From the NCBI GenBank assembly GCA_034530615.2, contig JAVRCV020000025.1, positions 161,453 through 225,452 on the forward strand: a stretch of DNA of 64,000 bases. The letters are read 5' to 3'. This stretch comes from Aulosira sp. ZfuVER01 (GTDB taxonomy: Bacteria; Cyanobacteriota; Cyanobacteriia; Cyanobacteriales; Nostocaceae). Both the position numbers and the translations under genes were made by a program. Shown here piece by piece: positions 1-64,000 of this stretch; position 1 is the first letter of the stretch; every line of letters begins with the position of its first letter. The notes beneath the pieces are model-generated. The model saw only the letters and a list, made by a program, of their open reading frames with translations. It made no database searches and was not told the origin of the DNA.

Positions 1-355
1 AGGCTTCTTGCAACAAATCGGGATTCATGTTCCAAGAAGTGCGATCGCTATCGATAAAGACTGGTTTTGCACCCAAATAAGTAATCGGATTAGCGCTAGC
101 AGCAAACGTCAAGGTCGAACAAAAAACATCATCCCCATAGCCAACACCAACTAATTGCAAAGCTAAATGCAGTGCTGCGGTTCCAGAACTGACGGCGGCT
201 GCATGGCCTGCACCGACTACTTGACAAAATTCTTGTTCAAAAGCATCTACATGAGGGCCTACAGGGGCGATCCAGTTAGTTTCAAAGGCTTGTTTGACGA
301 ATTCTAGTTCGCGATCGCCCATGTGGGGAGTTGAAAGAAGAATTTGTTTAGTCAC
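1..355 (-). CDS. DegT/DnrJ/EryC1/StrS PLP-dependent sugar aminotransferase (PglE/EpsN-like), 5' part only; runs off the window
   Basis: Manual translation from GTG at 355: MTKQILLSTPHMGDRELEFVKQAFETNWIAPVGPHVDAFEQEF...AAVSSGTAALHLAL...TLTFAASANPI. Absent from the ORF track because truncated. Confidence 0.9.
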   Translation of the reverse strand, partial: MTKQILLSTPHMGDRELEFVKQAFETNWIAPVGPHVDAFEQEFCQVVGAGHAAAVSSGTAALHLALQLVGVGYGDDVFCSTLTFAASANPITYLGAKPVFIDSDRTSWNMNPDLLQEA

Positions 356-430
356 GATTTTAATTGCATCAAAAATAATTTCTGGGAACAGATCTTCCGG
401 CTCTGCAACTTGAGCCTATTGGTCTATCGA

Positions 431-1051
431 CTAAGAAACTTCTCTAATCACTCGGGCAGGCACTCCTGCGACGATGGTTTTGGGTGGAACATCTTTCCTG
501 GCTATTGCCCCCGCACCAACAGTAGACCAAGCTCCAACGCGAACACCAGGAAACACAACGCTACCCAGTGCCAGAAATGCACCCTCTTCAGCAGCTGCAC
601 CCCCTGCTAGATGGGACACAGCTATATGTACATAATCTCCGACAAAGCAGTCATGATCGACGCTTGCCTTAGTATTAAGAATTACATGAGAACCAATTTG
701 CGCATAAGGCTGGACTATTGCACCAGCACAAACAACTGTACCTACACCTAATGAAACTTCCGGGTGAACCCAAGCAAACGGATGAACCACGGTCATCCAC
801 TCAAAATCGAGCTTTTCTGCTAGATGCTTGCGTACTGCGTTAGATCCTATGCCCAGGATTGCATGAGAGCAGCTTTGAGAGGTCAACTCACTTACTGCTC
901 CAATAACGGGGATGTTAAAAATCTGGCTACCCCACGTTGTTGGGTTATCGTCATAAAAACCTACTACCTTGTGTCCCGCAGCAATCAGCGTACTTGCTAC
1001 AACTTTGGCATGACCTCCCGCTCCAATTACCCCTATTCTTGAGTTACTCAT
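431..1051 (-). CDS. Sugar N/O-acetyltransferase, PglD/NeuD/EpsM family
   Basis: IGAGGHAKVV N-terminus, hexapeptide repeats, VDHDC, GVPAR C-terminus. Likely start is the MSNS ATG at 1051. Confidence 0.88.
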   Translation of the reverse strand: MSNSRIGVIGAGGHAKVVASTLIAAGHKVVGFYDDNPTTWGSQIFNIPVIGAVSELTSQSCSHAILGIGSNAVRKHLAEKLDFEWMTVVHPFAWVHPEVSLGVGTVVCAGAIVQPYAQIGSHVILNTKASVDHDCFVGDYVHIAVSHLAGGAAAEEGAFLALGSVVFPGVRVGAWSTVGAGAIARKDVPPKTIVAGVPARVIREVS

Positions 1052-1742
1052 ATACTTTTTTCTTTTTGCTCCTAGTTGCTGCATTACTTGAGAACAAATT
1101 TTCTTATAGCGGCGATTACGATCTTCGCTCTTACTTTAGATAGATATTTACCAGAATTTTGTAGTTTTGATATTTCTCTATTCAATAAAATTGAATGAGT
1201 TTTCTCATTTTCTCTTCATCATATTGATCTGAAGGCTGAACTACAGCCATACTAGATTCTCTGCAATTGCCAGGGGTTCCCCAAATAGTGTTACTTCTTC
1301 AATTTCAGGCAGATGTCTCGATCGAGACGATGCTTAAGATTATTTATTGCAGAAAACCTACTATATAAGCTGCATTAGCTGCCAGCGTACCGATGATTTA
1401 TTGGAGTTTAGATTCTGTTTTGCAGTTTTTTCAATAATTATAAATTGATAGGGGATATTATGAAAATTCTTAAAGAATCATATATGTCCCCTATCAAATT
1501 TATCATAGTGCTGTTCAGAATCATTAAAAAAAACTTACTGATGACTCATTTACTATTAAAAATTAGACTCCTTCAATCATTACCATTGATGATACACACA
1601 TGTAATTTTTTACTCTCTAGAGTAGCATTTTATGGACTATGGCTGCTAAGAGTGAAATTTTATGGTTAGTATTTGGTTACTAATAGCCTCAGCAGCCGTG
1701 GCAACAAAGCTCTTGTGCGTATTTGAGCTATATGCCTTGGTC

Positions 1743-4700
1743 TTAAATGGCAAGATGCGTTTGTCTTGGTATCAGCTCTAATAGATTATTAGGAGCAGCT
1801 TGCTCAATTTGAAACTTCTCAATCTCCTGGGCAATTCCCGGTACGGTGGGAGATCGGAACAAGCTAATCAAGGGTAAGTTGACATTAAACGCCGATCGCA
1901 ATTCCGCAATTAATGTGACTGCAACTAGGGAATTGCCCCCCAAATCAAAGAAGTTGTCTGTAGTTCTCACTTCCGAGACTTGAAGCACTTTCTGCCAGAT
2001 TTCAATTAGGGTTTGCTCAATTTGGTTTTGAGGTGTTGTTGTCTTCAAAGCCTCGTCATCCTGGCGTACCATGATGGGAGCAGGCAATGCCTTGCGGTCA
2101 ACTTTATTGTTGGGGGTAAGTGGAAATGCTTCCAAGAAGACGAAGTTAGAGGGCACCATATACTCCGGCAATTGGGAGAGTAAATATTCTCGCAAGTTGG
2201 CATTGGCGGTTTGATTCCCTGGTTGTGGGAGTAGATAGGCGACAAGGCGCTTGTCTCCAGGCACATCTTCACGAACCACAATCACGGCTTCCCGGACTGC
2301 CTCGTGTCGGCTTAAAATCGTCTCAATTTCTCCCAGTTCAATCCGATAACCCCGCACTTTTACCTGAAAGTCCATGCGTCCCAGAAACTCCACATTGCCA
2401 TCCATGCGGTAAAGAGCCAAGTCTCCAGTACGGTAAAGGCGTTCTTGGGGATTCGTGCTGAAGGGGCTGGGGATAAACCTCTCCTGGGTTAACTCCGGTC
2501 TGTTGAGATAGCCGCGAGTCACTCCTTTACCACCGATGAGTAGTTCACCTGCTACCCCAATGGGAACAGGTTGCTGGTTCTTATCCAGGATATATAATTC
2601 GGTGTTGGCGATCGCTTTCCCAATGGGAACCACCCCATTCACTTCGGCCAGGGTATGGGTTGCAGACCAGATGGTGGTTTCTGTGGGGCCGTACATATTA
2701 TGAACTTGCCCGGGAATAATCTGTTGGAGTTGGTTGGCTAGGGCTTCGGTAAAGGCTTCACCGCCAACCATCATGGTATGGATCTGTCCGATTGCCTCTC
2801 TCGTCGTGCTATCGGCAATCAGCATACTAGCCATTGATGGGGTGCATTGCAGATGAGTAACTTGATGCCGCTTGATGAGTGCAGCTACAGAGTTATCTTG
2901 TGTCTGTGCTTGATTTGCGATTTGGCCATTGGCTTGTGCTTTCAACTGATTCAGCAGTGGCAATTGCGCTAATACTTTTTCTGTCTCCACGCCATAATCA
3001 ATTAGACAGGCAATTTCATCGACATCAATGCCTTTGATGCGATCGACCATCTGCAAACAGGTTTCAACTGTGCCAAACAAACCGCTGGTTTCAAAGTAGC
3101 GTTCAAAGGAGAAGTCCAACACCTCATCCATATCTTGCTCAGACAGATGAGATACGGAAAATTGACCGTTGTTGTTGGTAGTCTTCTGCTTGAAGGTAGG
3201 GAATGACCAAGCTGCTTTTTTAATCAGATCGAGGGAACTGCCCAGGTAATGCCGCATCGGCTGACGGACAATCTCTTTGACTGTATCATTATTTTCCCCG
3301 ACGAAAGTGTGCAGCATCAGGCTGACAGTTCCCTTGCCGGGATGACCATTTTCTGTCCATGCTTGCCGATAAATGGCAATTTTGGCGGCTAACTCCTCAA
3401 GACTTTGTCCTAGCAGGTGGGTCAAAATATGATAGCCTTTGGCTCCTGCCATTTGGAATGTTTCCGGATTGCCCGCCGCTGTCACCCAAACTGGGAGTTC
3501 GGGTTGAATGGGACGAGGAAGTGTCTGCACTGCCACAATTTCTCCCTTACCGTTGGGATAGTTGACAGTTTCCCCACGCCAGAGTGCCCTGACCTCCTCA
3601 ATTTGCTTGAACATGATGTCTTTCCGGTTCCCAAAGGTTTCCGGGCGCAGCACAAAGTCATTGGGTTGCCAACCAGCAGCGAAGGAGATACCAACTCGAC
3701 CGCCGGAGAAGTTGTCTACTACAGACCAATCTTCGGCAATGCGTACTGAGCTATGTAATGGAGAAACACAACTACCAGCGCGCAGCTGAATCTGGTTGGT
3801 GACTGTGGCGATCGCCGCGTTGGTTAGGGCTGGGTTTGGGAATAAGCCACCAAAGGCATGGAAGTGGCGTTCGGGAGTCCAGATGGCTTTAAATCCATTG
3901 GTATCAGCAAACTTGCTACCTTCAAATAACAGACGATACTTTGCGGCGGCATCTTCTCCTTGTTCGTGGCTGGAGAAGTAAAACAAACTAAAATCTACAG
4001 TTTTTGATTCATTTTGCAGCTTTAGCGTTGGCGAAGTAGAGCGAGCGCGTTCTTCCTTGGCATTATAGATGACAACCTTAAATCCTCGTGCCAGAGTCCA
4101 GAAGAGTTCCAGTACGGAAATATCGAAGGATAAACTGGTGACAGCCAACCATACTCCTGGTGGGTCGTGGGCAATTACACTATCCATCCCGGTAAAGAAA
4201 TTGACCACATTGCCATGCTCTACCATTACCCCCTTAGGCTTGCCAGTCGAGCCGGAAGTGTAGATGATGTAGCTCAAATTCTCAGGTTTGACCCCACTCT
4301 TGGGATTGGTGGTTGGTTGTTGGGCAATTTCTCCCCACATTGTATCTATGGGAATGATGCGGGCATCATGTTCAACAACTAAATTGGGAATCAACTTCTG
4401 CTGCGTCACAATGACTGGAGTTTGAGAATCTTGCAGCATGAAGGCCAGCCGATCTTGGGGAAAATCAGGATCGAGGGGCAGATATGCTCCGCCTGCTTTG
4501 TGGATTGCCAGTAAAGCGACCATCATTTGGTGCGATCGCTCTATGTGCAGACCTACCAGGACATCGGGGCCAACTCCACACAGCCGCAGATAGTGGGCTA
4601 GTTGATTGGCTTGTGCATTCAATTCGCGGTAGGTGAGTTGGCGATCGGCAAAAGCAATAGCGATCGCGTCCGGCGTACGGGCTACTTGCTGCTCAAATAG

Positions 4701-6416
4701 CTCATGAATACAGAGCTCGCTAGGGAAGGGTTGTGCTGTCTGGTTCCACTCCAGCAAAATTTGCTGCTGTTCGGCAACCGAAAGTAGTGGGAGTTGCTCT
4801 AAAGATTGTTCGGGATGCTCTATGCACGCAGCGATTAAACTCTGAAGTTGCTGGACAATCGCACCACTGTAAAACTCATTAATGGCCCCAGTATGTACCA
4901 ATTCTGGTAGGCTACCATCTTCGTAAGCAACGAAGGCAATGGATGCATTGAGATGCTGCCAATCCAGTTGATCGGGACTTGGCGCTAGAGCGATCGCTAC
5001 TGGCAGAAAATTATGGCGATCGTCATCTTGTAGTTCTGGATAACGTCTCAAGAGGCTATTTCTAAAGCTACCCAGCCGCGATGTCCGCTTTAGATCTGCT
5101 TCTAGGCGTTCTTGGAATTGATTGAATGTCTCCTCCGCCTTCACGTGAATGCGGATCGGCACTCGTTGGGCAAATATTTCTGGGGCAATGCTTCGCTGTG
5201 CGTTAGTTTGCAGCCCCAAGTCAAATTCTGGCTCTGTTGTTAGTCGCGCACAGTAGGTGGCAAACATCGTTAACAGAGATTTCGGCTCTACCTGTTGAGT
5301 TGGCAGCGAGATGGAATAACGTTGCAGCGAACTATCTACCATTTGACTAGATAGTTCAACTGGTAAATAAGGATGCTGAAACGGAGCTAATTTCATCAAC
5401 CGTTCTGCCCATACCGACTCATGACGACAAATGGCCGCATTCCGCTTGGTAATTGCATCTCTGGTTTCGGCATCAATTATAGGTAAAACATTCCCGACTT
5501 GCACGCCATAGTCTTCGATCAAGCTGTCTTCAGAAAGGTCTTTGCCATTTAAAGTAGTTAAATTACTCAACTGCACAGCACCATCTACGGTGGCAACATA
5601 CAGCCCATCTGCATCGAGTTTCAGCACCTGTCCGGGAATGCCGTGGGAAGTTTTGATTAAACGAGCAGATCCTACAGCAACCACTCCTCCTGGCAACCAG
5701 ATTTTGGGCAGACCTAGTTGGTTGCGAACTGGCCCAAACTCTAGTGCCCTTACCAAGTTACAAATATCTTTGCTATTGACATCAAATGATATCAGTGCGG
5801 CTGAAGGTGGGCGATGGCTGGGGCCAAAATAACTCCGTTGAGATAGATCTTGGGAGTAAGGCTGTACCAGATCCATTGTTAGTTCCGTTAACAGTTCCGC
5901 AAAAGAGCTGACGGCGGCATCGAAACAGCGAGTATTCAGATTAAATACGGTATCATCTGCTAAAATTGGCACTTCTTTCTGTTTGAAGATGCGCCCCCCA
6001 TCAATTTCGCAGGTAACTTCATGCCAGGTAACAGCATGATTAGTTTCACCATTTAGTAAAGCCCAAGAAGTTGCATACAAACCGGCATACTTTGGCAATG
6101 GTGAGTCGTGGTAGTTAATGGTTGCTTTGCGTGCCTTGGCAATAACGTCAGCTGGTACGATCCACTTGACGTTATTAATGCTGAAAAGATAATCGTACTC
6201 GCTACCCAAAAGCTGTTCTTGAAAAATAGATCGAGAAGCCGCGTGGTTGATGCCATGTTCCTCAGCCCACTTTTGTAAGGAATTATCTGTTGAATAAACT
6301 CCCAGCACTTGGCAACCTTTCTGTAACAGGATTTCCAAGCAACTTAATGGCAAAGCACCATCACCGACTACAAAACAGGAAAAGCTGGAGATTGGTATTT
6401 CTTTCACCAAGTTCAT
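1743..6416 (-). CDS. Stand-alone NRPS-like protein: formyltransferase - degenerate C-like linker - adenylation domain interrupted by a MupA/Atu3671-type luciferase-like monooxygenase - PCP
   Basis: INYHDSPLPKYAG/DGG (formyltransferase); A3 YTSGSTGKPKG, A4 FDISV; LLM insert FSLFYF...WTPERHFHAFGGLFPNP (~2940-4000); A5 NMYGPTETTIW, A7 YRTGDL, A8 GRMDFQVKVRGYRIELGEIE, A10 NNKVDRK; PCP FFDLGGNSL. Confidence 0.9.
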   Translation of the reverse strand: MNLVKEIPISSFSCFVVGDGALPLSCLEILLQKGCQVLGVYSTDNSLQKWAEEHGINHAASRSIFQEQLLGSEYDYLFSINNVKWIVPADVIAKARKATINYHDSPLPKYAGLYATSWALLNGETNHAVTWHEVTCEIDGGRIFKQKEVPILADDTVFNLNTRCFDAAVSSFAELLTELTMDLVQPYSQDLSQRSYFGPSHRPPSAALISFDVNSKDICNLVRALEFGPVRNQLGLPKIWLPGGVVAVGSARLIKTSHGIPGQVLKLDADGLYVATVDGAVQLSNLTTLNGKDLSEDSLIEDYGVQVGNVLPIIDAETRDAITKRNAAICRHESVWAERLMKLAPFQHPYLPVELSSQMVDSSLQRYSISLPTQQVEPKSLLTMFATYCARLTTEPEFDLGLQTNAQRSIAPEIFAQRVPIRIHVKAEETFNQFQERLEADLKRTSRLGSFRNSLLRRYPELQDDDRHNFLPVAIALAPSPDQLDWQHLNASIAFVAYEDGSLPELVHTGAINEFYSGAIVQQLQSLIAACIEHPEQSLEQLPLLSVAEQQQILLEWNQTAQPFPSELCIHELFEQQVARTPDAIAIAFADRQLTYRELNAQANQLAHYLRLCGVGPDVLVGLHIERSHQMMVALLAIHKAGGAYLPLDPDFPQDRLAFMLQDSQTPVIVTQQKLIPNLVVEHDARIIPIDTMWGEIAQQPTTNPKSGVKPENLSYIIYTSGSTGKPKGVMVEHGNVVNFFTGMDSVIAHDPPGVWLAVTSLSFDISVLELFWTLARGFKVVIYNAKEERARSTSPTLKLQNESKTVDFSLFYFSSHEQGEDAAAKYRLLFEGSKFADTNGFKAIWTPERHFHAFGGLFPNPALTNAAIATVTNQIQLRAGSCVSPLHSSVRIAEDWSVVDNFSGGRVGISFAAGWQPNDFVLRPETFGNRKDIMFKQIEEVRALWRGETVNYPNGKGEIVAVQTLPRPIQPELPVWVTAAGNPETFQMAGAKGYHILTHLLGQSLEELAAKIAIYRQAWTENGHPGKGTVSLMLHTFVGENNDTVKEIVRQPMRHYLGSSLDLIKKAAWSFPTFKQKTTNNNGQFSVSHLSEQDMDEVLDFSFERYFETSGLFGTVETCLQMVDRIKGIDVDEIACLIDYGVETEKVLAQLPLLNQLKAQANGQIANQAQTQDNSVAALIKRHQVTHLQCTPSMASMLIADSTTREAIGQIHTMMVGGEAFTEALANQLQQIIPGQVHNMYGPTETTIWSATHTLAEVNGVVPIGKAIANTELYILDKNQQPVPIGVAGELLIGGKGVTRGYLNRPELTQERFIPSPFSTNPQERLYRTGDLALYRMDGNVEFLGRMDFQVKVRGYRIELGEIETILSRHEAVREAVIVVREDVPGDKRLVAYLLPQPGNQTANANLREYLLSQLPEYMVPSNFVFLEAFPLTPNNKVDRKALPAPIMVRQDDEALKTTTPQNQIEQTLIEIWQKVLQVSEVRTTDNFFDLGGNSLVAVTLIAELRSAFNVNLPLISLFRSPTVPGIAQEIEKFQIEQAAPNNLLELIPRQTHLAI

Positions 6417-6543
6417 AATTTATTTATCCTCGTAAATATAAAAAAACTTTTTAGATATACATTGAAAATTTAGGATAGTTAAAAAAACGATACACAGGTA
6501 TCAGCGTTAGATGGCATCTAGGTTTCAGGTTGGCGGATTGGGA

Positions 6544-7671
6544 TTATGCCAATATGTATTGCCGAATGCGATCGGCAATTTTTTGGCTAGCACTGTCAGC
6601 TGCCACTAGTTCAATCTGTTCTGAGGTAGACACCCCTAAACCCAATTCCACTGCTTTGCGAATCTGTTCTAACTGCCAAATAGATCCTTGCGTCACTCGA
6701 TCTGTTGTTCCCAGAGAGCGCAACATTCCCAAAGCAACGACATCAATGGCTATCCGATCTGTACTTGCCAGAATCACATTTGCAGCAACCTTTTTCCCAG
6801 AATCCGGCCCTCCGTCTACAAAGGCTTCGACACCATCCATTAACACCAGAGTAGGCTGATAGACGGCATTGATTTCCGCGATCATCGGTTGCATGTGCGA
6901 GGAAGTATGGAGATCGCGCATATAGTTAAATGGATCGCCGGGAACATACTTCGCTACCATGCCTACAGTATTTTTCAGGGACAAGGTATAATGCGCTCCC
7001 CGATGAGTTTTCAGACAACAGGTATTGACAACTGCTTCTGCCTCTAGAACTGGCCGCGCAAAGGCGAAACCTTCCTTCCAGTGGGTTCCTTTTGCGGAAA
7101 AGTATTGCCACTGCTCGGTAGACAGCTCATCAAACACGATCGCCTCTAGCCCATAGCGATCTGCCAGTTGAAACACTCCTTTGAGTTCCATTGCTTGACG
7201 GGTGTTTGCCATGCCGGCGCGATCGCCCACAGTAATTTTCCCAGCGCCAGCATTTTGTAGCTCTTGCACCAAGGCTTCTAACATTTTGCTATCTGTGGCT
7301 GCCGGAGCTGGATCGGCAGTATTAAAGTTAGGCTTGAGGAAAACTTTTTTTCCCTGAATACCGCTTGGCTGCAACAAGTCAAGAGCGCGGCGGGTTCCAG
7401 ATACCCGATCTTCACTGTGGACTATGACAACTTTCCTAATGCCAGTAGGTTGTGGTAAGGGCACTACTCTCATGGCATCGGTTTGCTTTGCATGAGCAGC
7501 ATCCAGAATCGATCCAGATGTTTTCAGCGTGTGAATAACGGAGCTAGGAGAAAAACCAGATGTTTTCAGGTTGGAAAAAATATAGGGAGAAATTACTGCT
7601 CCCGCTGTCAGTCCAGCCAAGCGAAGGAAATTACGCCTTTTTTGTTTGAGATTGAGAGAGTGAATATGCAT
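6544..7671 (-). CDS. DUF362 domain protein with twin-arginine signal
   Basis: KRRNFLRLAG Tat motif; KVFLKPNF, LKTH, TLSLKN, DRIAIDVVA motifs typical of DUF362. Confidence 0.75.
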   Translation of the reverse strand: MHIHSLNLKQKRRNFLRLAGLTAGAVISPYIFSNLKTSGFSPSSVIHTLKTSGSILDAAHAKQTDAMRVVPLPQPTGIRKVVIVHSEDRVSGTRRALDLLQPSGIQGKKVFLKPNFNTADPAPAATDSKMLEALVQELQNAGAGKITVGDRAGMANTRQAMELKGVFQLADRYGLEAIVFDELSTEQWQYFSAKGTHWKEGFAFARPVLEAEAVVNTCCLKTHRGAHYTLSLKNTVGMVAKYVPGDPFNYMRDLHTSSHMQPMIAEINAVYQPTLVLMDGVEAFVDGGPDSGKKVAANVILASTDRIAIDVVALGMLRSLGTTDRVTQGSIWQLEQIRKAVELGLGVSTSEQIELVAADSASQKIADRIRQYILA

Positions 7672-7924
7672 AACACTGCTTGTGAAGGAAATGCTTTCTG
7701 TCTAGTTATTATGAGGAATCTGATTTGCTCCCGGCCAATACTCGCAAAGTAGGCGATTCGATTAGTGCCTAGATTCGCAAACATCAAATCTTATGCCTCT
7801 AGCAGAATTTAATCACCGAATTTTAGATTTTCAATTAAGAGAATTGAAAGTTCAAAATTTAAAATTTTAAAATGCCACAAAGCTAGCAAATCTACTTATG
7901 TAAAAAATCTAAAATCTAAAATTG

Positions 7925-8581
7925 TTAAATGCGTATGAAATTGCTTGGCACGTCAAACTTTGCAGTTTCTCCTGGAGAGTAGACTGCCCGATCTTCTGTA
8001 TGACTAAGAACGATCGCGCCTGCACCAATAATATTTTCTTTACCGATATTAATATAATTGCGGATAGTAGCATTCAAACCAATAAAAGTATATTCTCCTA
8101 TGGTTGCTCCACCACCAATCACGACATCAGAGGTTAGAAAGCAATGATCCTCGATCGTACAGTGATGACCGATATGATTTGCTCCTAAGAGCAGACAGTT
8201 GTTGCCAATCGAAGAGAAAGGTTGAATAATGCTATGTTCAAGAATGAAGGAGTTTTCGCCCAATTGCGTACCGTGATAAGATGCTTTAGAACTGATGTAT
8301 GAAATACAGCTATAGCCACGCTTTTTGGCATTAAAATATTTTTCTGCTCGTAATTTGTTGACATTTTTATAACTAATTGCAATGAACAATTTGTACTCAG
8401 AAGGTGGATAATACTTCTCAAGTTTCTCATAAGGGACAAGTGGTAGACCATTGAAGCTCTCTGCTTGAAGGTAAGCTTCATCAACAGTAAATCCAACTAC
8501 CTCATGTTCAGAATCATGTTTGAGATAGTAGTGAACTATTTCTGCAATCTCACTAGTTCCAAAAATAACAACTTGCGCCAT
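7925..8581 (-). CDS. Acetyltransferase, NeuD/PglD-like hexapeptide-repeat family
   Basis: VVIFGTSEIAE, NHIGHHCTIEDHCF, hexapeptide repeats; AGGAGA upstream of the MAQV ATG at 8581. Confidence 0.85.
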   Translation of the reverse strand: MAQVVIFGTSEIAEIVHYYLKHDSEHEVVGFTVDEAYLQAESFNGLPLVPYEKLEKYYPPSEYKLFIAISYKNVNKLRAEKYFNAKKRGYSCISYISSKASYHGTQLGENSFILEHSIIQPFSSIGNNCLLLGANHIGHHCTIEDHCFLTSDVVIGGGATIGEYTFIGLNATIRNYINIGKENIIGAGAIVLSHTEDRAVYSPGETAKFDVPSNFIRI

Positions 8582-8595
8582 AAGACAATTTTCTC

Positions 8596-9609
8596 CTACT
8601 GTTGATGAACGATTAAGCGATCGCACTTGGAACTTATAACGTTAGCTGCGAACATCTGCCAACTTGGCTCTGGTTCTACACCATTAGCCCAAGCTATTAA
8701 CATTGCTGGCAGATTTGCTCCAGCACAATGTGAAAATGGATATCCTCCACCAAAGCGGGGGTTCATTTCTAGAACATAGCAACCTCTAGAATTGACAATT
8801 ACATCACAGTCAAGATTGCCAATATGACTGAGTTTACGGGCTATTTCTTGACCAATATTTTGAAGTTTTTGCTCTGCGACTGTGACTGCGCGATCGGTCT
8901 CTCCCGCACGCATACCCAGTTTACGTTTCACAAAAGTTGTCACATATTCGCCATCCAAATTATTAATGATATCTAGACCGTATTCTTCACCTAATACTCG
9001 CTCTTGGATTAGAATACAATTCTCGATATCACATGCACTAACATCCGCGAGAATTGTGCGACATATTTTTTTCTGTACATACCGATATGCTAATTCTAAT
9101 TCTTCATCATCTTCGGGATATTCAATTCCAATTGAGGCGCTTCCCCAGCGAGGTTTGACTACTAAAGGAAAAGTTATTTCTCCTTGTTGAATAGCTTCTT
9201 GTACTGCTCTGACAGAAAGATAAGTTTTTGGAGAAGAAAGACCGATATTCTCTAAAAATTGAAATGTGGCAAACTTATCAAAACAGATATTGATAACTTC
9301 TGGAGAGGAAACAACTGGAATAGTGCCGATTGTCAGAAAGCGATCGCGTTGTTCTGCTAGGTACGGTAATTCTAAATCGTTCAACGGAATTAACAAGCGT
9401 ACCTGTTTTTGCTGACAGATATCCAACAAGTTATCGAAATAATCGCTGTGATGGATAGGCGGTAACAAAAAATATTCATCTGCTTCTTGTAACGCTGGTG
9501 CTTCCAGATTAGAATCAGTAGCAAACACTTGTCCTCGATTTCCTAGCGCTTCTTGGAAGAATTTCACTAGATAGTTGCGTCTTCCCGCACAAGTCAATAT
9601 GACATTCAT
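8596..9609 (-). CDS. ATP-grasp domain protein (CPS-like, EPS-associated)
   Basis: MNVILTCAGRR, DKF, VVKPRWGSAS, EMNPRFGGGYP. Confidence 0.88.
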   Translation of the reverse strand: MNVILTCAGRRNYLVKFFQEALGNRGQVFATDSNLEAPALQEADEYFLLPPIHHSDYFDNLLDICQQKQVRLLIPLNDLELPYLAEQRDRFLTIGTIPVVSSPEVINICFDKFATFQFLENIGLSSPKTYLSVRAVQEAIQQGEITFPLVVKPRWGSASIGIEYPEDDEELELAYRYVQKKICRTILADVSACDIENCILIQERVLGEEYGLDIINNLDGEYVTTFVKRKLGMRAGETDRAVTVAEQKLQNIGQEIARKLSHIGNLDCDVIVNSRGCYVLEMNPRFGGGYPFSHCAGANLPAMLIAWANGVEPEPSWQMFAANVISSKCDRLIVHQQ

Positions 9610-9624
9610 ATCAGGTTTTACCTC

Positions 9625-10863
9625 TTAGAGGACATAAGTAGAAAACACATCCTGAGAAGTTTCTCGCCGTCTGATTAGTGTGTACTCGTCCTGGATATAG
9701 TCGTAGCTAATAATGGGGGGATTGGGGCGAATAAATGGTGGTTTAAAGACGACAGTATAAGCACCCATATTCTCAAAAACTATATAATCTCCTATACCTA
9801 TTTCCCCAGGATATTCTTTGTATAAACAATCATGTTCCATACAAGTATATCCAACTATATCGATACTTCCTGAGAGTTTTTTGTGGTTGGTAATTTCTTC
9901 ATTTTTGTAAACTTTTAAAGACAGAGTTTTATCAGTTCCGGTTGGTTTGATGTTGTGAATACTACCCACTACTAGAGCAATTTGGCGCGATCGCACTGTT
10001 TTTAAACCTACAACTTTAGCTGCAAATTTCAACACATCGGAAACTACAGCTACTCCTGGCTCAATAATCAGTTCTGGGACAGAATTGGGATATCTACTTT
10101 TTAATTGTGGTGCAACTGCTGCGGCGTATTCCTGATAATTAGGAATATAAAAATCAAATTGATTTCTTAAATCGTCAGTCATCTTGCCAAAGAAACCACC
10201 ACCGATATCAAGAAATCTTGGCTGTTTATCCTGGAAATAATAATCAGTTAATTCCAAAATTTTCTGAGTACGGCGAGAGTATGATTCGGTGCTTCTTTCG
10301 GATGTAGAAATGTGGCAATGTAGTCCAGCAACAGTACAATTATTTAATTGTGTCAAGGTTTTGAATGCGCGATCGAGTTCGCCTGCTTCGACATCAAAGC
10401 CAAATCGAGATATCCGGCTGTTCCCGATATCAAAATTACACCTCAATCCTACAGCTATGTTCTGTTCTGGTAATCTTTTTGCCAAAGCTGTAACTATTTC
10501 AACTTCTTCTAAACAATCCAAGTTGACTATAGAACCAGCCAAGATGGCTTTTTCGATATCTTGCTGATGCTTCAGCGGGCCATTAAAAATAATTCTGGTT
10601 GGTGGTACGCCGATCGCGATCGCTAAATCATACTCCATTTGGGAAACAACTTCGGCATACCCTCCCATAGAATGCACTGTTTGGCATATCTTGGGAATAT
10701 AGTTAGTTTTGTAAGAATATCCCAAGTTGGTATTGGGATAAATTGAACGGAAACTCTGGAGAAACTCTTTATAGTTATGTTCAAATTGTCTGAGATCCAG
10801 AATAAAAAAAGAATCTCCGTATTCTTTTTCTAAGTGATGCAGTGTTTGCCAAGAAAGTGCCAT
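9625..10863 (-). CDS. Fold-type III PLP-dependent decarboxylase (diaminopimelate/ornithine decarboxylase-like)
   Basis: YSYKTN (PLP Lys), AEVVS, SRFG, HCH, LDIGGGF, EPG, GYTCMEHD, GAY. Confidence 0.85.
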   Translation of the reverse strand: MALSWQTLHHLEKEYGDSFFILDLRQFEHNYKEFLQSFRSIYPNTNLGYSYKTNYIPKICQTVHSMGGYAEVVSQMEYDLAIAIGVPPTRIIFNGPLKHQQDIEKAILAGSIVNLDCLEEVEIVTALAKRLPEQNIAVGLRCNFDIGNSRISRFGFDVEAGELDRAFKTLTQLNNCTVAGLHCHISTSERSTESYSRRTQKILELTDYYFQDKQPRFLDIGGGFFGKMTDDLRNQFDFYIPNYQEYAAAVAPQLKSRYPNSVPELIIEPGVAVVSDVLKFAAKVVGLKTVRSRQIALVVGSIHNIKPTGTDKTLSLKVYKNEEITNHKKLSGSIDIVGYTCMEHDCLYKEYPGEIGIGDYIVFENMGAYTVVFKPPFIRPNPPIISYDYIQDEYTLIRRRETSQDVFSTYVL

Positions 10864-10929
10864 TTTTTAACTGTTTTTTACTAAAGACAACCCATCTTCA
10901 TCAAAAGCATCCAGCGAAATCTTTGGCTT

Positions 10930-11955
10930 TTATACAGTTGCCATACTCTTGATTTCCTCCAGAGCATCAAACTTTGCTGCCATGAAGTTTGGTCGAACTT
11001 TCAGCCAATTTGGATCGGCTTCTTTACCACTTGCCCAAGCAATTAGTGCGGCGGGTAGATTAGCTCCTGCTTGATGAGAAAAAGGATAGCCTCCACCCAA
11101 ACGCGGATTCATATCTATGACAAAACAACCGTCTGCTGTTACAATTACATCGCAGTCGAGGCTACTAATATGACCAAGCTGCTGACCAATAGATGCACCT
11201 AAATCTTTTAACCGTTTATCATCAACTACGATCGCAGCATCTGTACTACCAGCTAGCATAGAAAGCTTACGTTTAGCAAAAGTAGTTATATAAGAACCTG
11301 TTAAGTTATTAATGATATCAAGACTGTACTCTTGTCCATACAGCTTTTCTTGAATGAGAACGCATCTTTGAGGATCTTTTGCACTTACGTCTGCCAAGGA
11401 TGTGCCAAAAATAAGCTTTTTAGCAAACTGATAGGCCATCTCCATTTCCTCATCGTCCTGAACGGAGAAAATACCAACTGAAGCACTTCCCCACCGAGGT
11501 TTAATAACTAAAGGGAATTTAATCTCTCCTTGGCTAAGTGCTTGCCGTGCGTCTGACAATGAAATATAGGTTTTTGGGACTGAAATACCCCAGTTTGTTA
11601 ATAATTCAAAGGTTGCCCACTTGTCAAAGCAAGTATCGATTACTTCTGGAGATGAAATGACTGGAAAAGTCCCAACTTCGAGAAAGCGATCGCGCTGTCT
11701 TGCCAACAAGGGAAGTTCGAGATCGAGCAAAGGAATTAACAGACGTACCTGATGTTGCTTACATATATTGACAATTATGTCAAAATAATCGCTATGTTTA
11801 ACAGACGGTACAACAAAACCCTTGTCAGCTTTTTGTAGTGCTGCTGCATTGGGATTAGCATCACAAGCCAGCACATATCCATTTTTAGCAAGTGCATCTT
11901 TGAAAAAGTTAATTAAGTCAATCCGACGACCGGCACAGGTAATTACGATATTCAT
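10930..11955 (-). CDS. ATP-grasp domain protein, paralogue of 8596-9609
   Basis: MNIVITCAGRR, VIKPRWGSAS, DMNPRLGGGYP; collinear with the other copy. Confidence 0.88.
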   Translation of the reverse strand: MNIVITCAGRRIDLINFFKDALAKNGYVLACDANPNAAALQKADKGFVVPSVKHSDYFDIIVNICKQHQVRLLIPLLDLELPLLARQRDRFLEVGTFPVISSPEVIDTCFDKWATFELLTNWGISVPKTYISLSDARQALSQGEIKFPLVIKPRWGSASVGIFSVQDDEEMEMAYQFAKKLIFGTSLADVSAKDPQRCVLIQEKLYGQEYSLDIINNLTGSYITTFAKRKLSMLAGSTDAAIVVDDKRLKDLGASIGQQLGHISSLDCDVIVTADGCFVIDMNPRLGGGYPFSHQAGANLPAALIAWASGKEADPNWLKVRPNFMAAKFDALEEIKSMATV

Positions 11956-12193
11956 AATCGATAGCCCTTTTGCGAAAACTTTTTGGTTTACTGCTTTTTA
12001 CCTTCTTTCATCACTTTGAGAAAAATTGATGATTTTACGTTACTGAGCTAACGAAAAATCAAGGTTTCAACCCAGTTGATGAAATAGGGGGTAAACCTCC
12101 AACATTGGTTAAATCAAAGTCTCATAATTTGGCTTCGATTATTATTTTTCGATAGTGACAAAATAGGGATATATTTTAAGTATTTTCTGGAGA

Positions 12194-12862
12194 CTAATTG
12201 CCCAGAAACTCTTCCATAGTGTCATGATTAGCTTGGCTAATCCCTTCTTTTTTAACTACTTTCCATGCCGTCAGGAAAAGTATTTTCAGGTCAAGCCACC
12301 AACTCCAATTATCGACATACCAAACATCTAGTTTAAATTTTTCTGGCCAAGAAATAGAATTGCGACCGTTAACTTGTGCCCAACCAGTAATCCCCGGCTT
12401 GACTTCATGACGGCGTGCTTGTTCAGGAGTGTAGCGCTCCAGATACCTGACCATTAAAGGACGCGGGCCAACGAAACTCATATCACCCTTGAGAACATTC
12501 CACAGTTGGGGAAGTTCATCCAAACTCGTTTTGCGCAGAAATTTACCGAAAGATGTTAGGCGTTTTGCATCAGGCAGAAGATTACCCTTGGCATCGCGCT
12601 CATCGGTCATAGTGCGAAACTTATAGAATTTGAAAATACGTCCGTTTTTACCAGGACGGGGTTGGGCGAAAATCACTGGACTACCCATACGGTAATAAAT
12701 AGCGATCGCCACAAGCAACAGTACAGGAAAACATAAAATTAAAGCGATCGCAGCTATGAACCTATCTAATATAGATTTGATTAATCTGCTTTGTTTGTTA
12801 GGGCAATTGCCATAAAATTTTTGAGTTTTCATAGATGTATCCACAGATTGAAGATTTGTCAT
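12194..12862 (-). CDS. Initiating phosphoglycosyl transferase (PglC/EpsL-like)
   Basis: [42 protein letters not shown]. Start codon uncertain (12832-12877). Confidence 0.92.
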
Positions 12863-12949
12863 AACGCACGAGTCCAAAAAATTTCACAAAAACCACTATT
12901 TTTACTGCCTTGTATCTTTTGCGTAGCTGTTGTCTGAGCCAAGTCATAA

Positions 12950-14167
12950 TTACCTGGCTTCTTTCAGATTGGAAATCGGTTTGGGAACGGCCAACCCTTT
13001 CTCTAATAAAAGTCGTACATACTCTTGATAAAGCGCATCCCAAATCCTTTCTTGGTTAAAGCTCTGCACAACGCGAGAGTGCCCTGCTTGACCATGTTGC
13101 TGGCGTAACTCTTGGCTATTCAAATACATCCGAATTGCTGCTGTTAATGCCTCTACATTACGCGGTGGTACTAGTGTTCCTGTGATGCCATCTTGTACAG
13201 CATCTATACAGCCTGGAATGGCTGTAGCTACAACTGGTAATTGCATTGCTGCCCCTTCTAAAGGTGTGTTTGGAAATCCCTCCCGATATGTTGGTAAGGT
13301 CAAGATATCCATAGCAGCATAGAAGGCTGGTGTATTGTTGCTGTCTCCAGTCAGATGGATGCGAGCATCGCTCTTCAGCCACTCTTCTACGTCTGACGGT
13401 ACTGGATCTTGGGGTTCAAACGAACCAACCATTAGTAGATGGAGATTAGGAAATTCGTCCCTTAAGATTTTCCAGGCGTTGACCAATTCTGTAATGCCTT
13501 TATCACGAACGATACGACCAACAAAGCCAACTACTAAAGCATCAATAGGAATTCCGTATTTTTGGCGCGTTGCGTGACCGACATCTGCACCTACACGTAT
13601 AGGATTAAATCGCTCTTTAGTATCTACACCATTGCTACTGCCTTCGAGCAAGACTTTGATTTTGCTTGGCGGGCAAAGATTTTCCGACACTGCTACTTCT
13701 CGTAGGGAATGGCTGACACAAAATACTTGGTGAGCCAACAGGCAAGATATTTTTTCGCTCCACCACAGCAGCCAGCGTTTGAAGCCCTTAGCAGTCATCA
13801 AAGGCAAGCCGCGCATCAAGTAAATCCGAATCGGTGAGCCTGCTAACCATGAACTAACTATTCCCAACAGCCCTCCTTTAGGAGTGCTGGCATGAACTAC
13901 CTGCGGGCGAATGTGACGCAAACACTGCCAGAGATGGAAAATGGCTACTAAGTCTTGTAAGGGGGTAATTCGCCGAGGCATATCAACGGCGTATACCGTC
14001 ACTTGTTCGCGTTCCGCAAATTTATGCAAGGCTTTTCCGGGAGAAGATAGAGCATGTACTTCAAAGCCTTGCTGTTTCATATATCCAACCTGACCACTCA
14101 AGAAGCTAAGTGTTTCTGGTACGGTTGTGATGTAAAGCAGTTTTAATGCTGGTGCATAGTCAGGCAT
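12950..14167 (-). CDS. Glycosyltransferase family 4 (CapM/PglA-like)
   Basis: HASTPKGG, GFVGRIVRDKG, YREGFPNTPLE (ExxxxxxxE). Confidence 0.9.
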   Translation of the reverse strand: MPDYAPALKLLYITTVPETLSFLSGQVGYMKQQGFEVHALSSPGKALHKFAEREQVTVYAVDMPRRITPLQDLVAIFHLWQCLRHIRPQVVHASTPKGGLLGIVSSWLAGSPIRIYLMRGLPLMTAKGFKRWLLWWSEKISCLLAHQVFCVSHSLREVAVSENLCPPSKIKVLLEGSSNGVDTKERFNPIRVGADVGHATRQKYGIPIDALVVGFVGRIVRDKGITELVNAWKILRDEFPNLHLLMVGSFEPQDPVPSDVEEWLKSDARIHLTGDSNNTPAFYAAMDILTLPTYREGFPNTPLEGAAMQLPVVATAIPGCIDAVQDGITGTLVPPRNVEALTAAIRMYLNSQELRQQHGQAGHSRVVQSFNQERIWDALYQEYVRLLLEKGLAVPKPISNLKEAR

Positions 14168-14202
14168 ATATTTGGGTTACTATTTATGTGGAAATTTAGC
14201 TG

Positions 14203-15213
14203 TTAGATTTGGTAGTAAGACCGATACCAAGCGACAAATCGCTCAACCCCATCTTCAATTGAAGTGCTAGGCTTAAATCCCACATCTTTTACTAAATCAT
14301 CTACATCTGCATAAGTCGCAGGAACATCACCTAGTTGAATTGGTAACATCTTCTTTTCAGCTTGTTTTCCTAAACAGCTTTCCAAGACTTCAATCAAGTG
14401 CATTAACTCCACTGGTTGATTGTTACCAATGTTGTAAATTTTATAGGGAGCTTTGCTAGTACCTGGGTCGGGAGCGTCTCCAGACCAGTTAGGATTTGCT
14501 TGGGGAATATTATCTGCTACACGAATCACACCTTCTACAATGTCATCAATGTAGGTAAAGTCGCGTCGCATTTTGCCATAGTTAAAAACATCTATGGGTT
14601 GGCCTGCTAAAATCGCTTGGGTAAATATAAACAGCGCCATGTCTGGGCGACCCCACGGGCCGTAAACAGTAAAGAAACGCAACCCAGTTGTCGGCAAACC
14701 ATATAAATGGCTGTAGGAGTGAGCCATCAGTTCGTTAGCTTTTTTAGTGACAGCATACAGACTGACGGGGTGATCTACATTGTCGTGAACAGAAAAGGGC
14801 ATTTTGGTATTAGCACCATAGACAGAACTAGAAGATGCAAATACCAGGTGTTGTACGCCTGAGTGGCGACAACCTTCCAAAATGTTGATAAAGCCAACGA
14901 GGTTGCTGTCTACATAAGCATGGGGATTTTTCAGGGAGTAACGCACACCAGCCTGAGCTGCTAGGTTGATGACAACATCAAATTTTTGCTGTGTAAATAA
15001 TTGGGCTATGCCTTGGCGATCTGCTAAGTCTAGTTGATGAAAACTAAAACCTGGTTTTCCCTCTAGCTGGGCTAAACGGTCTTTCTTGAGAAAGACATCG
15101 TAGTAATCATTCAGGTTATCTAACCCAACAACTTCGTCTCCTCTATTTAGCAAGCGTTGGCACACATGAAAGCCAATAAAGCCAGCAGCACCAGTAACTA
15201 AAAATCTGACCAT
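14203..15213 (-). CDS. NAD-dependent UDP-uronate 4-epimerase (Uge/CapI-like)
   Basis: [40 protein letters not shown]. Confidence 0.92.
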
Positions 15214-15222
15214 AAGATTTTC

Positions 15223-16503
15223 CTATAAGCTTGAGTAATAAATGTTTGCTGGCACAGTCGCAGGGTCAATCACAGATTTGACATCCATCAAAACTCCACC
15301 GGGACGAAGTTGACCAAGCAACTGTTGGTAAGGCATATCCAAATAGGCTTGATGAGGAACACCTAAGACAATCCCATCTAGATTAGTTAATTCCTGCCAG
15401 TCCGCAAGTTGAATCCCGTATTCATGTTGAGTTTCATGCCGATCAGCTAAGGGATCGTGGATGAGAGGATAAATCCCAAATTGCTGCAACTCGACAACGA
15501 TATCTGGAATGCGGCTATTTCTGACATCGGGTACGTTTTCTTTAAAGGTTAATCCGAGAATTGCTATCCGTGCGCCTTTAATAGATTGGTCAGCTTTCAC
15601 TAAAAGTTTCACAAGGCGTTGAGCAATATGAATTCCCATCAGGTCATTGATCCGACGACCAGCGAGCATAACTTCAGGATGATATCCTAATTCTTCTGCC
15701 TTGGTCGTGAGATAGTAAGGATCGACGCCAATGCAGTGACCACCGACTAGTCCTGGGGTAAAGGGCAAAAAGTTCCATTTGGTCTTTGCTGCTGCTAGAA
15801 CATCATGGGTGCGGATACTTAGGCGATCGCAAATCAGGGCTAATTCATTCATCAAAGCAATGTTTAAGTCCCGTTGGGTATTCTCAATTGCTTTGGCTGT
15901 CTCTGCTACCTTGATCGAAGAGGCGCGGTAAACACCGGCGTCCACAATAGTTGCGTAAACTCTCGCTACCCTTTCTAAGGTTTCAGCATCTTCCCCAGCC
16001 ACTACTTTGACAATTTTTTCCAATGTGTGATTTTTATCACCGGGATTAATTCGTTCTGGAGAGTAGCCCAATTTGAAATCAACACCTTGCTTTAAACCGG
16101 ATACTTTCTCCAAGGTCGGCCCGCAAATTTCCTCTGTCACCCCTGGATAAACTGTGGATTCATACACCACTACTGCCCCAGGCTGTAATACTTTGCCAAT
16201 CAGTTCCGATGCCTTCACTAGAAAGGATAGGTCTGGGCGATGGTTGCGATCGACTGGCGTTGGTACAGCCACAACGAAAAAGTTAATATCTTCTAAATCG
16301 TAGAGATCGGCAGTGATCCTCAGATTAGTGTGCTTCAACTCATCGCTAGATACTTCCCCCGTAGTATCAATGCCTTGCTTCAGTCTTGTCACTTTTTCGA
16401 TGTTGACATCAAACCCAACAGTGTGAGGGAATTTCTTAGCAAATGCTAAGGCAACAGGTAAGCCAACATAACCAAGACCAATAACTGCTATTTTTTCGCT
16501 CAT
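15223..16503 (-). CDS. UDP-N-acetylhexosamine 6-dehydrogenase (WbpO/TviB-like)
   Basis: IGLGYVGLP, YESTVYPG, SPERINPGD, GGHCIGVDP. Confidence 0.92.
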   Translation of the reverse strand: MSEKIAVIGLGYVGLPVALAFAKKFPHTVGFDVNIEKVTRLKQGIDTTGEVSSDELKHTNLRITADLYDLEDINFFVVAVPTPVDRNHRPDLSFLVKASELIGKVLQPGAVVVYESTVYPGVTEEICGPTLEKVSGLKQGVDFKLGYSPERINPGDKNHTLEKIVKVVAGEDAETLERVARVYATIVDAGVYRASSIKVAETAKAIENTQRDLNIALMNELALICDRLSIRTHDVLAAAKTKWNFLPFTPGLVGGHCIGVDPYYLTTKAEELGYHPEVMLAGRRINDLMGIHIAQRLVKLLVKADQSIKGARIAILGLTFKENVPDVRNSRIPDIVVELQQFGIYPLIHDPLADRHETQHEYGIQLADWQELTNLDGIVLGVPHQAYLDMPYQQLLGQLRPGGVLMDVKSVIDPATVPANIYYSSL

Positions 16504-16677
16504 ATATTTCCTCACAAATCACTAAGTTATTTAACATTTTTCATAAATGAAAAATGTATTACAAAAAAATTAAAGTATGATTGAAATTGCCTTGGGCACT
16601 GCGCCAATCAAAATCTAGAAACCACTCAAATATTCATTTCTATTCAGAGTGGACTATTATAAAAATGAGCTAATCGC

Positions 16678-16902
16678 CTACTTCCTCTGCATCAAAGGAA
16701 TATCAGTTCTTGACCGCGCCAGATGATTGCGTTGATATTCTGGCTGTAAACAAAAGCGCCAATAGTCATTTCCATCATCACTAACGTCAAAGAGACGATG
16801 GTGTAAAACTGCCTCAGCACCGTCAAGGCTACAAATAACACCAGTAATATCCTGAAATACTTCTAAGATTAATATGTCTTCATTCGTGGTAGATGCTTGC
16901 AT
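16678..16902 (-). CDS. Hypothetical small protein
   Basis: 74-aa ORF co-oriented with the cluster; no recognisable motif. Confidence 0.3.
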   Translation of the reverse strand: MQASTTNEDILILEVFQDITGVICSLDGAEAVLHHRLFDVSDDGNDYWRFCLQPEYQRNHLARSRTDIPLMQRK

Positions 16903-17303
16903 ACGTCTTGGCTATCCTTTGCTGCTGTTGTTGGTTTGGAAGTCTGTTGTGATTACCCTGATACTCTGTTTTTATCTTGCATAACCAGGCTCAAATTTGT
17001 AATACTTACGCATTGGCTGGATTTTTTAATATAGACTTTGAATTTTATAGTTAACATTTCGAGTCATAATAGATTTTTGATTTCGAGATATTTCTTTACA
17101 ATCTTGATGAATTAGCACTTAAATTTAAGTGACGAAACTATTAAAATTAACAGCAAGATTTAGTAATTGTTATTTTAGTTGTTCATGATTTAACCTAGCT
17201 AGCAGTTTCTTAAAAATTTTGCAAAGATATCATATTTTTTCCTCATACAAATTTAACAAATTTTGGTACCATAATAATTTCCTTAACTTCCTGCTGTTGA
17301 GGT

Positions 17304-18932
17304 TTATTTCCGCGAAAGCCTTTCTATCTCTTCGCCCAATTGCCTTCGGACAGATTCCAAGACGTTTGGATCGCGTGTCCAATTCTTCCAATCACGACCG
17401 ACTTTTTGAGTTACTCCGAGTACCCATTTCTGGCGGCCAAGTTTTTTAAGTATCTCGATATATTCGTAATCTTCTACCCCTTCCCTCACCCACTTGAGTC
17501 GCATGGAAGGTACAACGCCTTTGACACCTACCTGTTTGCCAGGATAGACTAACATTCCTTCACCAGGATAATAGTCATCCTTGTCAGAATGAGTTTGAAC
17601 ATCTTTCCAGGGTTGTTTTGTCCACAAATCAACTTGCCAGTATAAAACTCCTGTTAACCCAAGACTTTGATTAATAAAGCCGTGAGGAATTCTATAATTT
17701 ATGGGTTGAAAATCTATTTGCCATTTAGGAGAGTAACCCTCTTGTACCAAAGCGTTGTAAAACCAGACTTTATCTCCTTTTTGTAAAACCTCAGATATTC
17801 GCTTGGGAGCCGCATTGTACATCGCTGGCAATACTACCCAGATGTCTACAGCAGAACGTCCAGTACCAGAACCATCATCATACAGAGCAGGTTTTGGGGC
17901 CATTGCTATAACAGTTGAAATTCCTGCTTTGTGAAAATTTCGTGCCCACTGCTTGACTGGTTCAATCAGATTTGAGCATTTATCAATCTCATCGGCATAC
18001 CTAGCGAACAGCAACAGATCTGATTGATGTATGCTGGCAGATTTGCGGATCTCATCTACAGAAGGAGGTGGCTTCATTGCGCACTGCTTGAGATCGGCTC
18101 CACTCCAGAAAGGAAGACGCAGGGAGCGTAATCCCCATTTATCAATCAGCTCGCGCTGATCTTGTGGATCTACCCTTGAAGGCATGATTTTGTGTTTTAG
18201 CAGTTCCACCATAGCGCTCTTAGTTTTTTCTTCCCAGAAAGCAAAGGAAGAATTGAGTGATGGCTTAAGAGGTAACTGAAAATTCCAAACCTGCAACAGA
18301 ATTTTGCCTGTCGTCACTCCTCGATTGCTGCTAATCGTGAAAGTACCCTGATATTTACCAGGGCTAGCATTGCGGGGTACAAACACATCTACCCAAATTG
18401 GTTGGTTATTCCCAGCTTTCAGGTTGAATGGAACTGCGTCTAACTCAAAACCTTTGAGATTGGCTTGAGTTTCAGGATTAACAAATGGAATTAGTCCATC
18501 AGCATACCATCCCGAACCCAAAGGTTGGTTGTTACTGCCTCTCTGCTTAGGACTCGACTGACTAACGTAAACGTAATGTTCTCGGTAGAGAGTAATGTTG
18601 TTCTTGGCAATTATTTGATTGTTGGGGCCAGACAAATCTGAGACTGAAACATTCACATTTGTGAGATCGCTATTTGATGCTCGAATACCAATCTGAAATG
18701 GTTCGTATTCACCTCGAGCTGCATAAAGCTGAATCTCGGTTGAACTCCCTGGCCGCTCGTCTTTTCCTATCCTTTGTAGACCTGAAGTCACCCAGACTAT
18801 AGGAGTTGTTGAAGAGTTTGCTAATAGCTTTACACTTGAACAAGCATATAAAGCCAATACTGTTCCTAGTAGGCAGATGATAATTTTATATTTGCTAATT
18901 GCTCTTGTATTTATTTTAAAAATAAGAGACAT
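17304..18932 (-). CDS. DUF4091 / GH123-like exported glycoside hydrolase, possible lipoprotein
   Basis: Hydrophobic N-terminus with ALYAC; ARGEYEPFQI, PIWVDVFVP, YADE, GEGMLVYPG, SMRLKWVREGVEDYEY. Confidence 0.75.
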   Translation of the reverse strand: MSLIFKINTRAISKYKIIICLLGTVLALYACSSVKLLANSSTTPIVWVTSGLQRIGKDERPGSSTEIQLYAARGEYEPFQIGIRASNSDLTNVNVSVSDLSGPNNQIIAKNNITLYREHYVYVSQSSPKQRGSNNQPLGSGWYADGLIPFVNPETQANLKGFELDAVPFNLKAGNNQPIWVDVFVPRNASPGKYQGTFTISSNRGVTTGKILLQVWNFQLPLKPSLNSSFAFWEEKTKSAMVELLKHKIMPSRVDPQDQRELIDKWGLRSLRLPFWSGADLKQCAMKPPPSVDEIRKSASIHQSDLLLFARYADEIDKCSNLIEPVKQWARNFHKAGISTVIAMAPKPALYDDGSGTGRSAVDIWVVLPAMYNAAPKRISEVLQKGDKVWFYNALVQEGYSPKWQIDFQPINYRIPHGFINQSLGLTGVLYWQVDLWTKQPWKDVQTHSDKDDYYPGEGMLVYPGKQVGVKGVVPSMRLKWVREGVEDYEYIEILKKLGRQKWVLGVTQKVGRDWKNWTRDPNVLESVRRQLGEEIERLSRK

Positions 18933-19021
18933 TTTAAATTATCCTAATGATGCTTCAAGAAACTAGAATCAGTAAAAATGTTGTAAAAAGGTTTATTTTT
19001 ATAAGTTGCTAATTTTTTCAG

Positions 19022-20971
19022 TTAATAGTTTGTTTCTAACCAAGATTGGAACATCAACGCATTCCATAAACAGGATTTCCAACGCCGATCGCCTGCAAGA
19101 TATTCTGCCCACTTCTGCCTAATTAGTTGTGGATTTAAAAAACCTTCTTGCTGCAACCGATGTTCATCCAACAGACTTTCTGCCCAGTCTTGCAAAGAAC
19201 CATGCAACCAGCTATCAATCGGCACACCAAAGCCTTTTTTGGGGCGCTCAATCAATTCTTGCGGCACATACTTATACAAAATTTGACGTAATAGCCACTT
19301 ACTTTGACCGTTACGGATTTTCATCGACATCGGCATACGCCAAGCTAATTCCACCACCCGATGATCTAGCAACGGTACTCGAGCTTCCAAACTCACGCCC
19401 ATACTAGCCCTGTCTACTTTGACGAGGATATCATCTGGTAGGTAAGTCACCATGTCTAGATACATCATGCGTTGAGTGCAGTCTGGTATCTGTACCCAAG
19501 ATTGGCGATCGCTAAAAGCCGTCATAGGTTCTGAGCTACCGATCACCAAGGCTTCTGGTTGTTGCCAGTCAGAAGCCAAATATTTATGCAAGGCTTCAGG
19601 ATTGGCAGCTGCCAAAAAATTGGCGAGTAGGTGTACTTTAGTGCCAGGGGTGGGTTGTTTAAGTTTAGCTGGCAGTAAATCAGCAAAGTGACTCAAGCCT
19701 CGATCCCAAGTTTCGGGCGATAAGCTAGTCAATATATGGGCAGCAGTCTGTCGCAGTCTTGAGGGTATCCAGCCGATCTTCTGCCAAATCTGGGAGCCTT
19801 TAAAATAGTGAGAGTATCCAGCAAATAGTTCATCGCCTCCGTCGCCAGAAAGACTTACGGTTACATGCTGTCTAGTCAGCTGAGATAAGAGAAAAGTCGG
19901 AATGTGAGAAAGGTCGCAGAAGGGTTCATCGTAGATAATAGGCAGTTTGGGAATGACAGCAAGCGCGTCTTTTAGAGTCACATAAAGTTCTGTGTGATCT
20001 GTGCCCAAGTGCTGTGCTACAGCTTTGGCCTGCGGTGCTTCATTGTAACCATCCTCATAAAAACCAATAGTGAACGTTTTCACAGGTTGGCTACTTTGAG
20101 CCTGCATCAGAGCTATCACTGTAGAAGAGTCAATACCTCCCGAAAGAAAACCTCCTAGAGGAACATCGGCAACCATTCGCAGTCCTACTGCTTCCTGGAG
20201 TAACTCCTCTAGTTGTGCTACTGCTTCTACGTCAGAGCCAGTGAAGGGTTCAGCCGCGCCCGATTCTACAATTTTTTTAGCAGACCAATAAGCGACTGGT
20301 TTTGGATGAACATCTTTGCCATCCCAAGTTAAAGTTGTTCCTGGCGGTAATTTGTAAAGACCTTGGTAGATGGAATAGGGAGCAGGAATGTAATTGTAGC
20401 GGAAAAACAATCCCAAAGCATCGCGGTTGATTTCCCCCCGAAAATGAGGATGGGCTTTCAAAGCTTTTAACTCTGAACCGAACAAAAAAGTTTTACCGTT
20501 CCAACCGTAATAAAGGGGCTTTTCTCCCAAGCGATCGCGTCCCAAATGTAAAACTCGCTCTTTGCGGTCCCATAGGGCAAAAGCAAACATACCATTGAAG
20601 CGCTCAACAGCCCCATCCAGACCCCACTGGCTAAAGCTGGCTAGCATCACCTCAGTATCGGAATGACCTCGAAAATGGTACCCAACGTCTTTAAGTTGAT
20701 ACCGCAGTTCTAAAAAGTTGTAAATCTCACCATTGAATACAATCACATAGCGGCCATCGGTAGACACCATCGGTTGATGTCCTTCTGGTGAAAGATCCAC
20801 AATTGCCAATCGCCGATGACCGAAGGCAATACCAGCCTCAGCATCTACCCAAATGCCGCCATCATCCGGCCCTCGATGTACTAAGGTGTTTGACATGCGC
20901 TTGGCGATCGACTGTAGCTCTTCTAAACTGAATTGTTGAGATATATTCCAAAAACCGTTAATTCCACACAC
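19022..20971 (-). CDS. asnB: Glutamine-hydrolysing asparagine synthase family amidotransferase (polysaccharide amidation type)
   Basis: GTG start MCGI (Ntn Cys), HRGPD, FNGEIYN, LSGGIDSS, SGDGGDELFAGY, KVDRASM. Confidence 0.9.
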   Translation of the reverse strand: MCGINGFWNISQQFSLEELQSIAKRMSNTLVHRGPDDGGIWVDAEAGIAFGHRRLAIVDLSPEGHQPMVSTDGRYVIVFNGEIYNFLELRYQLKDVGYHFRGHSDTEVMLASFSQWGLDGAVERFNGMFAFALWDRKERVLHLGRDRLGEKPLYYGWNGKTFLFGSELKALKAHPHFRGEINRDALGLFFRYNYIPAPYSIYQGLYKLPPGTTLTWDGKDVHPKPVAYWSAKKIVESGAAEPFTGSDVEAVAQLEELLQEAVGLRMVADVPLGGFLSGGIDSSTVIALMQAQSSQPVKTFTIGFYEDGYNEAPQAKAVAQHLGTDHTELYVTLKDALAVIPKLPIIYDEPFCDLSHIPTFLLSQLTRQHVTVSLSGDGGDELFAGYSHYFKGSQIWQKIGWIPSRLRQTAAHILTSLSPETWDRGLSHFADLLPAKLKQPTPGTKVHLLANFLAAANPEALHKYLASDWQQPEALVIGSSEPMTAFSDRQSWVQIPDCTQRMMYLDMVTYLPDDILVKVDRASMGVSLEARVPLLDHRVVELAWRMPMSMKIRNGQSKWLLRQILYKYVPQELIERPKKGFGVPIDSWLHGSLQDWAESLLDEHRLQQEGFLNPQLIRQKWAEYLAGDRRWKSCLWNALMFQSWLETNY

Positions 20972-21036
20972 ACTTGGTTTACCTCTTTTGTAATTACAAC
21001 TACTTAAGTTTCTGTTAGCAAAGTTAGAAATATTGT

Positions 21037-22779
21037 TTATTTTGTAGGGTTTAAATTCAGTTTACTCATTTCTAATTGCATAGCATCTTCTACAAGAATT
21101 TGATTCATTTCACAAATGATTAAGGCACGCAATGCTAATCTATTGATATTTATGGGAAGAGATTTCGCTGGAAATAAGGTTTTAATATAACATTTGAGTT
21201 CCTCTGGCATCATCATTCTAATTTTGGACTTCCAGCTATTTTTGGCAGGTTTACTATTGGATACTTGCAGATTCTCGAAAATGTAGTCTATAAATTCAGA
21301 AGTTAAAATTTTTCTAGCAGAATCTGTCTTTAATTTCCTTGATAAGAAATTTACATATTCTTGAGTTGCTAATAAATCTTCTAACTTTTGCGTTGACATT
21401 TGTTGGGCAAATGGTATTCCTTTAGGGCTTAGGGAAATAATAATACTTTTAAACAGTTTTTTCTGTATGCGTAAATAACTAGGCATCTGTCTCACTTGTT
21501 CAATAATTTCCCTTGAAAGTAAAGGATTAATTATTTCAACATAAGAACACTTTAAATCAGTTAATGCTGCCAATATATAAGGAATACGAAATTCATGATA
21601 AAGTCGGTCTCGCCAATCCGCAAAAGACTCTCTATTTTTTCTGAGTAACCTTTCTGGGAAAATCTGCGATTCAAATCCAAATTTGGCAATGATATTGTAG
21701 TTATAGTAGTCTGATAATAAGTTATTATTCATAACTCTTCTTACATCTAAAGATGTAAAAGCTGACAATATAGGAAACCCAAACGCTTCATCTCCTCTAA
21801 TAATTCCTAATACTCCTTGTTCAAATAATTCTTTCCAGACTTTAAAGCCATCCATATAGCCTGAAATATGGTCTATTCTTCCTTCACCAGCAACCAAAAA
21901 TCTCTGGAAAATGTTTTCCCATGATTCAGATGATGAATCTAATTCAAAGTATTTATTTTCGACACCAATATGTGTTGCTAATTTATTAGCCACATAAGCA
22001 TCACTATTTGGCTCGGACAAAGAAGATTTCAAGCCCCATGTTACAGTTTTCAGTCCAGTTCGATTTTTTAACAGTAAAAGAATCGCTCTACTATCGAAAC
22101 CACCAGAAAGGGGTAAAATCCAATTTGAATAATCAAAGTCATATTTGGTAAATGTATTTTCCAAACTATTCAATAACTGCTTTTTATGTTGTTTTTTAGA
22201 TAAGTTTTGGCTTTGGAATACTACATCTTTCTTCTTTATTTCTAACTCCCACGATGAACGATTCAGTAAAACACTAGAATCTGCTTCTACAGACTTTATC
22301 CTCGTATCCCAAGACAAACCAAAACCAAGTGAACCAGAAGACAACATCCACGAAACTGTAGTTTTGTTTGGTTGAAAACTCTTGAGGAAAAATACAATAG
22401 CGCGTTGTGATGTAGAAGCAATAAATTCTTGCTCAGTTTTCACATACCAAATTGTTCGGGAAGCCAATACATCAGTTACTAATTCAACAAAATTATCATC
22501 GCTACGAAATAATGCAAATGAGCCATCTGCAATACATGTTTTTGGCTGCCACCAATGCTCTTGTTCTGTAATAATTTGCCCTAAATAAACACTGGTATTA
22601 TAAGTACCTACAGTTTTATTTGGATTAAATATGCCGATCAAAACTCCATCTTGGCAGATTGTTTTAGGTGGATTTGGTGAAAAGTTATCTGGCATCAGTC
22701 TGTTAGATAACCTTTCAATATCTGCCTGAGTATATTTATTTTTTTTATCTCTTCGGCATACTAGTACGACTTTTGACAT
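21037..22779 (-). CDS. Divergent asparagine-synthase-related ATP-dependent amide ligase without the Ntn Cys
   Basis: LPLSGGFDSR PP-loop, RGDEAFG, DGSFA; N-terminus is MSKV rather than MCG. Confidence 0.7.
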   Translation of the reverse strand: MSKVVLVCRRDKKNKYTQADIERLSNRLMPDNFSPNPPKTICQDGVLIGIFNPNKTVGTYNTSVYLGQIITEQEHWWQPKTCIADGSFALFRSDDNFVELVTDVLASRTIWYVKTEQEFIASTSQRAIVFFLKSFQPNKTTVSWMLSSGSLGFGLSWDTRIKSVEADSSVLLNRSSWELEIKKKDVVFQSQNLSKKQHKKQLLNSLENTFTKYDFDYSNWILPLSGGFDSRAILLLLKNRTGLKTVTWGLKSSLSEPNSDAYVANKLATHIGVENKYFELDSSSESWENIFQRFLVAGEGRIDHISGYMDGFKVWKELFEQGVLGIIRGDEAFGFPILSAFTSLDVRRVMNNNLLSDYYNYNIIAKFGFESQIFPERLLRKNRESFADWRDRLYHEFRIPYILAALTDLKCSYVEIINPLLSREIIEQVRQMPSYLRIQKKLFKSIIISLSPKGIPFAQQMSTQKLEDLLATQEYVNFLSRKLKTDSARKILTSEFIDYIFENLQVSNSKPAKNSWKSKIRMMMPEELKCYIKTLFPAKSLPININRLALRALIICEMNQILVEDAMQLEMSKLNLNPTK

Positions 22780-22958
22780 TTTACACTTCCTTATAGTAAT
22801 AGTATTTGATGTGAGTTTTACGTTTAATTCTGTTCTTCAACAAAATGTATAACTTGAAAATCTTTTTTACATCCCTGACTTGAAAGTGCTGAGTTAACAG
22901 TAATTAATCATCCTCCTTGTCCTTGTTACTTTTTTCATTGGCAATACGTTTTTGTTGC

Positions 22959-24101
22959 CTAAGCCGTTTCATACAATGCCTCATACTTAGCGGTAATAGA
23001 GTCTAAAGCACAGTATTCAATTGCTCTTTCTCGTGCCGCTTTTCCTAAAATTGCTCTGCCTTCTACACCTAAAGTAATTAACTCTTTCCAAGCATCAGCA
23101 AGTGCCTGTGGATTTTTCGGAGGCACAACTCTACCCGTTTTGTCTATAACCCAGCCTGAGTCTCCCACGTCTGTTACTGTACAAGGCACCCCGGCAGCCA
23201 TCGCCTCTGCAACTATTAAAGGAAATGCCTCACCATAGGCGGATGCAGAAGCAGCAATATCGAGTGCAGCAGTCAGCTGAGCAATATCTTTACGTTCCCC
23301 CAACAAATGAATGCGATTAGCAATCCCTAGCTTTTGAATTAACTCAGACAATTCCTGATTTGTTTGTTCAACATCTGTTCCAACTAAAACAAAATGAACA
23401 TCTGGATAATCTTTTAACAAAATTGCAGCAGCTTGCAAAAAATTCGCATGATCCTTCATTGGATGATAACGACAAATTAAGCCAATCAAAAAAGCGTTAT
23501 CAGTTAAACCTAACTCTTGACGAACAGCTAATCTGGCTTCAACTGATGGCATAAATAGCGAAGTATCAGCTGCATTTGGAATCACATAGCCTTTATCAAC
23601 ACAATATCCCAAACCTTCGTGCTGTGATCTACCAATCCTAGATACATAAATAATTTTGCTAGAAAATTTTGAGAGTGCGGCACCTAACTTAATAACATTC
23701 GCCGTCATGCTTTTTTCATAAGCCAGAGAGTATACTGAGTGCTGAATATTCCAAAAAACAGGGATTTTTTTGGAATAAAAAATACTTGCTATCTGGGCTG
23801 CTAAATTGCCGTGATACATCCAACCTTGAATTAAATCAGGTTTAAGAGTGTTTATTGTACTAATTAACCGCAAAACCACAGCTGGTGTTGCTAGCATTCC
23901 AGCTTTTATATTCAGTGTATAAATAGGTATATTTAATGCAGCAACAAGCTCACCAACTGTACCACAATCCATAAGAGAGATAACAGCTACAGAAAACCGA
24001 TTTCTATCTATTCGAGACAGTAATCGATAAAGCATCATTTGAGCGCCGCCAGTAGAAAGGTTAGTAGTAACATAAACAATTTTCATGACTTTATACACCA
24101 A
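22959..24101 (-). CDS. Glycosyltransferase family 4
   Basis: GGAQMML, QGWMYH, RYHPMKDH, EAFPLIVAEAMA. Confidence 0.9.
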   Translation of the reverse strand: MVYKVMKIVYVTTNLSTGGAQMMLYRLLSRIDRNRFSVAVISLMDCGTVGELVAALNIPIYTLNIKAGMLATPAVVLRLISTINTLKPDLIQGWMYHGNLAAQIASIFYSKKIPVFWNIQHSVYSLAYEKSMTANVIKLGAALSKFSSKIIYVSRIGRSQHEGLGYCVDKGYVIPNAADTSLFMPSVEARLAVRQELGLTDNAFLIGLICRYHPMKDHANFLQAAAILLKDYPDVHFVLVGTDVEQTNQELSELIQKLGIANRIHLLGERKDIAQLTAALDIAASASAYGEAFPLIVAEAMAAGVPCTVTDVGDSGWVIDKTGRVVPPKNPQALADAWKELITLGVEGRAILGKAARERAIEYCALDSITAKYEALYETA

Positions 24102-24126
24102 TTATTTACTATTAATGTTTTGTTTT

Positions 24127-25353
24127 TTAAATTAATTTCTGTTGTTCTAACTGGCTTCTCCAATTCATAGAAGCCATTAAAGAAAACATCAATAAAATAT
24201 TGCGCTCTTCAAACACATTATGGCTAAACAATCCCCACATTAAAATAAAAACCGCGAAAATCGAACCAATATCTTTTACCTCACCCCGTGCATTTACAGT
24301 GGTTAAAAAAACTAGTAATGGTAAAAGCGTAATTCCTAAAAATCCATGTTCAACTATTAACATTAAATACATATTATGAGGTCGAATCTGACCCCAAATT
24401 TCGGTATAGCCAATGCCATGGCCTAAAATTGGGCTTTCGACGAATTTGCTCCAAGCAAAAGGAATTATATCTAATCTGGAAGTATCATCATTAACAGGTT
24501 GTAACGAAGGATTCAACAAAAATTGTAGTCTTGCCAGCGCATTATCATCTAAGTTCAAGTTAGAGCTTAGCTGATTCACCAGCAAACTTGATGAAATACC
24601 AAAAGCAATAACAATGCCCAACAAAAATAAAATTGTATACAGTGATTGACGGCGAGGAATTATCTGTCTATGTATAAAAAATACAGTTATCATTAGCCAG
24701 CCAATCAGTCCTCCTCTGGAGAAAGTTAGAAAGACTCCTAGACCACATACGGCGAGAAAAATTAATCGAAATTGAAGTGGCAAAATACCAATACTGAAAA
24801 TTAGACCAAGGATCACAGCACAAGCTGCCGTATTGGGATTTCCATAAAATCCTGCTGGTCGACCTGATTCATTTAAGCCACCAAACATTGAAGGATCTAT
24901 TAATTCATTGAAAATGTTAATAATACTAATAATTGTGACAATAAAGATTGCCCGCCTCACCCAAATTTCAATATTTTTATTTGGAGAAGATATCAGAAAT
25001 AAATTTATTACCAAAAAAGCCGTTGAGAGAAATCTATTTCTGAATATCTGAACAATAACTTCAGACTGAGCCGATAACAAAAAAGAAAATGCCGAAAATC
25101 CTAAATATAGTGCACACCAAGCAATTAAGTTTATAGGTAAATATTTACATCTAGCAGAAAATGCAATAATTAAGGGAATTGTTGCTATTCCAAAAACGAT
25201 GACCCATGTAGTAGGGGCAGGACCAATGCCAATATCAAATAAATATGTAGCTAAATTTGTGCCGAAAGCCAAGGTAGAGGCTACAGCTAGAGCCAACTGA
25301 TAAGACAACAGCCAATCTATTTTTTGATTTTTTTTATTTACAGCTTGATTCAT
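24127..25353 (-). CDS. Wzy polymerase / O-antigen ligase family membrane protein
   Basis: Many TM segments, RPAGFYGNPN, TFSRGG, PILGHGIG, PHNMYL. Confidence 0.85.
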   Translation of the reverse strand: MNQAVNKKNQKIDWLLSYQLALAVASTLAFGTNLATYLFDIGIGPAPTTWVIVFGIATIPLIIAFSARCKYLPINLIAWCALYLGFSAFSFLLSAQSEVIVQIFRNRFLSTAFLVINLFLISSPNKNIEIWVRRAIFIVTIISIINIFNELIDPSMFGGLNESGRPAGFYGNPNTAACAVILGLIFSIGILPLQFRLIFLAVCGLGVFLTFSRGGLIGWLMITVFFIHRQIIPRRQSLYTILFLLGIVIAFGISSSLLVNQLSSNLNLDDNALARLQFLLNPSLQPVNDDTSRLDIIPFAWSKFVESPILGHGIGYTEIWGQIRPHNMYLMLIVEHGFLGITLLPLLVFLTTVNARGEVKDIGSIFAVFILMWGLFSHNVFEERNILLMFSLMASMNWRSQLEQQKLI

Positions 25354-26488
25354 GAGATAAACGCAAAAAAACTGCTTCTGTTTTAAGAACTAATTGAAAT
25401 ACAGAGAAATTCTCCGTTATTTGTTGGCGAATTTTTTCTTTAGAGTAATTATTTGTGCCTAAATTTTCGATCAAGCTATGGATGCACTTTTTCAAGGCTT
25501 CTGGATCTCTGGGAGCAACTATGAGGCTGCTATCACCAACAATCCAAGCTGAATCACCCACATCCGTAACTACGCAAGGAACGCCACAGGACATGGCTTC
25601 TCCGATTACATTAGGAAATCCTTCAGTATAAGAAGACGAAACAGATATATCTAGAGCATTATGTACAGCAGGCATATCTGCACGTGCTCCGGCCCAAATC
25701 ACTCTCTCAGAAATACCTAACTCTTCGGTCAGCTGATATAATTCCTGCTGATATAACTCCTGTGCCTGGTTTTTTGTTCCACCCACACAGACGAAACGCA
25801 AATCCTGAATCTCCTGGCATAGTAAAGCAGCTGCTCTCAGAAATGTAGGATGGTCTTTCCTTGGATCTAGTCGCCCCACCAAACCGATCAAAATTGTGTT
25901 TTCTGGAATTCCCCATTCTAATCGTACTTTTGCCCTACTTTCTGGGTCAGGTTTAAAACATTCAGTATCAATACCATTGGGAATAACCATAATTTTATTG
26001 GCAGGAACTCCATGATCTAGGTAATAGTCTTTACCTGCATGAGAATTGAATACGATCAGGTCAGACCAGGGAGCTAAAATGTACTCTAACTGAGAAAGAA
26101 AACGCCCTAACCAACCATAAAGATTAGAGCTAGCATCGCCAGATTCGCGTACTCCCCAAATCATGCGAGTTGATGGAAAAAAGGGTTTTAAGAAAATAGT
26201 TAGTAAATTCGATTCGCCAAGATATCCATGCAAAACATCAGGCTGTATGTGTTTAAGATGCTGGACAAGGCGCGAAAAAAAGCCGAACACATCCCAACGT
26301 TGCCGTTTTTCCAAACATATCAATTTAATCTCATTGTCTTTTAAGTCTTTCTCTAAAGCTCCACCAGAGTAAAAGTATAAAACTGTTACATCGAAATTTT
26401 GCTGATTAATCCCTTTTACTAAGGTCAATAATTGCTTTTGAGCACCACCAAAGTTGAGATCGCGAATCAGAAAAGCAATTTTTAACAT
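25334..26488 (-). CDS. Glycosyltransferase family 4
   Basis: GGAQKQL, GRLDPRKDH, EGFPNVIGEAMSCG. Confidence 0.9.
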   Translation of the reverse strand: MLKIAFLIRDLNFGGAQKQLLTLVKGINQQNFDVTVLYFYSGGALEKDLKDNEIKLICLEKRQRWDVFGFFSRLVQHLKHIQPDVLHGYLGESNLLTIFLKPFFPSTRMIWGVRESGDASSNLYGWLGRFLSQLEYILAPWSDLIVFNSHAGKDYYLDHGVPANKIMVIPNGIDTECFKPDPESRAKVRLEWGIPENTILIGLVGRLDPRKDHPTFLRAAALLCQEIQDLRFVCVGGTKNQAQELYQQELYQLTEELGISERVIWAGARADMPAVHNALDISVSSSYTEGFPNVIGEAMSCGVPCVVTDVGDSAWIVGDSSLIVAPRDPEALKKCIHSLIENLGTNNYSKEKIRQQITENFSVFQLVLKTEAVFLRLSHESSCK

Positions 26489-26510
26489 AATTTATTCCTA
26501 ATAAAAAATA

Positions 26511-27623
26511 TTAAATAGTAATCGTTTTTTTAATTGCTACTTCTTCAAGTAACGTTTCCCACATACCCATGATTTTTTCTAAACTAAAGCGTTCAATGAT
26601 TTCTGGTGCACGAGCAGCTAAAGATTTTCTCTGTGACTCATCAGACATGAGTTTGTCCATTGCTTGAGCTAATGCTGATACGTCTTCATTCGGCACTAAA
26701 ATACCATCGATACCATTGCGGATAATCTCTTGAGGCCCACTAGGACAATCCGTAGAGATGACTGGTAGACCACAAGCCATTGCTTCAGCAAGAGCATTGG
26801 GAAAACCCTCAAACCGAGAAGACATGATAAAAAGTTCAGCTTGCTTTAAAAAACCATAGACATTTTTTACTGGCCCAAGAAAATGGACGCGATCGCCTAG
26901 TTCTAACTGATTACGTAAAGCTTCTAGCTCTGGAAGTAGGCTTCCTTCTCCTAAAATAGTTAATTTCCATTCTGGATAAATATCTTTCAATTTTGCAAAA
27001 GCTTGTAGCAAAAGATCGAAGCCTTTTTGTTGATGCAAGCGTCCTACAGCAATGAGCGATCGCGGATCTAACAACTTGTCTGATGATGCTTGTGCTTTTG
27101 GTGGCGCTAAGACTGGATTAGGAATAATACAGACACGGCTTTGCAGCTGAGATGGAAAAAAATTCTTTATCCTCTGAGTTTGCACAACTATTCGCTCTGC
27201 AAATGGGTAAGTCAATTGGCGTAATTGTTGCCACCCCATACCTATAGAATGTCTTAGAGGATAATTACGTTCTGATACTATTACTGGAATGCCTAACAAT
27301 CGCGTTGCCAGTAAAGTAATTATATTTGTTTGAGTCATGAAGCTAATCACGGTATGAGGTTTGTTTTGAGAAATTGCACTTCTTAGTGTTAAAATTCTCT
27401 GCAAATTACTCCAAATACCAATGAGCGCATTGGGAGATTTTTTATATAGATTTAAAGGAATGTAAGAAACACGGGAATCTAGATAGAAATCGGGTATTTT
27501 AGTATCATCTAGGGTTAATACAGTAATTTCCCATCCCTGCGCAGCCCAATAATTCGCCATGATTGACATAACCCGTTCTGCACCACCAAAAGTAAGGGAA
27601 GAGATGACAAAAGTTACACGCAT
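26511..27623 (-). CDS. Glycosyltransferase family 4 (PglH/AmsD-like)
   Basis: GGAERV, GRLHQQKGFD, SRFEGFPNALAEAMACG. Confidence 0.9.
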   Translation of the reverse strand: MRVTFVISSLTFGGAERVMSIMANYWAAQGWEITVLTLDDTKIPDFYLDSRVSYIPLNLYKKSPNALIGIWSNLQRILTLRSAISQNKPHTVISFMTQTNIITLLATRLLGIPVIVSERNYPLRHSIGMGWQQLRQLTYPFAERIVVQTQRIKNFFPSQLQSRVCIIPNPVLAPPKAQASSDKLLDPRSLIAVGRLHQQKGFDLLLQAFAKLKDIYPEWKLTILGEGSLLPELEALRNQLELGDRVHFLGPVKNVYGFLKQAELFIMSSRFEGFPNALAEAMACGLPVISTDCPSGPQEIIRNGIDGILVPNEDVSALAQAMDKLMSDESQRKSLAARAPEIIERFSLEKIMGMWETLLEEVAIKKTITI

Positions 27624-27750
27624 TACTTTTTCCTAGCTGTTAACACAATGTAAGCTGATAGAAGTTTGGCTGTTTTCAAAGGAGTTAAATCTTTTTCAAC
27701 TGCACAAACTGTCTGAGATTCACTGTATGTTTTACCTGCTTGATGATTAT

Positions 27751-29118
27751 TCATGGGCTGTATTTCCTCGATAAAAGGCACCAATTATAAAATAAGTAGG
27801 AAAAAGATATTGCATATACACAACTAGTAGATAGTGCAATACCTGTAATTCCCATCTTTTGCATAAAAATATAATTCAAGCTAATATTAGCTATTAAATT
27901 AATTGCCGATCCATACATTAATATATGATTAGCTTTGACAGCAGATATAAGTCTGACAACCAAGATCCCAGCAACATAAAAAGGTATCTGTAAAGCGAAA
28001 CAGGATTGAATTTGAGCTACTAAATGAGTATCGTTAGCTGTAAAAGAACCTCTTTGGAAGAGTATCCTAACGATCAACTCAGAAAAGGCAAACAAAAATC
28101 CCCCCAGTACCACAGTGACAACAAAAATGATCCGCAGATAGTGGTTTAGCGTCCGACGTATCCCAGCCCAATCGTCAGAGGCAACCATCTTGGAAAAATA
28201 GGGAATCACAGCAGTACTTAATGCTGTTGTGGATAGACTAATTGGCAATGCAATCACCTTGTTACCATAGTTTAGTGCTGCCACACTCCCAGAAGGCAAC
28301 ATTGCTGCCATTGCTTGATCCACGAGACTAGTACTACTCATCAACAATGCTCCGGCGATCATTGGTAGATACTGCTTAGTTACCTGACGCAGATGAGAGT
28401 CAAAACCATACCACCTTGGTAGCAATGAAATACCTTGTCGATGTAGTGCTATTCCCAAAAAAGTTAATTCCAGTGCTGCACCGCAAATTAGCCCTGCTAC
28501 TAACGCATAGATGCCCCAAGACTTAACAACTATCAATAGTAGTAAGATGGTCACAATTGGAGTAATAATTGGCGACACAGCTGCTATAGCAAAACGCTCT
28601 CCTGCATTCAAAACAGCACTCCAGATGACAACAAATCCAGTCAGCATCACCAGAGGTGCGATCGCACACAGAAGATGAAAAGTCAGATCTAATTTTTCTG
28701 GACTGAACCCCCTAGCCATCAGTGGTAGATACCAAGGTGCACTAGCTACAGTCAGTATGGTTGTGATTCCTAGCAGTCCCAAGCTCCAAACAGTAGTTCC
28801 GGAGAACAGCTTTTGAGCAGCTTTCTTACCTTCTCGCTCTCGCACCTGAATATAGGTAGGTATGAGGGCAGCATTAAAAGAACCAGCCACCACACTGATG
28901 ATAGAAGAAGGAATCAGAAAGGCAATGAAAAACGCATCTAGATCGTCTCCAGTGCCAAATTTCTGGGCAACTACTAATTCTTTAGCAACAGCCACTATTT
29001 TCACTAATATTGTGAATAAACCAACTGTTACCGCAGCACGAAAAATTTGGCGATTAACAGAGCCGATTGTCAGCCTTTTCCAATAATTCACTAATTTTTG
29101 TGATTGCCAAATCTTCAT
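27751..29118 (-). CDS. MurJ/MviN-like MOP flippase (probable repeat-unit flippase)
   Basis: KELVVAQKFGTGDDLDAF, LVDQAMAAML, LNYGNK, LFQRGSFTANDT; about 12 TM segments. Confidence 0.85.
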   Translation of the reverse strand: MKIWQSQKLVNYWKRLTIGSVNRQIFRAAVTVGLFTILVKIVAVAKELVVAQKFGTGDDLDAFFIAFLIPSSIISVVAGSFNAALIPTYIQVREREGKKAAQKLFSGTTVWSLGLLGITTILTVASAPWYLPLMARGFSPEKLDLTFHLLCAIAPLVMLTGFVVIWSAVLNAGERFAIAAVSPIITPIVTILLLLIVVKSWGIYALVAGLICGAALELTFLGIALHRQGISLLPRWYGFDSHLRQVTKQYLPMIAGALLMSSTSLVDQAMAAMLPSGSVAALNYGNKVIALPISLSTTALSTAVIPYFSKMVASDDWAGIRRTLNHYLRIIFVVTVVLGGFLFAFSELIVRILFQRGSFTANDTHLVAQIQSCFALQIPFYVAGILVVRLISAVKANHILMYGSAINLIANISLNYIFMQKMGITGIALSTSCVYAISFSYLFYNWCLLSRKYSP

Positions 29119-29141
29119 ACTGCTTCCTTGGAAGTTAATTT

Positions 29142-29894
29142 CTACTTTCTTCTTAAGATTTTTATTAAAGATAAATATAGTTGTCCCTTCAGAGTTATAG
29201 GGCGAGCACAGTTATATCTTTTAACAACTTCTCCTCCGAACTTCTCTTTAAACTTATTAATTCCTAATTTTTGATTATCTGTATTTCCTGTATACCAACC
29301 TCCAAAATCATACTTAGAAATTCCTGCATTTTTGAATCGCAGAATATCTTGCCAGTGATGATAAAGATTTGCTCGTCCTAACATTGACTGATAAGAAGTA
29401 TCGCTATCATTTTTAAGTGATGCTGAATGCAGAAGATAAGCGCATTCTTTATTACGATAATAAGTATGCCAAATTAGAGGATTACCATCGTTTGACTTGA
29501 TCTGCGAAATGTCAATCAACCCAGAATCTGCACGACTTTTGAGTATAGTTCTATTAATCTTTTTTAGACCTTTTTGCACGGCAAATACATCATAAAAATC
29601 TGCAAATTCGTTGAGAATATTAGATTCGGGATTTTCCCAATATTCATAAATAACTCGATCTCTTTCACCTGCTCGCTTAATCTTATACTTGTCATTTTTA
29701 CCAATATTGAGCCAGATTTCATCTTGAGTTTTTTGCAGATCTATCAATCTTGTATGGCATTCTTCATAGGTAACGTTATTAATTGGATAAGTCCGTTGTT
29801 TGTATAAGAGTACATCTACATTTCCCATCTCTTGGGTTTCTGCGTCAAACCAGACTTCTCCCATTAACAATAGTTTGTTTTTGAAAATATACAT
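29142..29894 (-). CDS. GNAT / FemAB-like acyltransferase
   Basis: KYKIKRA, ANLYHHW, YDFGG...GINKFKEKFGG C-terminal Fem-like signature. Confidence 0.65.
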   Translation of the reverse strand: MYIFKNKLLLMGEVWFDAETQEMGNVDVLLYKQRTYPINNVTYEECHTRLIDLQKTQDEIWLNIGKNDKYKIKRAGERDRVIYEYWENPESNILNEFADFYDVFAVQKGLKKINRTILKSRADSGLIDISQIKSNDGNPLIWHTYYRNKECAYLLHSASLKNDSDTSYQSMLGRANLYHHWQDILRFKNAGISKYDFGGWYTGNTDNQKLGINKFKEKFGGEVVKRYNCARPITLKGQLYLSLIKILRRK

Positions 29895-29939
29895 ATTGTT
29901 TATCTCATTTGTTGGAACATAATTAAACTGTATTTATGT

Positions 29940-30848
29940 CTACCATATTTTCCATGTAGTATTACGACCATCTACACAGGCTATCCATTTTTTTGCGTCA
30001 ATCTGGTGAGGGTCAATATGGTGCATCCCTACTTTATTCCAACCCGAACCGCTGGCTTTGATGATTGGATTTTCTTTGACCTCTTTCTCTTCATAATGTG
30101 TCGTTGTTAGCTCAGTTATTTTAAATGCTCGAACTTGTTTACCATAGACACGCTCACAATCTTGGGTATATCTAATAATTTGGTCATCGAATATGACAAC
30201 TCTACCTGCTGGTCTTGCTATGGTTTTATTTCCCTTGATAACAGGACTTTTAGGATGCTCGATCCAGGGACCTGTAATCTCTTGGGAATAGTAGAGACGT
30301 AGAATGTTCCTATCCGCTGATGTTGCTGTAAACAACCACCACATATCGTTGTGTTGAAAAATAGAAGGATCTACAAAGTCATTTTTATCTAGTAAAGTTG
30401 CTACAAATGACCATTGTGTAGGAAAGCTAGTGGCTTTATATAAACGAACAGAGCTTGCTTGAAAAGTCTCTGGAATCATGTAGTAGTCGTCTTGCCACTT
30501 AAATACATATGGGTAAGACAAATGGAAAGGTTCTTGAAGCACAATTTTTTTATAAGTCCAATCCAACCCATCTTTGCTAATTGCTAAACCTATTTCGCCT
30601 AGATTATTGCGGAGATTTAGAACTTCAAAAAACATATACCAATTCCCATTGTCATAAACCATAAATGGGTCAGCAACAAAGTCTGCGGGTACATCAGTTA
30701 CATCCTGAGCAGTTAAAATAGGGTTATTTATATTTTTAGGAGAACTTAATCTCAAAGGAGATTCGCCTGTATAAATTGCAATTGCCCACTCAGAACGTCT
30801 TCTGAGCATCTTTTTAACCAAATTTTTTATAGGCTTAGATAGTTCCAA
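29940..30848 (-). CDS. Five-bladed beta-propeller, GH43-like (GINT1 N-terminal-like) protein
   Basis: FVADPF, HLSYPYVF, YMIPET, FVDPSIF, HPKSPV, ARPAG, MHHID repeats. Confidence 0.7.
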   Translation of the reverse strand: MELSKPIKNLVKKMLRRRSEWAIAIYTGESPLRLSSPKNINNPILTAQDVTDVPADFVADPFMVYDNGNWYMFFEVLNLRNNLGEIGLAISKDGLDWTYKKIVLQEPFHLSYPYVFKWQDDYYMIPETFQASSVRLYKATSFPTQWSFVATLLDKNDFVDPSIFQHNDMWWLFTATSADRNILRLYYSQEITGPWIEHPKSPVIKGNKTIARPAGRVVIFDDQIIRYTQDCERVYGKQVRAFKITELTTTHYEEKEVKENPIIKASGSGWNKVGMHHIDPHQIDAKKWIACVDGRNTTWKIW

Positions 30849-30889
30849 AATAATTCTCCTTTCTTGTTTTTACTGGTTTCATCGCTACA

Positions 30890-32929
30890 TCAATTGACAA
30901 TTGGCACGCCAAATGCCTGAGAATGATTTTGAACTGTATCTATATTTCCTTTTAAGGAATTTAATTGAGGATTAGCTGTCAAATATTTAGGTGTATATTC
31001 AGGGACAATCTGCTTCAGTAAAAACAAAATGGTATGATTATGATTTTTAGCCGCTGCTGTAGATAAAGCCTCCACACTAACAGACAAATTTTTAGCGATC
31101 ATTTTACTGGCATTTTTCACAACAAATAATTTTTCGTGGGGAGTTGGTTCGTATTCTTCTCCTTCAATAAATAGTTCCTCAAATAACTTTTCACCTGGTC
31201 GTAAACCAGTAAATACAATGTCAATGTCTTTGTTTACTTCATATCCTGAAAGGTGAATTAGTTCCTTGGCTAGGTCAACTATTTTTACTGGTTCGCCCAT
31301 ATTCAGCATTAATACTTCACCACTGCGACCAAGTACCACAGCCTGCAAAACTAGTTGTACTGCCTCCGGTATAGTCATGAAATAACGGCAGATATCAGGA
31401 TGGGTAACAGTTACTGGTCCTCCTGCGGCAATTTGTTTTGTGAAGGTAGGAACAACACTACCTCTACTACCTAAAACATTGCCAAAACGCACAGCTACAT
31501 AAGGCCTACCAGTCTCTCTAGCAGCTTGCAGCACTAACATTTCGGCGACTCGCTTACTAGCACCCATGACATTGGTAGGGTTGACTGCCTTGTCTGTAGA
31601 TATCATCACGAAATGCTGGACATTATATTGCTTTGCCAGTTCCAGCAAATTTCTTGTCCCTAGCACATTGTTGCTGATTGCTTCTGCTGGATTTAATTCC
31701 ATCAGAGGAACGTGCTTATGAGCTGCGGCATGAAAAATTACCTCTGGTTGGTATTGCTCAAATGCCTGTTCTAAGCGATACCGAAAACGAATATCAGCAA
31801 TGAATGCAGAAATGCGTGGGGTATTGGGTTGTACTTGGCTATCTTTTCTGATGACTTGGGTAAGTTGTTCTAATTCCTGTTGGATATTGAAGACAGAGTT
31901 TTCGCCATGTCCTATTAGTATCATTTCGGCAGGACGACATTTAAAAATTTGGCGGCAAAGTTCGCTACCAATTGAACCGCCTGCACCGGTAATGATGACT
32001 TTCTTTCCGGCAATAAATTTGGCAACTCTTTCAATATCTGTCTGCACAGATTCGCGTCTGAGTAAGTCTTCAATGCGGACATCGCGAATGCTATCTACTC
32101 GTACACGACCATTGAGGATTTCATGTATGCCAGGTAAGGTGCAAGTTTGAACTCCAGTGGTTTTGCAAATATCGACAATTTCCCTTATCACTTTGCCTGA
32201 AACTGTCGGCATTGCAATGATCGCTTTTTGGATCTGGAGAGATTGCACGGCTTCAGGAATGTGGAAGCGATCGCCTACAACTCGAATCCCACGAATATGT
32301 ACGTTCAATTTCTGCGGATCGTCATCAATGTAAGCTACAGGATAAAAGCCCAATTGGGGACTTCTTTGCATTTCTTGGACGAGGGAAACTCCTGCACTTC
32401 CAGCACCGACTATCAGTACCCTCTCTTTTTGGTGCAAAAATGCTTGTTTTTGGCTAGTTCTTTCTACCGCTCGCACACTAAAACGTAACCCCCCAATAAA
32501 AGTAAAGGAGAGTAATCCGTCAAGAAATGGTAGCGATTGTGGCAGTTTCTCTCTACTTAAATAAGGTATATATTGAAGAACATCAAATAAAAGACTTTGA
32601 ATAACTACTCCAGCCACCATCAGCATGGCTATGTATAGCAGTTCTTCAATACTGGCATAACGCCAGTAACGTCTATAAAAACCAAGATTCCAAAATAAAG
32701 TTAGTTTGACTGCTAAAAAAAGTATTGTTGCAGCTGCTAGCTCTTTGATGTATGCATTTAAGGAAAAATCACCGTCTAAACGAATAATCAGAGCTAATAA
32801 TGGCGTGAGTGCAAACAAAATTATGTCGCACACTAACAAATGTCTGTTTCTCAGCTGTAGTAATCTGTGCAGAAAAGTTTTAGCAACTTTTTGAGCTGCT
32901 GTGTGAAATGTCAGGAGTAAGTTGTTCAT
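30890..32929 (-). CDS. UDP-GlcNAc 4,6-dehydratase (PglF/CapD/EpsC family)
   Basis: N-terminal TMs, GAGSAG, TGAGGSIGSE, HAAAHKHVP, STDKAV, VRFGNVLGSRGSV, GLRPGEKL. Confidence 0.93.
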   Translation of the reverse strand: MNNLLLTFHTAAQKVAKTFLHRLLQLRNRHLLVCDIILFALTPLLALIIRLDGDFSLNAYIKELAAATILFLAVKLTLFWNLGFYRRYWRYASIEELLYIAMLMVAGVVIQSLLFDVLQYIPYLSREKLPQSLPFLDGLLSFTFIGGLRFSVRAVERTSQKQAFLHQKERVLIVGAGSAGVSLVQEMQRSPQLGFYPVAYIDDDPQKLNVHIRGIRVVGDRFHIPEAVQSLQIQKAIIAMPTVSGKVIREIVDICKTTGVQTCTLPGIHEILNGRVRVDSIRDVRIEDLLRRESVQTDIERVAKFIAGKKVIITGAGGSIGSELCRQIFKCRPAEMILIGHGENSVFNIQQELEQLTQVIRKDSQVQPNTPRISAFIADIRFRYRLEQAFEQYQPEVIFHAAAHKHVPLMELNPAEAISNNVLGTRNLLELAKQYNVQHFVMISTDKAVNPTNVMGASKRVAEMLVLQAARETGRPYVAVRFGNVLGSRGSVVPTFTKQIAAGGPVTVTHPDICRYFMTIPEAVQLVLQAVVLGRSGEVLMLNMGEPVKIVDLAKELIHLSGYEVNKDIDIVFTGLRPGEKLFEELFIEGEEYEPTPHEKLFVVKNASKMIAKNLSVSVEALSTAAAKNHNHTILFLLKQIVPEYTPKYLTANPQLNSLKGNIDTVQNHSQAFGVPIVN

Positions 32930-34316
32930 GCTCGTAAAGCTATTTAACCCTGGTAGCTTGCCTATATTTGCATCTTTGCTGTTAAAGCCTAAAAGCTTTA
33001 ATTTGTATCAGCAGGGGAAAAATTGTAATTTTACTTTATAGTGAAAAGCCTTGTGCTATAAGGCTTCAATCACAAGCACATTACAATTTTGCCATTATCA
33101 GGTATTAAATTTTGATTTTTCTCTGCTGGCGGAATTAAAAACCTTGAGATATTTAATAACAACAAATGCGTTATTGGCTTTTTCGCAAAAATTATTGCGA
33201 TCTCAATTATTTAACAGTAGGGCTTAATATGTATATTATTTTTTATACCTACTGATGTGGTTAGACAACCGAGATAAACCTATAAGTTTTCTGAACTGGC
33301 TTATGGACAGTTGCCAGCAATGCATACATGATATCAGATCATGGATGTGCATTTTAAAACTAGTTATTCAGTGCATCCTAATTTTGGAAAACAATATCTG
33401 ACAAATGAATGTCGTTTCTAAAACCAACTAAAAATTGAGTACGTCGTATCACAAAATTGTTTTTAGCCTAGTTGATTCGGCTATTCTGTGGAACGCACTT
33501 TTGCGGCATATTTGTGCAAAAGTTAATTCCTATCTCAAGAAAATTTTCCAAAATGAGGCACACCTTGTTTATCGCGTCATACATTTAAACTTTAGTTTCC
33601 CACACGATTGTGTTAGGTATATCAAATTTCCTACTTTATTGAGTTTTACCAGCGATAAACAATGAATGTCAAACTAGCTTATTGTTATTTAGTTTGTCAA
33701 AAGTCGACTTAATTGTTAATTTTAGCTTTTGAGACTAGTATGTATCCTCCTATAGATAGATAAAACATAGATTAGCGAAAGTTGTTTTAGTTTCTCTGGA
33801 ACTATTATCACTTTATTATACTGAATGTATGTATCAGTTTATAAAATGCAATATCTGAGAATTTACGCTTGTATTTGATTTTTTATCATCTTTTGCTGAG
33901 TTTATTTATATAGATTTTATGAAATGACCTACTTGGGATCGGGAAATATGTATAGATTTTATAAAGCCCAACATTTGACACGATAATCCTGAGAATTTAG
34001 CTCCTGCTATCAAGCATCTATCAAGCCATTTGCTAGCTATATGAGCCTTCCTGAGGATCATTGTTTTTTTCAAAAGAATATCAAGCATATTGCTGAGTTT
34101 TGATATTCCACTCAGAAGAATATACCTCTATAAGCGGTTGACAATTTATCTATTTTCAAAGATAGATAAAGGATAAAAGCTGGGAGTAGGGGAAGCTTAG
34201 GGTCTCTACGAAGTGGGGATTAGGCGCTACTACTACCGCTACGCTAATACTGCACTGCCTCCCCCATACCCAAAAACTACATCCCTCTGTGGGTGGAATT
34301 TTTCATTTGCAAGTCC

Positions 34317-35198
34317 CTAATTCATTCCTTTTCTTACCAAATCTGGAATTTGAGAAGGACGTTCGGCTACTGGAACTTCTGCTTCTTGGAAAGCAGCTAA
34401 TTTATTTTGCGCTGTACCAAAGTGAGGGTCGCGTCCGATAATTGTTGCTAAAGTGCCGGTTTGACGCCAATGTTTTCCCGGTGGCGCTTGTCTACCTGCA
34501 ATGTAGGCAATAACTGGTTTATCAATTGCTTCAGCAATGTAGCGTGCTGCTGCTTCTTCACTACCACCACCAGGTTGACCTACTAAGACGATCGCTTGTG
34601 TAGTTTCATCTTCATCAAGAATTTGCAACCATTGCAGAAATGATGAACCAACGATCGCATCACTACCAATACTGACACTGATTGACTGCCCTAAACCTGC
34701 TTTGGTTAATTCCCAGGCAATTTCGTAGGTAAGGGTACTGCTACGGCTGACAATTCCTACTGAGCCAGGGGTATAAAATTCACTGGGGTGAGTGCCTAAA
34801 AGAATTTTGCCCGGTACAATGATTCCTGGGCTGTTAGGCCCTACTACCAGGGTTTCCAGGGACTCGGCTTTCCGCAGTAATTGCACCATATCCAAGGGAG
34901 GCACGCCAGCAGAGATAATGATAATCTGGCGAATATTAGAGGCGATCGCTTCCAATGCTGCATCTAATACTTGATAAGGGTTGACACAAATAATTGTGGT
35001 GTCAATTGGCCCAAATTGTTTTACTACCTCCTCAACCAAATCAAATACTGGAAGATTGTATAGTTTTTGTCCACCAAATCCAGGATTTACACCAGCAACC
35101 AAATTAGTACCATAAGCTTTCATTTGAGTAACATGAGTTGCTGAGATAAATTCACTGAACCCTTGGATTAACACTTTACTGTCTGGCGTTAAGTTCAT
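34317..35198 (-). CDS. sucD: Succinyl-CoA synthetase alpha-like subunit (catalytic motifs altered)
   Basis: KVLIQG, AYGTNLVAGVNPG, GPNSPG, SRSSTL, KPVIAYIAG; the MGHAGA motif is replaced by WRQTGT. Confidence 0.85.
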   Translation of the reverse strand: MNLTPDSKVLIQGFSEFISATHVTQMKAYGTNLVAGVNPGFGGQKLYNLPVFDLVEEVVKQFGPIDTTIICVNPYQVLDAALEAIASNIRQIIIISAGVPPLDMVQLLRKAESLETLVVGPNSPGIIVPGKILLGTHPSEFYTPGSVGIVSRSSTLTYEIAWELTKAGLGQSISVSIGSDAIVGSSFLQWLQILDEDETTQAIVLVGQPGGGSEEAAARYIAEAIDKPVIAYIAGRQAPPGKHWRQTGTLATIIGRDPHFGTAQNKLAAFQEAEVPVAERPSQIPDLVRKGMN

Positions 35199-35531
35199 AA
35201 AAAATTACGGTAAATTTGACATCCCAGCACCAGAAGTTACAGGGAAGAGATTGACACATACATGGTGTCATATAATGCCATTTTGACTAAAATTTATAAT
35301 TATTGTCTTTAAACAGTGATTAAATTTTGCTCATCTTGAGAGGATATTAAAAAAGTATTGCACAACACATCAACTTATTGCTGATTCCCCGGAGTTATCT
35401 GATCGGTGAGAAGATTGTATATCTCTATTTCAGACAAGGCTAAGGCGGGGATCTATGCAGTTAAAATGTTGATAAAAATACTTCTTAAACATCCTCATTG
35501 CAGAGCTTTTGAGAGAAACGGTAAAATCTGA

Positions 35532-36758
35532 CTACCTTTTATAAGTAGTTGACTTGGCCAGACGAACTGATTCCGCTACTGCCTCATCTAAATTTTCTAC
35601 TAATATCAGGGTGTCGCCTTGAGTTTTAAGTGTGGCTAAGTATTTTCTCGCTACATTGAACTCAGAACCAGCAAGGCGGACAACTAAGCGAGGCAAACTG
35701 CTTTCACGCCGATGTTTGCTGCCATTAGTACGTACAGGCTGGGATTTAACTTCACTTTTGTCTTGCTGCAAGAATTTACTAATCACTTCAGCAAATTCCT
35801 CAGATTGCGGAATGCTGCCTAAGAGGTTAACTAGTATCACCTGAATACTTTTATCAGCAGACAGAATTTTCAAACTTGTATCTAGGCGATCGCAGAATGT
35901 AGTCTCAGAAGTATCCGTTACAAAAGCATGACGCAGATTTAAACACACTCCAGGCTTACCACCAGCATTGACGACTAAATCTAAAGTTGCCAACACTGAA
36001 CCTGTACCATTACCAAGAATGCCGATTTTACCGTGCATTTCTATCCCATCCCACTTACTCAAATGGCCGTTAGTCTCACTATAGTGATGAGTTTTGACTA
36101 TTTTTGCTGCCATTTGGGCAATGTTTGGATGACGCCCAATTGCCCGTTCGTTAACCCTAACCTTACCATTGAGAGCCATTACTTGGCCGGAGGCACTAAC
36201 TGCAAGGGGATTAATTTCTACTAAGTCTAGGTCTTTTTGGATAAACAACTGATACATTTTCTCGATTACATGACTAATCGATTGCATCAGCGTACCTTCT
36301 AAACCCAGTTTTAAGGCCAATCTGCGGGCATAAAATGGAGAAAATTCTTGTTCTACAACAACATACTCCATTTTTTCTCCTGCCGATTCCCAATCAATAT
36401 CTGCTTCTTTGCAACCTAAAAGTACTGGTCGGCAGACAGCGGTATCTAAAACCACAGCTAAATATAATTCTTGCTTGGTATCGTATTTTGACTCTGCCAG
36501 CAGAACTTCGGGTAACTCCCCCCAAATCGGTAAATTGAAGATAGTTTGGGCTGCGGCGATCGCATCGATTGTTGTTTCAACAATCCTCACTCCACCCGCT
36601 TTGGCCCGTTCAGCTGCGTGTACTTGAGATTTTAGTACAACTGGGTAGCGAATCTTCAACCGCTTTAAATCCGTGGGATGGTCAATTCTTTGGGAGGGCA
36701 ATACAGGAATGCCTATTTCTCCAAACCATTCTTTTACTTGGTACTCCAATAAATCCAT
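35532..36758 (-). CDS. sucC: Succinyl-CoA synthetase beta-like subunit (divergent)
   Basis: MDLLEYQVKE, KSQVHAAERAKAGGV, LVEINPL, GNGTGS, VRLAG. Confidence 0.85.
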   Translation of the reverse strand: MDLLEYQVKEWFGEIGIPVLPSQRIDHPTDLKRLKIRYPVVLKSQVHAAERAKAGGVRIVETTIDAIAAAQTIFNLPIWGELPEVLLAESKYDTKQELYLAVVLDTAVCRPVLLGCKEADIDWESAGEKMEYVVVEQEFSPFYARRLALKLGLEGTLMQSISHVIEKMYQLFIQKDLDLVEINPLAVSASGQVMALNGKVRVNERAIGRHPNIAQMAAKIVKTHHYSETNGHLSKWDGIEMHGKIGILGNGTGSVLATLDLVVNAGGKPGVCLNLRHAFVTDTSETTFCDRLDTSLKILSADKSIQVILVNLLGSIPQSEEFAEVISKFLQQDKSEVKSQPVRTNGSKHRRESSLPRLVVRLAGSEFNVARKYLATLKTQGDTLILVENLDEAVAESVRLAKSTTYKR

Positions 36759-37555
36759 TGATACGCACCTGGTAGCGACACTTGCACAGTATTTTTTTGA
36801 AAATTGTCTTTAATCTTTCACAGCACCCTAATTACACAATTTTGCTATAGATACTTATTAACATTTATTTTTCAACGATCAATTTTATCGAATTCAGTAA
36901 ATTTGGTAAATTAAATTGCTTACGAAAAATCCGCGGCATTGCCACAAGACGTTATTAATCTCCTCAGTAATTTTCCCAGGATGTCAGGGAAGCAACATAC
37001 TCATAAAAACCCCCTAAGTAATGTAGATTTAGTTTTTCTACATTACTAGTGTAGAGTGTGAAGCGCTATCGCGTAACGCATCACTCTCAATTATTGGTAC
37101 TTTAGGTTAGTCATCAGGCAACTGAAAACATTCAATTTAGAGATTTTATCCCTATTAGTAACATAATCTTATTTGCTTTACTGGGGGATAATTTTGTCAC
37201 CACTATAGTGCAAAAGCTGAATTGAATATCAGTAGCAGCTATACATTTCACCTTAGATGTAAAGCAGTGAAAATACCCAAAAATTTTATTATTCCCATTT
37301 TTTAGCTGTAATTGATACTTTTAGCAGAATTGTCAAATCAGACTTTTATCAGTAGCAAATTGCAGAGAGGAGAAAAATCTCTCTCTGCTTTCTTGATTTT
37401 TGGTGAAAACTCAGAATTTGTGTTAGAAAGTTGGTCAATCTAATTATCTGGCTCTGGTTGGTTAAACTGTGCATCTGCATTCAACAAACGAAAGTCCTAC
37501 CTTTCCCAGTCTCGAAGATAAGAAAAACAATATAGAAGAACAGCGGGAACGCTCT

Positions 37556-39547
37556 ATGACAGTAGCAGTTCAACAGGAAGACTTACAGCTGTTAACCAAA
37601 ACTTTGCAGGAATTATTCCTGGCCGAAGTTCCTTCTGGTGGAGTCTTCCAAGTGAAGTGTGCCGTCAATAATGACGGACTGATGATACTAATTCAACATC
37701 CAGTAGGTTTAACAGTTGACACTCAAACAGTCTTTCAAGTAATTGAAGACACAATCCGGTCGCTGCCAACTCAAGCAGAGCAAAATGTGGAATGCTTTTT
37801 GAGAGTATTGGGTGAAAAACGTCCTTATACCAAACGTTCCCTCTATATTAGTCAAAGGGTAGAATTGGATGAAATTAATCTTTACTCGACTCTACAAGCA
37901 AATGATTTGCAAGAGTCTACAGAGAACTCCTCTGGTAATAGGTTAATTTTCCCTCCCTTTTCTATCCCCACCTCAGCAGCATCAAGCGATGAGGCTGATT
38001 CACCATTTTCACAAAGCATCCCAGCAAGTTCATCAAGCGATGAGTTTGATTCGCCATTCGCCCGTCCTTTCTCGGACGTATCAAGCGATGAGGCTGATTC
38101 ACCATTCGCACAGAATATCTCAGCCGCTTCATTCATGGATGAGACGGATTCATCATTCGCGCCTTCTACCTCAGCAGATGCATCTGATGAAACTGAGCAT
38201 GAAGAACCGTTCGATCCCTTTGCTGGCTCACCAGATTTATTAACTTCTAAGCGAGCAAAACCAATCAAAGCGATGTTGATCGGTGCAGCTTGTGTAGGAA
38301 TTGTTGTGTTAGCTGGCGGAGCTTACCTTCTGAGCAGTCCTTGCCTGATCTCAGAGTGTAAAGCAATACAAACTGCGGAGCAACTAAAAACTGAATCTAG
38401 ACGATTGATGCGCAATGCTAAATCGGAAAAAGAATTAGTAACAGTGCAACAGCAACTAGAAGCATCAAGCTCAGACTTAGAACAGATTCCCTCTTGGTCT
38501 CCCCAATACCAAAAAGCAGAGGAACTCAAAGTCAGTTTATCTGGGTCGTCAGAAAAAATCGATCAGGTAGTCAAAGCTTTGCAAGCAGCATCCTTGGCGA
38601 TGAGTAAAAGTAAAACCTCTAGCAACAGCCTAGAGGAATTGCAAGCTATACAAAAACTTTGGCGAAGAGCGATCGCACCATTAGAAGCAATCGGTGCCAA
38701 TAGCGAATTGTACAATTTGGCGCAGGTGAAATTACTAGGTTATCGTGTTGAATTGAAGACTGTTAATCAGCAATTGCTAGGGGCAGAAAAATGGTTGAAG
38801 AAACTTAATGCTGCTAAAGCTGTAGCTGTTGCTGCCAGTCAGCAAGAAGCCAATATTAAATCATTGCGCGATCTCCAAAAGTTGCAGTCTACTTGGCAGG
38901 TAGCAGTTAATGCATTGAATATTATTCCCCGGAATAGTTCAGCATACCAAGAAGCACAAACACTGTTAGGAGAATATAAACCAAAATTAGCAGCAGCACG
39001 CGATCGCAACACTAAAGAACAATTAGCTTTCAAAACTTACCAACAGGCGATTAGCACTGCCAACCAAGCTAAGGCCTATGAGCAAAAGCAACAATGGCAA
39101 CCAGCGGTACTTCAATGGGAACAAGCTTTGCAGTCTGCCAAACAAATTTCTGAAGATAGTTTTCAATATCGTCTGGCTCAACCATTAATTGAACCCTACT
39201 CTGCTGCCCTCAAACAAGCACAAGCAAAATTAGAAACTGCTAATAGTTTGCAACAAACCCGCACGGATCTAAATAAACTGTGTACCAATGGAATGCGGAT
39301 TTGTACTTTTACTATAGATAATCGTGGCATTACTGTGCAGTTAACCCGTGAATATGACCTAGCACGGCAAAGTACAAATACTTCACCTAATGCTAATCCT
39401 GCAAAATCAAATGTAATTGCTGATGGAAATCAACACTTGCAGATGTTACAGCAAGCGCTGGGAGTCATTAGTGATAATGCTCAACTATCTTTGTCTGTCT
39501 ACGATTCCCAAGGTAAACCAGTATATACGCGATCGCTCGAAGGTTAA
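37556..39547 (+). CDS. Hypothetical single-pass membrane protein with acidic Ser-rich repeats and a helical/coiled-coil C-terminus
   Basis: Long ORF (track start 37469; ATG at 37556 preferred); TM segment MLIGAACVGIVVLAGGAYLL; repeated W..A helical units. Confidence 0.8.
   Translation: MTVAVQQEDLQLLTKTLQELFLAEVPSGGVFQVKCAVNNDGLMILIQHPVGLTVDTQTVFQVIEDTIRSLPTQAEQNVECFLRVLGEKRPYTKRSLYISQRVELDEINLYSTLQANDLQESTENSSGNRLIFPPFSIPTSAASSDEADSPFSQSIPASSSSDEFDSPFARPFSDVSSDEADSPFAQNISAASFMDETDSSFAPSTSADASDETEHEEPFDPFAGSPDLLTSKRAKPIKAMLIGAACVGIVVLAGGAYLLSSPCLISECKAIQTAEQLKTESRRLMRNAKSEKELVTVQQQLEASSSDLEQIPSWSPQYQKAEELKVSLSGSSEKIDQVVKALQAASLAMSKSKTSSNSLEELQAIQKLWRRAIAPLEAIGANSELYNLAQVKLLGYRVELKTVNQQLLGAEKWLKKLNAAKAVAVAASQQEANIKSLRDLQKLQSTWQVAVNALNIIPRNSSAYQEAQTLLGEYKPKLAAARDRNTKEQLAFKTYQQAISTANQAKAYEQKQQWQPAVLQWEQALQSAKQISEDSFQYRLAQPLIEPYSAALKQAQAKLETANSLQQTRTDLNKLCTNGMRICTFTIDNRGITVQLTREYDLARQSTNTSPNANPAKSNVIADGNQHLQMLQQALGVISDNAQLSLSVYDSQGKPVYTRSLEG
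37979..38190 (+). repeat. Intragenic ~50-bp (16-17 aa) tandem repeat, 4-5 degenerate copies
   Basis: TCAAGCGATGAGGCTGATTCACCATT recurs; protein SSDEADSPF / SSDEFDSPF / SSDEADSPF / FMDETDSSF. Confidence 0.8.
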
Positions 39548-39559
39548 GCATAGCAAACA

Positions 39560-39585
39560 GTAGGGTTGGGCAATGTCCACCCTAC
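39560..39585. repeat. GTAG-bounded palindromic REP/SDR-like element
   Basis: GTAGGGTTGGGCAATGTCCACCCTAC, an imperfect palindrome 12 nt after the stop of the upstream gene. Confidence 0.7.
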
Positions 39586-39756
39586 GAAATCATTTAGATA
39601 TGGATGTATGCAATTCAGTACGAGTTTTGTTTGTAGTAACAAAACTTCATCATTATTGAGTATTTTTAATCCAAATCTCCAAAATCAACCAACAGATGCA
39701 AACATTAAACTCAAACTAAATCTGATTTTCTTAATTTTGAATTTTAAATTGGTATT

Positions 39757-39996
39757 ATGGCTTCTGGAATTTATGCGATCGCAAACATTGGTCGTTTTAA
39801 ACTCTTTGTTGGCGATGTCACTAGTATAAAAGTTTTATGGCCTCCAATACTAAATATGCTCAACACTGGCACGTATCCTCATGCAGCGTTGCAACAAGAG
39901 TGGCAGCAATTCGGAAAGTTGCGCCGTTTCACATTTCACACTCACAAAGAAATTGCAGGCGATCGCGAGATTATTGGCATTGAAAATTTGCAATAA
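39757..39996 (+). CDS. Small GIY-YIG-like protein
   Basis: MASGIYAIAN...KLFVG...W...L..GTY....LQQEW pattern resembles the GIY-YIG core. Confidence 0.6.
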   Translation: MASGIYAIANIGRFKLFVGDVTSIKVLWPPILNMLNTGTYPHAALQQEWQQFGKLRRFTFHTHKEIAGDREIIGIENLQ

Positions 39997-40041
39997 TCTC
40001 AATTTACCAAAATCACTATGCATAATGCGTCATCGTTGAAA

Positions 40042-40644
40042 TTAACCTACTTTTACCATCCATACCAAAAAGCTCAGAATTTGTTCGATAGGAGGGAGAG
40101 AATAATCCATTAAATCAATTGTGATCGTTTGTTCTTCTAATTTGAGAAATCGCCACTGCGTACCGCTACTTACTGTTCCGTAAATTGTTGTGAGCGGTTG
40201 TTCTCTAGCTTGATTAAATCGCTATGCAGCTACCATTTCTGCAATACATTGTCCTAGCCCAGATTTGAGATCTGATTTTTTCGCCTCAACAATGACAATT
40301 GCTGGTGCTTCCACTGTTAATTGTTCTGAAGAACGACTGATGAGAAAATCGCATACTCCATTCAGTCCGACACTCGCATCAACGTTAAATTCTTCACCTG
40401 AAAAGACGCTAATTGTTGAATTTAAGATGCGTCGTACTTCTAGAAGAACGGGATTTATAATTACCTCATAACGTGCTTTTTCTGTATCTACAGCTATTGC
40501 CCAAGGTAAATATTCTAAAATACCTTGTAGTCTTTGGCTAGGAAAAATTTGTTCTATCGAGTCGGGAAAAAAACGAACTCCCTCTACAGCTTTGAGGTGA
40601 AAATCTTGTTTAACTTTATCGATGCTGAATTGACTATATAGCAT
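40042..40644 (-). pseudogene. Cyanobacterial PD-(D/E)XK-like hypothetical gene with an in-frame TAG at 40222-40224
   Basis: Reading continues in frame past the stop: EMVAA*RFNQAREQPLTTIYGTVSSGTQWRFLKL...VG-stop (40042); CDFLIS...IVEAKK motif. Confidence 0.8.
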
Positions 40645-40694
40645 GATAAGTAATCCCAATTTTAAACAATAATGTGACAGATTAATTTATGGTT

Positions 40695-43046
40695 TCACGC
40701 AACTATCTGCCATATTTTAATGGTTTGATCGGAACTACTACTAGCTAGGAATTTACCATCTGCACTTAAAGCAATAGAATTGACTTGTCCTGAATGTCCG
40801 GTAATTGTATGCAGCAGTTCGCCTGTGGAAATACGCCACATTTTGATGGTTGTGTCAGCACTACCACTCCAAAGTATTTCTCCATCAGGGCTAACGGCGA
40901 TGGATTTCACCTCATCAGAATGTCCAGTCAGGGTATTTAGTAGTTTACCTGCAATCGGATGCCAAATTTTGATGGTTGTGTCAGCACTACCGCTAAAGAG
41001 CAGTTTGCCATCAGGACTGATAGCTAACGATTTTATCCCAGCATCATGACCGATGAGCGTGCGCAATGGATCGCCAGTAAGCGGATTCCACAGCCTAATT
41101 TTACTATCAGAACTGCCACTGGCAAGGATTGTGCCATCTGGGCTGATGGCAGCAGCATCAACTACGGATGAATGCCAAAGAGTACAAATGCGATCGCCTT
41201 TATGCAGATGCCAAATCTTGATTTTATGACTGCCACTAGCAAGCAGCTGGCCATCTGGGCTAATGACTACTACGTTAACAGGTTTTTGATGCCCTAAGAG
41301 TGTATGCAGTAGTTTACCTGTTTTTAAATCCCATACCTTGACATTACTTTTAGGATGTTGACAGCTACCGACAGCCAAGTAATTACCATCAGAACTGACG
41401 GCTACGGAGGAAATTTCTCCTAAATTCTCTGTGAGAGTACGGATAAGTTCTCCTTTCTGGAGATTCCATACCTTGATAGTTTTGTCTGCACAGCCGCTGA
41501 CTAACATTTCTCTATCCGGTGCGATCGCAATCGATGATACATTACCTTTATGCCCAGTAAGGGTATGACAAAGGGTTACAGATTCTAGACTAGGTTGTTG
41601 ATGGAGATTGGCGATCGCTTGTAACAGCCTTTCAACTTCTAGAATACTTTGGCGATCGTCAACGAATGTGAAATATTCTCTTAACTTTGTCAGATATTCC
41701 CTATCTTCTATTCTCAGTACAGATTGCATCGCCTCTAAGGAATTATTTCCTTCTTGTACTGAAACTTGGCGTAGTTGCAACCATGTATTGATAGAATACT
41801 TAACCTGTTCTTTTGCCCAAGAGCGTAGTTTACCGCCGTAGGCATCGCTTAAGTAAGCTAAACTCACAGCTAATTGCAAAGCTAACTCTGGAATCCAGTA
41901 ACGTCGCTCTTGTTCTAGGGCTTGGTAAACTTGTTGATAGCCTGTAGCGATTGTTTGTACTGATTGTAAATCCAAAGTATCGTCAAGCAAGCTCATCAGT
42001 AACTCTGGCAGTAGGGGAGGTACATCATGATGAATCAGGTGATAAATATCCGCCACCCAGCTAGCAATCAGACGATGACAGTTGATTAGTACTTGGCAAA
42101 GTCTTTCAAAGTCCTGATGATTAATTTCATACTCCAGGGATAACTTATTAATATCAATACCTTGATTTTGCCATTTTTCGGCTTTTTCTAAAATTGCTAA
42201 ATTTCTTACGTTATCTCTACCAATCGTATTAATTTCGTCTAAATCTTCTCCTAGCAACAACAATTCATCTCTGATTTTCTGCCATTCTAAAGCTCGGCTT
42301 TTAGCAGAATCCTCCAAAATTTTCTTGTAAGGTAATCTTGAGATAGTTTTATAGTAATAATTGCTTTGCCCTAATCCCCAATAAGCAATCCGAAAATTTA
42401 AATAATCTCCATCATGCTCTGACTCTAAAATTAAAATAGGCTCTGTTTTTAACATACTAAACAGAGCCTTAATACTGGATTCACTATGAAAACGTTTACT
42501 ATCCCAAGCGCCTGCTAAAAATTCTGTTGGTCTAACTGAATTGTGGAGCGAGTAATGCTTGTTAATAAATTCTCGTAAACCTTCGGCTAACATTAACTCA
42601 ATTTCTGGAATTACTTCATTTTTCTTGGCAAACCTGTCATATTCCAGTTGTGGAGGGGCAATAAAAATTTTTAATGGAGTACGTCCATAATTACTGTAAG
42701 ATTCTAAAATCTGCGAAGGATATAACCTTAAAGGCCAGCTTTCGAGAATTTTGTGAACTTCTGGGAGCTTGAGTGCAGTTTCTCGCTCTTTTTGAGTTAT
42801 TTCTAATAAAGTTTGATGTTGATAAACAGCTAATTGATGTTGCAGGCGTTTTTCTTGCGTCAATCCTACTTCATAGTTAAAATTTGCCGTAGCACTATTG
42901 AAAGATTGATCTGATTCAGAAATTGTCAGTGGAATTTCGTAATTAGTTGCATTTAAGCTGGTCTCCATCCGCTTTTGGATGAAAGATGCGATCGCAGGTG
43001 CAAACTCTATAACTAACTGTATAAGTAATCTGATTCCTTGCTCCAT
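40695..43046 (-). CDS. WD40-repeat protein with a long N-terminal domain
   Basis: About 7 C-terminal GH...SGS.D.TIKIW repeats. Confidence 0.9.
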   Translation of the reverse strand: MEQGIRLLIQLVIEFAPAIASFIQKRMETSLNATNYEIPLTISESDQSFNSATANFNYEVGLTQEKRLQHQLAVYQHQTLLEITQKERETALKLPEVHKILESWPLRLYPSQILESYSNYGRTPLKIFIAPPQLEYDRFAKKNEVIPEIELMLAEGLREFINKHYSLHNSVRPTEFLAGAWDSKRFHSESSIKALFSMLKTEPILILESEHDGDYLNFRIAYWGLGQSNYYYKTISRLPYKKILEDSAKSRALEWQKIRDELLLLGEDLDEINTIGRDNVRNLAILEKAEKWQNQGIDINKLSLEYEINHQDFERLCQVLINCHRLIASWVADIYHLIHHDVPPLLPELLMSLLDDTLDLQSVQTIATGYQQVYQALEQERRYWIPELALQLAVSLAYLSDAYGGKLRSWAKEQVKYSINTWLQLRQVSVQEGNNSLEAMQSVLRIEDREYLTKLREYFTFVDDRQSILEVERLLQAIANLHQQPSLESVTLCHTLTGHKGNVSSIAIAPDREMLVSGCADKTIKVWNLQKGELIRTLTENLGEISSVAVSSDGNYLAVGSCQHPKSNVKVWDLKTGKLLHTLLGHQKPVNVVVISPDGQLLASGSHKIKIWHLHKGDRICTLWHSSVVDAAAISPDGTILASGSSDSKIRLWNPLTGDPLRTLIGHDAGIKSLAISPDGKLLFSGSADTTIKIWHPIAGKLLNTLTGHSDEVKSIAVSPDGEILWSGSADTTIKMWRISTGELLHTITGHSGQVNSIALSADGKFLASSSSDQTIKIWQIVA
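41823..41848. mobile_element. Small dispersed repeat (SDR5-like) inserted in a HIP1 site within the WD40 gene
   Basis: GCG-[TAGTTTACCGCCGTAGGC]-ATCGC: removing the 18 nt restores GCGATCGC and keeps the frame. Confidence 0.7.
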
Positions 43047-43288
43047 AAGGAGATTTCTGTTTAACGAATAATAGTAAAAACTAGCTTAATTGTTTTACTA
43101 TTTTTGCCATTAATTAAGTAAAATAAATAGCTGGCGATTCAAAACCGCAGCTATCCAAACAGGAAGAACCTACACAAGGTTATACAGTACATCAAAATTA
43201 AAAGCTATTCAATATTTATATATACTAAATGGCTAACACCAGCGAGTGGTGTTTATTTTTATTCCTAATTTTAGTTGCAGAATAAAAA

Positions 43289-43678
43289 TTAAAATCTTAC
43301 TCCCACTTGTCCATTGAAGCCGCGAACAGAGTTGTAACCAGCACCTACAAAAATGTGATCTGTAGCGCCTACCTGAACACCACCAGAAACCGCAACACCT
43401 TTATCTTCTGAATAATACCCCAATCCTACATAAGGTGAAATTACTGGTAAATTAATAAATTTCAAAACATCTACCCCAGTAGAACCGTCAGGCCCAGTTC
43501 CGACTTCAACGCCTAAATTCAAAGCTCTAGCTCCCACCGCATAGGTGACATCGCCATCATTTCCACCCACTGACACCCAAGGTTGTGGTACTAACTGCGC
43601 TGAAGCCTGATTTGGACTGAAAAAAGTTAAAAAACCTAGCGATGCAATTAGTGTTTTGGCAATTACTGCTGTTTTCAC
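43289..43678 (-). CDS. Secreted small beta-rich (outer-membrane-like) protein
   Basis: Signal peptide ending ASA-Q, amphipathic strands, C-terminal VGVRF; AGGAGA upstream of GTG. Confidence 0.75.
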   Translation of the reverse strand: MKTAVIAKTLIASLGFLTFFSPNQASAQLVPQPWVSVGGNDGDVTYAVGARALNLGVEVGTGPDGSTGVDVLKFINLPVISPYVGLGYYSEDKGVAVSGGVQVGATDHIFVGAGYNSVRGFNGQVGVRF

Positions 43679-43813
43679 GTTATTCTCCTGAAATTACCTG
43701 TTAGATTTTAATTTATCTATGCTGTGTAATTATGACGGATTGCACTTTGCTTAAGTGCCCACTCAAATAATTTTCGATTAAGTTTGTAATAAGCACTTTA
43801 GATCTGAAAAATC

Positions 43814-43834
43814 TAGGACTGAAGTCCTAACTAC
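43814..43834 (-). repeat. GTAG-type REP-like hairpin
   Basis: Minus strand reads GTAGTTAGGACTTCAGTCCTA (stem TAGGACT/AGTCCTA). Confidence 0.65.
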
Positions 43835-43847
43835 GAAACTATTTATT

Positions 43848-44492
43848 ATGAGTAACTTACAAACAAAACTACTAACCGATACTTGGGTAACAGCTACTTG
43901 GGATGACTACATCCAAGTAATTGAAAATCCTGCCTACGAAAAAGCTAAGGGCTACTACTACAATCATAAAATGAGGATTGAAATGCTACCCGTAGGTAAT
44001 GACCACTCACGAGATCGCATAATTGTTATCCTTGCTGCTGGTAACTACGCAGCTGTTAAAGGTATACCTCTGAATGGTAAGGATAATTGCACTTACCGTA
44101 AAACAGGCTTTAATGATGCACAGCCTGATGTTTCTTATTACATTGGTGAAAATGCCGATGTGATTCCTTGGGGAACTTCTATAATTAACCTTGATAACTA
44201 TCCGCCCCCAAATTTGGTTATTGAAGTTGCGAATACGTCTCTTGCAGATGACAAAGGTGAAAAACGTCTACTTTATGAAGAATTAGGAGTAGATGAATAC
44301 TGGATTATAGATGTACAGAATGTCCAAGTAATTGCTTTTGCTGTTGCTAATGGTGGGAGTCGCAAAATTACTCAATCTCAGGTATTACCAGGATTAGAAA
44401 TTTCTCTTTTAGAAGAAGCTTTCCGTCGTACTCGTCAAATGAATCAAAGTCAAGTTGTTGCTTGGCTATTATCCCAATTTCAGCAATCTTGA
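43848..44492 (+). CDS. Uma2 family (DUF820) PD-(D/E)XK endonuclease-like protein
   Basis: QPDVSYY, PPNLVIEVANTS, KRLLYEELGVDEYWIID. Confidence 0.9.
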   Translation: MSNLQTKLLTDTWVTATWDDYIQVIENPAYEKAKGYYYNHKMRIEMLPVGNDHSRDRIIVILAAGNYAAVKGIPLNGKDNCTYRKTGFNDAQPDVSYYIGENADVIPWGTSIINLDNYPPPNLVIEVANTSLADDKGEKRLLYEELGVDEYWIIDVQNVQVIAFAVANGGSRKITQSQVLPGLEISLLEEAFRRTRQMNQSQVVAWLLSQFQQS

Positions 44493-44607
44493 ATCACTAT
44501 TTCTTTCTTCTCTGTGTCTGTGTGGTTAATTTATTGCTGTAAATCCAAAATAATATTCACTTCCTGGCTGAAAGAACCAGGAGTGTTAAGAAAAAATGCC
44601 TGCATCA

Positions 44608-45294
44608 TTACAAACGCTGTAGTAGGCTTAAACCGTGGGTATCAGTACCACAGGTATTGAAAAGTCGGTATTCACCAGCCAAATGTTGTATCTGTTCTGA
44701 TTCCACAGCACTAGGCCTCCAAGGGTTGGGGTTGTTGTAAGCGTAGAAGGTTTCTACACCATCAATTCCCTTTTCCGCCGCCGCCGGAATCAAATCTAAG
44801 TGCGATCGCCTGTAACGCGCTGGATGGGCTAGTACAGCTAATCCCCCAGCTTCATGAATAGCAGCAATTACGTTATTTGCTTGATATTCTTTGCCTGTAG
44901 TCGCTTTTCTTTGTAAATAGGGTTTCATGCTGCTGTGTTCTGGCTGGAAAGAGTAAGCCAAAATATGCACTTCAATATCCAGAAGGTTGGCATTAATTTC
45001 CACACCACTCCACAGGTGAGGAATGCTCACACCCGGATTATTCCACTTCCAATCTTCTAACCAAGCTTTTGCTGCTTGATAGCCACCAATAGTATGATGG
45101 TCGGTGATTGCCAGTCCTTGTACTCCAATGGCGATCGCTTGTTCCATTAAGGTATGTGGTTGCAATCTGCCATCAGAGTGGACAGTGTGCATATGAAAGT
45201 TGAATATTTTCGGGCAACTTTGAGCATCAATATTCTCAAATACTTGCTTTAAAATTTCCGTAGAAGCAGAAGTCCGAGCAAAATTTACAACCAT
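44608..45294 (-). CDS. PHP domain metal-dependent phosphoesterase
   Basis: HMHTVHSDG, AITDHH, GVEI, LAHPARY, GTDTHG. Likely start MVVNF at 45294. Confidence 0.9.
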   Translation of the reverse strand: MVVNFARTSASTEILKQVFENIDAQSCPKIFNFHMHTVHSDGRLQPHTLMEQAIAIGVQGLAITDHHTIGGYQAAKAWLEDWKWNNPGVSIPHLWSGVEINANLLDIEVHILAYSFQPEHSSMKPYLQRKATTGKEYQANNVIAAIHEAGGLAVLAHPARYRRSHLDLIPAAAEKGIDGVETFYAYNNPNPWRPSAVESEQIQHLAGEYRLFNTCGTDTHGLSLLQRL

Positions 45295-45612
45295 AACCCC
45301 CTCTGAGATAAAAATTACATTGTTCTCAATCCGCCAACACACCACACATATCCAGATAACAAACCACCAACACTGTAAGCTAGTGCTGGTAGGTATTTTC
45401 TCGAATTCGACCGCAAATTTTTCAATATGTTAAGACTACGTTAGCAAATCTCAACGCTGACGGCCATGAGTATTTTCAATTGCAATAATCAGAATAGGTA
45501 ACAAATACTGCCAAAATCTCATTGCAGATAATTTAGACATCATTAAGCTTGGTAAAGTGCTTTCTCATACCAAACTTCAATATCCTTTATTTACCTGTAT
45601 CAATTTCTGCAT

Positions 45613-46641
45613 TTATTTCAGCAATCCCACTAGTGAATTAGAACCAGAAATTACTTCACCGATCGCAAAAGCTGGAATATCTTGTGATTGAAAGTAGGTA
45701 ATTGCTTGTTCTACGTGCTGGGGTGGAACTAATAGCACAAAGCCAATACCCATATTGAAAGTGTTGTACATCGCTTCTGGACTTACTCCTCCAGCTTCAG
45801 CCAACCACTGAAATACAGGGGGGATCGCCCAACTATTGGGATCAATTTGAATTGCTTGACCTGTTCCTAAACATCTGGGTAAATTTTCTGGCAAACCACC
45901 ACCTGTGATGTGTGCCATACCGTGAATTTCTAAACCTGCTTGACGTGCAGCTAGCACGGGTTTGACGTAAATGCGTGTAGGTGTGAGGAAAGTTTCTCCG
46001 ATAGTTTCGCCACCTAATAACTCTGGGCGATCAGTCCAATCGAATTCGCGATCGCTAGCAATCTTTCGTACTAAACTCAAGCCATTACTATGTATACCAG
46101 AACTAGCAAGAGCGATCGCTACATCTCCTATTTGGACTTGGGAACCATCTAGCATCTGGCTTTTTTCGACAATTCCCACCGAAAATCCAGCCAAGTCATA
46201 CTCACCCACTTGGTAGAAACCAGGCATTTCTGCTGTTTCTCCTCCTAGCAAAGCACAACCAGCTTGCTTACATCCAGAGGCGATACCCGCAACCACCTCA
46301 GTTAGTTGCTCTTTCTCCAACTTACCTGTTGCCAAATAATCTAAGAAAAACAACGGTTCTGCCCCAGATGTCAACACATCATTGACGCACATCGCCACTA
46401 AATCAATACCTACAGTGTCATGGCGGTTGAGAATTTGAGCGATTTTTAGCTTTGTACCTACGCCATCTGTCCCGGAAACTAATACTGGTTCCCGGAAACC
46501 GCCTGGAAGTTGGAAGCAACCACCAAAACCACCCAGTCCACCAATAACCTCCGGTCTAAAGGTGCTGTGAACCAAATTGCGAATTTGATCTACAAAGGCT
46601 CGACCAGCCTCAACATCAACCCCGGCATCGCGATAATCCAT
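45613..46641 (-). CDS. purM: Phosphoribosylformylglycinamidine cyclo-ligase (AIR synthetase)
   Basis: [42 protein letters not shown]. Confidence 0.97.
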
Positions 46642-46762
46642 TCCTGACTGCACTGTTATCAATTTGTTACAAACTCAGACCATCATCATACATCTTTATA
46701 TTGTGGTACAGCTTTGGCTATGCACAATTTCTCTAGGAATGAGTTAAAAACCACTACAAATC

Positions 46763-48583
46763 TTAAGTTTTTGCTTTTACTGATTTTTTATACCTATCTG
46801 GATACTTCCGTTGGAAATATTCTTCCATAATTTCTAAAATCATCGGGGCTGCAATGCTACCGCCGCCGCCACCGGAATGTTCAGCAAAGGCTACTATCAA
46901 TAACTCTGGCTTGTCAGATGGGGCATAAGCACCAAACCAAGCGTGATTTTGTTTCACACCCCGGTTCCAGGCTTCGGCTGTGCCACTCTTACCAGATACA
47001 GGGGGAATTGTCTGTTGATTCAACGCTTTACCTGTACCTTCAGCTACCACCTTCCGCAGTCCTTCCCGCAGAACCTTAATAGTTGTCGGTTTCATATCTA
47101 ATGATGAACGCCAATTTTTTGCCTCTTCATGATCTTTGAGTAAATGTGGCTGAACTCGATAGCCACCATTAGCGGGCACAGCAAACATAATCGCAACTTG
47201 TAGGGGTGTGGTTTGTAAAGCACCTTGACCAATTGACATATTGATACTGTCGCCTACAGTCCAAGGCATTTTCCACACTTTCCGCTTCCATGTTTCATCG
47301 GGAACTAAACCTTTAGTTTCTTCAGAAGCAAACTCAAAGCCTGTTTTTTGCCCAAATCCATACTTACGAGTCCATTCAATTAAAGTCGGGCCACCAACTG
47401 CCCTCCCAATTTGATAGAAGAAGGTATCACTACTCCACTGTAATGCTCCAACAAAACCCAAAGGCCCGAAGCCGGCGTGGTTCCATTCACCAAAAGTAGT
47501 ACCACCAATATTCAAGGAACCGTAGGTTTGTAGGACTGTGCTGGGAGAAAATTTACCCGATTCCAACCCTGCTGTTGTGGTGACAATTTTGAAGGTACTA
47601 GCAGGGGGAAAAGCGCTGAGGGCGCGATTGACCAAGGGATGTTCTGCACCTTGTACCGTTTCCCAATCTTTTTGCGAGAGTTTCTGCTTGGAGAAAATAT
47701 TGGGATCGAAGGTAGGGTGAGACACCATTGCTAAGACAGCACCGTTGTTGGGATCGAGTGCCACGATCGCACCATTGCGATTACCCAAAGCTTTTTCCGC
47801 TGTCCGTTGCATGTCCAAATCTATGGTCAAGTGCAAATCGTTACCAGCCTTTGCTTGTTTTTCTCCTAAAACCCGCAGTGGTCGCCCAGCACCATCCACT
47901 TCTACCTGTTGACCGCCCCATTCGCCTCTAAGTGTTTTCTCATAAGCTTTTTCGATCCCCATTTGACCGATGACATCTCCCAAGCGATAGCCATCTTGCT
48001 TCTTATCTTTTAACTGTTCGGGTGTCAGTTCACGAGTATAGCCCAGTACATGAGCTACTTCCTTGCCGTGGGGATAATAACGCACAGCTTCCAGATGGAT
48101 TTCTACATCTGTTAGTTCGCTTTGATACTCTTTTAATGCGGTAATTTCAGCTTCATTGAGATCCCGCGCAATTCTAATCAGCGATGAAGAATTCCTACCT
48201 GCTTCTTCTAGCTTTTTCTCAATTTCTGCTTGAGGAATTTCCAGAATTTTGGAGAGACGCGCACCCACCACTGGCCAAGAAGGTTTGGTGTGAGCCATTG
48301 GCCATAAATATACAGAACGCGGATAGCGAGTACTAGCTAAAAGTTTGCCATTGCGGTCAAAAATATTACCCCTTTCTGGCTGTTTGGGGATCATTCTAAT
48401 GCGGTTGGACTCGGCTCGCTTGCGGTGATTTGGACCTTCAACGATTTGCAAGTATGCCAAACGCGCACCTATGGCACTTGTCGTTAATAGAGTAAATACA
48501 ATCAGAAATATTGCCTGAAAGCTTCTGCCAACTGTACGTGTATTTTTCTGATTGCCAAATGGATTTGGTTGCAATAATGCCAT
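46763..48583 (-). CDS. mrdA: Penicillin-binding protein 2 (class B), copy 1
   Basis: RGNIFDRNG, PPASTFK (SxxK), SSD, KSGT, HAWFGAYAP. Confidence 0.93.
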   Translation of the reverse strand: MALLQPNPFGNQKNTRTVGRSFQAIFLIVFTLLTTSAIGARLAYLQIVEGPNHRKRAESNRIRMIPKQPERGNIFDRNGKLLASTRYPRSVYLWPMAHTKPSWPVVGARLSKILEIPQAEIEKKLEEAGRNSSSLIRIARDLNEAEITALKEYQSELTDVEIHLEAVRYYPHGKEVAHVLGYTRELTPEQLKDKKQDGYRLGDVIGQMGIEKAYEKTLRGEWGGQQVEVDGAGRPLRVLGEKQAKAGNDLHLTIDLDMQRTAEKALGNRNGAIVALDPNNGAVLAMVSHPTFDPNIFSKQKLSQKDWETVQGAEHPLVNRALSAFPPASTFKIVTTTAGLESGKFSPSTVLQTYGSLNIGGTTFGEWNHAGFGPLGFVGALQWSSDTFFYQIGRAVGGPTLIEWTRKYGFGQKTGFEFASEETKGLVPDETWKRKVWKMPWTVGDSINMSIGQGALQTTPLQVAIMFAVPANGGYRVQPHLLKDHEEAKNWRSSLDMKPTTIKVLREGLRKVVAEGTGKALNQQTIPPVSGKSGTAEAWNRGVKQNHAWFGAYAPSDKPELLIVAFAEHSGGGGGSIAAPMILEIMEEYFQRKYPDRYKKSVKAKT

Positions 48584-48768
48584 AAAACAATAAGTACTGC
48601 AAAATTAATATTATGCGTATACAATTATGCTGAGTCTGTACCCGGCATTAAATACTATTTCACTGGGAAAAGTATAAAGGATGAAGTACTAGCTATGCAC
48701 TTCAGCCTTTATCCTCAAAAGTCAAAATTCAAAAGTCTAGAATTTTTGAACCAATGACCATTGACATA

Positions 48769-50613
48769 TTAGTCTCCAGTGCTACCTCCAGCATTCTGAT
48801 TCTTACCTTCAGATTCAGGTTTTTGATACTTGCCTGGATACTTATGTTGAAAATAAGCTTCTAGCACTTGTAACGCCATTGGGCCACAAACAGTACCACC
48901 GTGATCCCCAGAGTTTTCACCAAAGGCTACCACAACAATTTCTGGCTTATCGCTGGGTGCATAAGCGCCAAACCAAGTGTGATTTGGGCGACCAGCACCG
49001 GCTTCAGCAGTACCACTTTTGCCTGAGGCTGGGGCAATTGTTGGCACATTCAACCGCTTACCTGTACCATCACTTACCACCTTCCGCAATCCGTCCCGGA
49101 GAACTTTGATGGTTGTTGGCTTCATATTTAATGAAACTCGCCAGCTTTTTGCTTCTTCATGGTCTTTGAGCAAATGCGGCTTGACTCGATAGCCGCCGTT
49201 AGCAGGGACAGAAAACATAATTGCTGATTGCAGAGGTGTCACCTGTAAAGCACCTTGACCAATTGACATATTGATAGTGTCACCTACAGTCCAAGGTATT
49301 TTCCAGGTTTTCTGCTTCCAATTTTCATCTGGTACTAAACCTTTTGATTCTTCGTTGGCAAACTCAATCCCAGTTTTTTGACCAAACCCATATTTGCGAC
49401 TCCAGGCGATCAAATCTGGCCCGCCAACTCTTCTACCAACTTGATAAAAGAAGGTATCACTACTCATGGCGAGTGCACCTGGAAATCCCAAAGGACCGAA
49501 TCCGGCGTGGTTCCATTCACCAAAGGTTACGCCACCTACAGTCAAGGAACCGAAGGTTTGTAATACTGTGTCAGGCGAAAACTTTCCTGTTTCCAAGCCG
49601 GCTGACGCGGTAATAATTTTGAAGGTACTAGCTGGTGGAAAGGCACTTAAAGAGCGATTGACTAAGGGATGATCTTTACCTTGTACAGTTTCCCAATCCT
49701 TTTGAGAGAGTTTTTGCTTGGAAAAAATATTCGGGTCAAATGTAGGGTGAGAGGCCATTGCTAAGACAGAGCCAGTATTGGGATCAATTGCTACAACTGC
49801 ACCTTGAAATTTCCCTAAAGCGTTGTCTGCTGCTTTTTGCAAATTTAAATCTATGGTCAAGTGCAAATCGTTACCAGCTTTGGCCTGCTTTTCTCCTAAA
49901 ACCCGGATGGGACGACCAGCACCATCTACTTCTACCTGCTGACCACCCCATTCGCCTCTGAGTGCTTTCTCATAGGCTTTTTCCACACCCATTTGCCCAA
50001 TGACATCTCCCAGCCTGTAGCCTTCTGCCTTTCTGTCTTTTAACTGTTCCGCAGTTAATTCTCTTGTATATCCGAGTACATGAGCTAATGCTGCGCCGTG
50101 GGGATAGTAGCGAACAGCTTCCGTATTAATTTCTACCTCAGGGAGTTCGTTGGCATACTCTTTTAATGCCGTGATTTGTGCCTCGTTGATATCGCGTGCA
50201 ATCCGGATGAGTGAAGAAGAATTAGCACCTGCCTGTTGGAGTTTCTTTTCCATGTCATCTTGGCTAATGTTAAGAATTTTCTCCAGGCGGGGTGCGACAA
50301 CTGACCATGAAGGCTTAGTGTGAGCCATTGGCCACAAATATACAGAATGAGGATAGCGAGTACTAGCTAAAAGTTTGCCATTGCGGTCGAAAATATTGCC
50401 CCGTTCTGGTTGTTTAGCAATCATACGAATGCGGTTAGATTCGGCTCTATGACGCAGTTTTGGCCCTTCGACAATTTGCAAATAAGCTAGACGAGCATCA
50501 ATCCCAGCCGTCATCAATAATGTAAATCCGATTAAAAATATTGATTGAAAACCACGACCAACTGTACGTGTATCTCTTTTGCTACCTGGTAGAGCTGATG
50601 GTAATAAATCCAT
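48769..50613 (-). CDS. mrdA: Penicillin-binding protein 2 (class B), copy 2
   Basis: Same motifs; collinear tandem paralogue. Confidence 0.93.
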   Translation of the reverse strand: MDLLPSALPGSKRDTRTVGRGFQSIFLIGFTLLMTAGIDARLAYLQIVEGPKLRHRAESNRIRMIAKQPERGNIFDRNGKLLASTRYPHSVYLWPMAHTKPSWSVVAPRLEKILNISQDDMEKKLQQAGANSSSLIRIARDINEAQITALKEYANELPEVEINTEAVRYYPHGAALAHVLGYTRELTAEQLKDRKAEGYRLGDVIGQMGVEKAYEKALRGEWGGQQVEVDGAGRPIRVLGEKQAKAGNDLHLTIDLNLQKAADNALGKFQGAVVAIDPNTGSVLAMASHPTFDPNIFSKQKLSQKDWETVQGKDHPLVNRSLSAFPPASTFKIITASAGLETGKFSPDTVLQTFGSLTVGGVTFGEWNHAGFGPLGFPGALAMSSDTFFYQVGRRVGGPDLIAWSRKYGFGQKTGIEFANEESKGLVPDENWKQKTWKIPWTVGDTINMSIGQGALQVTPLQSAIMFSVPANGGYRVKPHLLKDHEEAKSWRVSLNMKPTTIKVLRDGLRKVVSDGTGKRLNVPTIAPASGKSGTAEAGAGRPNHTWFGAYAPSDKPEIVVVAFGENSGDHGGTVCGPMALQVLEAYFQHKYPGKYQKPESEGKNQNAGGSTGD

Positions 50614-50823
50614 AAAACAAGATTATGATGGCGAAATTTAGTATTACTTGTATACACGAGCTTATAAACGGCTACTCAGTAAGAATCGTCAAATAATTAC
50701 GAGAATATCTTCCCAATCAATTGTTTTTGACGGATACAATGAACCAAAGTGCTTGGGTAGGCTGCTTAATAGACTACCTCAAAGGGCACAATCACGTAAG
50801 CTCATGGCATTTTACTGAGGATT

Positions 50824-51951
50824 ATGGCTCAAACTGTAACGCAGAATCAGGGGGAGATGATGGCTTTGCAGCCGCTTGATGTTGAGCTGCGTAATGTGTT
50901 CAAGTTTTTTAACCAAGAACCGGCAGTCAATGGAGTAGATTTGGAAGTTAGACAAGGAGAATTTTTTAGTATCCTAGGTCCTTCTGGTTGTGGCAAGACA
51001 ACTATATTACGTTTGATTGCGGGGTTTGAACAAGCTGACGCTGGTAAGGTATTGATTCAAGGTCAATCTATGACTAATGTCCCTCCTTACCGCAGACCTG
51101 TCAATACGGTATTTCAAAGCTATGCACTGTTTAATCATTTGAATGTGTGGGATAACATTGCCTTTGGACTGCGATTAAAGAAATTTCGTAAACCAGAAAT
51201 CGATCGCCGAGTCAAAGAAGCTTTAAAGCTGGTGAAAATGGAAAGTTTGCGATCGCGCTTTCCTAATCAGCTTTCTGGGGGACAGCAGCAACGGGTAGCT
51301 TTAGCTAGGGCTTTAGTTAACCGTCCCTCCGTCCTCTTACTTGATGAACCCTTGGGAGCCTTAGATTTAAAGCTACGTAAGGAAATGCAAGTCGAGTTAA
51401 TCAATTTGCATAAAGAATTAGGCTTAACCTTTATCATGGTGACTCACGACCAAGAAGAAGCTTTATCCTTAAGCGATCGCATCGCTGTGATAAATCAAGG
51501 CAAAATTGAGCAAGTTGGTACTCCCAGCCAAATTTACGAATTTCCCCGTACTTCTTTTGTTGCTGATTTTATTGGTGATACTAATTTATTTAGTGGTGAA
51601 ATTGTTGCAGTAGAAGCCTCTACCGTCCAAATCCAAACCAAAACAGGACTAACAATTGTCGTTAACCGTAATGAAAATACACCTATTGAAGCAACCGAAC
51701 CAGTAGTAGTCAGCATCCGCCCAGAAAAAATTCAACTCTCGCTTTACCCGCCTAACTTGCCAAGTAACTGCTTTGAAGGAAGGCTTGTCAATATCATGTA
51801 TTTAGGAACTCATGTTAATTATGTTGTGGAATTGATCAACGGCATTAGCATTAATGTTTTGCAACCTAACACCATTGGTAGCTTACCAGACCCTAATACA
51901 CCTATATATGCTTGGTGGACAGAAAGTGATTGTTTGGCTATTAGTCAATAG
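50824..51951 (+). CDS. potA: Polyamine ABC transporter ATP-binding subunit
   Basis: [44 protein letters not shown]-like C-terminus. Confidence 0.93.
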
Positions 51952-51989
51952 GCTTTTGTCATTAGTCATTGGTCATTTGTCATTTGTGT
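51941..51989 (+). repeat. STRR-type heptamer array TT(T/A/G)GTCA, left arm
   Basis: TTAGTCA ATAGGCT TTTGTCA TTAGTCA TTGGTCA TTTGTCA TTTGTGT; begins inside the last potA codons. Confidence 0.9.
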
Positions 51990-52059
51990 TTAGCTAATGA
52001 CAAAAAATAAATATCAATCATAATTGCTGGAAAATATGTAAACTATTAGCAACTAATAA

Positions 52060-52455
52060 ATGGCGACTAAGCGTTTCCAGGAGTTACAAGTTTATCAATT
52101 ATCAGAACAATTAGCAGATGACATTTGGAAAATAGTTGCCGGATGGCATTTCTTTGCCAAGGATACAATTGGTAAACAGATTGTACGTTCCGCAGATAGC
52201 ATAGGAGCAAATATAGCAGAAGGCTTTGGCAGAGGTAGTTATCAAGAAAATAAACGTTTTATCAAGATAGCGCGAGGCTCATTAAATGAAACTCAACATT
52301 GGCTAAGACGAGCTTACACTCGTAATCTTTTAACTACTGAACAGATAAATTCAATACTAATAATCATTAATGAACTAGCACCAAAATTAAACTCATATCT
52401 CAACTCAATTGGTAATCTATCAAATGACAAATCACAAATGACTAATGACAAATGA
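52060..52455 (+). CDS. Four-helix-bundle protein (23S rRNA IVP / TIGR02436 / Avd-like family)
   Basis: FQELQVYQLS...QIVRSADSIGANIAEGFGR...FIKIARGSLNETQHWL. Confidence 0.92.
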   Translation: MATKRFQELQVYQLSEQLADDIWKIVAGWHFFAKDTIGKQIVRSADSIGANIAEGFGRGSYQENKRFIKIARGSLNETQHWLRRAYTRNLLTTEQINSILIIINELAPKLNSYLNSIGNLSNDKSQMTNDK

Positions 52456-52459
52456 CTAA
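52421..52459 (-). repeat. STRR-type heptamer array, right arm, inverted relative to the left arm
   Basis: Plus strand CAAA TGACAAA TCACAAA TGACTAA TGACAAA TGACTAA; contains the four-helix-bundle stop and the potD ATG. Confidence 0.9.
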
Positions 52460-53537
52460 CAGACGAAGATTTTTACAAGGAATAACAGCACTTTCTAGCT
52501 TATCTTTGGCTGGGTGTGGCTGGAGGCTGGCTGATGTCAGAGCTAATGCTAAAACTTCTGGTCAACGCGACCAACTATATATATATACTTGGACGCAATA
52601 TACTGACAATCAATTATTGAAAACTTTTAGTACTCAAACTGGGATGAAAGTCCTGGCGGATGTATATGATTCTAACGATGTTATGCTAGCTAAGTTGCAA
52701 GCTGGCGGTGGTAGTAATTACAGCATTATCTATCCATCTGACTATATGGTACAGAAGATGGTAGAGAAAGATTTATTAATTGAAATAAATCACGATCGCT
52801 TAATCGGGTTGGAGAATTTATTTCCCCGGTTTCAAAATCCTACCTATGACATCAAAAACCGCTACAGTATACCCTTTAATTGGGGCACAACAGGTATAGT
52901 TTATAATTCCGAAATTCTCAAAGCTGCGCCAGAAGATTGGGATTATCTCTGGCAAAATCAAGAGCAACTGAGAAAACGGATGACTTTGCTCAATGATGTC
53001 CGTGAGGTTATGGGTGCAGTGTTGCGAATGCTAGGCTACTCATATAATTCACAAGACGAAACTCAAATTAAGCAAGCTTACGAAAAGTTGAGAGAACTCA
53101 AACCTGGAATTACTGCTTTTGACACCGAAGCTTGGCAAAATCAAATTTTGGCAGGAGATTTAGTGTTAGCAATGTGTTATTCAGCAGATGCAATCCGAGT
53201 CACTAAAGAAAACCCTAAATTGAAGTATGTAATCCCTCGGAGTGGTTCTTCATTGTGGACTGATACAATTGTAATTCCTAAAACCGCTGTAAACATCGAT
53301 GGCAGCTATGCTTGGATTAACTTTGTTTTACAGCCAGAAGTAGCTGCCCAAATTAGCCAACGTCTTAATATTGCTACTCCCAATCTTTCTGGATTTGAGC
53401 AATTGCCTATCAGCTTACAGCAAAATACTAGTTTGTTTCCTCCAGATTCAATTCTAGAAAAATGTGAACGTATTAGTCCTTTAGGAAAATTTGATGAGGT
53501 TTATGACCGCTATTGGACACAATTAACTAGCAGTTAA
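52452..53537 (+). CDS. potD: Spermidine/putrescine ABC transporter substrate-binding lipoprotein
   Basis: RRRFL...LAGC signal, YTW..Y, YDSNDVMLAKL, PSDY, WGTTGIVYN, WTDTIVIP. Confidence 0.92.
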   Translation: MTNRRRFLQGITALSSLSLAGCGWRLADVRANAKTSGQRDQLYIYTWTQYTDNQLLKTFSTQTGMKVLADVYDSNDVMLAKLQAGGGSNYSIIYPSDYMVQKMVEKDLLIEINHDRLIGLENLFPRFQNPTYDIKNRYSIPFNWGTTGIVYNSEILKAAPEDWDYLWQNQEQLRKRMTLLNDVREVMGAVLRMLGYSYNSQDETQIKQAYEKLRELKPGITAFDTEAWQNQILAGDLVLAMCYSADAIRVTKENPKLKYVIPRSGSSLWTDTIVIPKTAVNIDGSYAWINFVLQPEVAAQISQRLNIATPNLSGFEQLPISLQQNTSLFPPDSILEKCERISPLGKFDEVYDRYWTQLTSS

Positions 53538-53577
53538 AAATTAAAATATTTTAAAATTAATATTGTAATTTAAAATT

Positions 53578-54495
53578 ATGTCTAATCAAACTTCTGACAA
53601 TCAAATACATTCAGGAAGTGATGTTGCAAAGTTACAAAAATTGCAACATTCAAATTTCAGTTGGCTCCAGCCTTTAATATTACTGGCACCCTCTGGTATT
53701 TGGTTGGTACTGTTATTGGTACTACCAACATTGATAATTTTTGAGTTGAGTTTAGTACCAAATATTCGACCCGGAGATTTAGTCAATCCTAGTGGATTTC
53801 AAAATTATCTGCGGATATTTGATCCGCTTTATGTTCAAGTAATACTGCGTTCGCTGGGTCTGGCAAGTACTACCACAATAATTTGTTTAATTTTCAGCTT
53901 CCCTGTTGCCTACTGGATTGCTCTAATAGCACCAAAACGTTGGCGAAATTTATTATTATTAGCCTTTATTTTACCTTTGTGGACTTCTTCATTACTTCGC
54001 TCCTATGCTTGGATTACCATTCTGCGTCCTACTGGTTTATTAAATACTGTATTAAAAAGTTTACATTTACAACCTTTAGAGTTACTAAATCGGACACCAT
54101 CTGTATTGATTGCTATGAGTTATAGCTTACTTCCTTACATGGTTTTAATTTTATATGCTTCTCTAGAAAAGTTAGATACACGTTTATTAGAAGCAGCCGC
54201 CGATTTAGGAGCAAATCCTAGACAAGCTTTTTGGAAAGTTACAGTACCGCAAATCTTGCCAGGATTAACTGCTGGTTCAATGCTGGTATTCATTACAGGG
54301 TTAGGAGACTTTGTTAATCCAGAATTACTCGGTGGTGCTTCTAGTATGACAGCAGCACGGTTAGTTTATAACCAGTTTCTTGGTGCTACTCAAAATTGGG
54401 GGTTTGGTTCAGCTTTGAGTATGACATTAATTTTACTTGTCAGTATTGCGATCGCGCTGGTAATTAAGTTTGGTGAGGCTACACCGAGGCGTTGA
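53578..54495 (+). CDS. potB: Polyamine ABC transporter permease
   Basis: LPLWTSSLLRSYAW, LLEAAADLGA (EAA loop), PELLGG, NWGFGSALS. Confidence 0.92.
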   Translation: MSNQTSDNQIHSGSDVAKLQKLQHSNFSWLQPLILLAPSGIWLVLLLVLPTLIIFELSLVPNIRPGDLVNPSGFQNYLRIFDPLYVQVILRSLGLASTTTIICLIFSFPVAYWIALIAPKRWRNLLLLAFILPLWTSSLLRSYAWITILRPTGLLNTVLKSLHLQPLELLNRTPSVLIAMSYSLLPYMVLILYASLEKLDTRLLEAAADLGANPRQAFWKVTVPQILPGLTAGSMLVFITGLGDFVNPELLGGASSMTAARLVYNQFLGATQNWGFGSALSMTLILLVSIAIALVIKFGEATPRR

Positions 54496-54588
54496 TTTAA
54501 CTTGGACATGGGATATTGGCCATGATAGGAAGCAGGAACTTTAATTAATTTGTCAAATTCTTATGACTTAAGTATTTCATTGAGTTAT

Positions 54589-55080
54589 ATGCGCTTACCT
54601 ATCTTTATTAGTGCAGGATTATTGCTGACTCTTAGTTTAAATGCACCAGTTTTATCTCAAACTCCCATCCCAGCAGCACAAACAAGAACTATTGCTAATT
54701 CACAGTTGAAGCAATTAAATGTGAATCGTCAGTTGTGGAAAAAGCAAAATATCCGTAACTATCGGTATAAATTTAGCCGGAGTTGCTTCTGCGCACCCAA
54801 AGCTAGCGGCCCCATCATCGTTAAAGTACGTAAAGGACAAAGGACTTCTATTACTGATGCGGTGGGTAAATCTGTGGATCGAGAATTATTCCAACAATAT
54901 GATACGATTCCCAAGCTTTTCAATATAATTCAGGATGCGATCGCCAAGAAAGCATCTAACCTGACTGTAGAGTACCATCCCAAACTCGGCTATCCAACCA
55001 AAATTAACATCGATTACAACAGTCAGATAGCTGATGAGGAAATATATCTCACAATTGAGGACTTACAGAAGATTAAATAA
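54589..55080 (+). CDS. Secreted DUF6174-like protein
   Basis: Signal peptide; W...NIRNYRY...SCFC, TIPKLF, YHPKLGYPT.I.ID...IADEE. Confidence 0.7.
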   Translation: MRLPIFISAGLLLTLSLNAPVLSQTPIPAAQTRTIANSQLKQLNVNRQLWKKQNIRNYRYKFSRSCFCAPKASGPIIVKVRKGQRTSITDAVGKSVDRELFQQYDTIPKLFNIIQDAIAKKASNLTVEYHPKLGYPTKINIDYNSQIADEEIYLTIEDLQKIK

Positions 55081-55315
55081 TCCCAATTTGAACAGGCTTT
55101 GTTGATGGCTCTGAATGGCAGGATTTCGGGGACTTATTACACAAATATAGTTAATAATCCTCAGTATTTACCACATATATAATTTCTGATTTAAACTTCT
55201 TTAAATGGTTATGGCATAAAAAGCTATGACCATTTTTATTTTTTATCTTGCTCAAAAGATAAATATTTATTTAGTAACAGGGAATACTAAGCATAGTTAA
55301 GGTTTTGTCGTTGCT

Positions 55316-57613
55316 ATGCAATACCTGCTTTACCCGATCGCTATCTACGCTTTCCTACTTTTTATCCGCTATTTCATTACCTTTTTACAACTTTGTAAGT
55401 CTCAATTTCAATATCCCAAATACCAAGTTACACAAGCTGATACTGTTCCTAGCTACCTGAGAGATTTGTTGGAAACCCCAATTAGAGAACTAGAAGAATT
55501 AGGCTTTCAACCATTTAGCTATTTGCAATATCAACCAATGGTAAAAGTCTATCAACCAACAAGTTGGGAAATTCTCTTATATAACAAGGCGTTTAAAAGT
55601 TATGCCACAGTAGTTGTGCGTCGTTTAGTCGAGCCTGTCAATTTATTTGATATAGAGTTTTATACCTTCTTTAAAGAACAAACATTGTTACTGACTATTA
55701 ACGGTAAAGAATTTGCTCTAATTGGTGAAATTCCCAACACAATTATTCAAGATGTTTATACAGATCAAATATCAATGCAATGGCAGACTCATCAAGATAA
55801 GCTTAATCAATTAACTGCTAGCAAAACCCCCCTTGGTTTGCTACCGGAGGCTTTTGCTAAGGCACTACAGATATATATAAGTAACTATGTAAATTATCTA
55901 GCAAAAGCAGGGCATATATTGCCAATTAAAGGAACAGAGTTATTTCAGCTACATTGGCTAACAGCACTGAAAACAGTCAACCCAATTATCCAAGGTAGTA
56001 ATAAAGCGGCAAATATCATTAAGCAACGCAAACAAAAAGCCAAAACTGATTCCAGCATGTCTAAAGAAATCCCGATAGAACTGGAAGTTGAAGGCTTTCA
56101 ACAAATGCAATATTTGCAACAAGGTTTAGTAGGAAAAAAGTTTCGCACCTGGCTATTGTTAGGAAGTTTAGCACTGTTTGTTGCTAGCTATACTCACTAC
56201 CTCAATGCCAAAAGCATTGGAATTTTTATCAGTGTACTCCTGTTTCATGAAGGTGGACACTTATTAGCGATGAAACTGTTTGGTTATCGTGATACTTCTG
56301 TTTTATTCATACCCTTTTTGGGTGCTTTAGCAACCGCCCGCAAAGACGACGCTACACTTACGCAAAAGTTTTGGATATCCCTAGCAGGCCCATTACCAGG
56401 CTTGATTTTGGGGATTGGGTTAGCAATCTTCGCACCTGTTAATAGTGGCTTTCCTGGTTGGGTAAAGGAAGCAAGTTGGACGCTAATTTTTCTGAATTTA
56501 TTCAATTTGTTGCCTGTATATCCCTTAGATGGCGGACAAATTGCCGATTTACTGCTGTTTTCTCGCTTTCCTTATATTGGGGTTTTATTCAAAGTAATTG
56601 GCGTTATTCTTTTGGGACTGATCGGCAAAGATCGACCAGAAATGTTGTTATTTGTGTTTTTGATAGCTTTAAGCATCCCACACAGCTTTCGCAGTGCCAA
56701 AGTTAATGCCAAATTACAGAAAGAACTACGGCAAAACCCACCCACAAATCAAGATAATCTTCTACACTCTATATTCAAATATTTGCAGCGATTCGGCTAT
56801 GGAAACTTACCTTTCAATGCCAAATACACTTTAGTAAAAGAGTTAATTCAAAAGCACTACGAATTGAGTGGTAAATGGACAACTAGAGCGTTTCTCGTTG
56901 TTGTTTACTGTGTGAGTTTGTTAGGCGGAATTGCTGGTAGTGTCCAAGCAATTATTCCTAATTGGGTCAGCGTTTTACCTTATTACTTTGAAAATCCGCA
57001 CCAAAGACGCGAACGTTTGATCAAAAATAGAGAACAAGCAGTTGAAGAAGCGACTGCTGCTATACGTTCTAATCCCGATGATGTTAATGCTTATATCAAG
57101 CGATCGCGGGCTTATATTACGTTACGCGATTATCAAGGAGCGCTAGCAGATTATGACCAAGTTGTACGCTTACAACCTAATGATATTGAATCTCGCTTGA
57201 CTCGTGCCAGTTTTCGTCGCAGGTTAAAAAATTATCAAGGCGCTATTCAAGATTACAATCAGGTCTTAAGCCTTCAGCCTAAAAATGTCAATGTCTACCA
57301 GCTAAGAGCAAAAATGCGTGATGAAATGCAAGACTACAAGGGTGCGATCGCAGACTACAACGAAATAATTAAATTGAATGCTCAAGATACATGGGCTTAC
57401 ATCTCTCGTGGATATGTGCGTCAAAAGCTCCAAGATTACAAAGGCGCGATCGCTGATGCTAACTATGTAATCAAGCTAAATCCGAAAAACCCTCAGGCTT
57501 ATGTTTTGCGCAGTCAAGTCCGTCATCATATAGGAGATACTCAAGGAGCGATCGCAGATAAACAAACAGCAAATAATCTTTATAAAACTATGTATGAGGA
57601 AGATCCAACCTGA
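55316..57613 (+). CDS. M50 (site-2) membrane metalloprotease with C-terminal TPRs
   Basis: HEGGH, LAGP, NLLPVYPLDGG; repeated DYQGAIADY TPR units. Confidence 0.88.
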   Translation: MQYLLYPIAIYAFLLFIRYFITFLQLCKSQFQYPKYQVTQADTVPSYLRDLLETPIRELEELGFQPFSYLQYQPMVKVYQPTSWEILLYNKAFKSYATVVVRRLVEPVNLFDIEFYTFFKEQTLLLTINGKEFALIGEIPNTIIQDVYTDQISMQWQTHQDKLNQLTASKTPLGLLPEAFAKALQIYISNYVNYLAKAGHILPIKGTELFQLHWLTALKTVNPIIQGSNKAANIIKQRKQKAKTDSSMSKEIPIELEVEGFQQMQYLQQGLVGKKFRTWLLLGSLALFVASYTHYLNAKSIGIFISVLLFHEGGHLLAMKLFGYRDTSVLFIPFLGALATARKDDATLTQKFWISLAGPLPGLILGIGLAIFAPVNSGFPGWVKEASWTLIFLNLFNLLPVYPLDGGQIADLLLFSRFPYIGVLFKVIGVILLGLIGKDRPEMLLFVFLIALSIPHSFRSAKVNAKLQKELRQNPPTNQDNLLHSIFKYLQRFGYGNLPFNAKYTLVKELIQKHYELSGKWTTRAFLVVVYCVSLLGGIAGSVQAIIPNWVSVLPYYFENPHQRRERLIKNREQAVEEATAAIRSNPDDVNAYIKRSRAYITLRDYQGALADYDQVVRLQPNDIESRLTRASFRRRLKNYQGAIQDYNQVLSLQPKNVNVYQLRAKMRDEMQDYKGAIADYNEIIKLNAQDTWAYISRGYVRQKLQDYKGAIADANYVIKLNPKNPQAYVLRSQVRHHIGDTQGAIADKQTANNLYKTMYEEDPT

Positions 57614-57780
57614 TATAGACTGCGATCGCTAGTTTATGACATTAATTTCGCAAAGCTTTTCTAATTATTTCTGTATCTAATGCTAATAATTCTGGTATTT
57701 CCTCGCGGCTTAAATTAGGAAACTTGTAGACTACGATTGTCTCTATAAATTCTAGAACTTTTCTTTGATAGATGAGGCTC

Positions 57781-57798
57781 GTAGTTGCGCTTTAGCGC
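57781..57798 (+). repeat. REP (GTAG + palindrome) upstream of the RAYT
   Basis: GTAGTTGCGCTTTAGCGC. Confidence 0.85.
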
Positions 57799-57819
57799 TA
57801 AAACATCCAACAAAGATTT

Positions 57820-58413
57820 ATGTACAAATACCGACAACTTACCTAAGAACAAAAAATAGTTCTTGTCCAAGAAAGATTAGCTAAAGGTTATCCCCCTCAT
57901 TCACCGCCACATCCCATAGAAAACAGTACATTTTATTTGATTACTGCAACTTGTTACGAACATAAATATCGAATAACGAGCAAAGAACGTCGTCAGCAAT
58001 TATTAAATCAATTATTTGAACAATTCACATATCAAGACATAGAAATACTTGCCTGGATAGTACTAACAAATCACTATCATTTATTGCTCAAAAATGTATA
58101 CTTCAAAATTTTAAGTAAAATTTTGCGTTCAATTCATGGTTCAATTGCCAGACAATGGAACCTGGAAGATAACCTAACTGGTAAACTTTGGTGTTCCTTT
58201 AGTGACAGAGCAATTCGTTCGGAGCGACATTACTATACAACTTTGAATTATATTCATTACAATCCTGTTAAACATAATTGTGCAAAATCTCCCTATGATT
58301 GGACTGAATCTAGTGTTCATTGGTATTTAGAAAATTATGGGAGAGATTGGTTACGCAGTTGTTGGATTGAATATCCTCTAAGAGATTATGGTAAAGGATG
58401 GGATGATTTATAG
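57820..58413 (+). pseudogene. REP-associated tyrosine (Y1 HUH) transposase with an in-frame TAA at codon 9; may still be expressed from TTG 57937
   Basis: ATG 57820 MYKYRQLT*EQK...PPHSPPH...YLITATCY; NHYHLL (HUH), W..FSDRAIR, NYIHYNPVKH, W..SS. Confidence 0.8.
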
Positions 58414-58443
58414 TAATCCATCTCCTCGTTCCTAATTAGGCTT

Positions 58444-58669
58444 GTAGTAGCGCTTTAGCGCCTTCACAATCCATTGCTTAATTATTCCACCTCAGATTGA
58501 ATTTCAATAAATCTTTTGTCCACAACTTGTAGTTAAAATCAACCGCTAAAGCGCGATCGCAATTTTGGGAAAGTCTCAGACACTAGTTTTGTTGTCAGTA
58601 GTGTCAAAACTCAGATTGAAATAGGCTGACGTATAGTTTTGGGATGAAGCGGCGCTAAAGCGCAACTAC
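58444..58669. repeat. REP copies downstream of the RAYT (inverted pair plus one degenerate copy)
   Basis: GTAGTAGCGCTTTAGCGC at 58444-58461 (+); CGCTAAAGCGC at 58544-58554; GCGCTAAAGCGCAACTAC at 58652-58669, the exact reverse complement of 57781-57798. Confidence 0.85.
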
Positions 58670-58764
58670 GAACCAAATTGTTCGAGACGTAATTTCAGAC
58701 TTCAGCCCCAAAATGTTGTAAGAATGTCATCATAGTTAAGGTAAAACATTCTGGAGATAAGGCC

Positions 58765-59361
58765 ACGGTTTACGCACGTCCTTTAGCACGGTTAATTGAG
58801 CAATTGCAACGCCTCCCGGGAGTTGGGCCGAAGTCAGCCCAGCGATTGGCTTTGCATATTTTGAAGCGACCAGAAACGGAAGTAGAGGCTTTGGCACAAG
58901 CTCTGATTGATGCTAAAAAACAGGTGGGCTTGTGTTCTGTCTGCTTTCATTTATCTGCGGAACCAGTTTGTGAAATCTGCCGCAATCCTAGCCGTGATGC
59001 CAATACTATCTGTGTGGTGGCAGATTCGCGTGATGTGATTGCACTGGAAAAAACCCGCGAGTTCAAAGGTAAGTATCACGTTTTGGGTGGGGTGATTTCA
59101 CCAATGGATGGTATTGGCCCAGAACAGTTGACTGTCCAAGCTTTAGTGCGGCGGGTGAGTCAACAAAAACCCCAGGAAGTGATTTTGGCAATTAGTCCCA
59201 GTGTCGAAGGGGAAACCACGACATTATATATTGGTCAGCTATTAAAACCATTTACCAAGGTGACGCGGATTGCTTTTGGTTTACCTGTGGGTGGAGATTT
59301 GGAGTACGCTGATGAGGTGACTTTGGCAAGGGCTTTGGAAGGGCGGCGAGAGTTGGATTAG
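58765..59361 (+). CDS. recR: Recombination mediator RecR (track start 58804; conserved N-terminus extends upstream)
   Basis: [14 protein letters not shown]4 zinc finger CSVC..CEIC, YHVLGG, Toprim [17 protein letters not shown]. Confidence 0.95.
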
Positions 59362-59446
59362 GGGAAGGCGGCAGGAGGGATGAGGGAAGGGACAAGGAGG
59401 ACAAGGGGGATTGAGGTTTGATCGCACTCCTGTGCATTTTCACCCC

Positions 59447-59667
59447 ATGCAATGCGATCGCAGGGCGATGCATTAATATAACGAGGTGATGCAATGCGAT
59501 CGCAGGTCGATGCGTTAATATAACGAGGCGATGCAATGCGATCGCAGGTCGATGCATTAATATAACGAGGCAATGCAATTCGATTGCAGGGCGATGCATT
59601 AATATAACAAGCCGACGTTATGGCATAACGGGGCGATGCATTAATATAACAAGGCAATGCGATCGCA
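59447..59667 (+). repeat. 42-bp tandem repeat array (2 x 21 bp, HIP1-containing), about 5 units
   Basis: Unit ATGCAATGCGATCGCAGGGCG-ATGCATTAATATAACGAGGCG starting at 59447, 59489, 59531, 59573, 59615. Confidence 0.92.
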
Positions 59668-59688
59668 TACAATGTTCCCGCGTCTTCC

Positions 59689-62600
59689 CTACCGCCATTC
59701 TCCCTGTATAGTGAAAGCTGCCCATTCATAAGGACTGCGCCCCTCTTGCCATAACTTGCTTTGCGCTGCACGCAACGCCTCAGCAGGAGTTTTACCTTTC
59801 TGTAACATCTGTTTGTAAAATTCCTGCATCAATACTGATGTACCTTCGTCGCTAACTTGCCACAGTGACACCACAACCCGCGCTGCGCCTGCATACATTA
59901 ACCCGCGTGTCAATCCGACTAATCCTTCACCGTTGACGTTTTTACCCAGTCCAGTTTCGCAAGCACTCAAGACAATTAACTCGGCTGGGTAATCTTGATT
60001 AAACAAATCTTCCAAGCGCAAGTAGCCACTGATGGGATTGCCTTGTTTATCAACTAATGACAGTACAATCCCTGATAGCTCTGGTTGGTCAGAATTGACA
60101 AAACCGTGAGTAGCAAAATGTAAAATGCGGAATTGACTTAAGGCGCTACTAGTTGCGGTATTGTAGTTAGCATCAAAATTTAAAGCTTCTAAGCGGCTGG
60201 CTGCTGGTATCAGTTTTAATATTTCTTTGGCTTCTATTGCAGTATTTTTTAACCTATCCCAACCATTGCGTTTCAAGCTCCTGGCGGAACGCTCCAGTGC
60301 AGAACGTTCGAGTTCAAGGTTAGAGCCAAGTGAGGATTTTTCGGGTTTAGCTGTGACTCGCTCATCAGTAGCACTATATACTGGATCGGCGAGGATAGCT
60401 AAAGCTTTCGCTGCTGGTTGGCGTTTGGCGATTTGTTGGCGTTGAAAGGCAATAGTTGAGGCTGAGGGTAAATTAACAATTTCATGATTTACCATTAATG
60501 GTTGGTATTTATTTGCACTTACATCAGCCAACGCTGCAAAAGGAATGGTTTGCAACGCACCATCAGCAACAATTACTAAACGCTTTCGGGCTAGTTGATC
60601 GGCAACAGGTGCAAGGATGAGTTGAGTAAGTTTTTTTGCCCTTGAGATGGATAAATCGCTAGCTGTTCCTGCTTGCAAGCTTGAATGAAATTTTGTGGCA
60701 ACTTCTTCTATCTCTTTGCGTGGCGGGAGTGTGTAAGCTTGCATCGATGTGGGAGTGACAGCCCACAAATAACTATGTTCATTTCCCAAGGAATACTGCA
60801 ACAGTAGGGTGTCTTTATCGAGTTGTTGCTGAATTTGGGGTAATTTGAGAATGTCCTTTTCCGGATCTGGGTTTGTCAATTTTGCATATACTGGGTTGCT
60901 AGTACGAATTTTTGCTTGTATTTCTTGGTATTGTGCCAGGAGATTTGTAATTTCTGTAGTTAGTTTTTGAATAGATTCTTGAGTTTTTGGAGCGTTATTA
61001 CTTGCTGATGTTTGTAAATTGCGCCGCAGGGTATCTTTAGCATCAATTTGCTGTCGGAAATTACGTTCTTGTGCTACTAATTGTGGGTTTGCACCTTTAA
61101 AAATTTTGGCATGAGCTTCGTTTAACAATTCTATGAGGCTGCGGGCGCGGGAGCGTTCGCTGTAGTGCAAAGCTAATGCATCGTATCCTTGTAATGGATC
61201 TTTTTTGTGCAGTTCCATCAGCAAGTCGATGTAGAATTTGTAAAGATTCTGCTTGGTGGCGAAATAAGAACTGCGGAGTTCTTTGCTGTCAATTTTGGTG
61301 CGTAATTCTTCGATAATTTTGATAGCTGCTTCTACATTGGTGTGGGCTGCTTGCAAGTTACCACGACTGCGTTCTAAGAAAGCGATATTACTAAGAGTAC
61401 TAGTTTCGCCACCCCTGTCACCCACAGCACGATGCAGTAAAAGTGCACTGTTGTAATATTCCAAAGCTTTTTGCTTTTCCCCTAAACCTTCGTAAAGATA
61501 GCCGAGATTATTCAACGTAGTAGCTTCGCCACCTCTATCGCCCACCGCACGCCGCAGTGGCAATGCAGAGTTGTAACATTCCAAAGCTTTCTGCTTTTTC
61601 CCTAAAGTGTCGTAAACATAGCCGAGAGCAGTCAAGGTAGTAGCTTCGCCACGTCTATCGCCCACCGCACGCCGCAGTGGCAGTGCACTATTGTAATATT
61701 CCAAAGCTTTCTGTTTTTCCCCTAAATCGTCGTAAACTCCCCCGATGTTACTCAACGTAGAAGCTTCGCCACTTCTGTCACCTACTGCACGCCGCAGTGG
61801 CAGTGCACTATTGTAATATTCCAAAGCTTTCTGTTTTTCCCCTAAATCGTCGTAAACTCCCCCGATGTTACTCAACGTAGAAGCTTCGCCACGTCTATCG
61901 CCCACTGCACGTCGGAGTGAGAGTGCGCTGTTGTAATATTCCAAAGCTTTCTGCTTTTCTTCTAACTTGTTGTAAACTGCACCGATATTATTCAAAGTGG
62001 CAGCTTCCCCAAGTTTGTCACCTACTGTCCGCAGTAGTGAGAGTGCATTGTTAAAATATTCTAAAGCTTTTTGCTTTTCCCATAAATCTGCGTAAACTAT
62101 CCCGATATTAGCTAAGGTAACAGCTTCTCCACCCTTGTCGCTCACCGCACGCTGGATTGGGAGAGCAGAGTTGAAATATTCTAAAGCTTTTTGCTTTTCC
62201 CATAAGTCGTTGTAAACTAGCCCGATATTAGTTGAGATATTAGCCTCGCCACCCTTGTCGCTCACTGCACGCACGATTGGGAGAGCAGAGTTGAAATATT
62301 CCAAAGCTTTTTGCTTTTCTCCTAAATCTGAGTAAACTAAGCCGATATAAGTTAATGTATTAGCCTCCCCACGTCTATCACCGACTGCACGCCGCAGTGA
62401 AAGTGTGTTGTTGAAATATTCCAAAGCTTTTTGCTTTTCCCCTAAATCGGAGTAAACTGTACCGATATTATTGAGAGTAAGAGCTTCTCCACGCCTGTCG
62501 CCCACCGCACGATACATTGGAAGAGCAATGTTGAAATATTCCAAAGCTTTTTGCTTTTCTCCTAAATTTGAGTAAATTTGCCCGATATTAGTTAAGGTAT

Positions 62601-63519
62601 CAGCTTCCCCTTCCTTGTCACCAAATGTACGCACCAGTGGAAGAGCAGAGTTGAAATATTCCAAAGCTTTTTGTTTTTCCCCTAAATTGTTGTAAACTCC
62701 GCCGATGTGAGTTAAGGTACTAGCTTCCCCTCTCTTGTCGCCCATCGCACGCCGCAGTGAGAGTGCATTATTGTAATATTCCAAAGCTTTTTGCTTTTCC
62801 CCTAAATCGTCGTAAACTCCTGCGATATTAGTTAAGGTATTAGCTTCCCCTCTCTTTTTGCCGATCGCACGCCGCAGTGAGAGTGCATTGTTGTAATATT
62901 CCAAAGCTTTTTGCTCTTCCCCCGAATTGTCGTAAAGTGCGCCGATATTATTGAGAGTAAGAGCTTCGCCATCCTTGTCACCCACCGCACGCCGTAGTGG
63001 GAGTGCATTGTTGAAATATTCTAAAGCTTTTTGCTTTTCCCCTAAATCTAAGTAGACCCCGCCGATATTGGTTAAAGAATTAGCTTCGCCACCCTTGTCG
63101 CCCACCGCACGCCGCAGTGTGAGCGCACTGTTGTAATATTCCAAAGCTTTTTGCTTTTCCCCTAAGTCGTCGTAAACTGCACCGATATTATTCAACGTAG
63201 TAGCTTGCCATTTTTGATCCCCTGCTTTTTGCCACAATGTTAACGCTTGTTGCCATTTTTCTATCGCCTGCTTAAGTGATTCTGCTGTACCTTGTTTAAA
63301 AAGTGCCATCCCTTCTTCATAGGCTTTTGCTGCTGGACTTTGAGTTGCATCTTGCTGGTTTGTAGTTGACTGCTGTGCAATTTGTGTCTGTTTTAACGTG
63401 GCTTTTGCCTTCACTGACTCAGATAATAGAACCACACTCAGCAAGCAGATTAAACTGTAAAACTTAAATTTAGGTTTTAGATATGTGAAAAAATCGCTTT
63501 TTGCGGTTTTATTCTTCAT
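59689..63519 (-). CDS. Exported TPR-repeat CHAT (caspase HetF-associated) domain protein
   Basis: Signal/TM N-terminus, 15 x 40-aa GEKQKALEY-type repeats, HFATHG and LSACETG dyad, WAAFTIQGEW. Confidence 0.93.
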   Translation of the reverse strand: MKNKTAKSDFFTYLKPKFKFYSLICLLSVVLLSESVKAKATLKQTQIAQQSTTNQQDATQSPAAKAYEEGMALFKQGTAESLKQAIEKWQQALTLWQKAGDQKWQATTLNNIGAVYDDLGEKQKALEYYNSALTLRRAVGDKGGEANSLTNIGGVYLDLGEKQKALEYFNNALPLRRAVGDKDGEALTLNNIGALYDNSGEEQKALEYYNNALSLRRAIGKKRGEANTLTNIAGVYDDLGEKQKALEYYNNALSLRRAMGDKRGEASTLTHIGGVYNNLGEKQKALEYFNSALPLVRTFGDKEGEADTLTNIGQIYSNLGEKQKALEYFNIALPMYRAVGDRRGEALTLNNIGTVYSDLGEKQKALEYFNNTLSLRRAVGDRRGEANTLTYIGLVYSDLGEKQKALEYFNSALPIVRAVSDKGGEANISTNIGLVYNDLWEKQKALEYFNSALPIQRAVSDKGGEAVTLANIGIVYADLWEKQKALEYFNNALSLLRTVGDKLGEAATLNNIGAVYNKLEEKQKALEYYNSALSLRRAVGDRRGEASTLSNIGGVYDDLGEKQKALEYYNSALPLRRAVGDRSGEASTLSNIGGVYDDLGEKQKALEYYNSALPLRRAVGDRRGEATTLTALGYVYDTLGKKQKALECYNSALPLRRAVGDRGGEATTLNNLGYLYEGLGEKQKALEYYNSALLLHRAVGDRGGETSTLSNIAFLERSRGNLQAAHTNVEAAIKIIEELRTKIDSKELRSSYFATKQNLYKFYIDLLMELHKKDPLQGYDALALHYSERSRARSLIELLNEAHAKIFKGANPQLVAQERNFRQQIDAKDTLRRNLQTSASNNAPKTQESIQKLTTEITNLLAQYQEIQAKIRTSNPVYAKLTNPDPEKDILKLPQIQQQLDKDTLLLQYSLGNEHSYLWAVTPTSMQAYTLPPRKEIEEVATKFHSSLQAGTASDLSISRAKKLTQLILAPVADQLARKRLVIVADGALQTIPFAALADVSANKYQPLMVNHEIVNLPSASTIAFQRQQIAKRQPAAKALAILADPVYSATDERVTAKPEKSSLGSNLELERSALERSARSLKRNGWDRLKNTAIEAKEILKLIPAASRLEALNFDANYNTATSSALSQFRILHFATHGFVNSDQPELSGIVLSLVDKQGNPISGYLRLEDLFNQDYPAELIVLSACETGLGKNVNGEGLVGLTRGLMYAGAARVVVSLWQVSDEGTSVLMQEFYKQMLQKGKTPAEALRAAQSKLWQEGRSPYEWAAFTIQGEWR
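61400..63210 (-). repeat. Intragenic 120-bp TPR-coding tandem repeat, 15 units
   Basis: C(C/T)AAAGCTTT recurs every 120 bp from ~61461 to ~63141. Confidence 0.92.
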
Positions 63520-63696
63520 AGTCTAGGTATTAATTATGTACAGCAACATTAGTAACACATCAATGCAGTGTACAGAGATAAATATTGTCAAAAGATATAC
63601 TAGGATAGCTGGAATTTAGTTTAAGGTTGCATCAAAGATGAATAGTGCTGCTGTAAGTTTTTACAAAAAAATTAGATGCGATCGCATCGAATGACA

Positions 63697-64000
63697 ATGC
63701 AATTCAATTGCAGGGCGATGCATTAACATAACAAGGCGATGCAACTCAATTGCAGACCGATGCATTAATATAACAAGGCAATGCAATGCGATCGCAAACC
63801 GATGCATTAACATAACAAGGCGATGCAATTCGATTGCAGAGCGATGCATTAACATAACGAGGCGATGCAATGCGATCGCAGACCGATGCATTAATATAAC
63901 GGGGCGATGCAATGCGATCGCAGGGCGATGCATTAATATAACAAGGCAATGCGATCGCAGACCGATGCATTAATATAACGGGGCGATGCAATGCGATCGC
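63697..64000 (+). repeat. Second 42-bp tandem repeat array, same family and orientation, at least 7 units; runs off the window
   Basis: Units at 63697, 63739, 63781, 63823, 63865, 63907, 63949 (37 bp) and 63986 (partial). Confidence 0.92.

Follow-up and report, generated by a model that had tools for sequence, protein, structure and literature searches.

A one-module NRPS lies inside a polysaccharide cluster of the cyanobacterium Aulosira sp. ZfuVER01, which raises the question of what this enzyme assembles there and how its product is unloaded. We examined a stretch of 64,000 nucleotides of contig JAVRCV020000025.1 (the window, to which coordinates below refer). A search of the literature, mainly of freely accessible papers, for this architecture found no description of this protein. 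The enzyme family to which it belongs, in which a formyltransferase, an adenylation (A) domain interrupted by a luciferase-like monooxygenase (LLM) and a PCP follow one another, is widespread; what this analysis adds is its acyltransferase partner, c1.

An intact NRPS with an LLM inserted into a glycine-type A domain

The original prediction described a formyltransferase, an LLM-interrupted A domain and a PCP, and this architecture was borne out by one intact protein with zero internal stops and profile matches throughout. Its gene occurs once in the Aulosira sp. ZfuVER01 genome. The features are as follows.

1743..6416, minus strand: one-module NRPS, formyltransferase, half C, A(LLM), PCP, 1557 aa (ORF list and domain profiles)
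5481..6392, minus strand: formyltransferase with both subdomains (ArnA/Fmt type), N101, H103 and D139 present (PF00551 and PF02911)
4764..5435, minus strand: C-terminal lobe of a condensation (C) domain, without HHxxxDG (motif search, hhalign, structure comparison)
4050..4697, minus strand: N-terminal half of the A domain, A1-A4 (domain profile, motifs, structure comparison)
2940..3992, minus strand: LLM of the MupA/Atu3671 family, between A4 and A5 (TIGR04020, 511.7 bits)
2082..2909, minus strand: C-terminal half of the A domain, A5-A10 (domain profile, motifs, PDB match)
1824..2015, minus strand: PCP, GGNSL with Ser1496 (domain profile, motif, alignment)

A profile scan placed Formyl_trans_N and Formyl_trans_C at aa 86-299 and the PCP at aa 1468-1531, the termini at which they had been predicted, and gave zero thioesterase (TE) matches in the protein; a motif search of all 1557 aa found no HHxxxDG, also as claimed. 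The LLM, which had been described as complete at about 2940-4000, matched TIGR04020 over its full length (aa 809-1159; profile positions 1-341 of 341) against a curated cut-off of 244.45 bits, which places it in the MupA/Atu3671 family. It is flanked by the A4 motif FDIS (aa 764, window position 4127) and the A5 motif NMYGPTE (aa 1240, window position 2699). The AF2 model shows an A core closed around the insert (410 residues aligned with Txo1 at Z 55.7 and rmsd 1.5 Å), and the closest solved structure to the LLM is that of PuwE (6KET, E 1.6e-111). Reading the pocket residues anew from motif anchors, with GrsA position numbering taken to apply, gave the predicted glycine-type code DILQMGMIWK. 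Among PDB structures, the pocket segment matched best the first A domain of DhbF (5U89), which we take to activate glycine and which reads Q-L-G-L-I-W where this enzyme reads Q-M-G-M-I-W. This comparison supports the predicted specificity, and the A domain probably activates glycine.

The formyltransferase residues N101, H103 and D139 were invariant in 40 of 40 alignment rows, and NxH and DxG were both kept in 60 of 62 full-length homologues; an N-terminal formyltransferase with this Asn/His/Asp triad, followed by A and PCP, is the order of a formylating NRPS starter module. The identity of the formyl acceptor was considered separately, as ArnA was the top structural match (Z 26.8, rmsd 2.5 Å, 289 residues), the LgrA formylation domain aligned with the first of the two subdomains only (Z 18.2, 169 residues), and the cluster is predicted to make a 4-amino sugar. 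These observations would fit a formyltransferase that acts on a UDP-amino sugar, as ArnA does, with A(LLM)-PCP acting separately on glycine. However, Fmt scored within 1 Z of ArnA (Z 26.2), so the fold by itself points to no particular acceptor. The same formyltransferase-half C-A front end also begins peptide assembly lines that have no sugar genes (L039, L064/L065 and L063), and an aminotransferase was not seen within 10 kb at most PKS-linked loci of the family. We regard formylation of the sugar as very unlikely and retain the glycyl amine as the putative acceptor.

The half C domain (aa ~328-551) is a feature absent from the original prediction. It was placed by profile comparison (hhalign probability 99.5, template columns 189-445, leaving the motif column 136 uncovered), pairwise BLASTP having failed to place it, and aligned with AB3403 residues 195-472 (Z 17.2). 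The catalytic N-lobe is missing, and the remainder is probably a scaffold. Rfam gave no match, and promoter and terminator scans stayed at chance level.

The surrounding cluster probably builds a 4-amino sugar and shows no assembly-line partner

The neighboring genes, all on the minus strand, are those of a polysaccharide cluster.

1..355, minus strand: 5' part of a DegT/PglE-type sugar aminotransferase, which runs on left of the window and is followed there by Wzc (ORF lists; orthologue and Wzc annotated)
431..1084, minus strand: canonical PglD-type acetyltransferase (profile matches)
6544..7671, minus strand: DUF362 protein with a twin-arginine-like N-terminus (profile match)
7925..8581, minus strand: c1, a second PglD/PerB-like left-handed beta-helix acyltransferase, 218 aa (TIGR03570, 170 bits; best PDB match PerB)
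8596..11955, minus strand: accessory trio of ATP-grasp, LysA-like PLP decarboxylase and ATP-grasp (profile matches; in 6 of 12 related loci)
12194..12877, minus strand: PglC-type initiating phosphoglycosyltransferase (PF02397)
24127..29894, minus strand: Wzy-type polymerase, GT4 glycosyltransferases, MurJ-type flippase and FemAB-like protein (profiles, annotation)
30890..32929, minus strand: PglF/CapD-type UDP-GlcNAc dehydratase (PF02719)

As predicted, the ORF list of the window contained no PKS or NRPS partner, and a cognate one just left of the window, which could have accounted for the enzyme, was likewise missing from the ORFs of the 40 kb to the left. tblastn over the 20 kb to the left and over the window's first 34 kb detected neither KS nor TE domains. 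No downstream C or KS module was thus found in the window or the 40 kb to its left, with a partner in trans being possible. A stand-alone enzyme is the minority state in the family, in which a small PKS occurs at 27 of 47 loci. No flavin reductase or PPTase gene was recognized in the cluster, but other parts of the genome have candidates, the sole PPTase match being on a different contig. The DUF362 gene accompanies the NRPS in some lineages. The LysA-like decarboxylase was considered as a BtrK-specific match and proved similar at the family level only (E 3e-16 for BtrK, 3e-35 for FslC, 2e-24 for LysA).

The acyltransferase c1 is a constant neighbor of close NRPS copies

Among close copies, c1 adjoined the NRPS in 16 of 16, 12 times directly upstream and 4 times with DUF362 between them; in four of these pairs c1 was kept although the NRPS was reduced, with neither the oxygenase nor a complete formyltransferase. 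In a sample of 401 genomes, the close c1 clade (≥65% identity; next match 53%) occurred in exactly the 8 genomes bearing an LLM-type NRPS. When this pairing was used as a prediction, each of the three c1 copies without an LLM match was located directly upstream of a reduced NRPS. These pair counts are not independent, because the copies are kin: they come from three genera, and six of the eight genomes belong to one genus. Across 12 c1 loci, some on short contigs, c1 alone was present in all 12; PglD and PglC were each found in 9, PglE in 8, LysA and ATP-grasp each in 6, FabH in 5 and DUF362 in 4, and KS, TE and PPTase in none of the 12. In two genera, the position of the NRPS was conserved, with PglC/c1 on one side and PglD/PglE on the other. 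Two genomes, G286 and G255 (99% complete), had PglF, PglE and PglC but no PglD match genome-wide, making c1 the sole such acyltransferase in the G286 cluster.

Nine of the 16 pairs lay in a cluster with PglC, two were accompanied by PglD only and five had no sugar gene in the stretch fetched. The seven pairs outside polysaccharide clusters count against a role of c1 in sugar acylation. Special co-evolution of c1 and the NRPS, judged by sequence distance, found no support: c1 distances followed those of the A domain no more closely than the distances of other cluster genes (rho 0.33-0.46; 0.70 for PglE).

Like class I sugar N-acetyltransferases, c1 has an N-terminal sugar-nucleotide domain and a beta-helix with a catalytic His (His139, kept in 97 of 97 rows). 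Other class I features, which are set out in PMC9271549, are missing: the second N-terminal Gly of GxGG and the C-terminal GxPA turn each occurred in 0 of 97 rows, and the column of the Asn seven residues before the His holds W, L, F or A. The canonical PglD of the window keeps the second Gly, the Asn and the Gly-x-Pro turn. In PglD-type enzymes, the GxPA turn has been linked to CoA binding (PMC9271549). An LpxA-like HxxH, considered as a sign of carrier use, was dropped, as it occurred in only 46 of 97 rows.

Homologues of c1 with 56-63% identity occur outside cyanobacteria. Distant c1 relatives (34-53% identity) are accompanied by WbqC (9 of 15 loci and 3 of 3), DegT and a propeller protein but not by this NRPS; the c1 subfamily therefore needs no PCP. 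Because we take WbqC to be a glycine transferase, this association, together with the NCBIfam grouping of c1 with the NeuD/PglB/VioB acetyltransferases, would suit a c1 that is an ordinary acetyl-CoA acetyltransferase modifying the glycine unit, by N-acetylation or by O-acetylation of the new hydroxyl. Transfer would then fall to the ATP-grasp or FemAB-like proteins, or to the extra N-terminal C domain of some orthologues, in which HHxxxDG is kept in 10 of 11. N-acetylglycine is indeed found in the E. coli O121 antigen (PMC7685785). We nevertheless consider this acetylating role improbable: N-acetylation would be redundant with an intact formyltransferase, but all 12 pairs of that kind retain c1; O-acetylation would lack its substrate in the four LLM-less pairs, which retain c1 as well; and no alternative candidate transferase is common to all loci. 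We thus favor c1 as the enzyme that transfers the glycine-derived group, and the predicted transfer to an amino sugar gains comparative support and a candidate transferase.

Regarding the other neighbors of the distant c1 genes, a supposed transketolase-like pair was dismissed: the ~310-aa proteins form one family with weak GH32/GH130 propeller matches. They also showed weak similarity (E about 1e-3) to the GINT1-like gene of the window. Two WbqC-c1 loci had no blastn match among E. coli genomes, and a query of the ESM Atlas with WbqC returned WbqC clusters exclusively.

The enzyme family has different partners in different lineages

The formyltransferase-A(LLM)-PCP enzyme was present in 47 of the best 80 loci, in many phyla, and at least 597 stretches were confirmed to carry the family. 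Where the N-terminus could be read, 68 of 69 family loci had an upstream N-acylating domain, either formyltransferase or C; this would fit an LLM whose substrate is N-acyl glycine. The similar architecture pointed out for glycosyltransferase-linked clusters of alphaproteobacteria was indeed found, and all four examples viewed carry a PKS. A neighborhood survey revealed four genomes in which a same-clade enzyme (63-65% identity in the formyltransferase, 83-84% in the LLM) precedes a heterocyclising Cy-A-PCP-Ox NRPS with no adjacent polysaccharide genes; a C-PCP-TE gene lies nearby, and DUF362 is present in three of the four. Since such PKS- and NRPS-linked relatives exist, it is the partner gene, and not the domain architecture by itself, that points to polysaccharide tailoring.

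These four genomes also speak for a rival reading in which the NRPS has come from a small-molecule pathway as a passenger, with a diffusible product and an incidental position in the polysaccharide cluster. Its GC3 of 0.47, against 0.27-0.42 for most cluster genes, its patchy presence (2 of 61 relatives) and the absence of a polysaccharide gene at 26 of 47 family loci with the reference set used point the same way. Against this, neither a release domain nor a downstream module lies near the NRPS in this genome, and its place in the cluster is constant across the two genera. Furthermore, c1 had no match in any of the four genomes with the heterocyclising NRPS: c1 and the downstream NRPS are alternative partners, c1 replacing the NRPS partner rather than coexisting with it. 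On balance, an incidental position seems unlikely to us, and we keep to an NRPS that works with c1. A metagenome scan with a reduced paralogue returned seven loci and zero close relatives. At one locus, L088, a fusion of a hexapeptide-repeat domain with a carrier domain is encoded close to the same NRPS.

Proposed route to an acylated amino sugar

In our judgment, the chances are even that a formylated, alpha-hydroxylated glycine, or a glyoxylyl group derived from it, is passed from the PCP to UDP-bacillosamine. From their families, PglF and PglE would supply UDP-4-amino-QuiNAc (UDP-bacillosamine). The A domain, judged by its pocket code, would activate glycine and load the PCP, and the formyltransferase, whose catalytic residues are present, would cap the glycyl amine from 10-formyl-THF. 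By analogy with MtaG/MelG and PuwE, the LLM may act as an FMN monooxygenase that hydroxylates the glycyl alpha-carbon. The resulting N-formyl-2-hydroxyglycyl group could persist or lose formamide to give glyoxylyl-PCP. Unloading is assigned to c1, since the NRPS has no active C domain or TE; the gene pairing is the basis for proposing that c1 would take the group off the PCP and place it on the sugar's 4-amino group. PglC would then start the repeat unit from the acylated sugar, the first of the cluster. A PglD homologue of Flavobacterium psychrophilum is similarly predicted to take an acyl group off a dedicated ACP and attach it to UDP-Qui2NAc4NH2 (PMC6519341).

Two features of the cluster speak against this route. 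The canonical PglD is also encoded and could use up the amino sugar, and the ATP-grasp and FemAB-like genes offer an alternative way to aminoacylated sugars; an ATP-grasp mutant loses an aminoacylated sugar in PMC5207246. We hold more tentatively, as possible but doubtful, the fuller version in which the NRPS module is a polysaccharide tailor, formylation serves only to make glycine oxidisable, the product is glyoxylyl or N-formyl-2-hydroxyglycine, and delivery to bacillosamine is by a beta-helix acyltransferase that recognizes a PCP rather than CoA. If true, a surface polysaccharide would be tailored by an NRPS module, a beta-helix transferase would read a PCP, and the exopolysaccharide might carry a reactive aldehyde or hemiaminal. 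Depending on the lineage, the same starter is joined to a PKS, to a heterocyclising NRPS or to a sugar acyltransferase, so the cyanobacterial form, a system cut down to two soluble proteins and one nucleotide sugar, would in that case reveal the starter unit of a whole orphan family. Natural variants without the oxygenase, or without it and part of the formyltransferase, make the starter chemistry directly testable in this two-protein system.

Comparison with known systems

The AHBA side chain of butirosin (BtrI/J/K/O/H) is made by a comparable logic of amine protection, alpha-hydroxylation by a flavin monooxygenase on a carrier and transfer to an amino sugar; that pathway also has an ATP-grasp and a LysA-fold decarboxylase. 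It differs in using separate proteins and a gamma-glutamyl cap. In MtaG, the monooxygenase sits at the A4-A5 position, and MtaG/MelG share with the present NRPS a glycine-type A domain split by a monooxygenase. In these C-A(MOX)-T-TE proteins of myxothiazol and melithiazol synthesis, the monooxygenase is proposed to hydroxylate the alpha-carbon of N-acyl glycine (PMC11411415). MtaG is the last member of its assembly line, in which glycine is acylated with the chain by an active C domain and the keto acid is set free by the TE. Here, by contrast, the formyltransferase would acylate, the C domain is headless (C-lobe only, without an active N-terminal HHxxxDG), there is neither a C-terminal TE nor an upstream assembly line, and the fragment on the PCP side would be the useful one. 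The PuwE monooxygenase of puwainaphycin is proposed to put a 2-hydroxy group on a carrier-bound acyl chain (PMC4219810); it differs from the present LLM in being a free-standing domain between PKS and NRPS modules with a fatty acyl substrate.

Formylating initiation modules are known from anabaenopeptilide and kolossin (PMC8949500). Like these and the F-A-PCP of LgrA, the present NRPS begins with a formyltransferase followed by A and PCP; unlike it, they feed a downstream C domain and carry no embedded oxygenase. The LgrA F domain also lacks the second subdomain and the half C, both of which are present here.

A cluster of PKS, NRPS, glycosyltransferase and PPTase genes is conserved in Roseobacter (Martens et al. 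2007, via PMC5014874) and had no identified product as of 2016 (PMC5014874). Judging from gene content, the alphaproteobacterial clusters seen here appear to correspond to it. They encode a full-length homologue with the same domains and 39-43% identity across aa 1-1159, and the present NRPS shares the glycine-type code of this cassette. It differs in having no adjacent KS-AT-KR-DH-ACP-TE PKS, PPTase or GT2, and instead lies with a PglD-like acyltransferase and the bacillosamine pathway. The flagellin glycan locus of C. difficile was considered as a further NRPS-bearing case and dismissed, since the genes named for it are a FemAB-like gene, an ATP-grasp, a cyclodeaminase and an aminotransferase.

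The O-polysaccharide cluster of F. psychrophilum (WfpG, WfpD; PMC6519341) resembles the present one in combining PglF, PglE and PglC with a PglD homologue predicted to use a dedicated carrier. Unlike here, its acyl group is built on an ACP by fatty-acid-type enzymes (PMC6519341), and the transfer there is itself a prediction.

Domain organization and substrate pocket of the NRPS

The NRPS gene encodes a single protein of 1557 aa with no internal stop. Pfam/NCBIfam scanning gave the following features (FT, formyltransferase; LLM, luciferase-like monooxygenase).

1743-6416 (-), NRPS: FT, half C, A(LLM), PCP
aa 86-299 of the NRPS (-), Formyl_trans_N and Formyl_trans_C
aa 415-483 of the NRPS (-), condensation, weak match below cut-off
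within the NRPS (-), AMP-binding, split in two parts
aa 809-1159 of the NRPS, window 2940-3992 (-), complete TIGR04020 monooxygenase
aa 1468-1531 of the NRPS (-), PCP

The original prediction had the coordinates of the gene and of the LLM right, as well as an N-terminal FT and a C-terminal PCP, and its placement of the LLM between A4 and A5 was borne out by the positions of these motifs (aa 764 and aa 1240). The HHxxxDG motif and thioesterase (TE) that it had reported missing were likewise not found, the former being absent from the protein and the latter having no match in Pfam or NCBIfam.

AF2 modelling of aa 555-1540 (44 sequences; pLDDT 85.8; pTM 0.54, with the mutual placing of domains unsure) gave an A core closed around the insert, which superposed on Txo1 with an rmsd of 1.5 A across 410 residues (Z 55.7). 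The nearest solved structure to the LLM was the PuwE domain. For aa 9-570, the model (56 sequences; pLDDT 92.7) showed an FT of two subdomains, nearest to ArnA (Z 26.8) and Fmt (Z 26.2), followed by the C-lobe of a condensation domain, which covered hhalign template columns 189-445 with the motif at column 136 lying outside, and matched AB3403 195-472 (Z 17.2). FT residues N101, H103 and D139 and the PCP serine were invariant in 40/40 rows. ArnA-like formylation of the sugar by the FT is a reading that we consider improbable.

The pocket code was DILQMGMIWK, as had been proposed. Among the 120 homologues listed, 44 of the 62 LLM-bearing proteins shared this code, 15 departed from it by one or two residues, and for 3 no reading was obtained. 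Scanning a single genome per species confirmed at least 597 stretches, and among the best 80, which were analysed, the code was readable in 36 of the 47 FT-fused proteins and of the same type in all 36. The top PDB match of the pocket segment was DhbF A1, which we take to be glycine-specific. Judged from its sequence, the NRPS very probably loads its PCP with glycine.

The NRPS and the acyltransferase c1 lie in a polysaccharide cluster

The NRPS is encoded close to the 3' end of a ~36-kb minus-strand Wzy-type cluster that also contains the gene for c1, a second PglD/PerB-like left-handed beta-helix acyltransferase. The genes run in the following order.

first part (-): PglF-type dehydratase, GINT1-like, FemAB-like, flippase, GT4s, polymerase
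middle (-): AsnB-like amidotransferases, PglC, ATP-grasp/LysA-like/ATP-grasp, c1 (7925-8581)
last part (-): DUF362, NRPS, PglD, PglE; Wzc left of the window

The genes beyond Wzc were unrelated to the cluster. A cognate PKS or NRPS to the left of the window, named at the outset as a competing explanation, was not seen in the 40 kb inspected there. The cluster also contains GH123-like lipoprotein-type and degenerate asparagine-synthetase-like genes (17304-18932 and 21037-22779, (-)). The 660 bp between NRPS and PglD (1085-1742) contain no long ORF; at this position five relatives' loci (L047, L058, L059, L054 and L049) carry FabH, accompanied in three of them by an SDR, an AMP-ligase and a carrier-like protein. 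These genes may form a PKS counterpart made of discrete proteins, or else another acyl pathway.

The genome is that of a cyanobacterium. Of the named homologues listed, the closest carried the label Calothrix sp. NIES-2098 (83% across aa 1-560). Close NRPS orthologues were patchy, occurring in 2/61 relatives, 8/401 genomes of a phylum sample and 11/401 of an order sample, this genome counted in each, and the GC3 of the NRPS gene was above that of most of its neighbours. We think it unlikely that the NRPS is a passenger gene for a small molecule.

c1 has the PglD/PerB layout, with the catalytic His in 97/97 rows. It lacks three features that mark class I acetyl-CoA enzymes in excerpts of PMC9271549, namely a second Gly at the N-terminus, a conserved Asn and the GxPA turn at the C-terminus, and its distant relatives lack them too. 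PglD was not found genome-wide in G286 and G255, though PglF, PglE and PglC were present; G255 has a second c1-like gene, 52% identical, beside FabH. That c1 is a plain acetyltransferase seems doubtful to us.

Distant c1 relatives (34-53% identity) occurred with DegT aminotransferases and WbqC in 9/15 and 3/3 loci, as well as in 4 of the 5 plasmid loci viewed (13 found), and FabH, SDR or AMP-ligase genes lay by them in 5/15 loci. WbqC, presumably a glycine supplier, was not found in 5/5 NRPS genomes tested, and the NRPS may therefore take its place in supplying glycine. A recurring amino-sugar cassette (L184-L198, L235-L237) comprised WbqC, a methyltransferase, a c1-like acyltransferase, a ~310-aa propeller-like protein and a DegT aminotransferase.

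c1 accompanies full-length and reduced NRPS genes

The cyanobacterial NRPS enzymes formed one clade (support 98/96; A-domain C-half tree, 29 rows). c1 adjoined the NRPS in 16 of the 20 cyanobacterial copies examined, which stem from few genera; it lay directly upstream in 12/16 pairs, with DUF362 intervening in 4/16. In the phylum sample of 401 genomes, the close c1 clade occurred in exactly the 8 genomes with an LLM-bearing NRPS, and identity dropped from 65% to 53% outside it. c1 was the sole gene always present in a 12-locus table.

The remaining four copies belong to one genus (G566, G579, G624 and G671), in which c1 had no genome-wide match. There a Cy-A-PCP-Ox NRPS follows the starter, which is in pieces in G624, and a divergent C-PCP-TE gene is also present; DUF362 accompanies the set in three. 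Because these c1-less copies precede a Cy-A-PCP-Ox NRPS while others have c1 or a PKS, the PKS, heterocyclising NRPS and acyltransferase appear to be alternative acceptors behind one starter. The three-gene NRPS set (L215-L222; G671:C93, G579:C5, G566:C1, G624:C1), which cobalt and iron uptake genes adjoin, could yield a small azole from glycine. A comparable starter and Cy-A-PCP-Ox pair occurs at L112 with a carbamoyltransferase.

Among the 120 homologues listed, 22 (870-1022 aa) lacked the LLM and ~aa 140-300 of the FT. These reduced forms retained the glycine-type pocket, and the DxG motif was found in 7/22 of them versus 60/62 full-length copies. The LLM alone was missing from homologue P0010, and an LLM without an FT occurred in none of the 120, which were retrieved with a query favouring FT-bearing proteins. 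In a pairing test, 3/3 c1 copies lacking an LLM match lay directly upstream of a reduced NRPS. c1 was kept beside 4/4 reduced genes with readable DNA, the two genes forming a unit that had no sugar gene close by (L157, L232, L233 and L234; G445:C339, G689:C154, G702:C155 and G682:C135). Since the reduced NRPS keeps c1, transfer from the PCP to an acceptor fits the retained glycine loader and transferase better than either acetylation reading. The units had mnmE on one side, where it was seen in three, and on the other a conserved gene without a Pfam family; G445 and G682 hold a full-length pair besides.

A proposed route for glycine

We propose, at about even odds, that glycine is loaded, N-formylated and alpha-hydroxylated on the PCP, and that the acyl group is then passed by c1 to the 4-amino group of UDP-bacillosamine, ahead of the PglC step. 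By our own estimates for steps that are not independent, loading would be the firmest, N-formylation and alpha-hydroxylation would each be likely, and the c1 transfer, with PglC acting afterwards, would be slightly favoured. The hydroxylation step is based on MtaG/MelG and PuwE, for which excerpts of the source papers (PMC11411415 and PMC4219810, respectively) present it as a proposal, and on a survey of LLMs (excerpts of PMC8739492). Formamide loss may follow, leaving glyoxylyl. Elsewhere, the genome has 9 PF03358 matches as candidate FMN reductases, and a single PPTase. In excerpts of PMC6519341, a PglD homologue of F. psychrophilum is predicted to perform carrier-to-bacillosamine transfer, and E. 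coli O antigens carry glycine and N-acetylglycine (excerpts of PMC7685785).

Against this route, 7/16 c1-NRPS pairs lay outside a PglC-containing cluster, and c1 distances tracked those of the A domain less than PglE distances did (rho 0.33 versus 0.70; 28 common pairs). The small number of genera behind the copies and the higher GC3 of the NRPS gene also count against it. The c1 donor may differ between lineages, because the c1 proteins of four FabH-cassette loci without LysA cluster together. The canonical PglD, two ATP-grasp enzymes and the FemAB-like protein offer other ways of acylating the sugar; the peptidylamido sugar of C. difficile needs an ATP-grasp gene, and the excerpts of PMC5207246 and PMC5207245 name no NRPS.

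The wider FT-A(LLM) family

The best 80 of the at least 597 stretches comprised 47 FT-A(LLM) fusions, 20 C-A(LLM) modules, one stretch in which the FT has a gene of its own, one with neither and 11 cut by a contig end. A PKS gene or fragment, mostly KS-AT-KR-DH-ACP(-TE), was present in 27/47 FT-A(LLM) loci, and a polysaccharide gene in 21/47 FT-fusion versus 3/20 C-type loci. For loci of at least 15 kb, the latter counts were 17/35 versus 2/14 (Fisher p 0.049, a weak test, as the reference set was drawn from the family's own neighbours and kin loci are not independent). The glycosyltransferase-linked alphaproteobacterial clusters to which the original prediction pointed were seen in all four plasmid loci viewed, each also with a PKS and a PPTase; these loci match the gene list of a conserved Roseobacter cluster, whose product is unidentified in excerpts of PMC5014874. 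This orphan cassette is the closest known system, and the cluster here lacks its PKS and PPTase.

The NRPS resembles the MtaG glycine hydroxylase fused to a formylating starter but is neither of the two, having no active C domain, TE or downstream module. Excerpts of one review (PMC8949500) list three NRPS formylation domains only and put most nested domains in the A8-A9 interval. We found no description of an FT-A(LLM)-PCP architecture in the open-access literature.

At L088:5035-16288, which adjoins Wza, Wzc and a PPTase, FT-A(LLM)-PCP is followed by C-A(LLM)-PCP, then by a radical SAM gene and by a gene fusing hexapeptide repeats to a carrier domain. Eleven orthologues (P0003, P0005, P0015, P0018, P0020-P0022, P0024, P0026, P0029 and P0036) have an extra C domain ahead of the FT, with HHxxxDG in 10. 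A sister group without the LLM (P0048, P0052 and the P0058-P0077 region; G294:C55) has FT-half C-A-PCP with a TE and a differing, mostly DVEI-type, pocket code. Aldo-keto reductase genes adjoin the cassette in a cluster of four loci, two of them annotated (L070:18930-19907 and L096:13181-14110), which would fit an aldehyde intermediate.

Other features of the window

34317-36758 (-), SucD- and SucC-like pair, scores under family cut-offs
46763-50613 (-), tandem pair of putative penicillin-binding-protein-2-like genes, judged by their ORFs
52060-52455 (+), TIGR02436 four-helix-bundle gene within a polyamine-type ABC transporter operon
59447-59660 and 63697-64000, two related tandem arrays of 42-bp period

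GHAG, the phosphohistidine motif, was not seen in the alpha subunit of the SucD/SucC-like pair. Short 7-bp tandem repeats lie at either end of the TIGR02436 gene. Between the 42-bp arrays lies a TPR/CHAT-type gene with a 120-bp period that stems from its TPRs.

Follow-up and report, generated by a model that had tools for sequence, protein, structure and literature searches.

A four-helix-bundle gene packaged between inverted heptamer arrays at the potA-potD junction: a small cassette apparently exchanged, inverted and lost among related genomes

Introduction

Between potA and potD of the cyanobacterium Aulosira sp. ZfuVER01 lies a small four-helix-bundle gene, set between two inverted heptamer arrays that reach from the stop codon of one host gene to the start codon of the other. 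What kind of unit is this, and do its arms matter as paired RNA or as DNA? A sequence-only reading of the window (the whole stretch of 64,000 nucleotides analysed here) had proposed an mRNA-level intervening element, whose arms would pair and loop out the insert so that the host genes remain coupled. Heptamer arrays of the STRR kind were reportedly the subject of work by Mazel in 1990. Here, we compared the junction, its relatives at other sites and the heptamer arrays of the genome as a whole, and weighed the RNA-level proposal against explanations based on DNA.

Results

Anatomy of the locus

The features of the locus are given in Table 1. The name potA, taken over from the earlier reading, agrees with the PF00005 and PF08402 domains of the encoded protein. 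The two arms are inverted copies of each other as had been described, the left one matching the reverse complement of the right at 30 of 32 positions; the two mismatches are G·A and C·C, and the pairing can be lengthened to 38 nt at 89%. The placement of their edges was equally accurate: the left arm lies 3 nt 3' of the potA TAG (51949-51951), the last base of the right arm is the A of the potD ATG (52452), and the heptamer phase extends into host codons on both sides (51940-51987 and 52421-52459; the array itself, called at 51940-51984, takes in the final potA codons). We take the left-arm heptamers to be of the STRR2 type in the STRR1/STRR2 naming.

Table 1. Features of the potA-potD junction, in window coordinates.
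Feature	Position	Strand	Basis
potA, polyamine ABC ATPase, host gene 5' of the cassette	50824..51951	+	ORF call; PF00005 and PF08402
Left arm, tandem TT(T/A/G)GTCA heptamers	51955..51986	+	Repeat and inverted-match analysis
Predicted internal sigma-70-type promoter, ATGACA-16-CATAAT	51997..52024	+	Conserved in type-A cassettes
Four-helix-bundle (IVP / S23p / TIGR02436) gene, 131 aa, pI 9.5	52060..52455	+	ORF, profile matches, structure model
Right arm, the heptamer array in inverted form, with its phase kept as far as 52459 (potD codons 1-3)	52421..52452	+	
potD, solute-binding protein, host gene 3' of the cassette	52452..53537	+	ORF; PF13416

The family assignment of the enclosed gene stands, with matches well above the cut-offs of both PF05635 (108.6 bits against 33.8) and TIGR02436 (102.7 bits against 24), but the gene is not fully enclosed, as its ORF crosses the right arm to end in a TGA that overlaps the potD ATG. 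This overlap was considered as a conserved coupling of the two genes and rejected, other alleles having earlier stops. No Rfam match to rRNA was found in 51800-52600, and the cassette sits between the potA and potD ORFs; a sub-threshold Rfam miRNA match (26.8 against 76 bits) was taken as chance. No site-specific recombinase was seen among the ORFs of 46000-58000, nor at the locus L182 of the ABC junction described below. Comparison with phages gave no match to the cassette, and comparison with plasmids gave 18 records, seven of them conjugative, each at less than 60% identity, so that no close plasmid carrier was found in the plasmid collection.

Elsewhere in the window, a 158-aa ORF of IS200/Y1 type at 57937-58413 scores slightly below the Pfam cut-off (21.8 against 23 bits). 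Arrays of one 42-bp unit, in five and at least seven copies (59447-59660 and 63697-64000), flank a region of 120-bp repeats (61383-63210), and two tandem paralogous ORFs of 606 and 614 aa (46763-48583 and 48769-50613) resemble penicillin-binding proteins by eye.

Filled, decayed and compact alleles at potA-potD

The sequence-only reading had suggested aligning the junction across relatives for filled and empty sites. The end of potA and the beginning of potD could both be placed in 86 genomes, drawn from best matches and biased to close kin; one of the searches took 60 of 135 matches, and in six of those 60 potD did not lie within about 1 kb. The alignment delimited a discrete cassette, of which filled, decayed and compact alleles exist: 34 junctions measure at most 31 nt (four of these overlapping), 20 measure 32-396 nt and 32 are longer, 28 of the long ones holding a full or nearly full gene. 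Within the genus, all 15 genomes carry the gene or a remnant at this place, three copies being truncated. Many of the short alleles retain units of the arms or fragments of the gene, and congeners of theirs are filled (L137 and L139 with L131; L142 and L167 with L122; L138 and L149 with L145), and therefore look like deletions; since 'empty' alleles often contain such remnants, they document loss and not gain. In L149, L125 and L126 the junction has collapsed to a coupled stop-start overlap. The cassette may have been inserted in an earlier short palindrome at a potA-potD overlap, which would fit the four overlapping alleles, as would collapse of a filled allele.

Filled alleles fall into two types, A with TTTGTCA-type arms and a long leader, and B with GTCAAGAG/GTCAATAG-type arms and nearly no leader. 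The words of the two arms are of one type in all 26 classifiable alleles (15 AA and 11 BB; two of 28 could not be classified), with the reservation that the classes were set post hoc and that kin are not independent. On a host tree of 16 alleles, a carrier of type A pairs with a carrier of type B three times. AU tests of this host tree rejected a clade of A carriers (p = 5e-07) as well as one of B carriers (p = 9e-73), and conversely the cassette tree rejected the host sister pairs L007+L015 and L014+L022. Over the 150 nt that flank the junction on each side, L014 and L022 share 97% and 99% of their sequence and yet have different cassette types, which confines the exchange to the junction. 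As judged from these trees, the two cassette types have been exchanged at potA-potD against the host phylogeny.

Other inserts were met at the same junction: a pair of small genes that looks like a PIN toxin-antitoxin module (L043, G029), a 460-aa gene (L042, G024) and a 458-nt gene-less arm pair of a third word (L031/L044, G026).

Inversion and gene-less arms at other junctions

Only seventeen of 82 close homologues sit at potA-potD, and 44 share a single other junction, which separates an ABC permease gene from the next gene (function labels from sequence). There, a sister cassette stands, between strains, in both orientations relative to the operon (19 sense, 25 antisense), the polarity of the arms on the host side being constant; eight changes of orientation are required on a host tree of 42 rows, two of them forced by starred branches. 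Many of these records are metagenome bins, but both orientations are represented by named isolates. Every one of the 32 potA-potD junctions with a match is sense, indicating that flipping depends on the site. The ABC junction of the present genome holds a gene-less type-B arm pair; the four-helix gene was absent from this junction in all 30 relatives examined, and most of the genus has matched AA or BB gene-less pairs there.

At a third site, in a kinase operon, G006 has the cassette where G008 and G000 share a clean 19-nt spacer. In this three-genome comparison the sequences adjoining the site are 97% alike, the gain or loss of the cassette went with replacement of the spacer, and no target duplication was seen relative to G008 and G000. 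Four further genomes (L268-L270 and L272) have unmatched left and right words at the kinase site, showing that arrays can colonise both ends separately. Short tandem units of coding-like sequence, bordered by G-rich arrays, make up a gene-less insert at G000:C34:149162-149610, a junction that is occupied by a four-helix cassette in L241 and L243.

Inverted arms are a trait of the gene family

To each ORF we assigned an arm score, the best ungapped inverted match between its flanks, with a cut-off of at least 14. Among the 5863 ORFs delivered by a simple ORF caller, 68 (1.2%) reach this cut-off and only 12 attain the score of the potA-potD cassette gene, 28, placing its possession of arms far above chance. 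The genome contains six PF05635 matches, three of which pass 14; a broken copy on C63 shows an arm pair in the array analysis, the copy on C4 scores 12 and that on C64 has no arms. Each armed copy has its own word.

The gene family is present in 116 of 121 genomes. A survey of inverted arms around it had been called for in the sequence-only reading, and it revealed a strong enrichment over the 68 of 5863 ORFs above. At 30 family loci, the best match of each of 30 genomes out of several hundred matches, inverted arms (score of at least 14) occur in 28 and direct repeats in three, compared with 41 of 309 cross-paired flanks. The close homologues (the best 80 of 373 plus two from another search, one a duplicate) have inverted arms in 78 of 82 cases and direct repeats in five, counts which overstate the case because related genomes are not independent. 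The enrichment in both samples makes arms a trait of the family.

The close match of the two arms at potA-potD had no special meaning of its own: the left arm finds a match as good as its partner in seven of 150 other arrays of its word family, and the genome has nine places at which it is matched at 30/32 or better. When cognate arms were compared with length-matched foreign arms of the same word, their mean rank was 0.46 (53 loci; 0.5 would mean no fine matching).

Two short GC-rich palindromic inserts interrupt the broken four-helix gene (G000:C63:46020-46553, L006), and its relatives L068 and L075 have a different four-helix lineage with a different word at that junction. GxxExxY genes (TIGR04256) form a second, unrelated family in packaging of the four-helix type, three of four being provided with inverted tandem arms (G000:C7:116207-116584, C80:16664-17041 and C39:21849-22238, with scores of 25.5, 21 and 28). 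Strong inverted flanks were also seen around small genes at G000:C3:70505-70888, C22:72595-73146 and C53:97631-98197, which we take by eye to be one DUF559-like and two RAYT-like genes.

Words follow protein clades

In a protein tree of 64 rows and 106 columns, obtained by a quick search, every clade is marked by a word of its own. GTC-type words characterise the 23 rows that group with the potA-potD gene, Acidobacteria and a planctomycete among them, except for L100 and two rows below the cut-off; the exceptions to the tracking of clades by words are L100, with another word, and L029, which scores no arms. Such tracking is also expected from plain co-inheritance.

The protein is under purifying selection, as indicated by dN/dS ratios of 0.15 at potA-potD and, at the ABC junction, of 0.16 (sense) and 0.20 (antisense). 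Intact copies number 15 of 17, 13 of 19 and 15 of 25, respectively. A promoter-like hexamer pair is kept by 50 of 52 related type-A leaders, compared with about 13% of shuffles, and by none of five type-B leaders; in the window alone, one promoter site against 2.7 in shuffles is not significant. A promoter belonging to the cassette itself is thus predicted from its conservation among type-A leaders.

Heptamer arrays genome-wide

We found 1339 short tandem arrays with a period of 7-10 in this genome, 141 of which have an inverted partner and 44 a direct partner within 700 nt. Inverted pairs have a nearly fixed polarity for each word. Stop codons are followed by 324 G-strand arrays against 109 C-strand ones, and start codons are preceded by 197 C-strand arrays against 88 G-strand ones; the same preference is seen in the word family of potA-potD (33 against 12 after stops, 63 against 7 before starts). 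No called gene lies within 62 of 70 inverted pairs, and major array families have no cognate gene in the genome. The available text of Rehm et al. 2015 describes G-rich heptamers of Xanthomonas and Nostoc with the same polarity and with inverted pairs (PMC4692102). A flush fit between stop and start codons is therefore common to gene-less arrays, and alone it shows no loop-out of RNA.

The same polarity invites the explanation that gene and arms are merely co-located: an ordinary, often transferred small gene, with arrays arising separately after stops and before starts, so that any gene in a spacer looks armed. The polarity rule, in the genome-wide counts as in its published form for Xanthomonas and Nostoc, is what such co-location predicts, unmatched word pairs do occur, and some housekeeping genes have high arm scores. 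Passive co-location nevertheless leaves unexplained the arms at 28/30 and 78/82 loci against a background of 1.2%, the matching words in every classifiable allele, and one word family following one protein clade through many sites and three phyla. We regard it as largely refuted by the arm enrichment, and as very unlikely to be the full account.

That all cassettes could be passengers or relics of DDE transposons and MITEs with decayed outer ends is suggested by elements in other genomes. In G033 (L084-L090), at seven places examined, a four-helix gene is the passenger of an 1896-bp ISL3 element (PF01610) that has arm arrays built into its two terminal repeats and is bordered by target duplications of 8-9 bp; a similar ISL3-type element with a four-helix gene, likewise with arm arrays in its two terminal repeats, is present in G027 (L098-L099); and G098 (L094, L095) has, at two sites and 99.8% identical, a transposase-less element of 550 bp with gene, arms, outer inverted repeats and target duplications of 8-9 bp. 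The arms at potA-potD, at the ABC junction and at the G006 site, by contrast, run from stop codon to start codon, leaving no space for outer terminal repeats, and target duplication was not seen. Neither outer terminal inverted repeats nor a target duplication was seen at potA-potD in comparison with compact alleles; both were found only in the G033, G027 and G098 copies, which belong to other lineages. As a general explanation this one appears extremely improbable.

Predicted pairing of the arms in RNA

Folding of the RNA, also proposed in the sequence-only reading, gave the expected structure: in the model the left and right arms pair with a mean probability of 0.83 and a duplex energy of -38 kcal/mol, the region having a z of -4.8. 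The operon transcript therefore probably forms the stem, as far as the folding model goes. According to the proposal of an mRNA intervening sequence, the paired arms would loop out the insert with potA and potD coupled, or RNase III would cut the message, and the stem would be under selection. The position of the arms is as this proposal expects, with a neighbouring gene at most 15 nt from their outer edges in 62 of 77 cases and in 72 of 76, and left and right arms covary at the level of words in the 26 classifiable alleles. There are also precedents in the accessible parts of the literature, where the Coxiella intervening sequence (IVS) is cleaved by RNase III and has tandem heptamers 5' of its S23p ORF (PMC4990558), and where gene-less STRR hairpins have been proposed to act in stability or translational coupling (PMC2670836). 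The present genome has three RNase III-family matches.

Selected RNA pairing should leave more G·U than A·C mismatches on the transcribed strand. We counted 17 G·U against 37 A·C at potA-potD (17 loci) and, over 32 gene-less tandem pairs flanked by co-directional genes, 30 against 32, while the ABC junction was mixed, with 11 against 6 in sense and 11 against 22 in antisense alleles (host strand); based on ungapped alignments and related loci, this is a weak test. Further observations disagree with an RNA-level role. Cognate arms rank no closer than foreign ones (0.46), abutment of stops and starts is a generic habit of arrays, arms abut convergent genes too (L092), and the predicted stem covers the potD ATG and the region 5' of it. 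In this strain the overlap of the cassette ORF with the potD start offers a route to coupling without any loop, though the overlap is not conserved. Moreover, inversion, swapping and deletion are the clearest behaviours of the cassette, and as DNA events they count against an RNA-level step. Of the compensatory arm changes anticipated in the sequence-only reading, those at the level of words were recovered (26/26), and those at fine scale were not (rank 0.46; duplex matrix alike). The RNA-level step of that reading thus found no support, G·U being unfavoured, fine matching absent and the stop/start fit generic, and we consider an mRNA intervening sequence unlikely.

The protein fold and a possible RNA intermediate

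The structure model of the protein (pLDDT 86.5) has helices at residues 10-27, 31-55, 61-87 and 93-129. It matches 2GSC (TM 0.83/0.94) and also 2RLD, and more weakly the Avd structure 4DWL (TM 0.70/0.85, E 0.011, 12% identity), in agreement with the kinship to S23-type proteins and Avd put forward earlier. The accessible text of the relevant papers describes the four-helix protein of Xanthomonas as a homopentamer (PMC4990558), and Avd, for which homology to the four-helix family is reported (PMC10053308), as a positively charged pentamer required together with bRT for cDNA synthesis by diversity-generating retroelements, or DGRs (PMC6182149); its part in this synthesis is also treated in bioRxiv 10.1101/2023.10.23.563531.

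These similarities raise the alternative of retro-mobility, in which an Avd-like pentamer takes the arm-bounded RNA to a host reverse transcriptase (RT), the cDNA recombines into arrays of the same word, and gene-less STRR hairpins are the non-autonomous copies. Such a route would make sense of the fold match to 4DWL together with the role of Avd in cDNA synthesis (PMC6182149, as far as its available text goes), of the basic nature of the protein (pI 9.5), of the cassette's own promoter-like leader and of the G006 site without target duplication, and the genome does contain two RT matches. Both, however, are on contigs without a PF05635 match, identity to Avd is only 12%, the signature of an RNA strand is absent from the G·U test, and inversion requires no RNA step. 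Retro-mobility therefore strikes us as distinctly improbable.

Discussion

On balance, and with limited confidence, we lean towards reading the potA-potD insert as a small recombinase-less gene cassette, subject to swapping, inversion and deletion between related genomes, that is likely moved by DNA recombination at its arms. The partners of the arms in recombination would be inverted arrays of a related word that hold no gene and are already in place; because such arrays abut stops and starts with fixed polarity, the cassette would land flush between genes in either orientation. A crossover between its own arms would flip it, and slippage between them would delete it, leaving gene-less hairpins or a compact junction. 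Less securely, the basic Avd-like protein might bind the repeat word of its own lineage, as DNA or RNA, and promote its spread, which would explain the joint travel of word and protein. These dynamics are read from genome comparison, in which no circular, linear or cDNA intermediate was seen, and the swaps could reflect ordinary short-tract homologous recombination between strains, without activity of the element. Further points against this reading are the junctions with unmatched words, the exceptions to the tracking of clades by words, the array families that have no cognate gene in this genome, and the three genomes in which DDE elements multiply the copies.

The cassette is real, not a product of chance, and of a kind apparently undescribed. 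A literature search, whose scope left out most subscription journals, found no description of repeat-armed cassettes of the PF05635/TIGR02436 family at operon junctions, nor a link of this family to repeat arms outside rRNA. What is added here is the swapping of two types with tree tests, repeated inversion over 44 genomes, the tracking of protein clades by words, and the negative results on RNA selection.

The closest known relatives are the 23S rRNA IVSs (Coxiella helix 45, Leptospira; PMC4990558). As presented in the accessible part of that source, they share with the cassette an S23p/PF05635 gene in the loop of a long terminal stem, a patchy distribution and lateral exchange, and the Coxiella IVS has features of its own, namely heptamers that vary in number before the ORF, and an ORF in decay. 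In contrast, the cassette lies between protein-coding genes, both its arms consist wholly of tandem repeats, it has a predicted internal promoter and it occurs in both orientations at one junction; being outside rRNA, it is not a member of this class. The STRR arrays and hairpins (PMC4692102; hupS-hupL hairpin, PMC2670836) resemble its arms in their 7-base words, G-rich after stops and C-rich before starts, their inverted pairs and their variable length. In the available text of these two papers the arrays are gene-less and have no link to a protein family, whereas the cassette arms bracket a conserved gene whose lineage the word follows. With the Avd of DGRs (4DWL; PMC6182149, accessible text) the protein shares its four-helix fold and basic character, but no RT, template repeat or target gene adjoins the cassette, whose neighbours are potA and potD, the two RT matches being on other contigs.

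MITEs, REPINs and the REPs that flank RAYT genes are short intergenic inverted-repeat units with gene-bearing and gene-less forms in one genome, as with the cassette. The cassette differs from them in that the enclosed protein has no transposase or nuclease domain, no target duplication accompanies it at potA-potD, and its tandem-word arms enter host codons.

A broader conjecture, which we offer tentatively and regard as rather doubtful, is that four-helix proteins are the engine of widespread transposase-less cassettes, each lineage binding its own 7-9-base word. The cyanobacterial STRR arrays would then be their non-autonomous progeny and landing pads, the ORF-bearing 23S rRNA IVSs would be copies landed in an rRNA helix, and GxxExxY genes would use the same packaging.

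The cassette brings together, in one testable object, a very common protein family with solved structures, the cyanobacterial heptamer repeats and their origin, and the spread of IVSs. The potA-potD and ABC junctions constitute a natural allele series, with two types, both orientations, gene-less arms and compact forms, in cultivable cyanobacteria.
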